Part shown: piece after piece, positions 1 to 64,000 of the stretch | How positions within the stretch are numbered: the stretch's first letter is position 1 | Layout of the letters: each line of letters starts with the position of its first letter | NCBI GenBank assembly: GCA_965237955.1 | Contig: OZ250169.1 | Span: 3,648,001-3,712,000 of the forward strand | DNA from: Candidatus Marinacidobacterales bacterium | Lineage (GTDB): Bacteria > Acidobacteriota > Vicinamibacteria > Marinacidobacterales > SMYC01 | Direction: 5' to 3' | Length of the DNA stretch: 64,000 nucleotides | Made by a program: the position numbers and the translations under genes | Notes under the pieces: generated by a model | What the model was told of the DNA's origin: nothing | Databases searched by the model: none | Seen by the model: the letters and a program-made list of their open reading frames with translations, nothing else

Positions 1-1
1 T

Positions 2-277
2 GCTCTCGATAAGAACTTGCCGCCCGGCGGCTCCCCCGGTATCCGATCTCAGATCGATACCTTCCTAGGCTACTTTGAAAAGGACCTGGAGAAGGGGGAC
101 AGCATGGAGTTGACCTACGTTCCCGGCGTGGGTACGGCGCTAATGCAGAACCGGGAGCAGCAGGGAGCCACGATGCCGGGCAAGGGGTTTGCCGACATCC
201 TGTGGGCTTCCTATTTCAGTTCCGAAACTTGCTGTTCGGGGCTCAAGAAGCAGATTCTCGACCATTGTTCCCAGTGA
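2..277 (+). CDS. C-terminal part of a chalcone-isomerase-like fold protein (5' end outside window)
   Basis: Frame open from the window edge; KGDSMELTYVPGVGT...GKGFADILWASYF...LKKQIL resembles the C-terminus of bacterial chalcone isomerase-like proteins. Confidence 0.5.
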   Translation, partial: ALDKNLPPGGSPGIRSQIDTFLGYFEKDLEKGDSMELTYVPGVGTALMQNREQQGATMPGKGFADILWASYFSSETCCSGLKKQILDHCSQ

Positions 278-377
278 GAGGTTCGCAGGAGGATGGATGT
301 CTTCACGACCAGGCAAGTCGAGGAGCTTCGCAATGAGCTGTTAGTGGCGGACGAAAATTGCACACCCGGCACCCCGT

Positions 378-627
378 TGTGCTCCGCAAAAAGTCGATCC
401 AGCGTTGATTTCGCCTGGGCGTTGCGGCCGGCGATTCGGGGTCCCGTGGAAACAGCTTCAGGAACACGCTTCGATATTCGCTCTCGACTAGGTGGTCATC
501 TGCATGGTGGCGACCCGCCCGCCCAAGACGATTGTAAAGCCCACGGCCCTTGGCCCGGTCGCAAACACAGACACTAAGTTGCTGATTTATGGCCTATTTC
601 AAAAGGGCCGAGTTTTGGCACAGGACG
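378..627 (+). mobile_element. 250-bp non-autonomous derivative of the rve-IS family
   Basis: Starts TGTGCTCCGCAAAAAGTCG (also at 12329 and 34061). Ends with about 180 bp matching the 3' non-coding end of the intact element at 34737-34925, terminating in GAGTTTTGGCACAGGACG. No transposase. Confidence 0.8.
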
Positions 628-633
628 GCGGGC

Positions 634-656
634 ACTGATGACTGATGACTGATGAC
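634..656 (+). repeat. Heptamer tandem repeat (ACTGATG)x3
   Basis: Read directly. Confidence 0.9.
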
Positions 657-838
657 CGGCGACGCGTGCTGTCCTCACCCAAGGGCAATGATCGAGAACT
701 GTAGACGTCGCCTACTTGAGTTGGCCGTGTCCAGGCGAGCGACTACCCTGACACAGGGGGTGGACGACTCGAGACAGCAGATTGACTCTGAGTGAGTGTT
801 TTCCGAGTCCGAGGGAAGGCCATTATTTTCGAAGAAAC

Positions 839-2449
839 TCAGGAGCTACAAGAGAGCATCGAGCAGCCGGGGCGATTCCGAGCCCAGTCGGGGCGCTTTT
901 GGGCGTGCTCTTCTTTTCCCGGCTGTTCGTCATAAGGGTGGTGCAGCACATCGAGCAACTCTTCGACGAGCGAGAAGTCTCCCGTCTCGGCTTGGTCGGT
1001 GGCGAGCTGGGCCATGTAGTTCCTGAACACATATTTGGGATTCACGGCGTCCATGCGCTCCCGACGAACAGCGCCACAAACGCCGTCCTCGCGTAGCCGG
1101 GCGCGATAGGCTCGAAGCCAGCGACCCCAACGACGCCGGTCCTCCACCGTCAGCGCATCGGGCGCGTAGAAGGCATCCATCAAAGGTTCCAGCATGACAT
1201 CGTCACGCACGTCGTCATCCGGGTCTGATGCGTCCGCCCCGACCAGGACCAAGCGGCGATAGAAGATGGTCATGTCCGTTTCGACGAGACGCAAGAGCGT
1301 CTGAAGCTCGGTGAAAAACTCGCTGTCGGACTCCCCTTGGTAGGACTCGAACCCGAGCTTCCTTGCCATCATCTCCGGCCACTCCTTCTCGAACGTCTTC
1401 GGATAGACCTCGAGCGCGGCCTGAAGCGCGGGGACATCCTCGACGAGACAATGGATGGCGTTGGCGAGCTGGACGAGGTTCCAGAGGGCGATCTGCGATT
1501 GATGGCCGAAACGGTAGCGGCGGCCCGTGGCATCGGTGGTGTTCGGCGTCCAATCGGGATCGAAATTATCGAGCCAACCGTAAGGCCCGTAATCGATCGT
1601 AAGGCCGAGGACCGACATGTTGTCGGTATTCATCACGCCGTGGACGAAGCCCACGCGCATCCAATGCACGATGAGCTCTGCCGTCTTTCGGCAAACCTCC
1701 TCAAACCACGCCAAATAGCTCTCTTTCGAGGGCCCGCCCAAGTGCGGGAAGTCGTTCCGAATCGTGTAATCGGCAAGCTGTCGCAAGACGTCGATCTCGC
1801 CCCGGGAGGCGAAGATCTCGAAGCTCCCGAAACGGGTGAACGAGGGCGCGACCCTGCAGACGATGGCCCCGGGCTCCGGCGCGGGATGGCCGTCGTAGAA
1901 CATGTCCCGCACGACCTCTTCGCCGGTGAGCACGAGACTCAGAGCCCGAGTCGTAGGAACCCCGAGATGGAACATCGCCTCGCTACACAAAAACTCGCGC
2001 ACCGAAGAGCGCAGCACCGCCAGACCGTCCGCGGAGCGCGCGTAGGGCGTCGGCCCCGCCCCTTTGAGCTGGAGCGTCCAACGTTTCCCGCCCTGACCGG
2101 CGAGCTCTCCAAGGTTGATCGCGCGCCCATCACCGAGCTGCCCCGCCCAATGGCCGAACTGATGGCCGCCATAGCAGGTCGCGTGCGGGTCCATTCCGTC
2201 CAACACCCGATTCCCCGAAAAAACCTGGATGAAGTCCTCTGAACGGCACGTCTCGGGCGAGAGCCCGAGCTCTTCGGCGACTTCCGAGGCGAAAGCGACC
2301 AGCTCCGGAGCACGGACTTTGGCGGGCCAAACACGGGAAAAGCACGCGCCCAAGACTTGGCGCGGTCGATTCGTCTCGTCGGGATCGGCCGGGAGCTCCC
2401 GGGTGAAACGGTTGTCGAAAACGAGCTCGTCCAGAGCCGTCGATTCCAA
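839..2449 (-). CDS. selO: Protein adenylyltransferase SelO (YdiU/UPF0061)
   Basis: YGGHQFG...GQLGDGRA, QLKGAGPTPY, RSSVREFLCSEAM, GFVHGVMNTDNMS, IDYGPYGW, NPKYVFRNY and C-terminal CSMLSCSS. Confidence 0.96.
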   Translation of the reverse strand: MESTALDELVFDNRFTRELPADPDETNRPRQVLGACFSRVWPAKVRAPELVAFASEVAEELGLSPETCRSEDFIQVFSGNRVLDGMDPHATCYGGHQFGHWAGQLGDGRAINLGELAGQGGKRWTLQLKGAGPTPYARSADGLAVLRSSVREFLCSEAMFHLGVPTTRALSLVLTGEEVVRDMFYDGHPAPEPGAIVCRVAPSFTRFGSFEIFASRGEIDVLRQLADYTIRNDFPHLGGPSKESYLAWFEEVCRKTAELIVHWMRVGFVHGVMNTDNMSVLGLTIDYGPYGWLDNFDPDWTPNTTDATGRRYRFGHQSQIALWNLVQLANAIHCLVEDVPALQAALEVYPKTFEKEWPEMMARKLGFESYQGESDSEFFTELQTLLRLVETDMTIFYRRLVLVGADASDPDDDVRDDVMLEPLMDAFYAPDALTVEDRRRWGRWLRAYRARLREDGVCGAVRRERMDAVNPKYVFRNYMAQLATDQAETGDFSLVEELLDVLHHPYDEQPGKEEHAQKRPDWARNRPGCSMLSCSS

Positions 2450-2600
2450 AAGGGGGTGCTTGCGCTGTTTGCTGTTGGTGATGTGTACGTATCCCTTTGC
2501 AAAAAAAGCACTTACGCTCCGTTTAGCGCCCGGCGAAGGTCGTGAGCGCTATTTTGGCTGTAATTTAATGCAGCGTAAAGTCTTAGCGTCATCTCACCAA

Positions 2601-2620
2601 CACTTAATGGCAGAAGCACC
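2601..2620 (-). mobile_element. IS1-family terminal inverted repeat (orphan end)
   Basis: Reverse complement GGTGCTTCTGCCATTAAGTG resembles the IS1 TIR (GGTGATGCTGCCAAC...). A similar motif begins the IS1-like remnant at 11400. Confidence 0.7.
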
Positions 2621-2753
2621 GTCATCTGCATGGTGACGACCCGCCCGCTCAAGACGATTGTAAAGCCTACGGCCCTTGGCCCGGTCGCAAACACAGACAC
2701 TAAGTTGCTGATTTATGGCCTATTTCAAAAGGGCCGAGTTTTGGCACAGGACG
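2621..2753 (+). mobile_element. Orphan right end of rve-IS
   Basis: Near-identical to 495-627 and 4916-5048. Confidence 0.9.
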
Positions 2754-2757
2754 CGGT

Positions 2758-2915
2758 ATCGAGATATGGACCCGGCGGGTCTTCAGCTGAATCGCGAAGA
2801 AGACGTAGAACGTAACCAGACCCGCGGGAGTCCATATTTCTGTGGTGAAGAAATCGGCAGCGGCAAGGGTAGTCGGCGCAGCCGCGACAGGAAAAGCAAG
2901 TCGAGCTGTTCGAGG
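2758..2915 (-). pseudogene. Internal fragment of rve-family transposase
   Basis: Minus strand reads [31 protein letters not shown], homologous to [31 protein letters not shown] of 34967-36037. Confidence 0.8.
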
Positions 2916-2978
2916 AAGCGCTCGCGTAGGCTGTAATGGGCAACAAAAACAGGTGATAGGTGCTGCATGAAGCGGGCG

Positions 2979-3641
2979 TCACCGAAAGGGGGTTTGCATC
3001 ACAACTGTTGCACGCCCTTCCCGGCGAAACTCACGAGCTAGATCCTCGGCATCCGCCCGATAAACGAATTCTCCGACCCAAACACGATAGTAAAGCCGAC
3101 CGCTCGCCCGGAATCCAGAGATCTCGACCGGACGATGTCCTTCCCGCTTGATCTCATCGGCGAGCTCTTTGGCGGCCGACTCGTCGCGGAACGAGCCGAG
3201 CTGGACTCTCCAACGGGTGGCCAGACGACTTTGATCTACTTGGATGACTTCAATCTGGACCGGCGCTACGCCCTTTTGGACCATGTTGATCGCCTTCGCC
3301 GCGCCGTAGGAAAGATCCAGGACCCGTCCGTCGATAAAAGGGCCCCGGTCGTTGACCACCACCACCACGCTGCGCCCGTTATCGGGGTCGGTGACCCGCA
3401 ACACGGTGCCGAAGGGAAAGGTCCGATGGGCTGCAGTGAACCGTTCAGGGTCCATCGGCTCTCCGCTCGCGGTGGCCCGACCTTCTTCTTCCAGCCCGTA
3501 CCAGGAAGCAAGGCCCTCGAAAGTGGTTCCGCGAAGCGGAGCCGGGGCTGGCGTGCCGGAGGGTGTCGTCACCGACGGTCCGCGGCTGGCACAGGCCGCG
3601 ACAAAAGAGCAAAGCAGGATTGTGGGGAAAGTCCGCTTCAC
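2979..3641 (-). CDS. rlpA: Septal ring lytic transglycosylase RlpA-family lipoprotein (DPBB + SPOR)
   Basis: Lipobox VAAC; GLASWYG...TASGE...FTAAHRTFPFGT, VNDRGPFIDGRVLDLSYGAA; SPOR-like WRVQLGSF...YYRVWVG. Confidence 0.93.
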   Translation of the reverse strand: MKRTFPTILLCSFVAACASRGPSVTTPSGTPAPAPLRGTTFEGLASWYGLEEEGRATASGEPMDPERFTAAHRTFPFGTVLRVTDPDNGRSVVVVVNDRGPFIDGRVLDLSYGAAKAINMVQKGVAPVQIEVIQVDQSRLATRWRVQLGSFRDESAAKELADEIKREGHRPVEISGFRASGRLYYRVWVGEFVYRADAEDLAREFRREGRATVVMQTPFR

Positions 3642-3664
3642 AAACTTTAATTATACCTGCTTTG

Positions 3665-3764
3665 CCGTCGTGTCCGAACAGGAGAACCCGACGTGGGGAT
3701 ATACGCGCCTGCGGGGCGCAGTCAAGAACCTCGGACATGAACTCGGACGCAACACTATCAAGAG
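3665..3764 (+). pseudogene. rve transposase internal fragment
   Basis: [28 protein letters not shown] is nearly identical to the intact transposase at 34967-36037. Confidence 0.85.
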
Positions 3765-3767
3765 GGT

Positions 3768-4125
3768 TGTGCCTTCTATTTATTCATCCGCGCGCACCGA
3801 ATTTGATTAGTCTCCGGTCTGCCGGCACCATGCCGGCATGATTTCGTCGTTGGTTCCCGCTCTCATCTCTGCCTTCAAGGCTCGTCGCAAGCTAGCTCTT
3901 GAGAATGTCGCGTCGCTCTTCGGCAGCAGCTCGCCGTCCTCCGTCGTTCGGTGAAACGGACGCGGCTCTCGAATGTCGACCGCGGGTTTTGGGTGCTGTT
4001 GCGCAGAATCTGGACTGGCTGGGAGAGTTGTCCTCGTCATCGTGAAACCTGAGACGGTCGTCCGCTGGCACCGTTGTGGGTTCAGAACGATATTGGGCGT
4101 GGAAGAGCCGACGGCGTAGGCCCGG
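3768..4125 (+). mobile_element. Left end (TGTGCCTTCTATTTATTCATCC type) plus frameshifted 5' transposase fragment
   Basis: Same end at 5313(rc), 12933(rc), 13907 and 31645; encodes MISSLVPALISAFKARRKLALENVA...KPETVVRWHR. Confidence 0.8.
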
Positions 4126-4129
4126 ACGA

Positions 4130-4302
4130 AGCGTGTCGGGCTTCACGACGACTAGGGCATTCTTCCAGTCGAACAGCCGAGCCAGCGCCGCCATCGTGAA
4201 CCGCCTCCTGTGCCAAAACTCGGCCCTTTTGAAATAGACCATAAATCAGCAGCTTAGTGTCTGTGTTTGCGACCGGGCCAAGGGCCGTAGGCTCTACAAT
4301 CG
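4130..4302 (-). mobile_element. rve-IS end (4204-4302) abutting a transposase fragment (4130-4203)
   Basis: Reverse-complement TIR; adjacent TMAALARLFDWKNALVVVKPDT matches the 34177-34405 type transposase. Confidence 0.8.
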
Positions 4303-5048
4303 CGTTGTGTCCAAAAACAGAAACGCGCCGCCAAGCCCTTGATGGTTGAGCTCTCCATAATAATGATAGATGAACTCGGCGACGGCCCGGCGCGTGGGCG
4401 TCGTGTCCAAAAATACAAACGAACTCGAGACCGGCTCGCCGGGACGTTTCGGAATAGACGTATCTACGCTTGATTGGCCAATGGGAGCTAGAATCCTCGG
4501 TCATGAGCACGCCGGTCCAGCCCTTGACCTTGTTGGTCGTCGCCATCGCTGGTTGGCTCCAGCGTGACCAACAGGCTGCTATGGTCTACTTGCTCGAGGA
4601 GAACAAAGTCCTCAACGCTCGGCTTTGCGGGAGGAAGCTTCGTCTCACAGACGACGAGCGACGTCGGCTCGCGGTAAAGGGTAAGGCGCTTGGCCGGAAA
4701 CTCTTGGCAGAAGTCGCCGGTATCGTCACACCGGAAACCCTTCTGGCTTGGCACCGAAGGCTTCGTGTCGCGAGAGCGACTTGGGGGCATTCTTCAACTA
4801 CTACTGCCGTGCCGCGTAGATTGTCGCCGGCGACGGTAGCCCCTCGGCGGGCTCGACCGGCGTAGCGTGGAAACAGCTTCAGGAACACGCTTGGATATTC
4901 GCTCTCGACTAGGTGGTCATCTGCATGGTGACGACCCGCCCGCCCAAGACGATTGTGAAGCCCACGGCCCTTGGCCCGGTCGCAAACACAGACACTAAGT
5001 TGCTGATTTATGGCCTATTTCAAAAGGGCCGAGTTTTGGCACAGGACG
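4303..5048 (+). mobile_element. Internally deleted rve-IS with duplicated left end
   Basis: Left ends CGTTGTGTCCAAAAAC (4303) and CGTCGTGTCCAAAAAT (4399). Transposase N-terminus MSTPVQPLTLLVVAIAGWLQR...LLAWHRRL is fused to a C-terminal RERLGG remnant, then the full right end. Confidence 0.85.
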
Positions 5049-5221
5049 AGGTCTCCATCTTTCGTTGCGACAGAAACTCTCCGTTCTTGTGCTATGGCAA
5101 TTCCTACCGTCGCGCCCAGGACGGCGACGAAACACATAAGTGTTTGACTACAGTGCGGTGTACTTTCCTCTCTCCGTGAGTGTGACACAGGCCTAGTTGA
5201 GCTTCCAATGAGATCCGTCCC

Positions 5222-5313
5222 CGTCCTGTGCCAAAACTCGGATCTTTCGAAATAGACCATAAATCAGCAGCTTAGCAAGTTCGGTGCGCGCGGATGAATA
5301 AATAGAAGGCACA
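5222..5313 (-). mobile_element. 92-bp MITE made of two rve-IS termini
   Basis: CGTCCTGTGCCAAAACTC...CTTAGC joined directly to ...GATGAATAAATAGAAGGCACA. Confidence 0.8.
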
Positions 5314-5407
5314 ACCGTCTCGAACCGAAAAGGCGCCCTTGTCAATCCCGATACCGCCTCTTCCACGACAATCGCCGCCCAAGAATGCCCTCCAGTTTGT
5401 CGAGGTA

Positions 5408-8179
5408 TCACAGTAACGACACCGTGCTGAGGTCTGTCCAGTTCAACTTCTGTAGGTCACCAATTAGCCAAGCATGTGCGAGATCCGTCACTGGTCGTGT
5501 AGTGTCTATGGCCGGTAGTGAGTCTCCCACGATCGGGCATGGTGTTGCGTCGATCCCGGATCGAACCGATCTCAAATTCTCTTCTTCTTCTCGCCAATAG
5601 GACAGCAGATCGAAGTCCTCGGACGCGCCCCACTCCAAGGCCACCTGCGATGCGCCGTCTCGAGGTAGCGCCCTCGCACACCAGGTCAGACTAGGTGCCC
5701 CCTCCCAGTGGGACTGTTGTGACTTCGTCAGCCGACCCTCCAGTCTGATGGGAAACAGCCGGGCGAACCGAAAACGGTTCCGAAAACCGCCGAACCACCG
5801 ATCGACCATCTCCATGTAGAGCTGCAAAGCGGCCGAGTACACGGCGGTGGCGCGTTGTAGCAACCGCTCATCGCTGTAGAAGTCCCAGGTGTGGAGTCCA
5901 CGCGTACCCTTTGAAGGTCTCCGGTCAAACCCCGGCCAGGGATCACGAACTACGTCCTCGCCTTGCTCTAGTAGGCGTTCGAGTTTACCCCTCATGAGGT
6001 CAAGTTCGTACGGCGCTATCTCCAGCTGACGAATCTTGAACACTATAGTTTCTCGTCTCGCCTGCGTGGCCATCTGCAGAACGGTCTCAAGCACCTCCCG
6101 CGCGCCAATCGGTCTCGGGCTGAACTCTCCTTGTCCGGCTATGGCCAAAGCAAACGCCCACACGAGTTCGCGTGTCGTGTGGTCGGACGGCAGTGCGAGC
6201 CGTCTCGTCAATATTGTCTTCGACAAAGAGTCTACTAGATAGCGTCTTGTTCTCTTCCATGGCCATTCCGCACCAAGTGGGGTCATTTCTGTATGAAGGA
6301 TCGCCCAACCCGGGTCAAGATGCCGAAAACCAGTCTTCGCACCCTCTGGCAATTGCACGACGGGATGAGATAGCGTTCTCCCGCCGCTGTACCAAGAAGT
6401 CGTAATCGTTGTGGAGTCCATTCGGATGCCCACGGCAGCCGTGCTATCGTCAGCAGCAACTGGACCTATTTCTTGAAACAGCTTGCCCAGACCGCGGCGC
6501 CACGCGTCCATCGCGTTCCAGAGTTCGGACCCTAGCTGCTCGGCAGACGCGGGGGACCTATCGGTAACGTCCTCGTCGCCCCCTGCCGTGGCAGTGTCTT
6601 GGATCAGAAGAGCTGCAAGGCCGGGATCCGAAGAGGCGAGTTTGTGACGCAACGCATCTCGGGTATTTTCGTTTTCGGATTCAATAACGAGTTGGAAAGC
6701 CGTCATCCAACGGTCCGATGCGGGAACGATGTCGTCTATAGGGACGTTTTCTTCGATAAGCGCTCGCGCTGCGTACCACTCCCTCAACACCTCGTGGTTG
6801 AAATCGAACGTGTCTCCAGACTCGTCGATGAGACGAGAGTTTGCCAGCAATCCCTGTCCAACGTGACTGAGCGTCACGTCCGACTTGCGTACACGTCTTC
6901 CGGTGCTGATCGCCTTTACGGCCAGTCTCTGCAGTAGGCAGTTGAGTCCCTCTCCTTTTTGTCGGCTCTGCTCGACGACTTGTTGGGCCAGCCGGTTGAT
7001 TAGATCCACTGGACGGTCGAGGCCTATCGCCCGTCCGCGGCGCAATTCAGCCCCGATCATCACCGCGAACAGTGGGCGTCGAGCCGCGTTCCGAAGGGAT
7101 TCCGACCAACTGTATAGTTCTCCCAGTTGGCATTTCCTGCCGGCGATCCTGCTGATTAAGTCGATGGTCTGATCGTCATTCAACGCGGGAAGTATAGTGT
7201 GTTGCTCAGGTACCTTCAGGCCGGGTAGTGCGCTGCTTGTGGCTAGAACGCGTGATTTCGGGTGCGCGTCCATGTAATACTTAATCTGAGTGATCAATTC
7301 GTTTGCTTGGGACACTCCTGTTTCGTCGAGGCCGTCGAGGATCACCAATGTTGGTTGATAGTACGGCTGAACTAGCCCAGCGGTGCGCTTTTCGATGTAC
7401 TCCTCTAGCGGGTCGGTCAGGTCTCTTGCATGCACAAAAAGTGGGAAGGGCTGGGTTCCGTCCTGTAGCGCGATTTCAATGGCGCGCTGAAAGAAGCGTG
7501 AAGCGGCCAGAGACTTGCCGGATCCAGTGGCCCCGACCACCATCTGGAAGTGGAAATCTCCTGCGGTCAGGACGTCGCCGACGGAGCGGTCATTGGCGAG
7601 TTCGGTAGCAAGGTCACTGGGGACGTCCAGTGTAATCCACAACTGCTTGCACTTGGCGAAGGAGGAGTCGCGCCATTCTCGTAGCTTCTGGCGGCGAGCG
7701 GGCGGCGCGGGGTCTCGCAGGGCCGTGGTGATTTCATCAGATAGCGAAGCGGTAAGCGCTTCGTGGAGCGCCGGGCCGGAGTTGACGTTCCGCCATTTGC
7801 AATACCCAGACACCGTGGTGAGGAGCTCTCGGGTTAGCGGGTCTCGGTTTTCGGCCGGCAGCTTGAATACGAGGAGACGGCGGCCAGTGGCTATGCGTGC
7901 ATTGATTTCGTCGACTACAGGTTGGGTAGTCTGTGAACCTACGAGCCACACGAGAAGGTCGGCGTCTCTCGCCTTCTTCAAGTAGGCATCGACCGCAGAT
8001 TCCGAACTCGCGGGAGTGAATTCAAATGCCCAGGGTTGCGCGCATGGAAACCTATCGAACGTCCGAACTGCCTCGTCCCGCGCCCACTGCAATTCCTCCG
8101 TCACGCTGCTGATGAAGACAAGAAGATTGGACTCGGAGCGCAACAGGATGTCGTCGGGGGTTTGCTGAGACTTAGGCAC
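5408..8179 (-). CDS. DUF4062-like N-terminal domain + NACHT/STAND-like P-loop NTPase (candidate defence protein)
   Basis: LVFISSVTEELQWARDEA...PWAFE...AYL...DLLVWLVG (DUF4062-like); Walker A GATGSGKS; Walker B LVILDGLDE; RRPLFA; FDFNHEVLREWYAA (winged-helix motif). GTG start at 8179 preferred because 8203-8245 is an IS256 end. Confidence 0.8.
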   Translation of the reverse strand: MPKSQQTPDDILLRSESNLLVFISSVTEELQWARDEAVRTFDRFPCAQPWAFEFTPASSESAVDAYLKKARDADLLVWLVGSQTTQPVVDEINARIATGRRLLVFKLPAENRDPLTRELLTTVSGYCKWRNVNSGPALHEALTASLSDEITTALRDPAPPARRQKLREWRDSSFAKCKQLWITLDVPSDLATELANDRSVGDVLTAGDFHFQMVVGATGSGKSLAASRFFQRAIEIALQDGTQPFPLFVHARDLTDPLEEYIEKRTAGLVQPYYQPTLVILDGLDETGVSQANELITQIKYYMDAHPKSRVLATSSALPGLKVPEQHTILPALNDDQTIDLISRIAGRKCQLGELYSWSESLRNAARRPLFAVMIGAELRRGRAIGLDRPVDLINRLAQQVVEQSRQKGEGLNCLLQRLAVKAISTGRRVRKSDVTLSHVGQGLLANSRLIDESGDTFDFNHEVLREWYAARALIEENVPIDDIVPASDRWMTAFQLVIESENENTRDALRHKLASSDPGLAALLIQDTATAGGDEDVTDRSPASAEQLGSELWNAMDAWRRGLGKLFQEIGPVAADDSTAAVGIRMDSTTITTSWYSGGRTLSHPVVQLPEGAKTGFRHLDPGWAILHTEMTPLGAEWPWKRTRRYLVDSLSKTILTRRLALPSDHTTRELVWAFALAIAGQGEFSPRPIGAREVLETVLQMATQARRETIVFKIRQLEIAPYELDLMRGKLERLLEQGEDVVRDPWPGFDRRPSKGTRGLHTWDFYSDERLLQRATAVYSAALQLYMEMVDRWFGGFRNRFRFARLFPIRLEGRLTKSQQSHWEGAPSLTWCARALPRDGASQVALEWGASEDFDLLSYWREEEENLRSVRSGIDATPCPIVGDSLPAIDTTRPVTDLAHAWLIGDLQKLNWTDLSTVSLL

Positions 8180-8202
8180 AACAGTTAGTGAACCGCCCCG
8201 GA

Positions 8203-8718
8203 GGATGTGTCCCGAGGTCCGTGGAAAAAGAACGGCACCCTCCACTCCGTCATCAGAGTATCATATCAGGCGGTAACCTCCGCGTGTTCGAGAACCTCGC
8301 TCAGACGTTGGTAGCCGTCAATGCGTCGTAGTTGAATCTGGCGAGAGGCGATAAGCCCAAACAGCAAAGCGACCGCGGACTCCTCGCTGGAGAACGACGC
8401 TTGGGTTTTCGTCCGGCGTCGAAACTCGCGGTTGAGATTCTCCAGAGCATTGGTCGTTCGAATCGATTTCCACATGGCACGAGGAAATTCGTAGAAGGTC
8501 AGCAGCTGATTACCGGCCTCCTCTAGGCTTCGGACGACGGCCGGCGCGAGAGGCGTCCACTTAGCGACGAGCTCGTCATAGGCTTTGCGAGCATCGATCC
8601 CGTTCTTGGCGTAGACGATCCGATTGTAGTCACGCCGGAGCTCACGGCGTGCGTGCGCCGGGCAATGTTCGAGCAAGTTGGCGCGCTTGTGCTCGGTACA
8701 TCGCTGCAACCGGCACCC
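8203..8718 (-). mobile_element. IS256-family remnant (3' part of transposase and right end)
   Basis: QRCTEHKRANLL...LLTFYEFP...SIRTTNALENLNREFRRRTK; end TTCCAC...TCGGGACAC. Truncated exactly at the rve-IS terminus 8719. Confidence 0.88.
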
Positions 8719-8858
8719 CGTCCTGTGCCAAAACTCGGCCCTTTTGAAATAGGCCATAAATCAGCAGCTTAGTGTCTGTGTTTGCGCCCGGCCCAAGGGC
8801 CGTAGGCTTTACAATCGTCTGGCCCGAGGGTGTTATCTTCAGGTTTTGGCACAGGACG
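8719..8858. mobile_element. 140-bp MITE with both termini (CGTCCTGTGCCAAAAC...GTTTTGGCACAGGACG)
   Basis: Left-end copy (includes CTGAAGATAACACCCTCGG as at 36042) fused to the terminal 16 bp of an opposite end. Confidence 0.85.
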
Positions 8859-9056
8859 GGGCGCACCCTGCGTCCCCTGTAGGGGCATGATGGTGGTGCT
8901 GCCCGGCCGGTTCCGATCGCGTTCTGAACTAACTTCCTTCACCTCATCCAGATCGGGGTCGTCGGTCACGATCTCTGGACCAGATTCGAAGGGAAGGGCC
9001 AATCAGATGTTCGCTCTCTATGAGGGCTCCGTTCTGCGATTTCCCTCGTGCTCTTC

Positions 9057-10163
9057 TTAGTTGCGTACCGGTTCCCTTATTGGCAGTCTGTACGGTCGCC
9101 TCCATACATCGCTTACGCATCCTAATGTTCCGATCGGGGGGGCTTTGCAAGTACTTGACAATCTTATGATACAGATCCCTTTATCTCCTGTATCGAACCG
9201 GAACCTTGGTCCTGCTGTTCCGCCGAGTATGTCATTCGGGCATCCATCTATTTCCCACTTGTAATCATAAGTTTTTGCCATTGGCGGTTCGATAACTATT
9301 TCTACCTGACGGTTGGCTTGTACTCCCGAAAACCCTCCGACTAGTATGACCTTTCGCTCTCTTCGCGTCCCCACTTCCAATGTATCTAGCACATCATTGG
9401 ACGCTGCTTGTTCCTTTGCTGCTGCCCCCGCTTGCTCCTGCTCTTGAGCTTTTCTTAACCCTTCCATTTCGCGTTGTAGTTTTAGACGTTCTTGCCTTTC
9501 CATTTCGGCGATTCTGTTGGCCTCCTTAAGTTTCTGTTGCTCTCGCGCTCTAGGATTTGAGCTTTCGGCTCCGTTCGCGTTTTCGGACACGACGGGATCG
9601 TCTGTGAGCTGGGACTGGGCTACACCGGCGTCGAGCAGCTTCTTGGTTTCCACGTCGTAGACTACCCAGTTGATGTTGATGTCGACAGTATCCCCCAGCG
9701 GCTTCTTGAGTACTTCTAGGTGCGGGGGAATGAACTTTTCATTTACTTCTCCAGCCTCAATGGATTTCTCTTCCCAGCAGCGTGGATCGACAGGGTCGAG
9801 ACAGTCCGAGACGGGAGATTCGATCCTCACCTTGTCGAGCTGTTTGGCCTTGAATGCGATGTGGACACCGAGTTTCTCGCGACAATCATTCCGGCCTGTC
9901 AAGCTGAGAGGCATCGACTGCCACTCACTGACTGAAACCGTCTTTGGGTAGTTCATCTCGGCCTGGAAACAGTCCTTTACTGATTCTTCAGCCTTGAACA
10001 TTGCAAAGAATTTAGAGCTGATTTCAGAAAAGTTCTTGGCGGCTACAAGCAAGGCTGTCAGGGCCACGATCACGGCGGTGATTTTGACGCTGCTGCGGGT
10101 AATCATGTCCAGAAGATCGGAGGAATTCTTCTTTGGTTCGGACTTTTTCTCTTCGTCGCTCAT
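9057..10163 (-). CDS. Hypothetical membrane-anchored protein with central coiled coil
   Basis: Long, relatively AT-rich ORF; hydrophobic ITAVIVALTALLVAA; charged helix REQQKLKEANRIAEMERQERLK; several Cys pairs. Family not recognised. Confidence 0.7.
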   Translation of the reverse strand: MSDEEKKSEPKKNSSDLLDMITRSSVKITAVIVALTALLVAAKNFSEISSKFFAMFKAEESVKDCFQAEMNYPKTVSVSEWQSMPLSLTGRNDCREKLGVHIAFKAKQLDKVRIESPVSDCLDPVDPRCWEEKSIEAGEVNEKFIPPHLEVLKKPLGDTVDININWVVYDVETKKLLDAGVAQSQLTDDPVVSENANGAESSNPRAREQQKLKEANRIAEMERQERLKLQREMEGLRKAQEQEQAGAAAKEQAASNDVLDTLEVGTRRERKVILVGGFSGVQANRQVEIVIEPPMAKTYDYKWEIDGCPNDILGGTAGPRFRFDTGDKGICIIRLSSTCKAPPIGTLGCVSDVWRRPYRLPIREPVRN

Positions 10164-10249
10164 AGTCTTCCACGCGACGTCCACCAAACAAACGGGCACC
10201 GCATTCACTCGTCTCTAGTTTGTGGTCCGGTCCTCGAAGAATCCCATGG

Positions 10250-10360
10250 CCTCCACAATCGCTATGTCTTGGAGCGTCCGGCGCACAAAGTTGCGCGTCA
10301 CATTGAAGCGGGCCTGGTGGGCCCGCTCGGCGTAGCGTGAAAACAGCTTCAGGCACACGC
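10250..10360. pseudogene. Small scraps of rve-IS (transposase RFNVTR fragment and 3' non-coding piece)
   Basis: CGTAGCGTGAAAACAGCTTCAGGCACACGC matches 4861-4890; the minus strand reads RFNVTRNFVRRTLQ. Confidence 0.55.
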
Positions 10361-10429
10361 CAAGTACGCGAAGCTCTATAAACGCAGTCGGCGAAATTCG
10401 AACCATATGTAACAAAAGGCAAGCGGCTA

Positions 10430-10891
10430 TCACACTGTAGCCGCCACCATTCCTCGTTGCTGCTGGTTGAGAAAATGTCCAAAGACCATGTTCGACTTTA
10501 CATCTTGTATATTCCGCCGACGCTGACACAGTATCGCAGCTTTCAAAGGATCGAACAGATCATCGTTCGGGTCGGCACGACGATTGCTCAGCTTCAGCGT
10601 GCGGATCACCTCAACATACTTGACCCGGCGAACGCTTTCTAGGAGCTGCTCAATAAGCACCTTCCGTCTCGTAGAATTGTGGATTCCCGGAATAGAGCGC
10701 TTTTCCCTATCAAAGGAAAGCAAGTCAGCCTCAAGTCCCTGAGCAAACTCACGATCCCAGGGAAAGGCCACCCCCTGCTGTCCCATCTGGGCAAGCAAGC
10801 CGTCGACAGCTTTCGCAGTTTCGAAGAGGCACTCGTCACCGAAGACCAGGAGTACGACGTCATCGCGCTCCCCGAGCAGCGTCGTTGGCAA
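10430..10891 (-). pseudogene. Truncated alpha-glutamyl/putrescinyl-thymine pyrophosphorylase clade 3-like fragment
   Basis: IPGI...LIEQLLESVRRVKYV...RRADPNDDLFDPLKAAIL resembles, from memory, the N-terminus of aGPT-Pplase3 proteins. Similarity ends near 10505. Confidence 0.6.
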
Positions 10892-10963
10892 CCGGTACCG
10901 CGAGACTAGCGAGTTCCAAGGACTCGCGCAGTCAGACTTGTCTCATCTCATCGCCGCCGCGTC

Positions 10964-11215
10964 TTATTGCTTCGCTGTCTTCTTCGCCTTCTCTGCCGCT
11001 TTGGCTTCTCGCACCTTTGCCTTCTCCGCCGCGTTGGCCTTGGCTTCCCGCACCTTTAGCCACGCCCGGACCTCCCGCAGACGGAATTGAGACGCCACGC
11101 CGCGCCCTCTAGTGTGGACCGGCATCCCAGACCGCTCCCATTTTGTTACCATCTGTTTATCGACGCCCAAATGCTCGGCTAGTTCCGACCTCGTCAACAC
11201 TCGCGCTTTGGCCAT
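10964..11215 (-). CDS. Small winged-HTH protein, phage terminase small subunit (Nu1)/excisionase-like
   Basis: LTRSELAEHLGVDKQMVTKWERSGMP...F.LREVRAW; strong RBS GGAGGA upstream. Confidence 0.7.
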   Translation of the reverse strand: MAKARVLTRSELAEHLGVDKQMVTKWERSGMPVHTRGRGVASQFRLREVRAWLKVREAKANAAEKAKVREAKAAEKAKKTAKQ

Positions 11216-11362
11216 AGTCCTCCTCCAAATGGCACTGCCCCCTTCTGCATTGAAAGACGCTCTTAGGGTACTACGGTTTCCCCTTGAACGAAGGATTCCA
11301 ATTCCTTTACTTCATTTCCACTCCTTTTGAGGGTAGCTCGTGTCCGTCAATTCATGACACTG

Positions 11363-11755
11363 ATGGTCTATTTCAAAAGGGCCGAGTTTTGGCACAGGAG
11401 GTGCTTCCGCAATTAAGTGTTGGCGGCCAGCCCCTAACCGGTCTGCGTGCTAGAGTTTGAACCAGAATTCGAAGACACAGTTCTCTCATCGTCAGGGCCG
11501 AGCCGAAGTGAAGAATCGCAGATGTCTCAATCCCGCATGTCCGTTGCGGGGCAAAGTCAGTTCCGGAAACATCGTTCGCCACGGATTCTACCGAACCAGG
11601 TCCTGGAAACGCCGTCGATACCAGTGCGGCGAGTGCGGAAAGACGTTCTCCTCGACGAAAGGCACGCCCTACTACCGTCTCCAACATCGAAGAGCTACTT
11701 TCGATGGGGTCATCGCTCTCAGAGTCGAGGGTGTCAGCATTTCCGCGATTTCTAA
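11363..11755 (+). mobile_element. rve-IS terminus (11363-11399) interrupted by an IS1-family remnant (11400 onward)
   Basis: GGCACAGGA|GGTGCTTCCGCAATTAAGTG; ORF with zinc ribbon CLNPAC...RYQCGECGKTFS and HTH EGVSISAIS, truncated. Confidence 0.8.
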
Positions 11756-11854
11756 ACTAACCGCACGAATGCGGCGACGACCTACATCGTTGCGGTTGGA
11801 CCGCAATTCCAGATCAGCTAGACTCTAGAGACGTTTCGGCATTTGCCGGCCGCG

Positions 11855-12108
11855 TTGCGATGAGGTGGCGGTACCAGCGCAGAAGCGTAGCGGGTGTGGC
11901 AACGGACGCAATCTGGGCCAGCGCCTCGCGGCCCAAAGCCTGGGCCTTGACGGCGAGCCTACGCCGGTCGTCGTCAGAGAGCTTGAGACGCTTGCCCCGA
12001 AGCCCGGCTCGGAGCACACGGTTCTCCTCTTGCAGGTAGTCGATCGCACCCTGCTGCTGGCGGTTGACCCAGCCAGCTAGAACGAGCAGTAGGAATTGCA
12101 CGTGGTAC
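11855..12108 (-). pseudogene. 5' fragment of the 34967-36037 transposase
   Basis: [19 protein letters not shown]...[10 protein letters not shown], nearly identical. Confidence 0.9.
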
Positions 12109-12111
12109 GCG

Positions 12112-12255
12112 CGAGATGGCAATCTCGAAGACGTTCTTTGCAAGATCCACAGCGATCGTCGTATCTTTCATTCGGACTCCTCCTTTTTCGATGCGTTCTT
12201 TCGACTGACTTTGGCACATCGATGCCGTCTATGTCAGCGGAGGAGTCCATCCCAT
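12112..12255 (-). mobile_element. IS110-family (IS1111-like) 5' remnant, copy 1
   Basis: MKDTTIAVDLAKNVFEIA; subterminal ATGGACTCCTCC. Confidence 0.85.
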
Positions 12256-12552
12256 CACTTGATGGCAGAAGCACCCCGTCCTGTGCCAAAACTCGGACAG
12301 CCACGACATCCCCAAGCGCCGGCCTACGTGTGCTCCGCAAAAAGTCGATCCAGCCTTGATTGCACGGTTTAGACCTGTCATGTACCGATGGCTGCTTCGC
12401 GCCGGTCGACCCGACGACGCCACTGATGGGTGCTTCGGCAGTCAAATGTTGGCGACCGCCGCGTAACCCGTTCGCGTGCTGAGTTTGAGTTTGATTTCGA
12501 GAAGCGCAGTTCTTTCGTCGATGCAGGCTGGGCCGAGTTTTGGCACAGGACG
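12256..12552. mobile_element. Cluster of IS termini: IS1 TIRs (12256-12275, 12429-12448), rve-IS termini (12277-12296, 12530-12552), rve-IS left end (12329-12423)
   Basis: Each motif matches copies elsewhere in the window. Confidence 0.75.
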
Positions 12553-12857
12553 GGGAGCAGGACGACGTCGTGTCCCAACCTTCGGAACGTCCTTGCCCAG
12601 AAGTGAGCAGAGCCGCAGGCTTCGAGAAGCACGGTGGCAGCGCTCTGTTTGGCAAAAAACGACACCAACTTGGGTCGACTCACACGGAGTTGCTTGGACA
12701 CCTTCCCCGCTTCTCCCGAGATGGCAATCTCGAAGACGTTCTTTGCAAGATCCACAGCGATCGTCGTATCTTTCATTCGGACTCCTCCTTTTCGATGCGT
12801 ATTCGACTGACTTTGGCACATCGATGCCGTCTATGTCAGCGGAGGAGTCCATTCCAT
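12553..12857 (-). mobile_element. IS110-family (IS1111-like) 5' remnant, copy 2
   Basis: MKDTTIAVDLAKNVFEIA...VLLEACGSAHFWAR...GHDVVLL (DEDD N-terminal domain), cut at rve-IS terminus 12552. Confidence 0.9.
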
Positions 12858-12933
12858 CACTTGATGGCGGAAGCACCGGCAGACCGGAGACTAGTCAAGT
12901 TCGGTGCGCGCGGATGAATAAATAGAAGGCACA
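12858..12933 (-). mobile_element. IS1 TIR (12858-12877) inserted in an rve-IS left end (12878-12933)
   Basis: CACTTGATGGCGGAAGCACC|GGCAGACCGGAGAC...AGAAGGCACA. Confidence 0.75.
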
Positions 12934-12955
12934 ACCCGCATACTCTCAGGTTGTT

Positions 12956-13852
12956 TCAAAATGCACGACGCAGTTCTCGCAGCCCGTACGTTTTCACGAG
13001 TGCGTCTTCAGTGCGCAATAGTGTATAGGCGTTGATGTTCATTCGATCCAGCCGCTGCAATACCTGGCCCCGCTCTCGTTGTGGAAGTGTGATCTTCCAA
13101 CAGATTGCATCTTCTATAGCGTTATTGTGCGTGACCCGGTTGGTACCTGGTGCGAGTATTTGCCCAAAATTGCATATAATGTACTCGTGGGAACCGTAGC
13201 AGTACACGCCGTTGTTCGCTGGATCGTGAAGAGCAATTGTGTACGCAGATTGTTGGTCATAATGTCTGGCTTCTCCCTTTACCGGATTCGGCCAATCGCG
13301 TATGCCCGCCTCCTGCCCGGGCAACAGTTCGCGCGCAGTTACGTAGTCCTTGTAGCGGTGCTTCGGCGGCCGCATTACGAAGATTGCAGCGCGTGACTGA
13401 TCCGTTTCGTCATTCTTATCGGCACCTGTGCGGCTGGCGGCGGCGAAAGCAAAATATGCTGCGACGTAGGGCGATAACGTCCAGTCAAGAAGCGGCGAGG
13501 GGAATCCGTGGTGTCGGAGATAGACTGCGTACTCGAAGGATAATGCTTCGCCATCTATCGGAAAAGGGTTGTCGCTCTTGTCGATCTTGCCGAAGACACG
13601 GTTCGTGTGTGTTTCTACGATCACCTGCATCTTTTTAGCGGCATCGCTGTATTTGTCAATAGGAACGTCAAGAGCAGGATGTCTTTCGGGGAGTAATTCC
13701 TGTCGACTTCGGTAGAGTGTGCTTTCGAGTCTCCACTTGCTTTCTCTATGCCCGCGGTAGAGTACAGTGGAGCCAAGTAGTTGTTTTTCGTCGAGCCATT
13801 TTTCGAACTCCACGAATGTCGTTAGCTGTTTCTCCTTGAATGGCGTCACCAC
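12956..13852 (-). CDS. FRG-domain protein
   Basis: LYRGH...W.LESTLYR; YLRHHGFPSPLLDWTLSPYVAAYFA; R...QQSAYT; L.RMNINAYTLL. Confidence 0.9.
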   Translation of the reverse strand: MVTPFKEKQLTTFVEFEKWLDEKQLLGSTVLYRGHRESKWRLESTLYRSRQELLPERHPALDVPIDKYSDAAKKMQVIVETHTNRVFGKIDKSDNPFPIDGEALSFEYAVYLRHHGFPSPLLDWTLSPYVAAYFAFAAASRTGADKNDETDQSRAAIFVMRPPKHRYKDYVTARELLPGQEAGIRDWPNPVKGEARHYDQQSAYTIALHDPANNGVYCYGSHEYIICNFGQILAPGTNRVTHNNAIEDAICWKITLPQRERGQVLQRLDRMNINAYTLLRTEDALVKTYGLRELRRAF

Positions 13853-13906
13853 TCGACCTGATCCCTTCTTTGCAATTCCGCACCATATTAGTATGGCTGA
13901 TGGCGT

Positions 13907-14215
13907 TGTGCCTTCTATTTATTCATCCGGGCGCCCCGAACTTGATTAGTCTCCGGTCTGCCGGCACCATACCTGCTTGATTTCGTCGTTTGTTCGCGCG
14001 CTCATCTCCGCCTTCAAGGCTCGTCGCGAACTGGCTCTTGACAATGTCGCTCTTCGGCAGCAGCTCGCCGTCCTCTGCCGTCCGGTGAAACGGCGCGGCT
14101 CTCGAAGGTCGACCGCGGGTGGGGTAACTGTAAAGCCTAGGGGCCCTTGGCCCCCCAGTCGCTAAGCTGCTGATTTATGGTCTATTTCGAAAGGGCCGAG
14201 TTTTGGCACAGGACG
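13907..14215 (+). mobile_element. ~309-bp non-autonomous rve-IS derivative, copy A
   Basis: Left end + MISSFVRALISAFKARRELAL fragment + shortened right end; same internal junction as 31645-31953. Confidence 0.88.
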
Positions 14216-15233
14216 ACGACGCGGGAGAGGCGCCATGCTGACCCAGTAAACGATCGAGAAGATGAACGCCATGAAGTTATTCGGCCTGGTCGCTGCATTC
14301 GACACCCAGCTGAGCTCGAGCGAATACGACGAACTGAGTTTCGAAGAGCGTGTTGGTCTCCTGGTCGATGCGGAGTGGAGCGACCGCGAATGCCGCAAAC
14401 TGTCACGACGCCTGAAAGCTGCCAAGCTCCGTTATCCCGCTTCTTTGGAGAACGTCAACTTCCAGGCGTCGCGTGGTCTGAATCGCCAGCAGATCCTCAC
14501 CCTGGGAAGCGGCCGCTGGATCGCCGAGCAACACAACCTCCTCATCACTGGACCGACGGGGATCGGCAAGTCTTTTCTCGCATGCGCCTTCGTCGAGCGG
14601 GCTTGTCGCCGTGGCTTCACCGGCTGCTACGTCCGAGCATCTCGTCTCGTTCACGACCTTGGCGTCGCGCGCGGTGACGGCTCCTACGTACGGCTTCTGA
14701 GTCGGCTCGCCAAGGTTGACCTGCTCGCCATCGATGACTGGCTCCTTCACCCGCTCAAGGACGCGGACAGACGCGACCTCATGGAGGTCATCGAAGAGCG
14801 TGCCGAGCGTGGCTCGACGCTCATCGCCACGCAGCTTCCCGTCAAGCAATGGCACACCGCCATCGGTGACCCCAACCACGCCGATGCGCTTTGCGATCGC
14901 ATCCTCCACCGAGCCCATCGAATTACACTCAAGGGCGCTTCGCTTCGCAAAACCAAATCCGCACCCGAGACCACCACGGGGGATACATGAGCGCCGCAGG
15001 AACGGTTGGGCGCTGCCTCCGGGAGCGGGATGGTCGCTTCGCGTCGTTTATTAAGCCCGCTCCCTACGGCACCGCCCAACCGTTCCTTGTCCTTCCACCC
15101 GCAGCTGAGATACCGTCTGAAACATCGGAAAGGAGGCTTACCTACACGTCAACGCTTCGTTGAGCGATCGGCTTCCCAGGAATCCGTGATCGGCTTGCTC
15201 AGGAACAGGTGATCGCGATGGCCGGAATACGCA
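14216..15233 (+). mobile_element. istB: IS21-family remnant: istB (14235-14990, early TAA at codon 5) and right end; istA lost
   Basis: GPTGIGKS, LLAIDDW; highly similar to 40750-41508; end GGAATACGCA. Confidence 0.9.
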
Positions 15234-15402
15234 CTAAATGCAAAGAGTCGTGTTTTCATTCGACTGCGCAGCATCTCGGTGCGAAGAAGTTCACGACTGA
15301 ACCCGTTTTGAAGCGTCTGTACCGGGCGTAGTCGGTTCATACGTGGCTTTGGGGGATAGCTCTCCGGCAAGGAGCGTGCTCGACAAAATACCAACCTCAA
15401 TT

Positions 15403-16938
15403 TCAACATCGCATCGTTGTGGCGAGTTGGTCGAAGCCTCGAAGAAAAACCGGTTGCCAAGGGTTCCACGCGAGCAGGCGGTAAATGGTTTTTCTTCCCT
15501 GGCGGATGATCTGAGCGGGGACGCGGATAAATGCGTTTACGAACGATTTGAACTCCATCCGGATAACGGCTCGTTTCTCGGCCTTGTACTTGCTCGCCCA
15601 CCGTCTCTTTTCAGGGAGTAGGAGCCCGAACCACGCTTTGAGGCTCCAAGCAAGCGACGCCATCACCATGTATGCCCAGTTGCTCAATAGATTGTCGAGC
15701 GGTGTCTCGAGCGCATGAACCCCGCTCTTGAGCTGCGCGATTAGGTTTTCTTGATTGCAGCGCTCGTTCGATTCCCACACGATCTCCTCGACCGGAACAT
15801 CCCGCTTGTTGGTGAGATAGAAGAAGTAAACGATGTCATCAAACAAGCGCTGCTCACCTTTCTCCACCGACAGGTTTTTCCGGAGAACGACCGCGTGGTA
15901 GTTTTTTTTGCATGCGACGGGCGAGTACTCAAACTCTGCCACATCTTCCGACACGGTGTGGATGTTCTTGTATTCTCGTTCTCGAACAATCGCCTGTTTC
16001 ACATTCTTCGGTCTCTGCCGAAGCAACGTCTTCACCTCATACTTCGGACGCCGTTTGAGTCGCTTCCAGGCCCGCCTGGGAAGGCTTTCCGCAATCCTCT
16101 TCACATTCGGCATCGCGTCCATTCCGAATACGAACTCGACCTCTTGCTCATCCCAGCGGGCCAGATGCTTCGTTTGCGTAAAGTCTGTGTCACCGCGTAG
16201 CGTCACTTTCTTGAAGCCGCTTCGTCGACACAACTCGATCGCTTGGTCCAGTCGTTCGCTCGCCCTTTCACTCGACGGACGGTTGCCCCCTCGATTCACC
16301 AGAAAAAGGGGCTCCTGCGTATTCGCCAACGACACCAACAATGGGTGAAAGCCCCATGTCCCCTTGTACGAAATGTTCATCCCTTCCTTACACTCTGCCA
16401 GTGTTTCCACCAGTGTCCCGTCCGCGTCAATCTTCGCTTCGTCAAAAAACTCTTCCGGTTGCTGTGACCACATTCGCGGACGCACTTCGTTGAAGGCCTC
16501 CATCAACGCGTTAATGTCTTCCTCCTTTAATCGACGACAAAAATCTCCCGCCGTCGTCGGGTCCGGAATCCGCTGAGCCCCGAGCGCATCCAGATACACT
16601 TCGTCATTTCTCAACAACTCGATGTCCTCTAGACACGTCCCGCCCGACAGTATGTTGTATGCGATGTTCAGCACATGATCCGACTCGTGGTAGGGCAGAT
16701 GAACTTTCAGAACATCGACTCTCTCGTCGATCGCTTTCACCAACCCGCTCGCCAACGCGAATTTGTGGACCGCACCGATCCCGCCAACCCCAACGCCTCG
16801 CGTTCGCTCCGACAACTCGTAATGGATGTTACTCGCGCTGAACATCGGCTCGTCTTGTGCGGGCCAATTCTTCCGTCCCAGACGACGTTCGATGCAACGT
16901 TTGCGATTCCGTTCTTTCTGTTGTCTACTCTTGCTCAC
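15403..16938 (-). CDS. IS1380-family transposase
   Basis: IPDPTTAGDFCRR, IDADGT, GFHPLLVSLAN, LRGDTDF, RCNQENLIAQLK, NWAYMVMASLAW. Confidence 0.9.
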   Translation of the reverse strand: MSKSRQQKERNRKRCIERRLGRKNWPAQDEPMFSASNIHYELSERTRGVGVGGIGAVHKFALASGLVKAIDERVDVLKVHLPYHESDHVLNIAYNILSGGTCLEDIELLRNDEVYLDALGAQRIPDPTTAGDFCRRLKEEDINALMEAFNEVRPRMWSQQPEEFFDEAKIDADGTLVETLAECKEGMNISYKGTWGFHPLLVSLANTQEPLFLVNRGGNRPSSERASERLDQAIELCRRSGFKKVTLRGDTDFTQTKHLARWDEQEVEFVFGMDAMPNVKRIAESLPRRAWKRLKRRPKYEVKTLLRQRPKNVKQAIVREREYKNIHTVSEDVAEFEYSPVACKKNYHAVVLRKNLSVEKGEQRLFDDIVYFFYLTNKRDVPVEEIVWESNERCNQENLIAQLKSGVHALETPLDNLLSNWAYMVMASLAWSLKAWFGLLLPEKRRWASKYKAEKRAVIRMEFKSFVNAFIRVPAQIIRQGRKTIYRLLAWNPWQPVFLRGFDQLATTMRC

Positions 16939-17102
16939 TCGAAATGCCCCGCTCGGCGATTAAAGTTTGGCTTTGCAACTTTCTTTATACGCCGGAAACA
17001 CAGGGCATTTCGAGTGCTTTTTTCTAGTTCAAACTATTTTTCCATCCAATCGCGCTTGTTATAGGTCTAGTCAGGCGAGGGCAACCTCAGAGGAGGAACA
17101 GA

Positions 17103-17531
17103 ATGAGTTTGACAAAAAGGCTGGGCGTGACGTTCGTTTTGATCGCAGCAGTCGCGGCTATTGCTGTGGGCTCCGTCAAAGCTGCCTCTGTCTCAGTCCG
17201 TGTGGGAGTGTACGACGACACGGAGAGGAGACCAATGCCGGAGAAGGCAGAAATCTGGATTCGAGGTCTTGGATCTTGGTGGATTGTCCGGGAGACCGTA
17301 AAGAACGTGCCCGAACGGCAGGTCGGAGCAGTGGATACTATCTTCGTCTATCCCGATGGCCGCTCTGGTAAGGAGATTAGTGTGAGGTTCAAGATCACCA
17401 CAGATATGTGTCCGCAGGGCTGTGCCCGAGACCTCATTTCCGTTGCCATTTCCGACACCGAAGTGAGTGTTCAAGGAACTCCCATCGATGCTGCCAACGA
17501 CGAGTTCGAGGTGATTCTAAAGCGCCGTTAG
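17103..17531 (+). CDS. Hypothetical secreted beta-rich protein
   Basis: RBS GAGGAG; signal peptide ending VKA. Confidence 0.75.
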   Translation: MSLTKRLGVTFVLIAAVAAIAVGSVKAASVSVRVGVYDDTERRPMPEKAEIWIRGLGSWWIVRETVKNVPERQVGAVDTIFVYPDGRSGKEISVRFKITTDMCPQGCARDLISVAISDTEVSVQGTPIDAANDEFEVILKRR

Positions 17532-17635
17532 TGACCCTAATTCGAGACCGCTGCATCGCGTCGGAACTGGTGTCCGAAGGCTCATAGTGGTAGAACCTTC
17601 CAGCGTGTTTCACATCGCGTTGGGAATCAAAAGAA

Positions 17636-18061
17636 ATGGACTTGGTTACCCGTAAAGTTCTTGAGACGGCTGTAAACTCTATGGCCGACTTCAAAAACAC
17701 GTTCGGGCGAGATTTGTCAGTATCGATTCTTGCGGAATTGTACGTTGCATTGGAGTTGGATTTGTCAATTGTTAGCGAACCGAACACACCCGGTTTCGAT
17801 CTTCTTTCAGAGGACAGGACGCATTATCAGATCAAACATCGCAGCGCCACTACACTCAACGTAGACATCAATAATTTTGATTTCGATTACCTTGTTCTCG
17901 TCAACATGTCCCCCGGCTACCGCCTAACCGGCATGTGGCAACTCGATGTCGAGGCGGCACGTTCCCTCTTCGTCCACAGAGCGAAATACCGCAAATACCA
18001 AGCCACGCAAAAGGCGGTCAAGAATGCCGCGAAAGCGTTAGTGGTGAGGGGAATCGCTTAA
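17636..18061 (+). CDS. Small PD-(D/E/Q)XK-type nuclease-like protein (DUF6998-like)
   Basis: LAELYVA...PGFDL...YQIK motif spacing. Confidence 0.6.
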   Translation: MDLVTRKVLETAVNSMADFKNTFGRDLSVSILAELYVALELDLSIVSEPNTPGFDLLSEDRTHYQIKHRSATTLNVDINNFDFDYLVLVNMSPGYRLTGMWQLDVEAARSLFVHRAKYRKYQATQKAVKNAAKALVVRGIA

Positions 18062-18174
18062 CGCTCGTCGCGTGGGGAATCGTCCCGAATTCCAGCGTTT
18101 GTCAGACTTCCCCTGCTGTTGGCGAGAGTTCGCCAAGCACGCCGTCAAATAGGGTTTCAAGATCGTCTTGCGCA

Positions 18175-19760
18175 ATGGCGTGGAAGAGAACGTTACCGGA
18201 CTCGAATAGCAGTCTCCGGCTGACATCCAGAGATAAGCGAGCGGCAGGGAGAAGGAGCTGTCATGAGCAAAGGTCGTCGTCGTCACACTGCGGAGCAAAA
18301 GGCAGAGCTGTTGCGCCAGCACGTTGCCGAGAAAAAGCCGGTCTCGGAGGTATGCAACGAGGCAGAAATCCAGCCGAGCCTGTTCTACACACGGCAAAGG
18401 GAGCTATTGGCTGGAGCCCATACGGTGTTTTCGTTCCGTCGTGCGCCGAGCCGTGAGAAGGAGCTAGAGGAGAAGCTCTCCCGTCTCGAGGCGAAGGTGG
18501 CCCGTAAGGATCAGATCATCGCTGAGGTGACCGAAGAGTACGTGACACTCAAAAAAAACTTGGGGAAGCCTGAGTGGTGCCTGGATTCCCCATGACCGTC
18601 GTGACGAGGTTGTCGACTTCGTGAACACAATCGCCACCAAGACCCAGCTTCCGGTCCAGCAGATCGTTCAGTGGTGCGGGATCGCTCGGGGCAAGTTCTA
18701 CGACTGGCGCAAGCGGTACGGGAAGGTGAATGAGCACAACGGCCTGGTGCCGCGGGATCACTGGATCGAAGAATGGGAGCGCCAGTCCGTGATCGACTAC
18801 TTCGACTGCCACCCACTGGACGGGTATCGCCGACTCACGTTCATGATGCTGGACGAAGACGTGGTGGCAGTTAGCCCCTCGACGACGTACCGGGTGTTGT
18901 CGAAGGCGGGTCGTCTGGACCGTTGGAACCCGAAGCCGTCGAAGAAGGGAACGGGCTTCGTTCAGCCGCTGCGAGCGCACCAGCACTGGCACACGGATAT
19001 CTCGTACTTGAACCTGGGTGGGACGTTCTACTACCTCTGCTCGTTTCTGGATGGTGCGAGCCGCGCGGTGGTTCACTGGGAGATTCGTGAGTCGATGACG
19101 GAAGCGGATGTGGAGTGCATCTTGGAGCGAGCAAAGGAGCGGTACCCCGATGCGCGGCCTCGAATCATCTCGGACAACGGTCCGCAGTACATCGCGAAGG
19201 ACTTCAAGGCATTCATCCGCATCTCAGGGATGACGCACGTGAGGACCGCGCCGTACTACCCGCAATCGAACGGGAAGATTGAGCGTTGGCACAAGACGAT
19301 AAAATCGGACGCCCTGCGTCCTGCCAGCCCCACGAGCCTCGAAGAGGCTCGCCGCTTGATGGAACGATTCGTCGAATATTACAACGGGGTTCGCCTGCAC
19401 AGCGCGATCGGCTACATTGCGCCGCTGGACTTCATGGATGGCAAGGCCACCCAGATCTGGTCGGAGCGAGACCGCAAACTCGAGCAGGCTCGGAAGCTGC
19501 GGCGTGAGCGCCGTGCGAACAAGGTGCCCGCATGAACACTCTGATCCCAGGAGCCCCACTCCGTTCCCTCTCGCCCACAAGCATTGAGTACCAGAGAGCG
19601 CAGGGGGCGTCAAGGGCAGCGAAGCCGGCGCGCGCAGCGCGCTTTACCCTTGACGCCCCCGAGCACTCTGGTACGATCCCTGGGGCGATAGGGGACATCC
19701 TGCCGCCGGGCGTTGCGTTAACGTCCAACCTCGCTGTCATCTTCACGCTGAACCAATACA
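18175..19760 (+). mobile_element. IS3-family element: orfA 18263-18595, orfB to 19535, -1 frameshift site A8C at 18551
   Basis: orfA HTH; orfB WHTDISY, SDNGPQY, PQSNGKIERWH, RLHSAIGY; right end ...GCTGAACCAATACA. Left boundary approximate. Confidence 0.9.
19588..19674. repeat. Long imperfect inverted repeat in the IS3 3' non-coding region
   Basis: GTACCAGAG..GGGGGCGTCAAGGG / CCCTTGACGCCCCC..CTCTGGTAC. Confidence 0.8.
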
Positions 19761-20040
19761 CCGCCAGCAAGCTCATCTTGAACTCCACCGTCTTGACCGT
19801 GGAGCCCGGCGAGACCGAACCCACCGCGAAGTTACCCGCCGTGTCCGCCAGCAGACCGATGAGACCCCCGTGGATGACGCCATGACTTTCTTCGAACTCG
19901 GCCCGAAACGGCAAACGCACGCGCGCCACGCCGTTCTCGCAATAGCTGAGTGTCATGCCCAGGTAGCGGCTGATCGGAGCCGCCTCGAAGAGTTGTTTGA
20001 GTTTTTCGAGATGCGCGGAACGTTCCGTCGTTTCACCCAC
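19761..20040 (-). pseudogene. PaaI-family thioesterase truncated by IS3
   Basis: GVIHGGLIGLLADTAG...TVEFKMSLL, cut at the IS end. Confidence 0.85.
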
Positions 20041-20099
20041 CCGCTGGTGGCGGACACCTTGATGAAATCTGCTAAAATGGGCGTGTAACGGAATCGTCA

Positions 20100-20535
20100 G
20101 TCGGCTTTCGCGTTTTCAAGCTAGACACTTCCAACAACCGTGCCTGGGAGCCGGCTCACGACAACTTAGAGGGCTCATTGCTCGACAGCATCGACCGCAT
20201 CAAGCCGGACCGTGGCGAGCAGGGCATCCTCTACGAGCTCCTACTGAAGCTTGGCCTGGACCTCTGCATACCCATCGAGACCCGCAACATCGTGGGCAAG
20301 TCTGTCCGCTCCATCGGGGCCGGCGCATTGATAGCCTGCCTCGACGAGAACATTGCTAGAGAAGGGGTCGAGCCCCTGGCGGTCGGAATCGCCGTGTGAC
20401 CCGCAGAGATGGAACTCGCCGACGACAGCATCGTGGTTTTCCGCGACAGCGCCTTCGACGACGACGTTGCCAAGACCAACCTGGCGTTCATCCTGAAGCA
20501 ACGCGGGCTGGAGAATGTTCGGAGTTTGCGAGCTG
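20100..20535 (+). pseudogene. C-terminal fragment of type III R-M Mod subunit
   Basis: GFRVFKLDTSN...DR...ILYELLLKLGLDL...VVFRDSAFDDDVAKTN; internal TGA at 20397. Confidence 0.8.
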
Positions 20536-20545
20536 AGGAACTGCT

Positions 20546-21448
20546 ATGCCTCCCGATACTTCTATCTCTCTCCTAAACTTGGGTAAGGCGTCGAAACCTG
20601 CCAATGCGCTGATAAAGAAGATATCGAACGCAGCAGGCGTTCTTTTCGAACCTCGCCAAATCAGACGAGTAGCCAAGGCGAAGGCTGAAGCAGCAAGGAT
20701 AGAGGCGCAATCTGAAATTGAGATAACTGACCTGCATCGACGAGCCACGCGACGATGGATCGAGGAGGAAGCGCAACGCCAGAAGAACATGGAAGACATT
20801 GCCGCTAAAGCCCTGCCTCAGTTGGACGAAAACGCGAAGCCCGATTCTATCGAAGACGATTGGATCGTCAACTTCTTCGAAAAATCCCGGATCGTGTCTG
20901 ACAATGAGATGCAGAAGCTGTGGTCGCGTGTTCTGTCCGGCGAGGCGAACTCTCCCGGGACCTACTCGAAGAGGACTGTCAATTTCCTTTCGGATCTCGA
21001 TAAGACCGAAGCCGTGCTGTTCACCAAGTTCTGCGGATTCGTCTGGACATATGGAGGTTTGGTGGCGTTAGTGTTCGATTCTGAAGCAGAAATCTATAGT
21101 AGAAATGGGATTAATTTCGAGAAACTAAGTCACCTTGACAGTATTGGCCTTGTTCAATTAAACCACCTTACTGGTTTCAGTCGAGTCAAGCTTTCCAAGA
21201 GCTTGGTCTTACATTATTACGGTAGGCCGCTTCACTTGAACCTGCCCAAAGACGCCAACAACGAGCTTGACATTGGAAAGGTGTTGCTTACGCGCATCGG
21301 GGAGGAACTTGCGCTGATATGCAGAAGCAAGCCAGTGGAGGGATTCTGGGAGTATGTGAGAGACAAATGGAAAAACTACTTGCCGAAGCCAGTGACCGAA
21401 AAGAGATCCGATTCGGTTTCGGACACCACGAAGACACCATCACAATGA
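20546..21448 (+). CDS. DUF2806-like protein (R-M-associated)
   Basis: RQKNMEDI...IEDDWIVNFFEK...SDNEMQKLWSRVLSGE..PGTYSKRT. Confidence 0.8.
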   Translation: MPPDTSISLLNLGKASKPANALIKKISNAAGVLFEPRQIRRVAKAKAEAARIEAQSEIEITDLHRRATRRWIEEEAQRQKNMEDIAAKALPQLDENAKPDSIEDDWIVNFFEKSRIVSDNEMQKLWSRVLSGEANSPGTYSKRTVNFLSDLDKTEAVLFTKFCGFVWTYGGLVALVFDSEAEIYSRNGINFEKLSHLDSIGLVQLNHLTGFSRVKLSKSLVLHYYGRPLHLNLPKDANNELDIGKVLLTRIGEELALICRSKPVEGFWEYVRDKWKNYLPKPVTEKRSDSVSDTTKTPSQ

Positions 21449-21528
21449 CCGAGTGACATGAACTCTACTTTGCCGGCACACGCAGGCCCACTGACACTAG
21501 CATTCAAGTGCCTCTAGCGGCGTACGAA

Positions 21529-21548
21529 CACTTGATGGCAGAAGCACC
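21529..21548 (-). mobile_element. IS1-family TIR (unoccupied version of the IS110 target)
   Basis: Reverse complement GGTGCTTCTGCCATCAAGTG|TTCG. Confidence 0.7.
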
Positions 21549-21857
21549 TCAGTTCTTAACCCTAATCGCAAATAAACGTCACCGTGTCTGAGGTCTTTGG
21601 CCCCGTGAATAGCACCTTTTCCAGGTTCTGCATACACCGTGCAGAATCACCTATAGTGGCGACGAGCGGGTGCCCCAGCACGAGCTTCTCGCCTGCGCCC
21701 AGTGCGGCTGTTTCGCGTTTTCGTGCTTCGAAGATTTTGCGATTAGGGCTAAGTATTGAGAACACGTTTGCAGAGTTTCGGGGTTTTACGAAAATCGCGT
21801 CCATTTTGGGCGTAAGCCATCGAACAAGAAAATAGGAAATTTGAGGCGTTTGCACAG

Positions 21858-22837
21858 TTGCAACTGACAGCGGTGGTAGAGACCTACTTCACCGAGCTTC
21901 GGCGGATGCGCGCGTCGGGCGGCTCGACCGGGGAGCGGTCGAGCTATGGGCCACTTGCAAACCTGCTTAATGCCGTTGGTGCGACGCTCAGGCCAAAGGT
22001 GTTTTGCGTCGGCGAACTTGCGGAGCAGGGCGCGGGTCATCCCGACTTCGGCCTCTACGCGGCGAAGCAAGTGCAGAAGGGCCGGCTGCGCGAGGGACAG
22101 ATACCGGCCCGCGGCGTGGTCGAGGTGAAGGGCGTCGGAGATGATGCGTGGCTGACCGCAGACGGCGAGCAGGTAAGCCGCTACTGGAGCCGCTACCAGC
22201 TGGTGCTGGTGACGAATACGCGCGACTTCGTGCTAGTGGGCATGGATGCGGCGGGCCGTCCTTCGAAGCTGGAAACGTTCCGGCTGGCTGACAGTGCCGA
22301 GGCGTTCGACCGCCGTCTTGAAAAGCCGCGGGCCTTCGCTCACGACGTGGGCGCGGGTCTGGGCGAGTACCTTAGTCGGGTACTGTCGCATCGTGCGGTG
22401 CTCGCCGAGCCGAAGGATTTGGCATGGCTGCTCGCGTCCTATGCCCGTGACGGGCTCGCGCGTGTCGAGGCGGCAGGTGATGCACCGTCGCTCAAGGCGG
22501 TTCGCTCGGCGCTGGAAGAAGCACTCGGGGTGCGCTTCGAGGGCGAAAAGGGTGCTCGCTTCTTCCACTCAACCCTGGTGCAGACGCTGTTCTATGGGGT
22601 CTTCTCTGCCTGGGTGCTGTGGGCGCGGCGGACGCCGTTACCGGCCGGGAAGTTCAACTGGCATGAAGCGGTCTGGCATTTGCGTGTGCCAGTCCTTCGA
22701 GCGCTGTTCCAGCAGCTCTCCGACCCCGGCCGCTTGCAACCGCTCGGCCTGGTCGAGGTGCTGGACTGGACTTCCGCCGCACTTGACCGGGTAGACCGGT
22801 CGTCGTTCTTCACCCGCTTTAGTGAGGGCGAGGCGGT
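21858..22837 (+). pseudogene. N-terminal part of a type ISP/IIG-like fused R-M enzyme, truncated by IS
   Basis: GERSSY..L, HPDFG...GVVEVK, QVSRY, VLVTNTRDF, FFHSTLVQTLFYGVFSA; ends just before the expected YFYE motif. Confidence 0.75.
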
Positions 22838-24183
22838 TGTGCATCATCAATATCCGTCCGCTCCTGAAATCAAGGACTTACGCACCGTTCACGCCTCGGC
22901 CAACGAGCGCATCTCCCGCTTGAGATCCCGGTCTTGAGACGGCAAACTCTGCCGCCATGCTCCGTGTCCTCATCTTCCTCGTCTCACTCGGCGCCCGTGC
23001 GATCCGGGCGATGTGTCGGTGCCGAGCCGACCTCGTGATTGAAAACCTGGCCCTGCGGCAGCAAGTTACGGCGTTGAAGAAGGAGCGCCCCCGGCCACCG
23101 CTCGAGGACACGGACCGAGCATTCTGGGTTGCGCTCCGAAGCTCGTGGCCAGCGTGGGCGAGCCGGCTCGTTATCGTGAACGCCGACACGGTCGCCCGGT
23201 GGAATCGAGATCGGTTCCGCCGATACTGGGCTCGGATCTCCCGTCCGCGCTATCCAGGTCGACCTCGGATTGATGCCGAGATTCGTCGTCTCGTCCGCAC
23301 GATGGCGCAAGACGGCTGGGGTGCACCTCGTATCCACGCTGAGCTGACGAAGCTCGGATTCGTTGTCAGCGAGATGACGGTGTCGCGATACATGCCGCGC
23401 CGCCGAGCCGAACCCGACGAAGTGAAGCGATGGATTGCGTTCTTGCGGAACCACAAGGACGACATCGCCGCGATGGATCTGTTCGCCGTACCGACGGCGT
23501 CGCTACGGCTGCTGTACGGCTTCTTCGTCATCGAGCACGGCCGTCGCCATATCTTGCACTTCAACGCGACGTACAACCCCACGTCAGCGTGGGTGATTCA
23601 ACAACTGCGCGAGGCGTTCCCATACGACACGGCACCACGATACTTGGTCTTTGACCGCGACGCGATTTTCAGCCCTGCAGTGGTGGAGTTCATCAGGGCC
23701 ATGGGCACAAAGCCTGTTCGCATTTCTTATCGCAGCCCTTGGCAAAACGGTACCGCCGAACGCTGGATCGGAAACTGCCGCCGCGAGATGTTAGAGCATG
23801 TAGTTGTCCTCAGTGAGCGGCATCTCGTCCGGCTCATGCGCTTGTACATCAGCTACTACCACGAGGACCGTTGCCACTTGGGTCTCGACAAAGACACCCC
23901 GAACTCAAGACCCGTCACGCCCCGACCATCACCGACCGCAAAAGTCGTCGCGTTGCCGCGAGTGGGTGGGCTCCACCACCGCTACGAATGGCGCGACGCC
24001 GCCTGAGCCAGTTTAGTCGCTGCGCGTCGATTGCTGGGGTCCCTCGCGATTGCGTTGTCCAGCTCCGCGGCCCATTGATCGCGTGATCTCGGCAAGTGCC
24101 CGCGCGCGCCGACCCGGGTTTCTTCGTTCGTCGTAGGGCCACCAGCGGTACCATTCCCGCTGGATCAATAATGATGAAGGACA
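22838..24183 (+). mobile_element. Intact rve/DDE 'integrase core' IS (transposase 22957-24006)
   Basis: Ends TGTGCATCATCAAT / ATAATGATGAAGGACA; DDE motifs AMDLF, FDRD, AERW; C-terminal GGLHHRYEWRDAA. No TSD, and the flanks are two different truncated genes. Confidence 0.9.
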
Positions 24184-24745
24184 GGTAGTCGGTTAGGTTG
24201 TCGTCGAAGCCGGCGCGGATGTTCCGATAGACCGCTTTCAGTTCAATGAAAACTAGTGGTAGGCCGTTTACGAAGCACACGAGATCAGCGCGCCGGTTGT
24301 AGTGCGGCACGCGCACGCCCTGTATCTTCAACTCGCGCACGGCAAGGAAACGGTTGCTCGCGGCGTCGCGGAAATCGATCACGTGCGCATGTGCGTGCCA
24401 GGTCTTGCCGCTTGCGTCCCGCCACTCCACCGGCACCCCGCCGCGGATGAAGCCGTAGCACTCCCGGTTGTGCTGAATGAGCGACCGAGCGAAGTCGATT
24501 CGGGTGATTCTCTCGATCGCCTGTTCTCGCGCCGATTCCGGAAGACCTGGGTTCAGGTGCGCGAGTGCTGCCCGCAGGTCGCGCACCAGCACCACGTCGC
24601 GCTCCGATGTCCGCCCGAGCATTCCCTTCGACCCGAAGGTCTCGGCGTTGTACGCGTAGAGGCTCTCCCACCCGAGATGATCGCGGAGATGGTGCGCGAA
24701 GGTCTGCTGGACCAGCCGGTCCTCACTGTTGATGTCGGTGATCAT
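24184..24745 (-). pseudogene. hsdR: Type I R-M HsdR N-terminal fragment
   Basis: SEDRLVQQ, VIDF...NRFLAVRE, RRADLVCFVNGLPLVFIELK; helicase part deleted at the IS end. Confidence 0.9.
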
Positions 24746-24761
24746 GGCGTGGGAGCTCCCA

Positions 24762-24902
24762 TCACACGGTGATCTCCCCGCTCATCAGGCGCGGCAGCAA
24801 CAGATCGCGGGCCGCGCGGAGCTTCTTGTTCATTTACGCCGCGATCTCCCCACTCATCAGACGAGGCAGCAACAGATCGCGGGCTGCGCGGAGCTTATGG
24901 TT
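24762..24902 (-). repeat. Tandem duplication of the hsdS 3' conserved region (mini-ORF 24762-24833)
   Basis: MNKKLRAARDLLLPRLMSGEITV versus the hsdS end NHKLRAARDLLLPRLMSGEIAA. Confidence 0.9.
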
Positions 24903-26041
24903 TTCGATGAACAAGGTGCGTACTAGCTTATCGATTAGACGTACCTTCTCTTCAAATAAAGAAATCAACTGTTCATGTGGCGTCAGCATACGTTGCGCGA
25001 AAATTTCCCTCTTATTCACTGACGCAAAAATCGCGCCGGACCCGATCATATCCTCTTTGAAGAAATGCACTTGCAACTGACGGAGTAGAAAGGATTGCTG
25101 GTCAAATTTACTTCGGATTGCAGCCAGACCGCGTCCGATGACGATCTTGTCGATTGTAACATTTAGCCGACCAACGGGCGCACGAACGCTGCACAGAATA
25201 TCGCCTGGTTCGGAGATTCTATTCTTCGCGGTAGTGAATACACGATGGGTCACAAACCGATTACCGAAATCACCCACGCCCTGATGAAACGGTAGCCCCT
25301 CTCCAACTTCGTTATAAAGCGATGAGGGCGGGCTTTGGCCCATTGTCACGTCTGCCAATTCATCCAGCCGCCGTTTCTCCCACCCCTCCGGCACACCGTT
25401 GGTGATACGGGTGTGCTCGTGGCCGGGGAAGCGCAGGCGGACGAACCATTCGCGATAAAGCTGTCGTTCCGCCTCCTCCAACAGCGCCATCCGACGCCGG
25501 TTGTTCTCGATCAGGTCGTCGTAGGCGGAGAGGATGTCAGCAATGTGCTGCTGGCAGTCGACATCGGGAAGCGTGATCTTGAACTCCCTCAAGATTCCAA
25601 GGTTAATGTGCGGCACACCCGAAGTGAGCGCGTGGTTAACGACTTTCTGGACCGTCGTAGGCAGGCGAAAGAAGTAATAGACGAATCGCGGATCTGCGAT
25701 TCTAGGGTTCACGGTCAACTTCATCTGACTCTGCGAAATGATGTAGCGCTGGAACCGTGACTCGTGAGGTATCAGGCCAACCTGGCCGAGCGTGCCTCGC
25801 TGGGTAAAGACCAAGTCTCCAGGGAACGCGGTATTCGAGCGGAGGTCGTCCGCCTTCTTCTCGGACACGAAAGCGAACTCGTGATCCGAGAAAGAAGTAT
25901 CGGCGGGGAGATTGTTACCTCGAATCACGGGAATTCCTTCATCAACGTAGTCGCGCGTCGTGAGGTTGGATCCGAACGGACCGCCAACGAATGAATAGGG
26001 AAACGGTGCCTTGATGGCGTCTAATGGCATCGTTCGCCAAT

Positions 26042-26045
<4 letters not shown>
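24834..26045 (-). CDS. hsdS: Type I R-M specificity subunit
   Basis: GPFGS, QQHIADILSAYDDLIENN, LYREWFV..RFPG, VPEGW, RDLLLPRLMSGE; ATG overlaps the hsdM stop. Confidence 0.95.
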
Positions 26046-28165
<2,120 letters not shown>

Positions 28166-28411
28166 GCCGTTCCGGGCTCAGGCCGCTCTTTTCGCCTTGA
28201 TACCGTTCGCGAGGTTCGCCGCATCCGCTTCTTCCGCAATGCCGTTAAACGCCGGAGCCGCCTTCTCAAGTGCCCCTGCGCGAAAACCCTGGATCGCTCG
28301 AACGTAGACCCGCCGAAAATAATGAGCCCAGAACCGAGCGTTTGGAACCATGGACTCATCATACATCGGCCAGCCGACACCCGGTCTTGACAGTCTTTTC
28401 CAACGACAACA

Positions 28412-29496
28412 GGCGTTGTTGCACCGCTCTGGCTGAGAGCGAAATCCGCCTATGGTGGTGGCCGAGGTATGTTCGAGCATGAAGTATCCCAAGCGCTGCC
28501 AGTACAAGCACGCGAAGCAGAAGAAGTACCACGTTCGCAACTGGGCGGAATACAACGAAGGGCTGCGCCGCCGGGGCGATTTGACAGTCTGGTTTGACGA
28601 GGAGGCAATCGCGAACTGGAAGGCCGACAAGACCGGTAAGCCTGGCGGTCAACGGGTCTATTCAGACATGGCGATTGAAACGGGCCTGGTTGTCCGGATG
28701 GTGTACAAGCTCGCCCACCGACAAACCGAAGGCTTCTTGCACTCGATCGCCTCGCTGCTCGGGCTCGGTATCGAGATCCAGGACTACTCGACGTTGTGTC
28801 GGCGCTCGAGGTTGCTCCGCAAGAAGCTGCGGATTCCGAAAGCCGCGAGCACTCAACCCATCCACCTGATGATCGATAGCACGGGCTTGAGGATTCATGT
28901 TGGAAACGCCCGCAAACCGCCAAAGCAGCGCGCATGGCGCAAGTTGCACATCGCCGTTGATCGCGAGACAGGGAACATTGTTGCGTCCGAACTGACGGCG
29001 TCACGAGCTCGCGACGCAACCCGAGTCCCCGCTTTGCTAACACAGATTCAAGCACCTCTAGTGTCGGTGGCGGCGGACAGTGCATACGACAAGGAAGCGG
29101 TCTACGAAGCCATCGAAGCGCACAGTCCTGGACGAAGGACGCGCGTGGTGATTCCGCCGCAACGAAACGCGACGCTCAGTCAGAATTCGAACACCGCCAT
29201 GCAGGAGCGCGATCGCCATATTCGTGCAATCGAAAGACACGGCCGACGTGAATGGTACAAGCTCTCAGGCTACACCAAGCGAAGCATGGTGGAGAACGCG
29301 GTCTATCGTTACAAGGCGATCATCGGGCCGGAGATGCGGGCTCGAACGTTGGCGAGGCAACGAGTTGAACACCGAATTGGGTGCGAGATACTCAACAAGA
29401 TGGCTGCGCTCGGGATGCCCGATACGTACTGCGCCGGGTGACTCTGCAACCGGCACAGGGAGGTCAGCGATTTGCTCCGGGCCGTGCAACAACGCC
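28412..29496 (+). mobile_element. IS5-family (IS903-like) element, transposase 28479-29441
   Basis: TIR GGCGTTGTTGCAC / GTGCAACAACGCC; NWAEYNEGLRRRG, IDSTG, WRKLH, ADSAYD, Y..RS.VE...R.K. No TSD. Confidence 0.93.
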
Positions 29497-29628
29497 TCAT
29501 GGATCTGAAGATAACACCCTCGGGCTAGACGATTGTAAAGCGCACGGCCCTTGGCCTCGGCGCAAACACAGACACTAAGCTGTTGATTTATCAGCTATTT
29601 CAAAAGGGCCGAGTTTTGGCACAGGACG
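29497..29628 (+). mobile_element. Orphan left end of the long-TIR rve-IS
   Basis: Matches 36034-36166, including the transposase start CAT; body replaced by IS5. Confidence 0.9.
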
Positions 29629-29859
29629 CGCACGGCCGGCAGCCCTACCACGCGCTCTCGACCGCCTTCGTCCACAACGTAGCACAAGCGGGCCGCTACC
29701 ACCGGCGCGTCTAGACGCGCTGCTGCCGTCGCCGTTCGCGCGGACCGGCTCGTATATAGTGTCAGGGGCTACACTGAATGCGCCCATGAAGGTCGGCGCG
29801 ATGAAGAACGCTGCCCCTGTGGCATGGAGCGGCCGTCGGAGGCCATTGGAGGACAAGGA

Positions 29860-30939
29860 ATGATCGAACTCGATCGAGACAGGTTCGAGGAACAGTTCCA
29901 AAGGTTCAAGAGCCTGATTCCGATATACAACCACGGCCACGCCTTCACCAACTTCGACGAGGGAGTGGTGGCCGATTGGGAGGGCTACAAGCCCCGGCTG
30001 CGAGACCATGCCCTCGGCATCCTCGTCCCGGACGTCTGGACGGAAGCGGAGATCGGTTCCGGTGCGATCCTGGAACGTACGATCGACGCTATTGAGATAG
30101 CAGACAGCCGGGGCCTGACCAACAATCTGGTCGGCTGGCGAAGCCGTTGGGGTCACGCCAGCCGCGAGCACCGCTTCCTGCTGGACGCCCGCTCGAATGC
30201 TGACCTGCGGCGCGAACTCGAGCGGTGTCTGTATGGCCTCTATCGGGGTGACGCGGACGAAGGCACCACCTTCGGCCATCTGAGCAAGTCGGTCGGTGCC
30301 AAATACCCGTTGCTTGCCTACCTCTATTTCCTGAAGGACATGGACCGGTTCATGCCGATCCGACCCAGGACTTTCGACCGCGCCTTCCACGACTTTGGGA
30401 TTGACCTAGTCACGGAGCGCAACTGCACCTGGGAGAACTTCCAGCGTTTCAACACCGCGCTCGGCGAGGTACGAAAGGCACTGGCAGCGATGGACGGCCT
30501 CACGAAGGTCCGGCTGATCGACGCTCATTCTTTCTGCTGGATGCTCGCAAGGCAACTGAAGGGTGACCGTGAGAAGTCCATCATCGAGATGCGAAAGTCC
30601 GTCGAGAACACCGTCCGGAACGCCAACGAGCAGATCGTCGAGCGAACCGTGAAGAACAAGGAGTTGCACATGACGCAGGCGGAACTGGACGACCTACTCC
30701 GGTCCCGACTAGACCTTCAGCGCAACCGCTGCGCGCTCACCGGTATACCCTTCCTCTTCGCTGGGCAAGACGCGGACGACAACCTGCGGCCCTCGGTTGA
30801 TCGGATCGACAGCAACGGGCACTACGAGGACGACAATCTCCAGATCGTCTGTCGGTTCGTCAACTTCTGGAAGGGCGACAGTGATAACGAGGAGTTTAAG
30901 CGGCTGCTGATGCTCGTGCACCGCTATTCGGCGGGCTGA
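29860..30939 (+). CDS. Protein with C-terminal HNH-type nuclease domain (candidate restriction/defence)
   Basis: RCALTG...PSVDRIDSNGHYEDDNLQIVCRFVNFWK; RBS upstream. Confidence 0.8.
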   Translation: MIELDRDRFEEQFQRFKSLIPIYNHGHAFTNFDEGVVADWEGYKPRLRDHALGILVPDVWTEAEIGSGAILERTIDAIEIADSRGLTNNLVGWRSRWGHASREHRFLLDARSNADLRRELERCLYGLYRGDADEGTTFGHLSKSVGAKYPLLAYLYFLKDMDRFMPIRPRTFDRAFHDFGIDLVTERNCTWENFQRFNTALGEVRKALAAMDGLTKVRLIDAHSFCWMLARQLKGDREKSIIEMRKSVENTVRNANEQIVERTVKNKELHMTQAELDDLLRSRLDLQRNRCALTGIPFLFAGQDADDNLRPSVDRIDSNGHYEDDNLQIVCRFVNFWKGDSDNEEFKRLLMLVHRYSAG

Positions 30940-31119
30940 TCCGGCTTGACGGCGAATTCGACGGCGCGCAGGTGACCTGACCCCACGGTTAGTACCACGT
31001 TGTATCTCAGTCATTCGGTTCTGACAGAGCGCTGTTATTGCCTTTATCGCCGAGCGCGTCGTGTCCAAAAACACAAACGCACTCCAGACCCGCGCGCCAA
31101 GACGTACGACGATCGCCTG

Positions 31120-31624
31120 CTAGAAGTTGTAGGTAAGGCTCAGATCGAGGAACGTGTCGTTCCGCATCGCGTAGTGGAGATCCGCTTCGTCCACGCTGAG
31201 AAGCACAATCGCTTCCGCACGCACGGACCACGCATTGGAGAGGCGCCGGCCGAATTCGAGCGCCAGCGTGCGCGTGGCGCGGGCCACGTCAGTGAGATAA
31301 CCAGCGGTTATCTCGGTGCTCAGGACATCATTGAAAGCGAGACGCGAGCCGAAGAAAAGGTCGTTCTCGAGCGTGTTAGGCGAACGGCTTGGGGTTGCGT
31401 TGCGGCCTCGCCCGTCGTAGTTCCATTCGCTGATCACGCTGAGATCGACCACCGATCTAGCCACCGAGTAGAATGTGTACTCGCCGCCGAAAACGGTAGC
31501 GAAGTAGTCTCTTCTACTCCCGACAGGTTGCGTGCCCCCGCGCGCTGAATCGCCTCCGGCTTCAAGAGCCAGGAGCCGGTCGTCATCTGGGCGTCCACCC
31601 CGAACTGGCGGATCTGCGCGTAGT
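31120..31624 (-). pseudogene. C-terminal fragment of an outer-membrane beta-barrel protein (frameshifted)
   Basis: Alternating beta strands and terminal LSLTYNF; cut at rve-IS terminus 31625. A left-type end lies at 31057. Confidence 0.6.
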
Positions 31625-31953
31625 CGTCCTGTGCCAAAACTCGCTGTGCCTTCTATTTATTCATCCGGGCGCCCCAAACTTGATTAGTCTCCGGTCTGCC
31701 GGCACCATGCCTGCTTGATTTCGTCGTTTGTTCGCGCTCTCATCTCCGCCTTCAAGGCTCGTCGCGAGCTGGCTCTCGACGATGTCGCTCTTCGGCAGCA
31801 GCTCGCCGTCCTCCGCCGTTCGGTGAAACGGCCGCGGCTCTCGAACGTCGACCGCGGGTTTTGGGTAACTGTAGAGCCTAAGGGCCCTTGGCCCAGTCGC
31901 TAAGCTGCTGATTTATGGTCTATTTCAAAAGGGCTGAGTTTTGGCACAGGACG
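31625..31953 (+). mobile_element. 19-bp rve-IS terminus plus ~309-bp non-autonomous derivative, copy B (31645-31953)
   Basis: Near-identical to 13907-14215. Confidence 0.88.
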
Positions 31954-32260
31954 GGGTGCTCGGTCACTCACTAAAGACGACGAACTGCATCGAGTCCGTC
32001 AATGCGCTTATCGAGGAACGTTGCGCGAAGGTCGATCACTGGAAGACTTCGAACCAACGCCAACGCTGGCTCGCGACCGCGCTCACCGACATCGAGCCGC
32101 GCCTCCGGAAGGTGATGGGCTACCGACACCTTCCAAAGCTGCGTGAAGCGCTCAAGCGTGAACTGAAGATCGAGACCGCGAAAAAGAATACGTCGAGGAA
32201 GAACGTTGCTTAAACGAACCGGGAGCCGCGGAAAATTTCAACTAAGAATGGGCGTGACTC
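31954..32260 (+). mobile_element. IS256-family 3' remnant
   Basis: SLKTTNCIESVN...RWLATAL...RKVMGY..L..L; end TTTCAACTAAGAATGGG. Confidence 0.8.
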
Positions 32261-33741
32261 TTTATCTGCTGTAGGTCCAACCTCAAAGCACCGAGAAGGT
32301 TCGCCTGCACGAAAACGAAACGCCATGGAGCCAGGCCAGTGGGTGATGGCGCACCAGCGTACTTCTTGAACACTTGACCGATTTTCATTTTCTTGGCCTT
32401 GATTTTCGTTTTCTGCCCGTGATCCACGTCGTGCCGTAGATCTGTGCGGAGCGTGTTGACGTCCTTGAATGATGGCGGCACGCACCCATCGAGGCGTGAG
32501 CCGGCACTTTCCCGGAAAAGGAAGTACAAGTCGTCAATGAACGCTTTGTAGTCATCGTAATCTTCGATGGTCTTACGAAGATTCGCCTGTGCCTGCGCGG
32601 TCCGATTTGTAGCCTTGAATAGGTCTTCCCCGTGTTGCGCTGAATACCGCTCGTTGAGCTGCCCAACGAGCGTGACAATCCGACCAGCGTCCGCGGTAAT
32701 ACCCCCCTTGATCCCACTCTCGGGGAGGGCGGTCGGATCTAACAAGTTGACAAACTCAGGATCACGCACCAGGAGCTTGCGAAGAAGAATTTCCTGACGA
32801 ATCCGAGCCCCGTCCTTGATGTTTGCATTAACCGTCCGTTGAAATTCACGATAGTCGATATCCGTCGCGTTCTGGCCGCGCTCAACTTGCTTGTTTAGCT
32901 CCTGGATAAAACCTATGAAAAACGTCGCAATTCGCTTCTCCTGTCCGCCGATGTTCTTGGATTCATGCAACCGACATATTAACGTGAGCAACGATTGAAC
33001 GACGGTCCGATTTCGTAGCATCTTGCCCATATCACCGTCGAAGCCTTTATCAACAAAGTCGAGAGCCGCTCTGAGTCGTTTACCGACCTTTGAGTTCTGG
33101 GAGAAAGCTACCTGGCTCTCAAACACGGCCCGCATGTCGTCGTAGCGAAGTCCAACTTCCAAACCATCAATTTCAATCGCTGCGACCTTTGCGACAATGT
33201 CAAAGTGACCGTATCTCCTGTTGGATGCGTTTGTCTTGCCGAAGAATGGATGTTTGGCTAACGTGACCACATAATCCCGCAGTTTGCTGTGGGCAGAGTT
33301 CAGCTTCTCGGCGCTGGTCAGTGGAAGGCCTTCCTGCAGACGTTGAAAGAAATCCTTGATTTCCTCTTCGGTGGCCTTCTCAATCTCGTCAAACTCGACC
33401 TCGTAATCATCAAAGGTATCAACCAGCTCGTCTGGCAAATCCCTATAGTAAGCGCCTCCAAATTCCTCAGCTGCGCTCTCTCGAAGGCGTAGTTCGTTAT
33501 CGAAGAAGTCGAAGATCGTTGCCAAACGCTGTTGGCCGTCCACAACCTCGTGCGCTTCAGGATCGCTTGAGATTTCCAGGAAGTAGAATTTCGGGAGCTT
33601 CCAGCCGCGAAGTATAGAATCGATCAGTTTCTGTTTTTTTGAGCGACTCCACACTTTCTGGCGTTGCCAGTCTGGAATCTCGTACCGGTGGCGCCGCTTA
33701 TAAATCTTGTCTATTGCGCGCATCCTTGATTGCATCTTCAT
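32242..33741 (-). CDS. DUF262 (ParB-like, GmrS-type) domain protein
   Basis: IPDWQRQKVW...LIDSIL.G..LP, VVDGQQRL, FFQRLQEG.PL...E; stop codon supplied by the IS256 end. Confidence 0.88.
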   Translation of the reverse strand: MKMQSRMRAIDKIYKRRHRYEIPDWQRQKVWSRSKKQKLIDSILRGWKLPKFYFLEISSDPEAHEVVDGQQRLATIFDFFDNELRLRESAAEEFGGAYYRDLPDELVDTFDDYEVEFDEIEKATEEEIKDFFQRLQEGLPLTSAEKLNSAHSKLRDYVVTLAKHPFFGKTNASNRRYGHFDIVAKVAAIEIDGLEVGLRYDDMRAVFESQVAFSQNSKVGKRLRAALDFVDKGFDGDMGKMLRNRTVVQSLLTLICRLHESKNIGGQEKRIATFFIGFIQELNKQVERGQNATDIDYREFQRTVNANIKDGARIRQEILLRKLLVRDPEFVNLLDPTALPESGIKGGITADAGRIVTLVGQLNERYSAQHGEDLFKATNRTAQAQANLRKTIEDYDDYKAFIDDLYFLFRESAGSRLDGCVPPSFKDVNTLRTDLRHDVDHGQKTKIKAKKMKIGQVFKKYAGAPSPTGLAPWRFVFVQANLLGALRLDLQQIKSHAHS

Positions 33742-33844
33742 GGTAGTTGTGATAATAGTAGCTTGACCTCATGGATTCAAATCGCTGTCGAAGCTATTCG
33801 CCCAGCGTTCCAGTAGCGTTCCGTAATGTCCTAGGAGCGCACCA

Positions 33845-34405
33845 AACGGATCAAGAGCGAGTGCCTGGGTCGGATGATCTTCTTCAGTGAGCCATCGCTG
33901 CGGCCGCGCGCTCACCGAGTTCATCCATCATTATCATGGAGAGCGCAACCATCAAGGGCTCGGGAACGCGTTGACCGAAGCGGAAGAATGCGGCGGCAGT
34001 CTCCACGGGAAGGTGCGATGTCGTAAGCGATTGGGCGGCTTGCTCAGCTATTACCACCGCTGTGCTCCGCAAAAAGTCGATCCGGCGTTGATTGCGCGGT
34101 TTAGACCTGCCATGCTCGGCTGCTTCGTGCCGGTTGACCCGACGACGCCACAGGCGTCTTAGGAACGTGGAGAAGCTTGCTCTTGCGACTGTTTTCGAAT
34201 ATCCGGTCTATTGTTCTGGACGCCATCGCGTTCGCTCGCAACCTATGCCGCTCGCCCAGCGCCCTCGCCGCAGAGAACCTTTTCCTTCGGAAGCAGCTTA
34301 CGTTCTTTGTCGAGCGTAAGCAGGCGCCTCGGCGTACGGACAACGCCGCACGGGTCACGATGGCTACTCTCGCGAGGCTATTCGACTGGAAGGAAGCCCT
34401 TATCG
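33845..34405 (+). pseudogene. rve transposase C-terminal fragment (33845-34060), then a left end (34061) and an N-terminal fragment
   Basis: IKSECL...[13 protein letters not shown]...RLGGLLSYYHR; LAAENLFLRKQL...LARLFDWKEAL. Confidence 0.85.
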
Positions 34406-34424
34406 TTTGGCTTTATAGGCCAGC

Positions 34425-34503
34425 GGGTGCGCGACGGCTGTGTACCATCGCGTAGCGAAGCCGTAGACTGAGGAGCCGGATGCGTCAATCGCGCACGTAC
34501 GGA
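34425..34503 (+). ncRNA. Group II intron 3' relic (end of IEP and domain V)
   Basis: ...VYHRVAKP* followed by GAGGAGCCGGATGCGTCAATCGCGCACGTACGG, a domain-V-like hairpin. Domain VI absent. Confidence 0.55.
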
Positions 34504-34511
34504 AATGTAGA

Positions 34512-34736
34512 GCTCTACATTTCCCAGCTTATGTGGAGCGTACGGTTATGGGGAGTCCCACCGTTAGCGTCATACGTTCGGGCCGGTTGTCGGAATATGT
34601 ACGCGGTTAGGGGCAGGAGTACTCCCCATAAATAGTATAGCGCTGCGCATGTCATCCTCTAGTAGGACAGGAGGAAAGCATGCTAGACAAGTACTTCCGA
34701 TCACCGTTCACGTTGGAACAATTACGAAATGGACCC
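34512..34736 (+). mobile_element. Probable RIT (recombinase-in-trio) left-end relic
   Basis: Inverted arms GCTCTACAT-N10-ATGTGGAGC; IR pair TTATGGGGAGT / ACTCCCCATAA; RBS + MLDKYFRSPFTLEQLRNGP cut at 34737. Confidence 0.5.
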
Positions 34737-36166
34737 CGTCCTGTGCCAAAACTCAGCCCTTTTGAAATAGCCGATAAATCAACAGCTTAGCGTCTGTGTT
34801 TGCGACCGTGCCAAGGGCTGTAGGCTCTACAATCGTCTTGGGCGGACGGGTCGTCACCATGCAGACGACCACCTGGTCGAGAGCGAATATCCAAGCGTGT
34901 TCCTGAAGCTGTGTTTCCACGCTACGCCGGTCGAGTCCATCGAGGGGCTACCGTCCCGACCACAATCTAGGCGGCACGGCAGTAGTAGTTGAGAATGCCC
35001 CCAAGTCGCTCTCGCGACACGATGGGGCCAGCGTCATTCGCGCTTGCCGGCAGAGGTGTGAGGAGCTCGTTGCCGAGACCTTGGTGGTTCCGTTCTGTGT
35101 GATAGTGCACTACGTATTCGGTTACCGCTGTGCGCAGGTGTCGCTCACTGAGAGGTACGAAGCGGTCGAGACACTCTCGACGTATGGAGAGAACGAATCT
35201 TTCCGCATATGCGTTCAGATTCGGACTATTAGCGGGAAGGCGAAGGGGCTTCACGCCTGAATCTCTCAACAGCCCACGTACCGCCTCGGTGAATAGCGGG
35301 TCCCGGTCGTGGATGAGGTATCGCTTGCCAAGGAGGAAACCATCCCACATGTCAGTGAGGTTTCTTGCCACCTGCTTCATCCACTCCCCGTTGGGGTCCG
35401 ACGTTATCCCACCGATGCACACGCAGCGAGTGGCGATATCGATGACAAACAGGACATGGTAGCGGACGAGCCCGAACGGGTTCACAACCTCGACGGTGAA
35501 CAGGTCTGTCGCAGCGATGGCGCCCCAATGAGCCTTGATGAAGGTGCTCCACGACATGCTCCTGCCCCGCTCCGGGGCAGGAGCGATACCGTGCTCGGCG
35601 AGGATCCTCTTGATAGTGTTGCGTCCGAGTTCATGTCCTAGGTTCTTGAGTGCGCCTCGCAGGCGCGTATATCCCCACGTCGGGTTCTCCCGCGCCACGC
35701 GCACAATGAGCTCACGGATGTCCTTCGCCGTCGGAGGCCGGCCTGGACTCCGGTTCTTGCTGCCATCGTACTTGGCTGCGATGAGGTGGCGGTACCAGCG
35801 CAGAAGCGTAGCGGGTGTGGCAACGGACGCAATCTGGGCCAGCGCCTCGCGGCCCAAAGCCTGGGCCTTGACGGCGAGCCTGCGCCGGTCGTCGTCCGAG
35901 AGCCTGAGACGCTTGCCCCGAAGCCCGGCTCGGAGCACACGGTTCTCCTCTCGCAGGTAATCAATCACATCCTGCTGCTGGCGGTTGACCCAGCCAGCCA
36001 CAACGAGCAGTAGGAATTGCACGTGGTACGTCACCATGGAGCTGAAGATAACACCCTCGGTCCAGACGATTGTAGAGCCTACAGCCCTTGGCCCGGTCGC
36101 AAAACACAGACGCTAAGCTGTTGATTTATCGGCTATTTCAAAAGGGCCGAGTTTTGGCACAGGACG
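34737..36166 (-). mobile_element. Intact 1430-bp rve/DDE IS with ~102-bp terminal inverted repeats (transposase 34967-36037)
   Basis: 34737-34838 is the reverse complement of 36064-36166 with about 3 differences. DDE motifs ATDLF, HDRD, AERF; YHTERNHQG...RLGGILNYY. Confidence 0.93.
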
Positions 36167-36275
36167 GGTTCCTGCCATCAAGGTCCCCAGAGGACTTCCT
36201 TCTTTCAAAGGGCACCTCCTAGTCACTTCCCGTTTCGCTTTCGCTCCACGGTTGACAGCGCCATGCCTGGCGCAC
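36167..36275 (-). ncRNA. 5' relic of a class IIC-type group II intron
   Basis: Minus strand starts GTGCGCCAGGCATGGCG directly after a terminator T-tract; includes GAAGTCCTCTGGGGACCTTGATGGCAGGAACC; cut by rve-IS. Confidence 0.75.
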
Positions 36276-36276
36276 C

Positions 36277-36308
36277 AAAAAAAAACGGGGCGCCAACCTG
36301 GCGCCCCG
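36277..36308 (-). terminator. Rho-independent terminator of the TonB-receptor gene
   Basis: CGGGGCGCCA-GGT-TGGCGCCCCG followed by T9. Confidence 0.9.
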
Positions 36309-38989
36309 GTTTGTGTCGTCCTTCGAGACCTAGAACTTACGCCTTCTCAACCTTAGAAACCCTGGTTAAAAATTGAAGCGTATTCCCAATCTCAAAACAC
36401 GGGGTAGTTCGATGTCCGATGGCTTCAGGAATTGGGGTATGCCGAGGAACAATGACTGATAAGCCGTAACCCGGTTGATGTTGGTTACATTGAACATATC
36501 GACGATGAGCCCCAGTCTGTAGGTGTCCCCGAACCGAAACTGCTTTTCGACTCGAAGGTCTAATTTCGTTCTGAAGTCGTGGCGAAAAGTACCCCTTGCC
36601 TGTAAAGGTATTTGGATGAGGCTCTCCACCACGATACCGGGAACACCGCCTGCCTCGGCGGTCCTGCAACCGCCACCGCCGCCGCCATCTCCTTTCGCTC
36701 CGCCGCCAGCACTACCGGAGGGGCAGAGCGGGAAGTATTGCCCCACGTAGTTTCCCTGACCCAGTCGGAGAGAGCTACTTTGTTTCTTTATCTGGTGGGT
36801 ATAACCGGACACGGCCTGGAAGAAGCCGCTCACGAGAACCTCGCCGGGGAGCGTGTAGGTCCCCTGGAGCTTGAACTGGTGGGGAGCGTCCAGGACCAGC
36901 GGGCCTATATTATGGACGATTGTCGCATTGGGGTTCCTGTATATAACGTTGGTGGACGAGGTGCCGGCGTAGTCATTGGCGATGTTGCCATAGGTTTCGC
37001 TGAGGTTGTAGGAGGCCATCAGTTGCCAGCCGTCACGAAAGCGCCTTTGCACACGAAACTCCACTCCGTCGTAGTCTCGGAAAAGCCCCCCCGTAACCGC
37101 AAAGTCGGGGTTCATAATGATAGAAGTACTGCGGTCCCCCAAGAATTCCGGCCTCAGGGCATAGATGGTGAAAGGCGTTTGGTCCCACTGGTTGAGTACC
37201 TGAATCTCGCGGTAATCATTGAACGGGTTTTCTTGGTCTCCTCTTTCCCGCACCGTAGTGGTCTCGATGATGTTTTTGTCGCGCTTGAAGCTTGCTCCCA
37301 CCGACACGACCGTGTTGTTATTCAGCTCATGCTCGACCGTGAAGTGAAACGCATCCACGTAGGAATTTGTCAAGTCGCGTTGGCGGTCCACTCGCTTCCC
37401 AAACTCGGGGTCCAGCCTTCGAGGGTCGAATCCACTCCCGATAAGCGTTCCCTGCTCACCGTCCTGGAACGTGCCGTTACCATTCAGGTCGTTCCATGCG
37501 TACGTTTCGCTTCCTCCCGAAGAGGGTGAAAGGGGACCCAAAATCCCGGTGAGCATGGACCTGTAGTGTCGCCCGTAATAGGCCTTGAGAGAAGTCCTTT
37601 TTGCCTCACCCAGCGCATACACCACACCAAGACGCGGCGCGACGGTGTTCCAGTTGACGGCGTCGCGGGTCTCCGGGAAGGTGACCTCGGGGAACCAGCG
37701 GCCGCCACCCGTAGTTGTCTCGGGGAGCCAGCCTTCCGTGTTTTCCCACCGCACTCCCAGGTTCAGGGTGAGCCGATCTCCAATCGTCCATTGGTCCTGC
37801 AAAAAGAATGCATAGCGGTTAATAGCGCTGCGTGTAACCCTCGGCAAGTTCCGAAGGGATACACGAAAGGGCACTCCGTCAAAGAGCTGTTGGTAGGTGT
37901 CCCCACCATCGGGGACAAAAAAGGACTTTTTCGAGTTAGGGCGATCCATGTAGAAGCCGGCCTTGAGCTCGTGTGAGCCAGCCGCATTCTCGCGGAAGTG
38001 CGAGACATTAGCGCCCGCTCCCCACGAACACCGGCAAGACGGATGGTCCACCTGCCGGGTTAACCCCCCAGAATACAAGCCCGTAGCGACGTCAAAAAAG
38101 CCCATTATGCGGTCCGGGTTGTTGGGTTGATCGTGAATAAACTGTTTTTCCTGCCGGTTCCACCTGAGGTCCACAATGGTATCGGTGCCGATTAGATGCG
38201 TCAAACCGAGATTCCAGATCTTCTGTTTCCGTATTTGGCTGTCCCAGGTTAGCGGGTCGGCGGCCCTACTAAAATCGGTAACGTTGGACGGAAATCTATT
38301 TTGCTGCCGAAGCGTCGCCGAGCCGAAAGCGCGGGTGTTGTCGCCTATCTGACCGGTGACCTTAAAGAAGCCCTGTCTCTGAGTGGTCTCGTCCGGCTGG
38401 GTGGGGATGAGGGGTGATAGGAAACTTTTGTCCAGGTAACGGGCATTGGCGAAGAACCAGACAGCATCTTTCTTGATCGGTCCCCCAAAAGTTCCGCCTA
38501 CGTCCGTGTCCTTTATGATACTCGATTTCGCCCCCAGTTCCCGCTCGAGCTCAGGCGTGATGTTGCTCCACTCCGTGCCTTCGCCTTGGTAGTAATAGTA
38601 CCCTGAACCGGAGAACTCGTTCCCTCCTGACTTGGTCACGAAGTTGAAAACCCCGCCATTGGAATTACCAAACTCCGCCGTTGCACCCCCGGTCGTTACC
38701 TGGACTTCCTCGATCATGTCGATCGGGATATCCGTCAAGATGTAGCCTGCCGTGGTGTCATTGGCATACGCTCCATCGATGGTGTACCGGTTGCCCCGGG
38801 CGTCGCTCCCGAGAACCGTTTGGTTCGGAGCGAAAACATACTCAGTATCCAGGACGCCCGACATCGAAACGAGGAGATCGTCATAACCTCGCCCCAGGGG
38901 GATGTTCTGGAGCCGATCCTGCTCGAGCGTCCGCATCTGCTGCGTACTCTTGACGTCAACCAGTGGCGTCTCTCCAATGTGCGTATTCC

Positions 38990-39137
38990 GGGGCATCGTG
39001 AACGCAGATTCCAGCCGAAGGTGAACATCCATTCCAAAGCATCGTGAACACGGATTCCGGGGATCGTGAACATCGATTCCGGGGAAGGTGAACACGGATT
39101 CCAGGCAACGTGAACGCCGGTTCCGGCATCGCGAACG
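38990..39137 (+). repeat. About seven ~22-bp GTGAAC..GATTCC repeats in the IS21 left end
   Basis: Read directly; multiple transposase-binding repeats are typical of IS21 ends. Confidence 0.85.
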
Positions 39138-39199
39138 CTCATCGATAGCACGTTTCAAGGCAACTCTAGGTCGTACCCGGAAGGAGGACGATCTAGGAA

Positions 39200-40756
39200 A
39201 TGGCAGCTAAGAGGTTATCGATGAGAAAAATACGAGAGGTTCTAAGGTTAAAGTACGAGCTGGGTTTTACTCACCGCATGATCGCAAAGGCACTTCGCGT
39301 GGCGGTTGGAACGGTGAGTGAGTACCTGGCCAAGGCGAAGAAGGGTGGTCTGAGCTGGCCGCTCCCGGAGGAGCTGAGCGACGGGGAGCTGGAGGCAGGG
39401 CTGTTTCCGCCGCCGGGCTCGTCTGGCGCACGGCCGGGTCTGGACTATGCCCACATCCACGAGGAGCTGAGGCGTCACCGAGAGCTGACGTTGCTGCAGC
39501 TGTGGGTGGAGTACGCGGAGAATAAGCCGGGAGCGTACGGCTACAGCCGTTATTGCGAGCTGTACGGTCAGTGGAAGAAGAAGCTGAACCCGACGATGCG
39601 TCAACGGCATCGAGCAGGCGAGAAGACATTCGTCGATTTTTCGGGGAAGAAGCCTCACATCGTCGATCCGAAAACGGGAGAGCTCGTCGAAATGGAGCTG
39701 TTCGTCGGGACGTTGGGCGCGAGCAGTTACACCTACGTCGAAGCGACACTGAACCAGTCGCTGGAATCGTGGGCGAAGGCCCATAAGGGGATGTCGGATT
39801 ACTTCGGTGGCAGTACGGAGATCTGGGTTCCGGACAACTTGAAGAGCGGCGTGGATTTGGTGGACCGTTACGAGCCAGGGATCAACCGGACGTACGAAGA
39901 GCTGGCGACGCATTACGGTGCGGTTGTGGTCCCGGCTCGGGTGTTCAAGCCGAAAGACAAAGCGAAGGTGGAGTCGGCAGTGCAGGTGGCGCAGCGCTGG
40001 ATCCTGGCGGTGCTTCGTCATCGCACGTTCTTCAGCCTGGCGGAACTGAACGAAGCCATCTGGGAGAAGTTAGAGGTCCTGAATGCGCGTCCGATGCAGA
40101 AGCTCGGTGTGAGTCGGCGGGAGTTGTACGAAAGGCTAGACCGGCCCGTACTGAAACCGCTACCGCAGGAGAGCTACGAGTTATCGACGTGGAAGCGGTG
40201 CAGAGTGAACATCGACTACCACGTGGAGGTGGAGAACAACTTGTACAGCGTTCCCTATCAGCTCATTCACGAGAAAGTCGAGGCACGGGTGACGGCCTCG
40301 GTGGTGGAGGTCCTGTTCAAGGGAAAGCGCGTCGCGTCGCATCCCCGCAAGAAAGGAAAGGGGCACTACTCCACGAACCCGGAGCATATGCCACGTTCGC
40401 ATCGGGAGCACCTGGAGTGGACGCCGTCGCGGCTGCTCCACTGGGCGGAGCAGTCAGGTCGCGCCACGGGAAGGCTGGTTGCGGGGATTCTAGAGAGTCG
40501 GCCTCACCCGGAGCAGGGATTTCGCTCTTGCCTGGGAGTCATGCGACTAGGCAGCCGCTGGGGCAGTGAGCGTCTCGAGGCCGCTTGCGCACGAGCGGAA
40601 GCTTTGAGCTCTTACAGCTATCGCACGGTGAAAAACATTCTCTCGGCTGGTCTAGATCGTGTGGTGCTCGAATCGGACGCCGAAGCGAAACCGCGAGAGG
40701 AGCACGAGAACATCCGAGGCGCGGATCACTACGAAGGAGGAGAGTCCCGATGCTGA
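39200..40756 (+). CDS. istA: IS21 transposase
   Basis: VDFSG, VPDNLK, KPKDKAKVE, YSVPY. Confidence 0.95.
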   Translation: MAAKRLSMRKIREVLRLKYELGFTHRMIAKALRVAVGTVSEYLAKAKKGGLSWPLPEELSDGELEAGLFPPPGSSGARPGLDYAHIHEELRRHRELTLLQLWVEYAENKPGAYGYSRYCELYGQWKKKLNPTMRQRHRAGEKTFVDFSGKKPHIVDPKTGELVEMELFVGTLGASSYTYVEATLNQSLESWAKAHKGMSDYFGGSTEIWVPDNLKSGVDLVDRYEPGINRTYEELATHYGAVVVPARVFKPKDKAKVESAVQVAQRWILAVLRHRTFFSLAELNEAIWEKLEVLNARPMQKLGVSRRELYERLDRPVLKPLPQESYELSTWKRCRVNIDYHVEVENNLYSVPYQLIHEKVEARVTASVVEVLFKGKRVASHPRKKGKGHYSTNPEHMPRSHREHLEWTPSRLLHWAEQSGRATGRLVAGILESRPHPEQGFRSCLGVMRLGSRWGSERLEAACARAEALSSYSYRTVKNILSAGLDRVVLESDAEAKPREEHENIRGADHYEGGESRC

Positions 40757-41508
40757 CACCCGAAACGATAGAAAAGATGAACGCCATGAAGTTGTTCGGC
40801 TTGGTGTCCGCGTTCGAAACCCAGTTGAGCTCGAGCGAATACAAGGAGCTGAGCTTCGAGGAACGTGTGGGACTCCTGGTCGATGCCGAGTGGACCGCCC
40901 GCGAACAGCGTAAGCTTTCTCGACGACTGCGAGCGGCAAAGCTCCGCTATCCGGCATGTTTGGAGAACGTGAACTTCCAAGCGCCTCGAGGCTTAAACCG
41001 CGAACAGATCTTGAGCCTGGGCAACTGCCGCTTTGTCGGTGAGCGCCATAACCTGCTCATCACCGGCCCGACGGGGATTGGCAAATCGTTCTTGGCTTGC
41101 GCCTTCGTGGAGCGGGCCTGTCGTCGCGGCTTCACCGGATGCTACGTGCGAGCACCGCGCTTGCTCCACGAGCTCGCGGTCGCTCGTGGTGATGGTTCCT
41201 ACGCCCGGCTTTTGACGAAACTCGCCAAGCTGGACTTACTGGCTATCGATGATTGGCTGCTTCACCCGCTGAAAGAATCGGAGAGACGGGATCTAATGGA
41301 GGTCATCGAAGACCGCGCCGAGCGTGGCTCCACACTCATCGCGACCCAGATTCCGCTCAAGCAGTGGCACGAAGCGATTGGCGACCCAAACCAGGCAGAC
41401 GCTATCTGCGATCGCATTCTCCACAGCGCGCACCGCATCACTCTCAAAGGAGCTTCTCTGAGAAAGACCAAGGCTGCGCCAAAGGCATTTGACAACGCCG
41501 ATGCATGA
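40750..41508 (+). CDS. istB: IS21 helper ATPase
   Basis: GPTGIGKS, LLAIDDW, DAICDRI. Confidence 0.95.
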   Translation: MLTPETIEKMNAMKLFGLVSAFETQLSSSEYKELSFEERVGLLVDAEWTAREQRKLSRRLRAAKLRYPACLENVNFQAPRGLNREQILSLGNCRFVGERHNLLITGPTGIGKSFLACAFVERACRRGFTGCYVRAPRLLHELAVARGDGSYARLLTKLAKLDLLAIDDWLLHPLKESERRDLMEVIEDRAERGSTLIATQIPLKQWHEAIGDPNQADAICDRILHSAHRITLKGASLRKTKAAPKAFDNADA

Positions 41509-42317
41509 GCGAGCGAGGGACCACAGCGTCGATGCGATAAAAACGGGTGAAACCGCCAAACCCGGGGTACCAGACGATGCGGCGCCAAAACGACGCGCGA
41601 GAATGCCTCAGGAAGCGTCTTCTCGAGCCAGGCCATACCCCAGCAACCCCCCGAAACCAGCCCCACATCGCCCGGGGTTCGGCCGCGGCAGGTCGCTGCC
41701 TACGGGAGCGGGAAGGTCGCTTCGCGTCTTTCCTTACGCCCGCTCCCTCCGGCACCGACCTGCCGCCCCTTGCTACACAACACGCAGGTAAGATAGGTTC
41801 ACGTTTTCAATCAGTGGGAAGGAGGTCACCCAACACTTCATCGCTTCGATGAGCGTTCGGCTTCACCGGATTCGCTGTTCAGCTTGCTCTGGATTCGGCG
41901 TTCACGATGGCTGGAATACGCACCAATGACGGTCACGGTCTCCTGCACCGCGGACGGGGACAGTATCGCATTGACTTCAATGACCTGCCCGGCATGCACA
42001 TTGACCTCTCTAAAGTTACGGGTTGCGAATCCCCCCAACTCCACCTGCACCGTGTATCTGGGCGAGGGCTGTAGCCTCAGAACACGGTAGGTACCCAGGT
42101 CGGTCGTGACTCGAACTTCCGACTTGATGTGATCCGGACTCGAGACCGTCACCGTAGCGCCGGGTACCGCAAGCCCTTGATCATCTGTTACCTTGCCGTA
42201 GATTTGTCCGGTGATTGTCTGCGCGAAGGCCGCCCCGCAGGCCAGTAAAAAGGGCCAGCGGCACCACCACCAAAGCGCGTAGTGGTGGCCCACCTTGAGC
42301 AATTGCTTTAAATAACA

Positions 42318-43701
42318 GGGTCTACGCGGGTTCGTGTGGGTTGAAAACGGCATTTCTGGGTAATGGCGGAAGGAATGCCGCCACGATCTTCAGCTTGAGA
42401 TATCCCTCGTCACGATAGCCGTAGGCGCGTCGTTGCAGAACACGGATTTTGTTGTTGACCCCTTCAACCAGTCCGAGACTGACTTTGTTCTCAGGATGAC
42501 AGTAGGAGGCGATACCATCCCAATGGGACTCAATCATTCCGGCGAACTTCTGGTAGGGATGCAGGCGCTGCCATTTGAGGCTGTCTTTCCAACGTGTGAA
42601 AAAGGCGCGAGCCCCGCGTTCGGTGCGGTAATCCCAGAGTTGCCCGAAGGCCTCCTTCAAAACATAGGCGGTGTTCAGGCGCCGGTTGGCCTGGAGCAAC
42701 TTCTTGAGTGCGCGGCGACCGTCCAGGCTCAGGTTCTCCCGCCGGGAAAGCAACGTGTAACGCTGCCCCTTGATATACGACCGGTCCTCGCCGCTGAGGC
42801 GTTTGTACTCACGGCGCCGGACCTCATCGAGAGCCTTTGACAGGTGACGCATGATATGAAACTTGTCGAAGATGATCCGCGCATTGGGTGCGTTGTTAAT
42901 CACCGAGTTCCGGAAGGGCTTCCACATATCCATGGCGGCCAGCTTGATACGGGCGCTTTTCTTCCCGCCCAGCGCCTTGAAGAACAAATCGATGTCGGTT
43001 TCTTTGCGACCCTCACCGCCCACCCAGATGGGACGCGCCCGCTCCAGGTCGCTGACAATGACACGATAGTTATGTCCCTTGCGGATGGAGATCTCATCGA
43101 TACCGATGGCCCGAGGCGCCGGCAGCCCCGCCCGCTCGACTTGCTCTTGCATGTAGAGCTTATCCAGGTCCTTCACCGTAGTGTGGTGCAGACGTTCCAT
43201 CTCGGCCACCGCCTTGTTCGGCATATCCCGGCACAGCTTGCCCACATGCGTCGCAAAGCGCTGGGTGTAGCGCGGGTTGTTCGCCAGCCAGTCCAAGTGT
43301 TCTACATGCACACCACCGCACCCACGACAGTTGACGCGCCAACGCTCGTATTCCAGATAGATCCGCCAGCCTGCCAACGACAGGTCGCGGACCCGGCACA
43401 CTTGCTTGTCATAGCGCCCCCGGCACCGATGCCCACAGTACGAGCACACGGCTGTTTTTTTCGCCTCTTGAGCTGGATGACGCGGGCGTATCGGTCACCG
43501 AATACACCGTTCAATCGGGCGCCAGCCACGAAACCTGGTAGCGCAAAAAGCGAGCGGATCGACTGGGGATTTTTCACTCGGTTAGCCTATCCTAAAAACG
43601 GATCACTTCTCAGCACCTGATGAAGTGCTGAATACCTTTTCCACACAATGAGTTACACTATTTCTCCGTCAGCATTCGCCCACAGATTTCCGCGTAGACC
43701 C
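42318..43701 (-). mobile_element. ISL3-family element with 8-bp TSD AAATAACA; transposase split by an A7C frameshift near 43458
   Basis: TIR GGGTCTACGCGG; IGIDE, AMDMW, FDKFH, EGVNNKI...RRAYGYR. Confidence 0.95.
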
Positions 43702-43752
43702 AAATAACATTTAGTCTACCTCCTCTGAATGTAAGACTCCTCGGCGAACACA

Positions 43753-43768
43753 TGCAAGTTGTATTCCA
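43753..43768 (-). promoter_or_regulatory. Candidate sigma-54 promoter of the TonB receptor
   Basis: TGGAATACAACTTGCA = GG-N10-GC spacing, 43 bp upstream of the ATG at 43710. Confidence 0.5.
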
Positions 43769-44157
43769 CTGCCAGCCACAGAAAAATAACACATAAGTCC
43801 ATAGAAATAAGCGTGTTAGGTGGCCGTACCCCTGCCCGATACCCTTTCCTGTTCAAAAATTTGGATGTCATCCGACCGACCGAACGGTCAGCCTGGAACC
43901 CTCGATCAGGTTAATATTCTATCTGAGAATAGCTTGGAGGGACTAGCGACTGACGAATCCGTCGTTCAGAACGATGGATCGGCGCCTTCGGGAGATTGGA
44001 TTTTGACCCAAATAGTCGGAAATCATGGTTAACCGGCGATTTTTTTGAACGCCACAAGCAAGGTGATGTGACCTCGCGGTGTGGTGTAGTATTCCGTGCG
44101 GCAACGCCCGGGGGACGCACGAAATTTACCAAAATTCAATACAGGGAGTCAGCCACG

Positions 44158-47100
44158 ATGCACGCGGGTCTTTCCCCCCGCCTTTTGGCGATTTTCCTCA
44201 TGACCATCCTTGCCGCGGCGTCAACGGCGCGGTCCCAGACGGACATCTCCGAGATTTTCGTTTTGAAAGCTCGGAGCATCGGCCCCTCCGGCATGAGCGG
44301 CCGCATCAGCGCCATTGATGCCGTGAACGCCGACCCCAACATCATCTACGTGGGCGCGGCCACCGGCGGTCTATGGAAGTCCACCTCCGGCGGCGTGACC
44401 TGGATGCCGCTCACCGACAGCATCCCCGCCTCCTCGGTGGGGGCGATCGCGATCTACCAGGCGGCGCCCGAGCTCGTCTGGATCGGCACCGGCGAGCGGA
44501 ATCGCCGCAACTCGGCCGGGGTCGGCACCGGGGTGTACAAGTCGCTGGACGGCGGCAAGAGCTGGCAACACGTGGGGCTCGAGTCGAGCGGCGCGATCGA
44601 CGCGATCGTGTTGCACCCGAGCAATCCGGAGCTTGCCTACGTCGGCGCCCTCGGCAACACCTGGAAGGAGAGCCCGCACCGGGGCGTGTACAAGACCACC
44701 GACGGCGGCAAGAGCTGGGACAAGGTGCTCTACGTGAACGAGACCACCGGTGCCGGCGACCTCGTCATGGATCCCGCGAGCCCCAATCACCTCATTGCCG
44801 CCATGTGGGATCACCGGCGCTGGCCGTGGTTTTTCCGCTCGGGTGGAGCGGGGAGCGGGCTCCACGTCACGTACGACGGCGGCGAGAGCTGGAAGCGGCT
44901 GAGTCCCAACGAAGGCCTCCCCGAGGGCGAGCTCGGCCGCATGGGGCTCGACTTCGCGCGGGGGAACCCCAAGGTGGTTTATGCCGTGGTCGAGGCCAAG
45001 CGCAGCGTAATGCTGCGCTCCGACGACCGTGGCGACACGTGGAAGGTCGTGAACGACTCGTTCACGGCCTTCCACGTTCACGGAAGCGATGTCGCTGAAA
45101 GGATCGCCGGGCGGCCGTTCTACTACGCGCAGGTGCGGGTCGACCCCACCAACGAGGACCGCGTGTATAACTTGCACGGGACGATTGATCGCTCAGAGGA
45201 CGGCGGCAAGCTCTTTCGGCCGCTCCTCCGCTTGGGGCAGGTGCACGGGGATCACCACGCGTTCTGGGTGAGCCCCGACGGCAAGTTCCTGATCGACGGC
45301 AACGACGGCGGGGTCTACCTCTCGCGCGATCGCGGCGCCTCGTGGCGCTTCATCGAGAACCTGCCGCTCGGCCAGTTCTACCACGTCAACGTGGACCTGG
45401 CGACGCCGTTCAACATCATGGGTGGGCTCCAGGACAACCACATGTGGCACGGGCCGAGCTCCGTGTGGCACAACGGCGGCATCCGCTTCTACGACTGGAA
45501 GAACATCGGATTCGGTGATGGCTTCGCCGTGCTCGCCGAGCCCAACGACCCGCGCTACGTCTACGCCACGAGGCAAGGCGGCCGCATCCTCCAGTCCGAT
45601 CTTCAAACCGGCGAGCGCAAGTCCATCGTGCCGGCCCATCCCGAGGCGATCGAGCTCCGGTTCAGCTGGAACGCGGGGATGGCGATCGACCCCCACGACG
45701 GGGCGCTCTACATCGGGAGCCAGTTCGTCCATCGCAGCACGGACATGGGAAGGACGTGGACCCTCATCAGCCCAGACCTCACCACCAACGACCCTGAGAA
45801 GCAGATGCAGGACGAGTCCGGCGGGCTCACGCTCGATGACACCGGGGCGGAGAATCACACCACCATCCTCACCATCGCGCCGTCGCCGGTCGAGCGCGGG
45901 GTGCTCTGGGTCGGCACCGACGACGGCAACGTGCAGCTGACGCGCGACGGCGGCCGCACCTGGCTCAACGTGGTGGAGCGGATCCGCGGCGTGCGCCCGA
46001 ACAGCTGGGTGCCGCACATCGAGGCCTCCAAGTTCGACGGCGGCACGGCGTTCGTGACCTTCGACGATCACCGTCGGGGCGACAACACGCCGTACGTCTT
46101 CAAGACCATGGATTACGGCACCACCTGGACCAGCCTCGTCACCGCGGACATCGAGCCATTCAACTTCGTTCATGTGATCGAGCAGGATCCCGTCGAGGCG
46201 AATTTGCTGTTCCTGGGCACCGAGCACGGAATGTACGTGTCGCTGAACGGAGGCCAGAAGTGGCATCTGTGGCGTCACGGACTCCCGCGGGCTCCCACGC
46301 GGGCCCTCGTCGTGCATCCGAGGGATCACGACCTGGTGATCGCGACACACGGCCGCTCGGTGTACATCCTGGACGATGTGGGGCCGCTGCGCGCGCTGGC
46401 GCGCGATCCCGCGATCGCAAACAGGTCGCTGCACTTGTTCGAGGTCCCGGTGGCCATTCGCTATCAGGTGGCGCCGCCGGATGGGATGCAGGTCACGGGG
46501 GACGGGATGTTCATTGGGGAGAATCGGCCCTACGGGGCGCTCGTGACCTACTCCATTCCCGCCGAGTCCGCGGTAAGAGACACCGCCAAGGTGACCTTCG
46601 AAGTCCTTGACGAGGCTGGTGCCACGATTCGCACGTTCGAGGCTCCGGCCAAGCCGGGCGTCAACCGGACCGCGTGGAACCTGCGACGCGACGCGTTCCG
46701 CCAGCCCCGTGTTCAGGAGGAAGACGCAGCCAGCCCGTCGCTCGTACGGGGGCCGGAGGTGCTGCCCGGCCGTTACACCGTCCGGGTGAAGTTCGAGGGC
46801 CAGGAAGCGAGCGCGGCGGTCGAGGTCCGGGAGGATCCGCGCTTCCAGGTCCCGATGGCGGTGCAGCGTGAGAGGCTGGACTTCATCATGACCGTGGGCC
46901 AGCGTCAGGAAGTCGCCGCCGAAGCGGTCAATCGTCTACGAGACGCGAAGCGCGCCGTCGACCGCGCGGTGGAGCAAGTCGAAGCCAACCGCGGGGCGAC
47001 CGACAGCACCGCCAAGGCGCTGGCATCGGCCGGCCACGACCTCAAGAAGGCGCTCACGAGCGTGGAGGAACTGTTCACTGGACACGGGGTTCAGGGGCAG

Positions 47101-47367
47101 GTGAGCTGGTCGGACGAGGTGCTGCCGCATCTCGGCAATCTCTTCGGTGACATCCACGGCACGCTCAGCTCCGCACGCGAGGCGCCGACCGAGGCCGAGC
47201 GGCTGTACCTGCGGGCGGCCGAAGAGGACCTGAAGCGAGCGCTCAAGCGGACGAACCGGGTCTTCGCGGAGGAGGTGGAGCGGTTCCGGGAGCGGGTGGC
47301 GGCGGGGCTCAACGCGGAGCTCTTCCCGGCGAAGAAGCCTCTGAGCGTCGATTGGAGGCAGCCGTGA
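44158..47367 (+). CDS. Secreted VPS10/sortilin-like BNR-repeat beta-propeller protein, paralog 1
   Basis: Signal peptide; RSIGP...GRI; many S/TxDGGxxW Asp-boxes; HGDHH; GGLQDN; ISPDLT; C-terminal Ig-like and helical regions. Confidence 0.92.
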   Translation: MHAGLSPRLLAIFLMTILAAASTARSQTDISEIFVLKARSIGPSGMSGRISAIDAVNADPNIIYVGAATGGLWKSTSGGVTWMPLTDSIPASSVGAIAIYQAAPELVWIGTGERNRRNSAGVGTGVYKSLDGGKSWQHVGLESSGAIDAIVLHPSNPELAYVGALGNTWKESPHRGVYKTTDGGKSWDKVLYVNETTGAGDLVMDPASPNHLIAAMWDHRRWPWFFRSGGAGSGLHVTYDGGESWKRLSPNEGLPEGELGRMGLDFARGNPKVVYAVVEAKRSVMLRSDDRGDTWKVVNDSFTAFHVHGSDVAERIAGRPFYYAQVRVDPTNEDRVYNLHGTIDRSEDGGKLFRPLLRLGQVHGDHHAFWVSPDGKFLIDGNDGGVYLSRDRGASWRFIENLPLGQFYHVNVDLATPFNIMGGLQDNHMWHGPSSVWHNGGIRFYDWKNIGFGDGFAVLAEPNDPRYVYATRQGGRILQSDLQTGERKSIVPAHPEAIELRFSWNAGMAIDPHDGALYIGSQFVHRSTDMGRTWTLISPDLTTNDPEKQMQDESGGLTLDDTGAENHTTILTIAPSPVERGVLWVGTDDGNVQLTRDGGRTWLNVVERIRGVRPNSWVPHIEASKFDGGTAFVTFDDHRRGDNTPYVFKTMDYGTTWTSLVTADIEPFNFVHVIEQDPVEANLLFLGTEHGMYVSLNGGQKWHLWRHGLPRAPTRALVVHPRDHDLVIATHGRSVYILDDVGPLRALARDPAIANRSLHLFEVPVAIRYQVAPPDGMQVTGDGMFIGENRPYGALVTYSIPAESAVRDTAKVTFEVLDEAGATIRTFEAPAKPGVNRTAWNLRRDAFRQPRVQEEDAASPSLVRGPEVLPGRYTVRVKFEGQEASAAVEVREDPRFQVPMAVQRERLDFIMTVGQRQEVAAEAVNRLRDAKRAVDRAVEQVEANRGATDSTAKALASAGHDLKKALTSVEELFTGHGVQGQVSWSDEVLPHLGNLFGDIHGTLSSAREAPTEAERLYLRAAEEDLKRALKRTNRVFAEEVERFRERVAAGLNAELFPAKKPLSVDWRQP

Positions 47368-47432
47368 TAGGTTTACCAGCACAGGGCCCAGGCCGTTCCT
47401 TTACGTTCCTCAAGTCCAGGGAGATAGACGCC

Positions 47433-50400
47433 ATGCACACGGATTTTTCCCCCCGCCTTTTTGCAATTTTCCTCATGACCATCCTTGCCGCGGGGTCCAC
47501 CGCGCGGTCCCAGACGGACATCACCGGGCTCGCCGGTTTGAAAGCGCGGAGCATCGGCCCCTCCGGCATGAGCGGCCGCATCAGCGCCATTGATGCTGTG
47601 AACGCCGACCCCAACATCATCTACGTCGGCGCGGCCACCGGCGGTCTATGGAAGTCCACCTCCGGCGGTTTGGCCTGGACGCCACTTACCGACAGCCTGC
47701 CTGCCACCTCGATCGGGGCCATTGCCATCAACCAGGCGGTACCAGATCTCGTCTGGATCGGGACTGGCGAAGGGGGTCGCCGCAACTCGGCGGGGGTTGG
47801 CACCGGGGTATACAAGTCTTTGGATGGAGGCAAGAGCTGGCAACACCTGGGACTCGAGTCGACCGGCGCGATCGCCTCGGTCTTGCTCCACCCGACCAAT
47901 CCGGAGATTGCCTATGTAGGTGCTCTCGGCAACACCTGGGCGGAGAGCCCAGAGCGGGGGGTGTACAAGACCACCGACGGGGGCAAGAGCTGGGACAAAG
48001 TGCTCTACGTGAGCGAGACCACCGGTGCCGGCGACCTCGTGATGGATCCCGCAAGCCCCAATCACCTCATTGCGGCCATGTGGGACCATCGTCGCTGGCC
48101 GTGGTTTTTCCGCTCGGGTGGACCGGGGAGCGGGCTCCACGTGACGTACGACGAGGGAGAGAGCTGGAAGCGGCTGAGTGCCAACGAAGGCCTCCCCGAG
48201 GGCGAGCTCGGTCGCATGGGGCTCGACTTCGCGAAGGGGAATCCCAAGGTGGTTTATGCGGTGGTCGAGGCCACACGCAGCGTGATGCTGCGTTCTGGCG
48301 ACCGCGGCGGTACGTGGGAAGTCGTGAATGACCAAGGTGCCGGGCGATCGATCGCCTGGCGGCCGTTCTACTTCGCGCAGGTGGCGGTGGACCCCACTAA
48401 TGAGAACCGCGTGTACAACATACTGAATTCGCTAGATGTCTCGGAGGATGGCGGCAAGAATTTTCGCAGCGTGCAGAATCGTGTGCACGGGGATCACCAC
48501 GCGCTCTGGGTGAGTCCCGATGGCAAGATCCTGATCGACGGCAACGACGGCGGGGTCGCCCTCTCGCGCGACCGCGGCGCCTCCTGGCGCGTCATCGAGA
48601 ACCTGCCGCTCGGCCAGTTCTACCACGTCAACGTGGACCTGGCGACGCCTTTCAACGTCATGGGGGGGCTCCAGGATAACGGCAGTTGGCACGGTCCGAG
48701 CTCCGTGTGGAACAGCGGCGGCATCCGCTTCCCCGACTGGAAGAACGTCGGATCCGGGGATGGCATCGCCGTGCTCGCCCATCCCACCAATCCGCGCTAC
48801 ATCTACGTCACGAGGGAGGACGGCCTCATCATCCGGTCCGACCTTCAAACCGGCGAGCGCAAGTCCATCGTGCCGGCCCATCCTGACGCGACCGAGCTCC
48901 GGTTCAGCTGGAACACGGGGATCGCGCTCGACCCCCACGACGGAGCGCTCTACATCGGGAGCCAGTTTGTCCACCGCAGCACGGACATGGGAACGACCTG
49001 GACCCTGATCAGCCCGGACCTCACCACCAACGACCCCGAGAAGCAGATGCAGGACCAATCCGGTGGGCTCACGCGGGACGACAGCTCGGCGGAGAACCAC
49101 ACCACGATCCTCAGCATCGCGCCATCGCCGGTCGAGCGCGGGGTGCTCTGGGTGGGCACCGACGACGGCAACGTGCAGCTGACGCGCGACGGCGGCGGCA
49201 CGTGGACCAACGTGGTGGAGCGGATCGGGGGCGTGCGCCCGAACAGCTGGGTGTCGCACATCGAGGCCTCGAAGTTCGAGGGCGGGACGGCCTTCGTGAC
49301 CTTCGACGATCACCGTCGGGGCGACAACACGCCCTACGTCTTCAAGACCATGGATTACGGCACCACATGGAGGAGCTTGGTCACCGCGGACATCGAGCCA
49401 TTCAACTTCGTTCATGCGATCGAGCAGGATCCCGTCGAGGCGAATCTGCTGTTCCTGGGTACCGAGTACGGCATGTACGTCTCGCTGGACGGAGGCCAGA
49501 AGTGGCATCTGTGGCGTCACGGTCTGCCGCGTGCGCCCACGCGGGCCCTCGTCGTGCATCCGAGGGATCACGACCTGGTGATCGCGACCCACGGGCGCTC
49601 GGTCTACGTCCTGGATGATGTAGGGCCGCTGCGCGCGCTGGCGCGCGATCCCGCGATCGCAAACAGGCCACTACACCTGTTCGAGCCTCCGGTGGCCATT
49701 CGCTATCATCCGTGGATCATGTGGATGAGTCGCGGTATGGGGGACGGGGCGTTCATCGGGGAGAATCGGCCGTATGGCGCGCTGCTGAGCTACTCCATTG
49801 GCAGCCCAAGCGATGGAGCTGTCACCGGTATCGGGAAGAAGGTGAGCATCGAAGTCGTCGACGAGGCCGGTGCCATCATTCGCACGTTCGAGGCCCCGGC
49901 GAAGCCGGGCGTTAACCGCACTGCGTGGGACCTGCGTCACGATGGGTTCCGCCGCCCCCGTGTTCAGGAGGGAAACGCAGCCGGCCGACCGCTCGTACGG
50001 GGGCCGCAGGTGCTGCCAGGCCGCTACACCCTTCGGATCGAGTTCGAGGGCCAGGACGCGAGTGCAGTCGTCGAGGTCCGGGACGATCCGCGCTTCGAGG
50101 CCCCGATTGCAGCGCAGCGTGAGAGGTTGGATTTCATCATGACGGTGGGCCAGCGTCAGGAAGTCGCCACGGAAGCGGTGGATCGTCTGCGAGACGCGAA
50201 GCGCGCCGTCGGCCGCGCGGTGGAGCAGGTCCAAGCCAACTGCGGGGCGACCGACAGCACCGCCAAGGAGCTGGCCCTGGCCGCCGAGGACGTCGAGAAG
50301 GCGCTCACGGACGTGGAGGTATTGTTTACTGGCACGCTGAACAGAGCTTATGCCGACGGCGGACCGCCCCGCGTCCAGGGGTTCCAAGCGTGGCCGGGCG

Positions 50401-50660
50401 AGGTGCTGCCGCAGCTCAACTTCCTCCTCGGTGAGTGTCCAATGTGCACCACCACGTTCACCCCGTCACGCGAAGCGCCGACCGAGGCCGATCAGCTACG
50501 CCTGCGGGCGGCGGATGAGGACCTGAAGCGAGCGCTCGAGCAGACGAACCGGGTTTTTGCTGAGAACGTGCAGCAGTTCCGGGAACGGGTGAAGGGACTC
50601 AACGCGGAGCTCTTCCTGGCGAAGGAGCCGCTGAGCGTCGATTGGAGACAGCCGCGATAG
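47433..50660 (+). CDS. VPS10/BNR beta-propeller protein, paralog 2
   Basis: Same architecture as paralog 1; RBS CAGGGAG. Confidence 0.92.
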   Translation: MHTDFSPRLFAIFLMTILAAGSTARSQTDITGLAGLKARSIGPSGMSGRISAIDAVNADPNIIYVGAATGGLWKSTSGGLAWTPLTDSLPATSIGAIAINQAVPDLVWIGTGEGGRRNSAGVGTGVYKSLDGGKSWQHLGLESTGAIASVLLHPTNPEIAYVGALGNTWAESPERGVYKTTDGGKSWDKVLYVSETTGAGDLVMDPASPNHLIAAMWDHRRWPWFFRSGGPGSGLHVTYDEGESWKRLSANEGLPEGELGRMGLDFAKGNPKVVYAVVEATRSVMLRSGDRGGTWEVVNDQGAGRSIAWRPFYFAQVAVDPTNENRVYNILNSLDVSEDGGKNFRSVQNRVHGDHHALWVSPDGKILIDGNDGGVALSRDRGASWRVIENLPLGQFYHVNVDLATPFNVMGGLQDNGSWHGPSSVWNSGGIRFPDWKNVGSGDGIAVLAHPTNPRYIYVTREDGLIIRSDLQTGERKSIVPAHPDATELRFSWNTGIALDPHDGALYIGSQFVHRSTDMGTTWTLISPDLTTNDPEKQMQDQSGGLTRDDSSAENHTTILSIAPSPVERGVLWVGTDDGNVQLTRDGGGTWTNVVERIGGVRPNSWVSHIEASKFEGGTAFVTFDDHRRGDNTPYVFKTMDYGTTWRSLVTADIEPFNFVHAIEQDPVEANLLFLGTEYGMYVSLDGGQKWHLWRHGLPRAPTRALVVHPRDHDLVIATHGRSVYVLDDVGPLRALARDPAIANRPLHLFEPPVAIRYHPWIMWMSRGMGDGAFIGENRPYGALLSYSIGSPSDGAVTGIGKKVSIEVVDEAGAIIRTFEAPAKPGVNRTAWDLRHDGFRRPRVQEGNAAGRPLVRGPQVLPGRYTLRIEFEGQDASAVVEVRDDPRFEAPIAAQRERLDFIMTVGQRQEVATEAVDRLRDAKRAVGRAVEQVQANCGATDSTAKELALAAEDVEKALTDVEVLFTGTLNRAYADGGPPRVQGFQAWPGEVLPQLNFLLGECPMCTTTFTPSREAPTEADQLRLRAADEDLKRALEQTNRVFAENVQQFRERVKGLNAELFLAKEPLSVDWRQPR

Positions 50661-50711
50661 AGTCTAAGCCGTTCCTTTATGTCCTCAAGTAAGTCCAGGG
50701 AGATAGACGCC

Positions 50712-53700
50712 ATGCATACGGATCTTTCCCCCCGCCTTTCGGCGGTTTTCCTCGTGACCATCCTTGCCGCGGCGTCAACGGCGCGGTCCCAGACGGACAT
50801 CACCGAGCTTGCCGGTTTGAAAGCTCGGAGCATCGGCCCCTCCGGCATGAGCGGCCGCATCAGCGCCATTGATGCCGTGAACGCCGACCCCAACATCATC
50901 TACGTGGGCGCGGCCACCGGGGGTCTATGGAAGTCCACGTCCGGCGGCGTGGCTTGGACGCCGCTCACCGACAGCCTGCCGGCGTCCTCGGTGGGGGCGG
51001 TCTCGATCTACCAGGCGGCGCCCGAGCTCGTTTGGATCGGCACCGGTGAGCACGGCCGCCGCAACTCGGCCGGGGTCGGCACCGGTGTGTACAAGTCGCT
51101 GGACGGCGGCAAGAGCTGGCAACATGTGGGTCTCGAGTCGACGGGGGCGATCAGTGAGATCGTGTTGCACCCGAGCAATCCGGACGTGGCCTACGTGGGC
51201 GCCCTGGGCAACACGTGGAAGGGGAGTGAGGACCGCGGCGTGTACAAGACCACCGACGGCGGCAACACGTGGGAGAAGGTGCTCTACGTGAACGAGACCA
51301 CCGGTGCTGGGGATCTCGTCATGGATCCCGCGAGTCCCAATCACCTCATGGCCGCCATGTGGGATCACCGTCGCTGGCCGTGGTTTTTCCGCTCGGGTGG
51401 AGCGGGAAGCGGGCTCCACGTCACCTACGACGGCGGCGAGAGCTGGAAGCGGCTGAGTCCGAGAGAAGGTCTCCCGGAGGGCGAGCTCGGTCGCATAGGG
51501 CTCGCCTTCGCGCCGGGGAATCCCGAGGTGGTTTATGCGGTGGTCGAGGCCAAACACAGCGTCATGATGCGCTCCGACGACCGCAGCGAGACGTGGAAGG
51601 TCGTAAGCGATAGAGGCGGCTTGCGATCGATCGCGAGACGCCCGTTCTACTTCGCGAGGTTGGTGGTGGACCCCGTCAACGAGAACCGTGTGTACAACTT
51701 GGTGGGGACGTTGAATCTCTCGGAGGATGGCGGCAAGAACTTTCGCAGGCTCCAAAACGGGCGGGTGCACGGGGATCACCATGCGCTCTGGGTGAGCCTC
51801 GACGGCAAGATCCTGATCGACGGCAATGACGGCGGGGTCACCCTTTCACATGACCGGGGTGCCTCGTGGCGCTTCATCGAGAACTTGCCGCTCGGCCAGT
51901 TCTACAAGATCAACGTGGACCTGGCGACGCCGTTCAACGTCATGGGCGGGCTCCAGGACAACGGCATGTGGCACGGACCGAGCTCGGTGTGGAACAACGT
52001 CGGCATCGGCTTCTCCGACTGGAAGGAGGTGGGATCCGGCGACGGCTTCGCGACGCTCGCCGTTCCCGGAAACCCGCGCTACGTTTACTCCACGAGGGAG
52101 GCCGGCTACATCGTCCGATCCGATCTTCAAACCGGTGAGCGCCACACGATCGGGCCCGCCCATCCCGAGGGGATCGATCTCCGCTACAACTGGAACCCGG
52201 GGATGGCCATCGATCCCCACGATGGATCGCTCTACTTCGGGAGCCAGTTCGTCCACCGCAGCACGGACATGGGAACGACGTGGACCCTCCTGAGCCCAGA
52301 CCTCACCACCAACGACCCCGAGAAGCAGATGGCGGACCAATCCGGCGGGCTCTCGCGCGACGACACCGAAGCGGAAAACCACACCGCGATCCTCACCATC
52401 GCGCCGTCGCCGGTCGAGCGTGGGGTGCTCTGGGTCGGCACCGACGACGGCAACGTGCAGCTGACGCGTGACGGCGGCGGCACCTGGGTCAACGTGGTGG
52501 AGCGGATCCGCGGCGTGCGCCCGAACAGCTGGGTGCCGCACATCGAGGCCTCCAAGTTCGAGGGTGGCACGGCCTTCGTGACCTTCGACGATCACCGTCG
52601 GGGCGACAACACGCCCTACGTCTTCAAGACCATGGATTACGGCACCACCTGGACCAGCCTGGTCACCGCGGACATCGAGCCATTCAACTTCGTTCATGTG
52701 ATCGAGCAGGATCCCGTCGAATTTGCTGTTTCTCGGCACCGAATACGGCATGTACGTCTCGCTGAACGGAGGTCAGAAGTGGCATCTGTGGCGTCACGGA
52801 CTCCCGCGTGCTCCGACCCGGGCCCTCGTCGTGCATCCTCGGGATCACGACCTGGTGATCGCGACCCACGGGCGCTCGGTGTACATCCTGGACGACGTGG
52901 GGCCGCTGCGCGCGCTGGCGCGCGATCCGGCGATCTCAAACCGGCCGCTACACTTGTTCGAGGTTCCGGTGACCACTCGCCATCTTCTGTGGCGCCGGTA
53001 TATGACCCGTGGCAACGGGGATGGAATGTTCATTGGGGAGAATCGGCCGTACGGGGCCGCTCGTGACCTACTCCATTTCTACCGAGTCCGTAGCAAGCGA
53101 CACCGCGAAGGTGACCATCGAAGTCCTCGACGAGGCGGGTGCCACGATCCGCACGTTCGAGGCTCCGGCCAAGCCGGGCATCAACCGGACCGCGTGGGAC
53201 TTGCGTCGGGACTCGATCCGCCTGCCTCCTGCGGAAGTGACATCGGCCCCGTCGCTCCACCCGGGGCCGCAAGTGCTGCCCGGCCGCTACACCGTTCGCA
53301 TCGAGCTCACGGGCGAGGAAGTGAGCGCGGCGGTCGAGGTCCGCGAGGATCCGAGATTCGACGTCCCGATCGCGGCCCAGCGCGAGAAGCTGGACTTCCT
53401 CATCACCGTGGGCCAGCGCGTGGAAGTCGCCACGGAAGCAGTCAATCGTCTGCGATACGCGAAACGTGCCGTCGACCGCGTGGTCGAACAAGTCCAGGCC
53501 AACCGCGGGGCGAGCGACGGTACCGCCAAGGAGCTGGCATCGGCCGGTGGCGACCTCAAGGAGGCGCTCACCGACGTGGAGGTGCTGTTCACCGGAGACA
53601 CGATGAACTTTTATCTCGACGGAGGGCCCCAGCGGATTCAGGGGATGGAGAGCTGGCCCGACGACGTGCTACCGCAGCTTTTGGACCTCACCGGCGACGG

Positions 53701-53911
53701 CGCCCTCGGCACGTTCACGCCGTCACGCGACGCGCCCACCGAGGCGGAGCGGCTGCATCTGCAGGCAGCCGAAGAGGATCTAGAGCAAGCAATCGAGCAA
53801 ACGAACCTGGTTTTGGCGGAGGAGGTGGGGCGCTTCCGGGACCAGGTGGCGGCGGCGCTCGGCGTGGAGTTTTTCCCGGCCAAGGAGCCGCTGAGCGTCG
53901 ATTGGAGGTAG
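50712..53911 (+). pseudogene. VPS10/BNR beta-propeller protein, paralog 3, two frameshifts
   Basis: 5-nt deletion at ~52720 (GTCGA|ATTTG vs GTCGAGGCGAATTTG) and +1 C at ~53057 relative to siblings. Confidence 0.88.
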
Positions 53912-53989
53912 CCGCGATTGGCCTGACTAGCACAGGGTTCAGGCCGTTCTTATACCATCCTTAATATGAGTCCAGGGAGACGGACACCG

Positions 53990-56900
53990 ATGCACACTGG
54001 TCCTTCCACTCGCCTTTCCTCGGTTTTCCTCGTGACCCTCCTTGCTGCGGCGTCCACGGCGCGGTCCCAGACGGACATCATCGGGCTTGCCGGTTTGAAA
54101 GCGCGGAGCGTCGGCCCCTCCGGCATGGGCGGCCGCATCAGTGCGATCGATGCCGTGAACGCCGACCCCAACATCATCTACGTGGGCGCGGCCACCGGGG
54201 GTCTATGGAAGTCCACCTCCGGCGGCGTGGCTTGGACGCCGCTCACCGATAGCCTGCCGGCGTCCTCGGTGGGGGCGGTCGCCATCTACCAGGCGGCGCC
54301 CGAGCTCCTCTGGATCGGTACTGGCGAAGGGGGTCGCCGCAACTCGGCTGGGGTCGGCACCGGGGTGTACAAGTCGTTGGACGGCGGCAAGAGCTGGCAA
54401 CACGTGGGGCTTGAGTCGACCGGGGCGATCCACGAGATCGTGTTGCACCCGAGCAATCCGGAGCTCGCCTACGTCGCCGCGCTCGGCAATACCTGGAAGG
54501 AGAGCCCGGATCGGGGCGTGTACAAGACCACCGACGGTGGCAAGAGCTGGGAGCAGGTGCTCTACGTGAACGAGACCACGGGTGCCGCGGACCTGGTCAT
54601 GGATCCGGCGAGCCCGAATCACCTCATTGCGGCCATGTGGGACCACCGGCGGTGGCCGTGGTTTTTCCGCTCGGGTGGACCTGGGAGCGGGCTCCACGTC
54701 ACGTACGACGGGGGAGAGAGCTGGAAGCAGCTCAGTGCTAACGAAGGCCTTCCCGAGGGCGAGCTCGGCCGCATGGGGCTCGACTTCGCGCGGGGAAACC
54801 CCAAGGTGGTTTATGCCGTGGTCGAAGCGAAACGCAGCGTGATGCTGCGCTCCGACGACCGCGGTAACACGTGGGAGGTCGTGAACGACCAGGCCGGCAT
54901 GCGCTCGATCGCGAGACGCCCGTTTTACTTCTCGAGGGTGCGGGTGGACCCCACCAACGAGAACCGCGTGTACAACTTGGTGGGGTCGATGGATCTCTCG
55001 GAGGACGGCGGCAAGAACTTTCGCGTGCTCATGAAGCGGACGCACGGGGATCACCACGCGCTGTGGGTGAGCCCCGACGGCAAAATCCTGATCGACGGCA
55101 ACGACGGCGGGGTCTATCTCTCGCCGGATCGCGGCGCCACCTGGCGCTTCATCGAGAACCTGCCGCTCGCTCAGTTCTACAAGATCAGCGTGGACCTGGC
55201 GACGCCGTTCAACATCATGGGCGGGCTCCAGGACAACGACATGTGGCACGGGCCGAGCTCCGTGTGGCACGACGGCGGCATCCGCTTCTCCGACTGGAAG
55301 GAGGTGGGATACGGCGACGGTTTCACGGTGCTCGCCGAGCCCACCAATCCGCGCTACATCTACGCCACGAGAGAGGCCGGCTTCATCGTCCGGTCCGATC
55401 TTCGAACCGGCGAGCGCAAGTCCATCAAGCCGGCCCATCCCGAGGCGACCAAGCTCCGGTTCAACTGGAACCCTGGGATGGAGATCGACCCCCACGACGG
55501 GGCGCTCTACCTCGGGAGCCAGTTCGTCCATCGCAGCACGGACATGGGAAGGACCTGGACGATCATCAGCCCAGACCTCACCACCAACGACCCCGAGAAG
55601 CAGATGGCGGACCAATCCGGCGGGCTCTCGCGCGACGACACCGAGGCGGAGAACCACACCACCATCCTCACCATCGCGCCGTCGCCGGTCGGGCGCGGGG
55701 TGCTCTGGGTGGGCACCGACGACGGCAACGTGCAGCTGACGCGCGACGGCGGCGGCACCTGGGTCAACGTGGTGGAGCGAATCCGGGGCCTGCGCCCGAA
55801 CAGCTGGGTGTCGCACATCGAGGCCTCCAAGTTCGAGAGTGGGACGGCCTTCGTGACCTTCGACGATCACCGTCGGGGCGACAACACGCCCTGCGTCTTC
55901 AAGACCATGGATTACGGCAACACGTGGACGAGCCTGGTCACCGCGGACATCGAGCCATTCAACTTCGTTCACGTGATCGAGCAGGATCCCGTCGAGGCGA
56001 ATCTGCTGTTCCTGGGCACCGAGTATGGAATGTACGTCTCGCTGAACGGAGGCCAGAAGTGGCATCTGTGGCGTCACGGACTCCCGCGTGCTCCGACGCG
56101 GGCCCTCGTCGTGCATCCGAGGGATCACGACCTGGTGATCGCGACCCACGGCCGCTCGGCGTACATTCTGGACGACGTAAGGCCGCTGCGCGCGCTGGCG
56201 CGCGATCCCGCGCTCGCAAACAGGCCACTACACGTGTTCGACCCTCCGGCGGCCATTCGCTACCATTCGTGGCGTAGGTGGATGGGTCGCGGAAGTGGAG
56301 ACGCGATGTTCATTGGGGAGAATCGGCCCTACGGGGCGCTCGTGACCTACTCCATCGGCAGCCACAGCGATAGAGCTGTAAACGGTAGCGGGAAGGCGGA
56401 AGGGGGAAGCACCCCACCGGCTTCGGGCGACACGTCAGCCCAGAGCGCCGCGTCCGCCGAAAAAGACACCGCGAAGGTGACCTTCGAAGTCCTCGACGAG
56501 GCCGGTGCAATCATTCGCACGTTCGAGGCCCCAGCGAAGCCGGGCGTCAACCGGACCGCGTGGGACCTCCGTCACGACGGGTTCCGCCGCCCCCTTGTTC
56601 AGGAGGAAGGCGCAGCCGGCCCGTCGTTCGTACAGGGGCCGGAGGTGTTGCCCGGCCGTTACACCGTCCGGGTGAAGTTCGAGGGCCAGGAAGCGAGCGC
56701 GGCGGTCGAGGTCCTGGAGGATCCGCGCTTCCAGGTCCCGATGGCGGTGCAGCGTGAGAGGCTGGAGTTCGTCATGACCGTGGGCCAGCGTTTGGAAGTC
56801 GCCGCCGAAGCGGTGGATCGTCTACGAGACGCGAGGCGCGACGTCGACCGCGTGGTGGAGCAGGTCGAAGCCAACCGCGGGGCGAGCGACGGCACCGCGA

Positions 56901-57289
56901 AGGCGCTGGCATCGGCCGGCCACGACCTCAAGAACGCGCTCACGGACGTGGAGGTACTGTTCACCGGAGACACGATGAACTTTTTGGTCGACAGAGGACC
57001 GGAGCGAATTCAGGGGATGGAGAGCTGGCCGGACGAGGTGCTGTCGCAGCTCAGCTATCTCACCGGCGACCTCTACAGCGGCACATTCACCCCGCCACGC
57101 GAGGCGCCGACCGAGGCCGAGCGGCTGCACCTGCGGGCGGTCGAAGAGGACCTGAAGCAGGCGCTCGAGCGTACCAACCGGATCTTCGCGGAGGAGGAGG
57201 CGCGGTTCCGGGAGCGCGTGGCGGCGGGGCTTAACGCGGAGCTCTTCCCGGCGAAGGAGCCTCTGAGTGTCGATTGGAGGCATCCGTGA
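53990..57289 (+). CDS. VPS10/BNR beta-propeller protein, paralog 4
   Basis: Same architecture as paralog 1. Confidence 0.92.
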   Translation: MHTGPSTRLSSVFLVTLLAAASTARSQTDIIGLAGLKARSVGPSGMGGRISAIDAVNADPNIIYVGAATGGLWKSTSGGVAWTPLTDSLPASSVGAVAIYQAAPELLWIGTGEGGRRNSAGVGTGVYKSLDGGKSWQHVGLESTGAIHEIVLHPSNPELAYVAALGNTWKESPDRGVYKTTDGGKSWEQVLYVNETTGAADLVMDPASPNHLIAAMWDHRRWPWFFRSGGPGSGLHVTYDGGESWKQLSANEGLPEGELGRMGLDFARGNPKVVYAVVEAKRSVMLRSDDRGNTWEVVNDQAGMRSIARRPFYFSRVRVDPTNENRVYNLVGSMDLSEDGGKNFRVLMKRTHGDHHALWVSPDGKILIDGNDGGVYLSPDRGATWRFIENLPLAQFYKISVDLATPFNIMGGLQDNDMWHGPSSVWHDGGIRFSDWKEVGYGDGFTVLAEPTNPRYIYATREAGFIVRSDLRTGERKSIKPAHPEATKLRFNWNPGMEIDPHDGALYLGSQFVHRSTDMGRTWTIISPDLTTNDPEKQMADQSGGLSRDDTEAENHTTILTIAPSPVGRGVLWVGTDDGNVQLTRDGGGTWVNVVERIRGLRPNSWVSHIEASKFESGTAFVTFDDHRRGDNTPCVFKTMDYGNTWTSLVTADIEPFNFVHVIEQDPVEANLLFLGTEYGMYVSLNGGQKWHLWRHGLPRAPTRALVVHPRDHDLVIATHGRSAYILDDVRPLRALARDPALANRPLHVFDPPAAIRYHSWRRWMGRGSGDAMFIGENRPYGALVTYSIGSHSDRAVNGSGKAEGGSTPPASGDTSAQSAASAEKDTAKVTFEVLDEAGAIIRTFEAPAKPGVNRTAWDLRHDGFRRPLVQEEGAAGPSFVQGPEVLPGRYTVRVKFEGQEASAAVEVLEDPRFQVPMAVQRERLEFVMTVGQRLEVAAEAVDRLRDARRDVDRVVEQVEANRGASDGTAKALASAGHDLKNALTDVEVLFTGDTMNFLVDRGPERIQGMESWPDEVLSQLSYLTGDLYSGTFTPPREAPTEAERLHLRAVEEDLKQALERTNRIFAEEEARFRERVAAGLNAELFPAKEPLSVDWRHP

Positions 57290-57354
57290 TAGTGTTGCCG
57301 ACGCAAAGCTGGTGCTGTTCCAATATGTTCCTTAAATTCAGGGAGTCAGCCACG

Positions 57355-60300
57355 ATGCACACGGATCTTTTCCCTCGCCTTTCGGCGGTTTTCCTCGTGA
57401 CCATTCTTGCCGCGGCGTCAACGGCGCGGTCCCAGACGGACATCACCGAGCTTGCCGGTTTGAAAGCTCGGAGCATCGGCCCCTCCGGCATGAGCGGCCG
57501 CATCAGCGCCATTGATGCCGTGAACGCCGACCCCAACATCATCTACGCGGGCGCGGCCACCGGCGGTCTATGGAAGTCCACCTCCGGCGGCGTGACCTGG
57601 ACGCCACTCACCGACAGCCTGCCCGCGTCCTCGGTGGGGGCGATCGCGATCTACCAGGCGGCGCCCGAGCTCGTCTGGATCGGCACCGGCGAGCGCAACC
57701 GCCGCAACTCGGCCGGGGTCGGCACCGGGGTGTACAAGTCGCTGGACGGCGGTAAGAGCTGGCAACACGTGGGGCTCGAGTCGAGCGGCGCGATCGACGC
57801 GATCGTGTTGCACCCGAGCAATCCGGAGCTCGCCTACGTCGGCGCCCTCGGCAACACCTGGAAGGAGAGCCCGCACCGGGGCGTGTACAAGACCACCGAC
57901 GGCGGCAAGAGCTGGGACAAGGTGCTCTACGTGAACGAGACCACCGGTGCCGGCGACCTCGTCATGGATCCCGCGAGCCCCAATCACCTCATTGCCGCCA
58001 TGTGGGATCACCGGCGCTGGCCGTGGTTTTTCCGCTCGGGTGGAGCGGGGAGCGGGCTCCACGTCACGTACGACGGCGGCGAGAGCTGGAAGCGGCTGAG
58101 TCCCAACGAAGGCCTCCCCGAGGGCGAGCTCGGCCGCATGGGGCTCGACTTCGCGCGGGGGAACCCCCAGGTGGTTTATGCCGTGGTCGAGGCCAAGCGC
58201 AGCGTGTTGCTGCGCTCCGACGACCGCGGCGACACGTGGAAGGTCGTGAATGACGAGGGCGGCTATCCGTCGCCGATCGCCTGGCGGCCGTTCTACTACG
58301 CGCAGGTGCGGGTGGACCCCACCAACGAGAACCGCGTGTACAACGTGCAGGGGACGATAGGTCTCTCGGAGGACGGCGGCAAGAACTTTCGCAGGTTCCA
58401 GACCCGGGTGCACGGGGATCACCACGCGCTCTGGGTGAGCCCCGACGGCAAGTTCCTGATCGACGGCAATGACGGCGGGGTCGCCCTCTCGCGTGACCGC
58501 GGCGCCTCCTGGCGCTTCATCGAGAACCTGCCGCTGGCCCAGTTCTACCACATCAACGTGGACCTAGCGACGCCGTTCAACGTCATGGGCGGGCTCCAGG
58601 ACAACGGCATGTGGCACGGGCCGAGCTCCGTGTGGCACAACGGCGGCATCCCGTTCTCCGCCTGGAGGAACATCGGAGCCGGTGATGGCATGGCCGTGCT
58701 CGCCGAGCCCAACGACCCGCGCTACGTCTACACCACGAGGGAGGCCGGCTACGTCGTCCGGTCCGATCTTCAAACCGGCGAGCGCAGGTCCATCGTGCCG
58801 GCCCATCCCGAGGGGATCGAGCTCCGGTTCAGCTGGAACCCGGGGATGGCGATCGACCCCCACGACCAAGCGCTCTACATCGGGAGCCAGTTCGTCCATC
58901 GCAGCACGGACACGGGAAGGACGTGGACCCTCATCAGCCCAGACCTCACCACCAACGACCCTGAGAAGCAGATGCAGCACACGTCCGGCGGGCTCACGCG
59001 CGACGACACCGAAGCGGAGAATCACACCACCATCCTCACCATCGCGCCGTCGCCGGTCGAGCGCGGGGTGCTCTGGGTCGGCACCGACGACGGCAACGTG
59101 CAGCTGACGCGCGACGGCGGCGGCACCTGGCTCAACGTGGTGGAGCGGATCCGCGGCGTGCGCCCGAACAGCTGGGTGCCGCACATCGAGGCCTCCAAGT
59201 TCGACGGCGGCACGGCGTTCGTGACCTTCGACGATCACCGTCGGGGCGACAACACGCCGTACGTCTTCAAGACCATGGATTACGGCACCACCTGGACCAG
59301 CCTCGTCACCGCGGACATCGAGCCATTCAACTTCGTTCATGTGATCGAGCAGGATCCCGTCGAGGCGAATTTGCTGTTCCTGGGCACCGAGTACGGAATG
59401 TACGTCTCGCTGAACGGAGGCCAGAAGTGGCATCTGTGGCGTCACGGACTCCCGCGGGCTCCCACGCGGGCCCTCGTCGTGCATCCGAGGGATCACGACC
59501 TGGTGATCGCGACACACGGCCGCTCGGTGTACATCCTGGACGACGTGGGGCCGCTGCGCGCGCTCGCGCGCGATGCCGCGATCGCAAACAGGCCACTACA
59601 CTTGTTCGACCCTCCGGTGGCCATTCGCTATCATCCGTGGCTCAGGGGGAGGAATGACGGCAACGGGATCTTCACTGGGGAGAATCGGCCCTACGGGGCG
59701 CTCCTGACCTACTCCATCGGCAGCCACAGCGATAGAGCTGTAACCGGTAGCGGGAAGGCGGAAGGCGGAAGCACCCCACCGGCTTCGGGCGACACGTCAG
59801 CCCAGAGCGCCGCGTCCGCGGAAAAAGACCCCGCGAAGGTGACCTTCGAAGTCCTTGACGAGGCCGGTGCCATCATTCGCACGTTCGAGGCCCCAGCGAA
59901 GCCGGGCGTTAACCGCACCGCGTGGGACCTCCGTCACGACGGGTTCCGCCGCCCCCGTATTCAGGAGGGAAACGCTGCGGTCCGGTCGTTCGCACGGGGG
60001 CCGGAGGTGCTGCCAGGCCGTTACACCGTTCGGATCGAGTTCGAGGGCCAGGAGGCGAGCGCGGCACTCGAGGTCCGGGAGGATCCGCGCTTCCAGGTCC
60101 CGATGGCAGCGCAGCGCGAGAGGCTGGATTTCATCATGACCGTGGGCCAGCGCCAGGAAGTCGCCGCGGAAGCGGTGGATCGTCTACGAGGCGCGAGGCG
60201 CGCCGTCAGCCGCGCGGTGGAGCAGGTCCAAGCCAACCGCGGGGCGACTGACAGCACCGCCCAGGAGCTGGCATCGGCCGGCGACGACCTCGAGGAGGCG

Positions 60301-60657
60301 CTCTTCGGGGTGGAGGAACTGTTCACGGGAGACGCGGGGAACTTTTATACCCTCGGAGCGCAGCGAATTCAGGGGTTCCGCGCGTGGCCGGGCGAGGTGC
60401 TGCCGCAGCTCGACTACGTCATCGGCGGCTGTGGAATGTGCAGAACCACGTTCACCCCGTCACGCGAGGCGCCGACCGAGGCCGAGCGGCTACACCTGCG
60501 GGCGGCCGAAGAGGACCTGAAGCGAGCGCTCGAGCGGACGAACCGGATCTTCGCCGAGGACGTGGCGCGGTTCCGGAAGCGGGTAGCGGACGGGCTCAAC
60601 GTGGAGCTCTTCCCGGCGAAGGAGCCGCTGAGCGTCGATTGGAGGCAGCCGCGATAG
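57355..60657 (+). CDS. VPS10/BNR beta-propeller protein, paralog 5
   Basis: Same architecture as paralog 1. Confidence 0.92.
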   Translation: MHTDLFPRLSAVFLVTILAAASTARSQTDITELAGLKARSIGPSGMSGRISAIDAVNADPNIIYAGAATGGLWKSTSGGVTWTPLTDSLPASSVGAIAIYQAAPELVWIGTGERNRRNSAGVGTGVYKSLDGGKSWQHVGLESSGAIDAIVLHPSNPELAYVGALGNTWKESPHRGVYKTTDGGKSWDKVLYVNETTGAGDLVMDPASPNHLIAAMWDHRRWPWFFRSGGAGSGLHVTYDGGESWKRLSPNEGLPEGELGRMGLDFARGNPQVVYAVVEAKRSVLLRSDDRGDTWKVVNDEGGYPSPIAWRPFYYAQVRVDPTNENRVYNVQGTIGLSEDGGKNFRRFQTRVHGDHHALWVSPDGKFLIDGNDGGVALSRDRGASWRFIENLPLAQFYHINVDLATPFNVMGGLQDNGMWHGPSSVWHNGGIPFSAWRNIGAGDGMAVLAEPNDPRYVYTTREAGYVVRSDLQTGERRSIVPAHPEGIELRFSWNPGMAIDPHDQALYIGSQFVHRSTDTGRTWTLISPDLTTNDPEKQMQHTSGGLTRDDTEAENHTTILTIAPSPVERGVLWVGTDDGNVQLTRDGGGTWLNVVERIRGVRPNSWVPHIEASKFDGGTAFVTFDDHRRGDNTPYVFKTMDYGTTWTSLVTADIEPFNFVHVIEQDPVEANLLFLGTEYGMYVSLNGGQKWHLWRHGLPRAPTRALVVHPRDHDLVIATHGRSVYILDDVGPLRALARDAAIANRPLHLFDPPVAIRYHPWLRGRNDGNGIFTGENRPYGALLTYSIGSHSDRAVTGSGKAEGGSTPPASGDTSAQSAASAEKDPAKVTFEVLDEAGAIIRTFEAPAKPGVNRTAWDLRHDGFRRPRIQEGNAAVRSFARGPEVLPGRYTVRIEFEGQEASAALEVREDPRFQVPMAAQRERLDFIMTVGQRQEVAAEAVDRLRGARRAVSRAVEQVQANRGATDSTAQELASAGDDLEEALFGVEELFTGDAGNFYTLGAQRIQGFRAWPGEVLPQLDYVIGGCGMCRTTFTPSREAPTEAERLHLRAAEEDLKRALERTNRIFAEDVARFRKRVADGLNVELFPAKEPLSVDWRQPR

Positions 60658-60825
60658 ATTTGCCGACGCAAGCTGATCTTCCGATCGATTGGCGGAGCGG
60701 TTCGGGAAGGCTCCGGCGGAGAGCGGGCCGACTCGATTCCCGTGATCGAGTTGCTCTGACGTGCGCCGACAGTATCAGTGTGAACTTGAAGGATAGCGTT
60801 TGACGGAGGTAGTCAGGAGGTCATC

Positions 60826-62079
60826 GTGAGATTCACGCAAGCTCTTTGTCGAGGGGCGACAACGGTAATTTGCGTTGTGTCCATGGGATGCGAACAGCCG
60901 GCAATGGAGGGGGCGACGGCTGCCGGTGAGGAGGAGACGAGCATACCGGAGTTTAGAGTCGATCCCTTCTGGCCGAAGCCGCTGCCCAACGACTGGCTCA
61001 TCGGAGAGATAGCCGGGTTAGCGGTCGACTCGCGCGATCACGTCTGGGTCTTTCAGCGGCCGGGGAGCTTGACCGCGGACGAGCTAGGCGCGGCGCAAGA
61101 TCCGCCCATCTCGGTTTGTTGCAAGCCGGCTCCATGGATCCTGGAGTTCGATGAGGAAGGCAATCTCATTCAGTCATGGGGTGGTCCCGGGTCCGGCTAC
61201 GACTGGCCTAGCGTCGAGCACGGACTCTTCGTCGACCATAAGGGTAACGTCTGGATAGGCGGGGAAAGCCGGGAGGACCATCAAGTGCTGAAGTTCAGCT
61301 CCGAGGGCACTTTCCTCCTCCAGATCGGACAGGCTGGAAAGACCGGCGGGAACAACCATAAGGAATTTCTTGGACATCCCACCGACATAGAAGTCGATCC
61401 CAAGACGAACGAAGTCTTCGTTTCAGACGGCTACCTGAACAGGCGCGTGATCGTATTCGACGCGGAAACGGGGGAGTACAAGCGTCACTGGGGAGCTTAC
61501 GGCAACGAGCCGGAGGATTTCGCGCCCGGCATCTACTACGCCGGGGGGAGGTACAAGAAGACGGGACCTGACGGAGAGCCGGTCGATGCCGGTCTCACGC
61601 CGCCCATAGCGCCGGGGAGACGTACCCCAGGCTCTGAAACCACCTACAATCCGGACGACCCCCCCTCACAGCAGTTCAACATTGTGCATGGGGTTCGCGT
61701 CACGAACGACGGGCTCGTTTACGTGGCGGATCGCACCAACAACCGTATTCAGGTCTTCCAAAGAGACGGCACCTTCGTGAAGGAAGTCGTCATCGCCAAC
61801 AAGACGATGGGAGAAGGAACGGCCTGGGATGTGGATGTTTCATCGGATGAGAATCAGACCTTTCTATATGTCGCCGATGGAACCAACCAGCGGGTCTGGA
61901 TCCTGCGACGAGAAGACCTGGAGATTCTCGGTTCCTTCGGCCGCCGCGGCCATGGCGCGGGCGAATTCCACTGGGTGCACCGTTTGGCGGTGGACTCCCA
62001 CGGTAACATCTACACCGGCGAGGTGAGCCGAGGGCGGCGCCTCCAGAAGTTCGTTTTAGAGAAGAAAGAGGCGACCTAA
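60826..62079 (+). CDS. NHL-repeat lipoprotein, peptidyl-alpha-hydroxyglycine alpha-amidating lyase (PAL)-like
   Basis: Lipobox-like SMGC; VDPFWPKPLP, HGLFVD, VSDGYLNRRV, VYVADRTNNRIQVF, HRLAVDS.GNIYTGEV. Confidence 0.85.
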   Translation: MRFTQALCRGATTVICVVSMGCEQPAMEGATAAGEEETSIPEFRVDPFWPKPLPNDWLIGEIAGLAVDSRDHVWVFQRPGSLTADELGAAQDPPISVCCKPAPWILEFDEEGNLIQSWGGPGSGYDWPSVEHGLFVDHKGNVWIGGESREDHQVLKFSSEGTFLLQIGQAGKTGGNNHKEFLGHPTDIEVDPKTNEVFVSDGYLNRRVIVFDAETGEYKRHWGAYGNEPEDFAPGIYYAGGRYKKTGPDGEPVDAGLTPPIAPGRRTPGSETTYNPDDPPSQQFNIVHGVRVTNDGLVYVADRTNNRIQVFQRDGTFVKEVVIANKTMGEGTAWDVDVSSDENQTFLYVADGTNQRVWILRREDLEILGSFGRRGHGAGEFHWVHRLAVDSHGNIYTGEVSRGRRLQKFVLEKKEAT

Positions 62080-62082
62080 CTG

Positions 62083-62479
62083 CTAGCCCCGGGCTATCGC
62101 CCTGGCGAGCTCAGGCTCGCTAGCGGCCTGGTTGTACAAGGGCCCCGTGAACCTTGACATGAACGAGGTCCGCGCCGTGAGAGCGAGCGAAGGCGGCGAG
62201 CGCTCCCACTTGGTAGATGACGTCCGCTTCGATCTCCTCGGAGATGGCCTGGATCGGTCTTCTACCGAAGCCTCGCAGATCGAGGTGCCCGGGATGCGCT
62301 CCCACGGCCACGCCATGTTTCTTTGCCAACCTCACGGTACGGTCGATGGACTACGGGTCGCCGGCGTGAAAGCCGCAAGCGATGTTCGCCGAGCTGACGA
62401 GAGGCATCAGCTCGTCGTCGGCCCCGGTGCGGTACGTCCCGAAGCTCTCTCCCATGTCACAGTTCAGATCGATCTGCAT
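62083..62479 (-). pseudogene. pxpA: 5-oxoprolinase subunit PxpA (LamB/YcsF) pseudogene
   Basis: [24 protein letters not shown] then in-frame [16 protein letters not shown] with frameshift; 3' half missing. Confidence 0.9.
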
Positions 62480-62613
62480 GGCGCGTCACCTGGGCTGGAT
62501 TCTACATCAGGTGAGCCGCCGCGAGAGTCCGGAGAGCGGTAAGCAACGAGACGGGGCGCAATCACCCAGCCGCTTCCCGAGCTCCGCCGCCGCCATCGAC
62601 GAGGCCGGGTGGC

Positions 62614-64000
62614 TTATTTGCTCGATGTTGTGACTCGTTCCCGACCCGTGACCAGCCGGGGAAGGTTGTGCTCCGCGAGGGTCCGGTTGAATGCCGGAAG
62701 CTCGTTCTGCAGGAGCGCCTGAAGCTCCTGCTCGTACTTTTGAAGTCGCGCCTCGAGCACCTGCTGGACCTCTCGCTGCTGGTCGTTCGGCGGAAAGTCA
62801 TCCACCGCCACCCCATTTGCCAGGTAAGCGATGTGGCTTGCCAGCCTGATGGGGTAGCGGAGGCTGTCCGAGCCCGTGCCCGTGTTCTTCAATTGAAGCA
62901 GCTTCTCCTCAAGAGTGATGAATTTGCCGGACAGCTCATCGGCGTCCGAAACGATGGTCTCAGCGTCACCGAGCCCAGTCAATACCTCCTTTAAATCCAG
63001 GAGCTGGCGGCGGATCCATTCGATGCGGTTGATGGCCTCGGCGGCCCTGTTTAAGTCGTCCCGGAGCTCGCGCACCATCTCGGTTTGAGCCTGGATATCC
63101 TGCACCGTCCCTTCGGTGTGCGGATCTTTGAGGACCTGGAGCTTCTGGCTGTACTCCTTGCCGCCCACCTGCAGGGTCACGGTGTACGTGCCGGGGGGCT
63201 CCAGAACGGAGATACTGCGGCCCCCTCCCGAAGCGTGCCGCCAGCGCTCGGGGCCGAGATCGACCCAGTCGGCGTAGAGTGGCTTAGTCCTGAGCTTGAT
63301 CTGGGTCGAGGACTCGCCCTCGAAGTCCCACCAGACGCGGTTGATGCCGGTGTCCGTCGTGCCCTCGAGCGTTCTTACCGTCTCACCCGCGGCGTTTTTG
63401 ATCTCGAGTTGAACACTCCTTTCAGGCGCTTCGGGCCCCTCCGGCTCTTTAGACAGCCAATAGTGAATGGAGGCTCCTTCCGGCGGCTCCTCCCCCGAGG
63501 CCGCGTCGTAGCGCATCCTCATGGAGCCTCCGGTGGTCGGCCGAAACCGGTAGGTCGGCCGCGGCTCGAAAAGGTGTGCTTCCGAGGACGCCACGTCCGA
63601 GGTGAGCTGTTGGAGCGGCGTGATGTCGTCCAGGATCCAGAACCCCCGGCCGTAGGTACCGACCACGAGATCGTTGAAATGCTCCTGCACGACGAGCCCG
63701 TACACCGGCGTCGCGGGCAGGTTGCTTTGAAGCGACTGCCAGCGCGCGCCGTCGTCGAACGAGACGTAGAGCGCATTCTCGGTACCCAGGTAGAGGAGCC
63801 CGGGCCGCACCGGATCCTCGTGGATGGAGCGGGTGTAGCTCAAGGGACTATCCGCGATGCCGTTCGTGATCTTTTCCCAGTCTTCTCCGTAGTTGTCGGT
63901 CTTGTACACGTGGGGCTCGAAGTTGCCCTGCTGGTGATGCTCGATGGCAACATAGGCCTTCGCCGCATCCCACCTGGATGCGTCGATGCCCCGCACCACA
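62614..64000 (-). CDS. C-terminal part of a more distant VPS10/BNR protein (5' end outside window)
   Basis: EDPVRPGLLYLGTE..LYVSFDDG..W, DLVVGTYGRGFWILDD, GINRVWWD, PGTYTV. Confidence 0.9.
   Translation of the reverse strand, partial: VVRGIDASRWDAAKAYVAIEHHQQGNFEPHVYKTDNYGEDWEKITNGIADSPLSYTRSIHEDPVRPGLLYLGTENALYVSFDDGARWQSLQSNLPATPVYGLVVQEHFNDLVVGTYGRGFWILDDITPLQQLTSDVASSEAHLFEPRPTYRFRPTTGGSMRMRYDAASGEEPPEGASIHYWLSKEPEGPEAPERSVQLEIKNAAGETVRTLEGTTDTGINRVWWDFEGESSTQIKLRTKPLYADWVDLGPERWRHASGGGRSISVLEPPGTYTVTLQVGGKEYSQKLQVLKDPHTEGTVQDIQAQTEMVRELRDDLNRAAEAINRIEWIRRQLLDLKEVLTGLGDAETIVSDADELSGKFITLEEKLLQLKNTGTGSDSLRYPIRLASHIAYLANGVAVDDFPPNDQQREVQQVLEARLQKYEQELQALLQNELPAFNRTLAEHNLPRLVTGRERVTTSSK

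Follow-up and report, generated by a model that had tools for sequence, protein, structure and literature searches.

Does a tandem array of five paralogous genes, which differ in the same short segments, encode an antibody-like repertoire or a few proteins with fixed and different tasks? The array occupies positions 44158 to 60657 of the 64,000-nucleotide stretch analysed here (the window), and was described in an initial annotation as VPS10-like propellers in which six segments, here called a to f, are hypervariable. We tentatively favour another reading, namely that these exported proteins are five fixed isoforms, likely periplasmic cleft enzymes acting on peptide- or amide-type nutrients, each specialised for one substrate through the variable half of its cleft.

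Organization and distribution of the array

The locus comprises the following features:

36366..38979, minus strand: TonB-dependent receptor gene, 3' part, plug and barrel (Pfam Plug, TonB_dep_Rec, OMP_b-brl_4)
38980..41922, plus strand: IS21-family element within the receptor gene (IS21 transposase, IstB)
41923..42317, minus strand: receptor gene, 5' part (94.7% identical to nt 2-392 of an intact copy)
42318..43701, minus strand: ISL3 element at the receptor gene start (ISL3 transposase, 42322-43449)
43702..44157, no strand: divergent intergenic region, also present at other copies of the module (93-96% identical to three other loci of the genome)
44158..47367, plus strand: gene 1, type 1 (1069 aa; signal peptide assigned by visual inspection)
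45055..45765, plus strand: blades 6-10 of gene 1, type-specific sector (coordinates hand-counted from the alignment)
47433..50660, plus strand: gene 2, type 2 (1075 aa; paralogue used for the model)
48330..49007, plus strand: blades 6-10 of gene 2, type-specific sector (mature residues 274-499, segments b, c and d)
50712..53911, plus strand: gene 3, type 3 (broken by two frameshifts)
53990..57289, plus strand: gene 4, type 4 (1099 aa)
57355..60657, plus strand: gene 5, type 5 (1100 aa)
60826..62079, plus strand: NHL six-bladed lipoprotein, PAL-like (Pfam NHL; follows the array in three genomes)
62614..64000, minus strand: distant member of the propeller family, 3' end (33% identity; first of three more copies past the window)

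The five head-to-tail paralogues on one strand are real: they are separated by spacers of 65, 51, 78 and 65 bp and are pairwise 82.5-91.9% identical in DNA and 71-86% in protein, and the near-identity over hundreds of base pairs that had been described is found between genes 1 and 5 (99-100% in several 200-nt windows). Genes 4 and 5 have a 29-residue linker insertion in common. There are, however, five paralogues and not five intact genes, as gene 3 has lost 5 nt near 52718 and gained 1 nt near 53057, and has no intact open reading frame. The 1-nt insertion is absent from contigs of other samples (X1, X3 and X7) and X7 has the 5 nt, so the break is specific to this strain or this assembly. Joints that seem to go back in X7 and X9 are compatible with ordinary gene junctions, and RNA contigs of X19 and X20 (both runs coming from one study) match stretches of genes 1-3 and show few differences. 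A promoter and terminator scan returned no more signals than shuffled sequences, and no sigma-70 consensus was found in the divergent intergenic region (43702..44157), whose identity to the array loci of G009 and G013, two genomes from a different genus, is 72-73%.

The receptor gene is divergent from the array and is interrupted by the IS21-family element, of which the genome has about 30 full-length copies; the ISL3 element also has many near-identical copies. The 3' part of the receptor gene matches, at 100% identity, nt 387-3000 of the intact gene located beside a dispersed paralogue (copy B). The order TonB-dependent receptor, array and PAL-like lipoprotein is kept in three of three genomes, and the lipoprotein is 92% identical in protein to its G009 counterpart. 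The types also occur in G009 and G013, at 91-96% DNA identity to those of the source genome, compared with 76-83% for housekeeping genes, which points to horizontal transfer. In those two genomes 11 of the 12 copies are intact; in the source genome, 5 of 9 near-complete subfamily copies are frameshifted and the receptor gene is disrupted by insertion sequences, which may reflect decay of the module in this genome.

Full genes of the array subfamily were found in 3 of the 401 genomes of the class that were searched, and a JGI metagenome scan retrieved no members (best match, 67%). The subfamily is a recent monophyletic radiation, with changes at positions invariant in relatives, within a parent family of bacterial proteins of about 1050 residues (named 'glycosyl hydrolase', 'VPS10 domain' or 'WD40-YVTN-BNR') from Acidobacteriota, Gemmatimonadota and Bacteroidota. 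This family forms 6,288 clusters at 50% identity (E up to 1e-30); members occur in 38 of 41 related genomes, and the source genome has 39 loci. Matches in the ESM Atlas carry nothing but automatically assigned names of this family, and we found no functional study of the family or the array in the main texts of openly accessible papers.

Predicted fold, candidate active site and neighbouring genes

The proposed VPS10/sortilin tunnel was rejected on fold searches and on the model of gene 2 (pLDDT 91.7), in which 14 four-stranded blades span residues 13-701 (residue numbers refer to mature gene 2), followed by an Ig-like domain and a soluble helical bundle, whereas the sortilin propeller has 10 blades (accessible text of PMC2716378). 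The best Foldseek matches of this model are all GH74 (E 5e-23), its superposition on 6p2k by VIA gave Z 29.3 and rmsd 5.2 over 607 aligned residues, and the profile search returned GH74 at E 2e-17 versus SorCS2 at E 0.007. The array proteins are predicted to be GH74-like 7+7 double propellers, with the tandem Asp-box propellers of the xyloglucanases 2cn2/2cn3, PoGH74 (6mgl), the ancestral AFV00434 (6p2k) and OXG-RCBH (1sqj), on which some 600 residues superpose (Z 28-29, rmsd 5-6) at 14-18% identity. With Vps10-domain receptors (sortilin, SorCS2) they have Asp-box repeats in common, and Pfam Sortilin-Vps10 (PF15902) scores 64-85 bits against a cut-off of 33, but each matching stretch, of about 125 residues, corresponds only to positions 3-115 of the 446 in the profile, the blades number 14 and not 10, and neither a 10CC domain nor a transmembrane helix was found in the array proteins (0-3 Cys per protein; Ig-like and soluble-bundle C-terminus). 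NCBIfam F510_1955 glycosylhydrolase (NF045728) reached 118-132 bits, under its cut-off of 175. The C-terminal Ig-like domain and helical bundle set the family apart from GH74 and retrieved generic matches of these two kinds only (best Z 10.3, rmsd 2.8, 94 residues aligned).

We noticed a near-invariant set of residues at the hinge (D328, H330, D346, Q388, D389 and D/E417) and many conserved arginines in the cleft loops. The core Asp/His/Gln residues are kept in 21-22 of the 22 distant paralogues of the genome, even where identity is as low as about 30%, whereas positions 372 and 436 differ among the types and also among these 22 paralogues. The first GH74 catalytic Asp (blade 1; the residue by which 2cn2 differs from its Ala mutant 2cn3) aligns to A42 in the profile search; this position is Ala in 133 of 137 relatives, and Asp is not among its commonest residues in the 22 paralogues. 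D389, which is invariant, lies in the BC loop of blade 8, in a stretch that the profile search left unaligned to GH74. On topology, this location would be that of the second GH74 catalytic Asp, so the modelled array proteins would resemble GH74 in having an Asp in this loop and would differ from it in the conserved His/Asp/Gln/Arg set and in the replacement of the first Asp by Ala. Since Asp-Gly turns recur in propeller BC loops, the invariant acids may nevertheless be structural.

The lipoprotein downstream of the array resembles peptidyl-alpha-hydroxyglycine alpha-amidating lyase (PAL; match to 3fvz, E 1e-18): two His, Tyr and Arg motifs align, presumably the zinc histidines and the catalytic Tyr and Arg, and a third His is out of register. 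Of the 39 family loci, 4 have a PAL-like gene no more than 2 kb away (0.3 expected, p 0.003) and 11 have one no more than 10 kb away (0.9 expected). No glycoside hydrolase Pfam family was detected among the 73 + 73 neighbours scanned, versus 2 of 62 distal genes. Peptidase- or amidase-type products are encoded by 15 of 73 neighbours of outside relatives versus 5 of 62 distal controls (p 0.052, or 0.19 once five related Balneolaceae loci are merged), the 73 being hand-picked from 150 and the thresholds differing between the two sets. The neighbours thus lean weakly towards peptidases and amidases.

As a counterpoint to the peptide/amide reading, the nearest solved relatives are all glycosidases. 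It is possible, though doubtful, that the array encodes GH74-derived enzymes for host or dissolved glycans other than xyloglucan, with the second catalytic Asp kept, the first replaced and the types differing in their positive subsites. Together with the fold and profile matches and the position of D389, this would fit the sulfatase gene that adjoins copy D, and the model places the variable loops on the positive-subsite side of GH74, segments b and c falling on loops that carry positive-subsite tryptophans there (accessible part of PMC10317168); a Xanthomonas GH74 is also described as binding sugars via arginines and as tied to TonB-dependent transporters (PMC8245568, in the part accessible). 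The replacement of the first Asp, the lack of glycoside hydrolase families among the 146 neighbours and the co-location of family loci with PAL-like genes argue against a glycan substrate.

We consider it unlikely that the proteins are non-catalytic, sortilin- or SusD-like binders, which would capture free-carboxylate ligands, whether on the surface or in the periplasm, and pass them to transporters and peptidases, with a different ligand for each type. Sortilin binds carboxylates through arginines, and the arginine-rich cleft loops may allow the same here; the missing GH74 catalytic Asp, the above-threshold PF15902 score and the conserved gene order with the receptor are in line with such a role. 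Nevertheless, an Asp/His/Gln set maintained next to varying positions is more typical of catalysis, and no lipobox or membrane anchor is visible in the array proteins, unlike in SusD and sortilin.

Type-specific variation and its origin

Segments a to f and the invariant motifs flanking them are all visible in the alignment of the five paralogues, in which 107 of 1029 columns hold at least three residues. The variable positions are clustered (statistic 2.76 versus a maximum of 1.31 in 2000 permutations): in blades 6-10, a sector picked after the variation had been seen, 33 of 226 positions have at least three states versus 9 of 459 elsewhere (p 5e-10). Amino-acid divergence in this sector is double that in blades 1-5 (0.23 versus 0.115), and four-fold synonymous divergence is lower (0.21 versus 0.27). 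In outside relatives, blades 6-10 are not more variable than the rest (p 0.41), and family-invariant positions are changed more often within the sector (12 of 80 versus 7 of 147, p 0.011). When loops were divided, on structure only, into top-face and bottom-face, no enrichment was found (17 of 236 versus 8 of 176, p 0.30). Besides blades 6-10, loops e and f are also places where the variation is concentrated. By blade topology, the variable residues would share one side of the predicted cleft, gene 1 being the closest of the types to outside relatives in the pocket. The earlier idea of one scaffold with specificity loops near invariant polar residues is supported, as the variation falls in one predicted-cleft sector and hits positions invariant in outside relatives.

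Across 76 full-length proteins, the loop difference is 0.54 between types and 0.12 within types (0.019 within type 4; the type 1 figure is slightly inflated by the outside relative P0298, the 77th of the set). Segment types are discordant in just 4 of the 76 (P0298 excluded), mostly at segment e. All close database relatives assign to the same five types, and a 331-nt contig from an independent sample, spanning the b and c loops of gene 2, has zero differences. The loops are five stable types, nearly fixed within type and travelling together.

The maximum-likelihood dN/dS of segments a-f is 0.50, significantly below 1 (2dL 32.6 against 1), so the loops do not on average evolve above the neutral rate, an outcome that the initial annotation had named as refuting its reading. 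Branch-site tests, which are sensitive to recombination and alignment, suggest episodic selection on the type stems: three of the four blocks gave 2dL of 17.5, 10.1 and 8.3, and the highest-ranking sites belong to segments a, b, c, e and f. Under site models, positive selection is weakly supported (p 0.02 and 0.055 for M2a against M1a) and would affect 0.5% of sites, the top ones in a linker. The framework is homogenised by gene conversion among the paralogues, that of gene 5 being partly converted by or from gene 1.

It is quite improbable that the array consists of recent duplicates drifting under relaxed selection, with functionally equal types whose loops merely tolerate change. A loop dN/dS that does not exceed 1, the frameshifted copies of the source genome, the lack of enrichment in top-face loops as a class and the correlation of between-type variability with family-wide conservation (rho -0.37) agree with drift; near-fixation of the loops within types over genera and many assemblies, changes at otherwise invariant positions in a sector not more variable in outside relatives, and the intact copies of G009 and G013 do not.

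Reverse transcriptase matches occur at four places in the genome, the nearest about 100 kb from the array, genome-wide blastn showed no short loop-covering repeat near the array, and no adenine-specific variation was found in the loops (variable fraction A 0.79, C 0.69, G 0.70 and T 0.60). Retroelement-driven diversification was rejected on the distance of the reverse transcriptases and the absence of adenine bias, and combinatorial loop shuffling is rare. An actively diversified antibody-like repertoire for changing targets, produced by a retroelement, cassette conversion or strong diversifying selection, is largely refuted and very improbable: it would account for clustered divergence with indels, recombination, episodic selection on stems and gene fragments scattered over the genome, but most fragments end at high-copy repeats and the segments are near-invariant within five types to which all close relatives belong. 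The likeness to diversity-generating retroelements and immunoglobulin-like repertoires lies in the framework-plus-loop look of the alignment; a linked reverse transcriptase, a template repeat, adenine bias and within-type hypervariability are all missing. Tandem paralogue arrays with gene conversion and divergent specificity regions are known for adhesins, TonB receptors and SusD. The present array is like them in its converted framework, type-specific specificity region, horizontal transfer and pseudogenised copies, and unlike them in its soluble double-propeller product and its few types, stable across genera and little shuffled. It is not a new diversity-generating system.

Proposed mechanism and implications

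Rather than an antibody-like repertoire, the array is probably a tool kit, shared across genera, that serves for a range of peptide-like nutrients. In the mechanism that we propose, the TonB-dependent receptor would import an oligomeric substrate, R23, R91 and R464 would grip an acidic group common to every substrate, the hinge residues (D328, H330, D346, Q388, D389 and D/E417) would be the catalytic ones, perhaps aided by a metal, blades 6-10 would read the variable part of the substrate, and the products would be processed by the PAL-like lipoprotein and nearby amidases. The cassette may have been transferred horizontally among co-occurring genera and then duplicated in tandem, with bursts of divergence on the type stems followed by the present purifying selection, while conversion would smooth the framework and IS elements would scatter and break copies.

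A broader proposal, about which we are rather doubtful, is that the whole family of about 1050 residues consists of unrecognised GH74-fold enzymes cleaving peptides or amides, associated with TonB-dependent uptake and PAL-like lyases, the cassette being a natural specificity series that pinpoints the active site and the selectivity loops. If so, some of the 'GH74' proteins tallied for such genomes would be other than xyloglucanases. GH74 is among the most prevalent glycoside hydrolase families in Acidobacteria genomes (PMC5900883) and is likewise prevalent in sponge Chloroflexi (PMC6306507), as stated in the accessible parts of both sources, and inferences of xyloglucan use would need revision if such proteins contribute to these counts. 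Five isoforms with type-locked pockets would provide a ready-made comparison set for a large family, and the cassette shows that genes have recently been shared between genera of Vicinamibacteria, which are probably host-associated.

The tandem array and its five types

The tandem array is real; it has been shared horizontally, appears subfunctionalised and belongs to a large orphan family of ~1050-residue proteins. As stated in the initial annotation, five head-to-tail paralogues occupy 44158–60657; their spacers measure 51–78 bp and their DNA identity is 82.5–91.9%. The window spans 3648001–3712000 of a single-contig genome (G000:C1) of 8.13 Mb and 60% G+C. In the alignment, the six segments (a–f) singled out in that annotation lie where it put them, and the divergence is indeed concentrated (clustering statistic of variable columns 2.76; the highest value reached in 2000 permutations was 1.31). 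Gene 3 (50712–53911) carries two frameshifts; other samples have the uninterrupted form at both break sites, though paralogues co-map there, and the breaks may be strain mutations or assembly errors. The left 39 kb (839–39000) is an island of defence genes (SelO, a DUF4062/NACHT-like protein, FRG, DUF2806, type I restriction M and S subunits and GmrSD) and IS elements (IS1380, IS3/IS481-like and IS5 transposases), with a G+C content of 53–63% versus 65–67% in the array.

Gene 2 is present in 20 sequencing runs from 11 studies, filed mostly under nine organism labels, and next to none of its words occur in a seawater metagenome from one of those 11 studies; a host-associated habitat is thus likely. 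The order Marinacidobacterales (Vicinamibacteria, Acidobacteriota) is presumably sponge-dwelling; our literature search found no confirmation of this.

Two genomes of the same family and a different genus, G009 and G013 (16S 96–97%; ribosomal and RNA-polymerase region 76–83%), carry five and seven copies of the subfamily, respectively, three-gene arrays among them. Genes 2–5 are each 95–96% identical in DNA to a G009 or G013 copy, nearer than to any sibling, and the best match of gene 1 in these genomes (90.9%) is slightly below that to gene 5 (91.9%). In a quick, unfinished tree, all 32 subfamily rows form one clade, sorted into five types; the nearest relatives outside it, one of them named from bacterium HR33, have 70–75% identity. 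A DNA search in which two candidates were scored per genome recovered full subfamily genes in 3 of 401 genomes of the class; a fourth yielded a 5′ piece. This genome, G012, belongs to a third genus and has the piece alone (L173:7482–8997), a 1030-nt 5′ part of a subfamily gene with the common upstream region, at 91–98% identity. The patchy presence and the 95–96% identity across genera indicate recent horizontal transfer between genera, as reported for sponge symbionts in general in PMC8163846.

Among 76 distinct full-length proteins, drawn from 90%-identity clusters and hence from a sample that favours similarity, loop difference is 0.54 between types and 0.12 within, and framework difference 0.115 and 0.045; the segments nearly always travel together within a protein. 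No sixth type appeared in the top homologue list. With five types, co-travelling segments and so little loop difference within types, the loops are not hypervariable as had been claimed, and an antibody-like system is rejected as a description of the array.

Predicted fold and the variable sector

Pfam assigns the array proteins to Sortilin-Vps10 and BNR, matching short stretches only. The AlphaFold2 model of the mature gene 2 protein, whose numbering we use (150-sequence alignment, pLDDT 91.7, pTM 0.90), has 14 blades in residues 13–701, followed by an Ig-like domain and then long helices; for the C-terminal 325 residues, fold searches returned generic matches only. GH74 xyloglucanases make up all top 20 entries listed by Foldseek, with ~600 residues superposed by VIA-align (Z 28–29, rmsd 5–6), and the 20 matches of a family profile search run from GH74 (E 2e-17) to SorCS2, ranked last (E 0.007). 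The VPS10 propeller first proposed is therefore not what the model has; the distinction between 7+7 double and 10-blade propellers is drawn from PMC2716378. At the position of the GH74 aspartate mutated in 2cn3, the family has A42 (alanine in 133 of 137 relatives), which argues, from alignment, that the wider family is not GH74 proper. The predicted blade 8 BC loop, which we take to be the site of the second GH74 aspartate, holds the invariant D389; the profile search did not confirm that the two align.

Loops were assigned from the secondary structure of the gene 2 model, not from coordinates. By this assignment, top-face loops or adjoining strands contain segments a, b and c and the greater part of d, and variation is not enriched in top-face loops as a class (17/236 vs 8/176). 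Positions with at least three states among the five types number 33 of 226 in blades 6–10 and 9 of 459 in the rest of the propellers. Since this sector was chosen after the variation had been seen, three controls matter. Conservation among outside relatives is equal in the sector and elsewhere (0.71 vs 0.73, p 0.41). Family-invariant positions are altered at 12 of 80 sites in the sector (including G391, S392, F415, Q436 and H372) versus 7 of 147 elsewhere (p 0.011). Finally, amino-acid divergence doubles in the sector without a rise in synonymous divergence; the variation is therefore not accounted for by missing gene conversion. In the 22 distant paralogues of this genome, positions 372 and 436 vary; 21 or 22 of them retain R23, D328, H330, D346, Y371, Q388, D389, D/E417, R464 and D552.

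The tryptophan pair of 2cn2 falls in the blade 6 BC loop (blades counted in HMMER pieces) and, equated by numbering, would correspond to the positive-subsite tryptophans of GH74 described in PMC10317168. Segment c is this same loop; thus, on the model, the variable sector would form the half of the cleft with the positive subsites, and the side bearing the conserved E87, R91 and R23 would form the remaining half. Types 2 and 5 alone have a Cys-x-x-Cys pair in segment f, in a helical-domain loop modelled with low confidence, possibly a disulfide or metal site.

Recombination and selection

Recombination was detected by a PHI-like test (p 0.001), genes 1 and 5 have an identical tract of 336 columns in common (permutation p 0.0005), and the nearest neighbour switches along framework windows, columns 800–1600 following type. 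A 29-residue linker insertion is common to genes 4 and 5 (approximately 56390–56480 and 59760–59850) and missing from the G009 and G013 genes of type 4; in gene 4 it is likely a conversion tract from type 5.

By counting methods, dN/dS between types is 1.05–1.23 in the segments, which were chosen for varying, versus 0.27 in the framework. Maximum-likelihood codon models, fitted on four block trees, gave 0.50 for the segments (2dL 32.6 against a ratio of 1) and 0.09 for blades outside the sector; the loop ratio is thus below 1, not above neutral as the initial annotation had expected. Comparison of M2a with M1a gave p 0.02 and 0.055, and branch-site tests on the type stems gave 2dL of 17.5, 10.1, 0 and 8.3 in the four blocks, the omega of 86 estimated in block 2 adjoining indels and being suspect. 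We read this as change that may have come in bursts when the types arose, with purifying selection since. A retroelement signature was looked for and not found. Four reverse transcriptases, three full and one split, lie on the contig (G000:C1) at 373672, 559791, 1030007 and 3589014, with open frames of 460–485 aa, as is usual for group II introns.

Genomic neighbourhood and candidate function

In all three genomes the order is kept: a divergent TonB-dependent receptor, the array and an NHL lipoprotein resembling peptidyl-alpha-hydroxyglycine alpha-amidating lyase (PAL). In the window copy, IS21 and ISL3 elements interrupt the receptor gene. Elsewhere in the genome there are four near-complete dispersed copies, each of them frameshifted, and four fragments; most of the fragments terminate at high-copy repeats.

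Dispersed copies and receptor paralogues
G000:C1:905130–910628 (L003), dispersed copy B of gene 1, 99% DNA identity
G000:C1:2076832–2080405 (L004), dispersed copy C of gene 1, 99% DNA identity
G000:C1:55334–120512, 359666–362635, 2895517–2898492 and 8029889–8032855, receptor paralogues

Copies B and C have one 2-nt deletion in common, so the break was inherited and is not an assembly error. Copy B retains an intact receptor, identical to the disrupted one of the window, and copy C extends over the gene 1–2 spacer into the start of a following paralogue. The receptor belongs to an expanded paralogue family (~10 copies, 50–100% identity), also found in G009 and G013; this family may show the same type structure.

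PAL-like genes lie within 2 kb of 4 of the 39 wider-family loci of this genome, versus 0.3 expected. All eight PAL-like NHL genes, including that at 60826–62079, have the Tyr and Arg motifs and cluster with the double-propeller family; the pairing may be a general module. Of the neighbours of the subfamily (73 of 100 called ORFs scanned; loci non-independent), ~15 belong to one of these classes: peptidase, gamma-glutamyltranspeptidase, LamB/YcsF, acetamidase or amidase; no glycoside hydrolase is among the 73. The same classes account for 15 of 73 scanned neighbours (of 150 called) of outside relatives, whereas among distal controls they make up 5 of 62 (p 0.052); the difference weakens to p 0.19 with related loci merged.

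The likeliest reading, though we give it less than even confidence, is that the array proteins work in the periplasm as cleft enzymes on imported nutrients of peptide or amide type: a common acidic group of the substrates would be held by the conserved arginine side, the chemistry would be done by the Asp/His/Gln core, and the variable substrate part would be selected by blades 6–10. The substrate class is far less well supported than the architecture and the evolutionary history. A glycan enzyme derived from GH74, to be weighed with the xyloglucanase superposition on one side and A42 and the neighbours on the other, seems unlikely, and a non-catalytic binder slightly more so. Drifting duplicates would suit the frameshifted copies and not the near-fixed loops within types, and are improbable. 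An actively diversified repertoire, despite the divergence between types, is scarcely credible with such similarity within them.

Our literature search found no study of the wider family or of the array. The array is useful because it renders the function of the wider family testable. The type 2 genes that stand alone in G009 and G013 (L013:3280–8525 and L016:11375–16706) are flanked by a DUF1549/DUF1553 and DUF1501 pair and gamma-glutamyltranspeptidase. In five Balneolaceae loci (L040, L044, L055, L061 and L062), a Met-zincin (DUF4953/5117/5118) precedes the family gene, directly in four and separated from it by one gene in L055, and a fatty acid hydroxylase follows the family gene in four of the five.

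Follow-up and report, generated by a model that had tools for sequence, protein, structure and literature searches.

We estimate a probability of about 0.78 that the patches shared among five tandem genes in the window (the whole 64,000-nucleotide stretch of DNA analysed here) arose by ordinary homologous recombination, namely gene conversion and unequal crossover, in five diverged types that have mostly kept their type-specific variable segments. The array is a tandem paralog cluster under ordinary conversion and birth-and-death, and not a system of programmed combinatorial variation: the relationships among its head-to-tail paralogs are incongruent in a position-dependent manner, copy number and order vary between the same flanks, and tracts are homogenised within the genome. 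Recombination as such is textbook. As judged from the sequences, the recent exchange lies mostly in the conserved framework (copies 1 and 5), at the signal-peptide end, and in the C-terminal linker, where a type-5 insertion appears to have entered copy 4, and unequal crossover appears to alter the array size (five genes versus three).

The five genes lie on one strand, separated by spacers of 51–78 nt, and their pairwise nucleotide identities are 83–92% (Table 1). All of them have a start codon and a signal-peptide-like N-terminus, and all but copy 3 as assembled have a full frame. The short spacers with purine-rich start signals make it likely that the genes are co-transcribed. A homologue of the TonB-dependent receptor gene also lies upstream of the array in two related genomes, G009 and G013. 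A consensus scan of the leader region found no promoter, and the scan for promoters and terminators was uninformative (1 and 6 sites, versus 2.1 and 9.8 expected). One RNA run (X17) gave three contigs, with two long pieces at 2–4 differences, too little to bear on expression.

Table 1. Genes, flanking elements, and shared tracts of the array, in window positions.
Feature	Position	Strand	Remarks
TonB-dependent receptor gene	36366..38979	-	Divergent from array; 5′ part cut off by IS21
IS21	38980-41922		Interrupts TonB-dependent receptor gene
ISL3	42318-43702		Beyond IS21
Leader region	43702..44157	+	Upstream of copy 1
Copy 1 (c1)	44158..47367	+	Type 1, 1069 aa; first gene of array; type-1 variable segments, largely c5-like framework
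c1 tract	44635..44970	+	336 nt, identical to c5 57832-58167; includes KESPHRG; global P=0.0001
c1 tract	45956..46224	+	269 nt, identical to c5 59123-59391; P=0.025
Copy 2 (c2)	47433..50660	+	Type 2, 1075 aa
Copy 3 (c3)	50712..53911	+	Type 3; 5′ end c5-like; frame broken as assembled
c3 tract	50763..50904	+	142 nt, identical to c5 57406-57547; signal-peptide end; P=0.003
c3 tract	52293..52369	+	77 nt, identical to c4 55568-55644; QMADQSGGLSRDD; P=0.016
Copy 4 (c4)	53990..57289	+	Type 4, 1099 aa
c4 tract	56313..56533	+	Type-5-derived; bears linker insertion; not in type-4 counterparts
c4 tract	56649..56714	+	66 nt, identical to c1 46763-46828; VRVKFEGQEASAAVEV; P=0.049
Copy 5 (c5)	57355..60657	+	Type 5, 1100 aa
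NHL-repeat propeller gene	60826..62079	+	Next after array, likewise in G009 and G013

An earlier note on this DNA had seen the nearest neighbour of each copy switch along the gene, and this mosaicism is real. The PHI-type test gave P=0.0002 (220 informative sites), and the GENECONV-type permutation that the note had proposed, run on 803 polymorphic sites, yielded five tracts at a global P<0.05. We looked for 12 non-insertion motifs in the five array copies, and each of them is exactly in the pair that had been named: GERNRRN, SSGAIDAIV, and KESPHRG in c1 and c5; QMADQSGGLSRDD, TGDTMNF, and IQGMESWPD in c3 and c4; QGFxAWPGEV, CxMC, and TTFTP[SP]RE in c2 and c5; and VRVKFEGQEASAAVEV and ALASAGHDLK in c1 and c4 (the shorter QMADQSGG is also in c3 and c4). 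Outside the array, QMADQSGGLSRDD is carried by types 3 and 4 in G009 and by one copy in G013, and VRVKFEGQEASAAVEV is confined to c1, c4, and the dispersed copy dC. The insertion common to c4 and c5 makes them 87 nt longer than c1 and c3 (~29 aa net), and its start is present in c2. The N-terminal parts of c1 and c5 are near-identical, as had been claimed (766 of 780 positions over alignment columns 111–890); identity is 599/677 at columns 891–1600 and high again, 657/670, at columns 1601–2270, which marks a second common block that the earlier reader had not listed. The framework region of the second c1 tract is also identical between the G013 neighbours a1 and a2.

Most tracts fall where the protein is most conserved, as would be expected if strong purifying selection and convergent substitutions had produced the patches with no recombination at all. 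However, the permutation test was restricted to polymorphic sites, and the PHI signal persists at synonymous sites: with the 58 such sites of the array, P=0.087 at a 100-nt window and P=0.0008 at a 300-nt window, and with 20 copies P=0.001. Moreover, convergence cannot produce an 87-nt insertion twice. This insertion and the signal at synonymous sites already refute the explanation, which we consider scarcely credible.

How are the shared segments distributed among related genes? We compared 22 copies from four genomes, comprising the array five and 17 more from its own genome (G000) and three relatives; the partial copies dB and that of G012 were excluded from the trees and the tract counts. 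The copies sort into five types. Between the same receptor and NHL flanks, the order is types 1-2-3-4-5 in G000 and 1-3-4 in both G009 and G013, and the type-5 gene of G009 lies ~5 kb past its three-gene array. Copy 2 is 96% identical to a single copy in G009 and 93% identical to one in G013, and the spacers that precede types 2, 4, and 5 are found again in other genomes. In 12 segments picked by hand after the data had been seen, monophyly of the types was rejected six times, always in framework, ends, or linker, and retained in the other six. Of 13 fixed windows of 240 columns, seven reject it at AU<0.05 (four at P<0.002) and six retain it. Variable windows tend to keep the types together, but with exceptions (Spearman -0.55, P=0.052, 13 windows): window 2401–2640, in the variable linker, is strongly recombinant, and windows 1441–1680 and 2641–2880 are marginally so. 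Within types, dS is low in the variable windows (0.04–0.12), and most framework windows exceed this, reaching 0.26 at most. No 60-codon window reaches a dN/dS of 1, the maximum being 0.73 between types; the protein alignment and dN/dS exclude the frameshifted copies c3, dA, dB, dC, dD, G013 a1, and that of G012.

These trees, together with the tracts, the PHI tests, the painting described below, and the array sizes of five and three, bear out the proposed gene conversion or unequal crossing-over. The proposed combinatorial shuffling of variable modules mostly fails. The variable segments keep to five stable types, and in three genomes no full-length copy of the types concerned lacks its 3/4 or 2/5 module (the TTFTP motif was missed in one type-2 copy). 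What survives of it is one clear loop transfer, that of the type-5 linker insertion, which is also in the type-5 copy of G009 in the alignment, into c4. Copy 4 is type 4 up to ~55830, with four differences from both counterparts, and beyond this point it is a patchwork that includes tracts of types 1 and 5.

The per-segment trees revealed incongruence between the types themselves only weakly. Old combinatorial shuffling of modules may nevertheless have made the five types (3+4 and 2+5, with 1+3 in another segment), so that the earlier reading would hold in deep time; we put this at somewhat below an even chance. The topology (2,5)(3,4)1 is the best in three of six variable segments and is rejected at columns 2251–2420 (AU 0.008), where 1+3 is preferred, and no topology passes all six segments at 0.05. 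However, (1,4)(2,5)3 passes five of the six and fails solely at AU 0.042, the short segments have little power, 90 tests were made, and plain shared descent can account for the common modules. Such shuffling would add to the conversion and crossover proposed here and is compatible with them.

Within the array, differences from same-type counterparts match an array neighbour at 100 of 132 sites in c1 and 71 of 103 in c4, versus the ~9–10% expected for fresh mutations. Identical tracts of at least 120 nt between different types are found in 8/52 same-genome and 3/104 cross-genome pairs (Fisher P=0.007, for pairs that are not independent). The dispersed copy dC is a hybrid, consisting of a c1 body, a c2 tail, and the c2/c3 spacer.

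Is copy 1, next to the leader, an expression site that is overwritten from a downstream donor archive, as in programmed antigenic-type variation? It is the most mosaic array gene (30% own-type painting, versus 70–88% for c2–c5). In addition, the leader recurs, whole or in part, in front of dispersed copies and fragments at other places in the genome and of a type-2 gene in G012, so that one leader precedes type 1 (c1, dB, dC), c3/c5-like starts (two truncated fragments), and type 2. The array also resembles Borrelia vls/VlsE as described in the accessible part of PMC11499132, in being contiguous, in segmental conversion, and in an identity near the ~90% of the vls cassettes. However, same-type donors are most distant for type 1 (89–91%), which by itself lowers the painting of c1; c1 retains its type-1 variable segments, the replaced part being framework; and the scanned ORFs include no site-specific recombinase. 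We therefore consider such a programme improbable. Silent-cassette antigenic variation of the vls or pilS type fits the array poorly. The putative donors do not look like silent cassettes, four of the five being full ORFs with starts; transfer is not one-way into one site, as c1, c3, c4, and the G013 neighbours are all recipients; and the variable regions are not what is reshuffled, as the types are monophyletic in most variable segments, the linker insertion excepted. The vls system, in the same portion of the source, has one expression site, silent cassettes, and one-way transfer that varies the variable regions, while the array has complete genes and many-way transfer that affects mainly the framework. 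A diversity-generating retroelement target was rejected: the differences involve all bases, two small fragments have no A bias, and the nearest RT is ~100 kb away.

The mosaics could alternatively be assembly artefacts, caused by consensus bleeding between repeats. The c1/c5 tracts are 100% identical, no single contig crosses the array in the seven public runs examined (of 24 listed), the assembly has small indels relative to run contigs at 44061, 44081, 50681, and both breaks of c3, and private indels occur among IS copies at ~1 per 11–24 kb (9 in 100 kb, 1 in 23.5 kb). On the other hand, the c4 mosaic region has no differences in run contigs (X4 at 56326–56584; X1 at 56343–56457, 56428–56539, and 56565–56678), which largely refutes an artefact for this copy, and X1 contigs match the c3/c4 junction (53832–54178) and the c5/NHL junction (60507–60984). 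Furthermore, a 143-nt c1 tract is identical in a type-5 gene of another genome and is borne by dB and dC at other loci, the independent assemblies of G009 and G013 have mosaics of their own, and most tracts bear private substitutions. For the array as a whole, we consider an artefact very improbable. The frame of c3 is broken in the assembly by 5 nt absent after 52717 and 1 surplus nt at 53057, and neither frameshift is present in the public-run contigs at full depth. The suggestion that frameshifted copy 3 might be a silent donor is thus not supported; the copy is itself a recipient, having taken its 5′ end from a c5-like gene, and it is the source of none of the tracts.

Same-type copies in another genus are 88–96% identical, while rpoB is 82% identical. 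At fourfold sites, rpoB of G000 diverges from those of G009 and G013 by 0.53 and 0.52, versus 0.055–0.23 for seven same-type pairs, and in a 300-kb sample of G009, only 6% has a match in G000 at ≥88%. The same-type identity greatly exceeds that of the genomes at large, which suggests transfer between genera: the five types, which are found in a second genus too, probably passed between genera horizontally, within an IS-rich flexible gene pool. This puts on record recent exchange of these genes between genera of uncultured acidobacteria. As the types crossed genera recently, their stability is established for no more than a brief span, a few percent of synonymous change, and as G009 and G013 are congeners, polarity depends on a single outside lineage.

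We propose that RecA-type exchange would start in the near-identical framework, in the conserved blades and at the signal-peptide and tail ends of the gene, and would halt at the divergent segments, where heterology would block it or selection would preserve the ligand specificity of each type. The types would move between genera within the flexible pool. The products are predicted to be secreted and may bind or process different extracellular ligands beside the TonB-dependent receptor, which is the weakest step of the explanation and a tentative one. A more elaborate, community-level receptor repertoire, in which acidobacterial genera trade a fixed set of five specificity types of the GH74-like binding protein as gene-sized units and re-stack them behind one leader by conserved-end crossover, with the first slot preferentially rewritten and most expressed and selection keeping the specificity segments while the framework is overwritten, is a speculation that we regard as unlikely.

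A close parallel is the S. aureus lpl cluster of nuSa-alpha, as far as the accessible portion of PMC2568036 describes it. In both systems, tandem paralogs in a mobile setting have variable regions of distinct, conserved groups, the cluster is rearranged through recombination at internal sequence that is conserved, and the spacer moves with the flanking gene ends. The lpl genes have one central conserved region at which recombination re-pairs 5′ and 3′ variable halves, while the array genes have several conserved blocks. Conversion was judged minor in lpl, while here its tracts are prominent and the variable segments along the gene are mostly linked. No inter-locus or inter-species exchange was found in lpl, while here dispersed copies participate and types are common to genera. 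In the literature within our reach, which left out most subscription papers and is no proof that the array is unpublished, we found no account of an array in this protein family, nor a paper naming the order to which the bacterium belongs.

The "VPS10" label given earlier is corrected here to a GH74-like double propeller. The AlphaFold2 model of c5 (pLDDT 87.6, pTM 0.88) has 14 blades, forming two seven-bladed propellers, plus a β-sandwich and a helical bundle. The top Foldseek ranks are GH74 xyloglucanases (PDB 6p2k, 6p2m, 2cn2, 5fkq), likewise tandem seven-bladed Asp-box propellers, which the model matches at VIA Z 28–29 over ~600 residues with an rmsd of 5–6 Å and 16–18% identity. The array proteins differ from GH74 in the extra β-sandwich and helical bundle and in Ala replacing the Asp of the N-terminal ARADIGG motif. 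In the profile alignment, this conserved Ala lies opposite the 2cn2 Asp that is Ala in 2cn3, which we take to be the first catalytic Asp of GH74, so that this blade-1 residue is missing. An invariant Asp390 (QDN; mature c5 numbering), a candidate for the second catalytic Asp that GH74 has in its second propeller, is placed in the blade-8 loop by the model rather than by a GH74 alignment; phmmer of the blade 8–10 region returned no GH74 match, and the likeness to GH74 concerns the predicted fold rather than xyloglucan use. His327 and Asp329 are invariant as well. Vps10-domain receptors (sortilin, SorCS2) likewise have Asp-box repeats, the Pfam PF15902 match covers ~110 of 446 positions, and profile matches are weak (E 1e-4 to 7e-6). 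The domain is ten-bladed, according to the part of PMC2716378 available, versus the 14 blades of the predicted fold.

Among the highly variable propeller positions, 35 of 40 are in blades 3, 5, 6, 8, and 9. With faces assigned by strand order rather than coordinates, the top face is not significantly richer in variable residues (19/229 versus 8/184, P=0.11). The five naturally matched types, with a common framework and few differing positions, point to where specificity should be tested. They also provide a handle on an abundant, uncharacterised family: the ~1050-aa bacterial proteins annotated as "WD40/YVTN/BNR-like repeat" or "Sortilin N-terminal domain", for which we found no established function in the literature, form Atlas clusters at 0.97–0.98 in Bacteroidota, Gemmatimonadota, and Acidobacteriota. 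This genome has ~44 homologous loci, 11 of them with >65% identity; most are singletons at 30–50% identity, while the array subfamily is a recent recombining expansion.

The array formed by the genes c1–c5 is a real but ordinary pattern of gene conversion and birth and death, and stable types common to different genera lend it somewhat more interest. The window lies at 3.648–3.712 Mb of a single-contig 8.13-Mb genome (G000), and the five copies share 83–92% pairwise identity, with a G+C content of 65–67%, as compared to ~60% for the genome. Each of the motifs quoted in the earlier note, which described a mosaic of VPS10 paralogs, is present in the copies named, and among c1–c5 the closest relative of each copy indeed varies by position along the gene. 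A PHI-type permutation test yielded P=0.0002 (220 informative sites); at 58 synonymous sites, P was 0.087 for a window of 100 nt, falling to 0.0008 for one of 300 nt. A GENECONV-type test, with mismatches disallowed and 10,000 permutations over 803 polymorphic sites, detected five significant tracts. Both are custom implementations, differing from the published programs.

Array genes, significant tracts, dispersed copies, types, and neighbouring elements
Feature	Location	Size or P	Description
c1–c5	window 44158 to 60657 (+)	~1070–1100 codons each; spacers 51–78 nt	same strand, head to tail
c1/c5 tract		336 nt; P=0.0001	GENECONV-type
c3/c5 tract		142 nt; P=0.003	GENECONV-type
c3/c4 tract		77 nt; P=0.016	GENECONV-type
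c1/c5 second tract		269 nt; P=0.025	GENECONV-type
c1/c4 tract		66 nt; P=0.049	GENECONV-type
dA	G000, 186 kb		close dispersed copy
dB	G000, 906 kb		close dispersed copy, truncated
dC	G000, 2.08 Mb		close dispersed copy
dD	G000, 4.12 Mb		close dispersed copy
Type 1			c1, dA, dB, dC, first array genes of G009 and G013
Type 2			c2, one copy each in G009, G013, and G012
Type 3			c3, dD, four G009/G013 copies
Type 4			c4, third array genes of G009/G013
Type 5			c5, one copy each in G009 and G013
Receptor gene, leader, and c1 start	window 36200–44285; G000 905–911 kb, 117–122 kb, 357–363 kb, 8.028 Mb		duplicated block
IS21	window 38980–41922		at least 34 near-identical full copies
ISL3	window 42318–43702		at least 17 near-identical full copies

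Outside the array, G000 holds four close copies and four fragments among ~44 homologous loci. In dC, a c1 body runs into a c2 tail, followed by the c2/c3 spacer. The N-terminus of dD is its own; the next 2.5 kb are 5 substitutions and c3's two indels away from c3. An identical 2-nt deletion relative to c1 in dB and dC, sited between two homopolymer runs, is either a mutation in common or a systematic error. Among 40 related genomes searched, two (G009 and G013, of the same family as G000 and a different genus) carry full close copies, and G012 carries a partial one. The G009 and G013 arrays have the same TonB-dependent receptor and NHL gene flanks as that of G000, with three genes only. Five types account for all 22 copies, in the order 1-2-3-4-5 in G000 and 1-3-4 in G009 and G013, where types 2 and 5 are located elsewhere and retain array-type spacers or tails. 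At three dispersed G013 loci (L024, L025, and L026; types 5, 3, and 3), the upstream sequence is common to all three, the downstream sequence to at least two, and the 5′ and 3′ gene ends cluster together; i.e., types were swapped within a common frame.

Where do the types hold? Monophyly was examined by AU tests on 20 full-length copies, in 12 hand-chosen segments and then in 13 fixed windows. Five-type monophyly was rejected in six segments (alignment columns 1–250, 251–470, 471–850, 1881–2250, 2500–2650, and 3201–3359) and unrejected in six (851–1200, 1201–1650, 1651–1880, 2251–2420, 2651–2960, and 2961–3200). It was rejected in seven fixed windows (four strongly) and kept in six, with a correlation of −0.55 (P=0.052) against between-type divergence. 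Therefore, the types are intact across most variable segments, and fail in the framework, the ends, and the C-terminal linker, which is variable and recombinant at once. The types themselves may stem from an earlier round of shuffling: each between-type topology is rejected in at least one of the six variable segments, but for one of them the only failure is at AU 0.042.

The combinatorial shuffling of variable modules proposed earlier is mostly unsupported, and only some of the shared motifs are recent. KESPHRG (c1, c5, dB, and dC) and VRVKF.../ALASAGHDLK (c1, c4, and dC) are confined to G000, and thus represent recent exchange. In contrast, TGDTMNF and IQGMESWPD occur in each of the nine full copies of types 3 and 4, as do QGFxAWPGEV and CxMC in each of the six full copies of types 2 and 5; these are therefore fixed type features, which arose before the copies in these genomes diverged. 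QMADQSGG has a broad distribution that also takes in types 1 and 5 elsewhere. Up to column 1880, c4 departs from both of its type-4 counterparts at 4 sites; beyond it, at 99. Of these 103 sites, 71 match a neighbour (~10% expected). Painting assigns c4 columns 2365–2594, including the insertion shared with c5, to c5 and 2672–2830 to c1, while c1 is painted as c5 over columns 53–887 and 1595–2273 and retains its type-1 variable segments.

Could these mosaics be assembly chimeras? Contigs from public sequencing runs matched the c4 mosaic region and two gene junctions with 0 differences; none spanned a 300-nt identical tract. The evidence for the c1/c5 tracts therefore comes from dB and dC, together with 143 nt of identity shared by c1 and the G009 type-5 gene.

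The frameshifted copy 3 had been proposed as a silent donor. However, its 5′ end is c5-like, differing from most type-3 counterparts, which makes c3 a recipient, and no tract derives from it. The five bases missing from c3 are present at full depth in runs from three studies (X1, 42/42; X3, 5/5; X5, 17.5/17.5; X2 has no coverage at this point). At 53057, the extra base is missing from 46.7/46.7 (X1), 4.6/4.6 (X2), 46.1/55.3 (X5), and 4.4/13.5 (X3). dD-like copies could be the source of these contigs, but X1 covers c3 about twice as deeply as c2 (47–62 versus 20–25), which fits c3 and dD both being intact there. X1 contigs contain junctions private to G000's dA and truncated fragments, so X1 contains the G000 strain itself or a very close one; it may be G000's source sample, and in that case non-independent. 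The c3 frame breaks are likely to be assembly errors or very recent.

The rpoB genes of G000 and G009/G013 are 82% identical, with fourfold-site divergences of 0.53/0.52, and same-type copies diverge at such sites by 0.055–0.23 (seven pairs), or 0.006–0.18 over codons 285–620. Of the G009 bases in 20 stretches of 15 kb, 44% are unmatched in G000, 46% match at <80%, and 6% at ≥88%. Around the arrays (G009:C2:3882000–3925999 and G013:C2:730000–771999), nearly all DNA is 85–99% identical to G000, in gene-sized matches with scrambled order and interspersed IS elements; outside these surroundings, the genomes are 67–79% alike. Horizontal transfer of same-type copies across genera is the plain reading. 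The surroundings of the arrays represent a heavily shuffled, flexible gene pool common to both genera.

Pfam assigns the array proteins Sortilin-Vps10 across a short stretch, and BNR repeats. AlphaFold2 (51-sequence alignment; pLDDT 87.6, pTM 0.88) predicts 14 four-stranded blades, a beta-sandwich, and a helical bundle, with the c4/c5 insertion as low-confidence coil. According to PMC2716378, Vps10 domains have ten blades and GH74 enzymes have tandem seven-bladed propellers; the predicted 14 blades do not fit a Vps10 domain. Foldseek and VIA rank GH74 xyloglucanases top (Z 28–29, ~600 residues), and single seven-bladed propellers reach equal Z over only ~300 residues. The array proteins nevertheless depart from GH74 at one catalytic residue, where the N-terminal motif of GH74 has Asp and they have Ala. 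On visual inspection, the N-termini resemble signal peptides. The types differ from one another by a dN of 0.115 and a dS of 0.32, and 35/40 highly variable propeller positions fall within blades 3, 5, 6, 8, and 9. We infer that the products may bind or process different extracellular ligands beside the TonB-dependent receptor. A CxxC motif (CPMC or CGMC) in a C-terminal bundle loop (approximately c5 residues 1026–1029), confined to types 2 and 5, could be a disulfide or metal site.

The defining tests turned out negative for both silent-cassette variation and a DGR target. Among described cases, the S. aureus lpl cluster (PMC2568036) is the closest.

The receptor gene is IS-interrupted in the window, and has a 999-aa frame at 908–911 kb. 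IS load is very high in window 437–36170 and genome-wide; a terminal repeat of ~100–170 nt in rve-type elements has hundreds of copies, clustered in certain regions of the chromosome. Type I restriction-modification S and M genes and a GmrSD-domain gene lie amid IS elements (24834–28177 and 32242–33768). Just downstream of the array, on the opposite strand, are three more distant family members (window 62614–64000, minus, and G000 3.711–3.724 Mb), with ~34% identity to c5. The first recurs at 3.72 and 3.84 Mb in copies of 92–95% identity, which suggests a second recombining subfamily.
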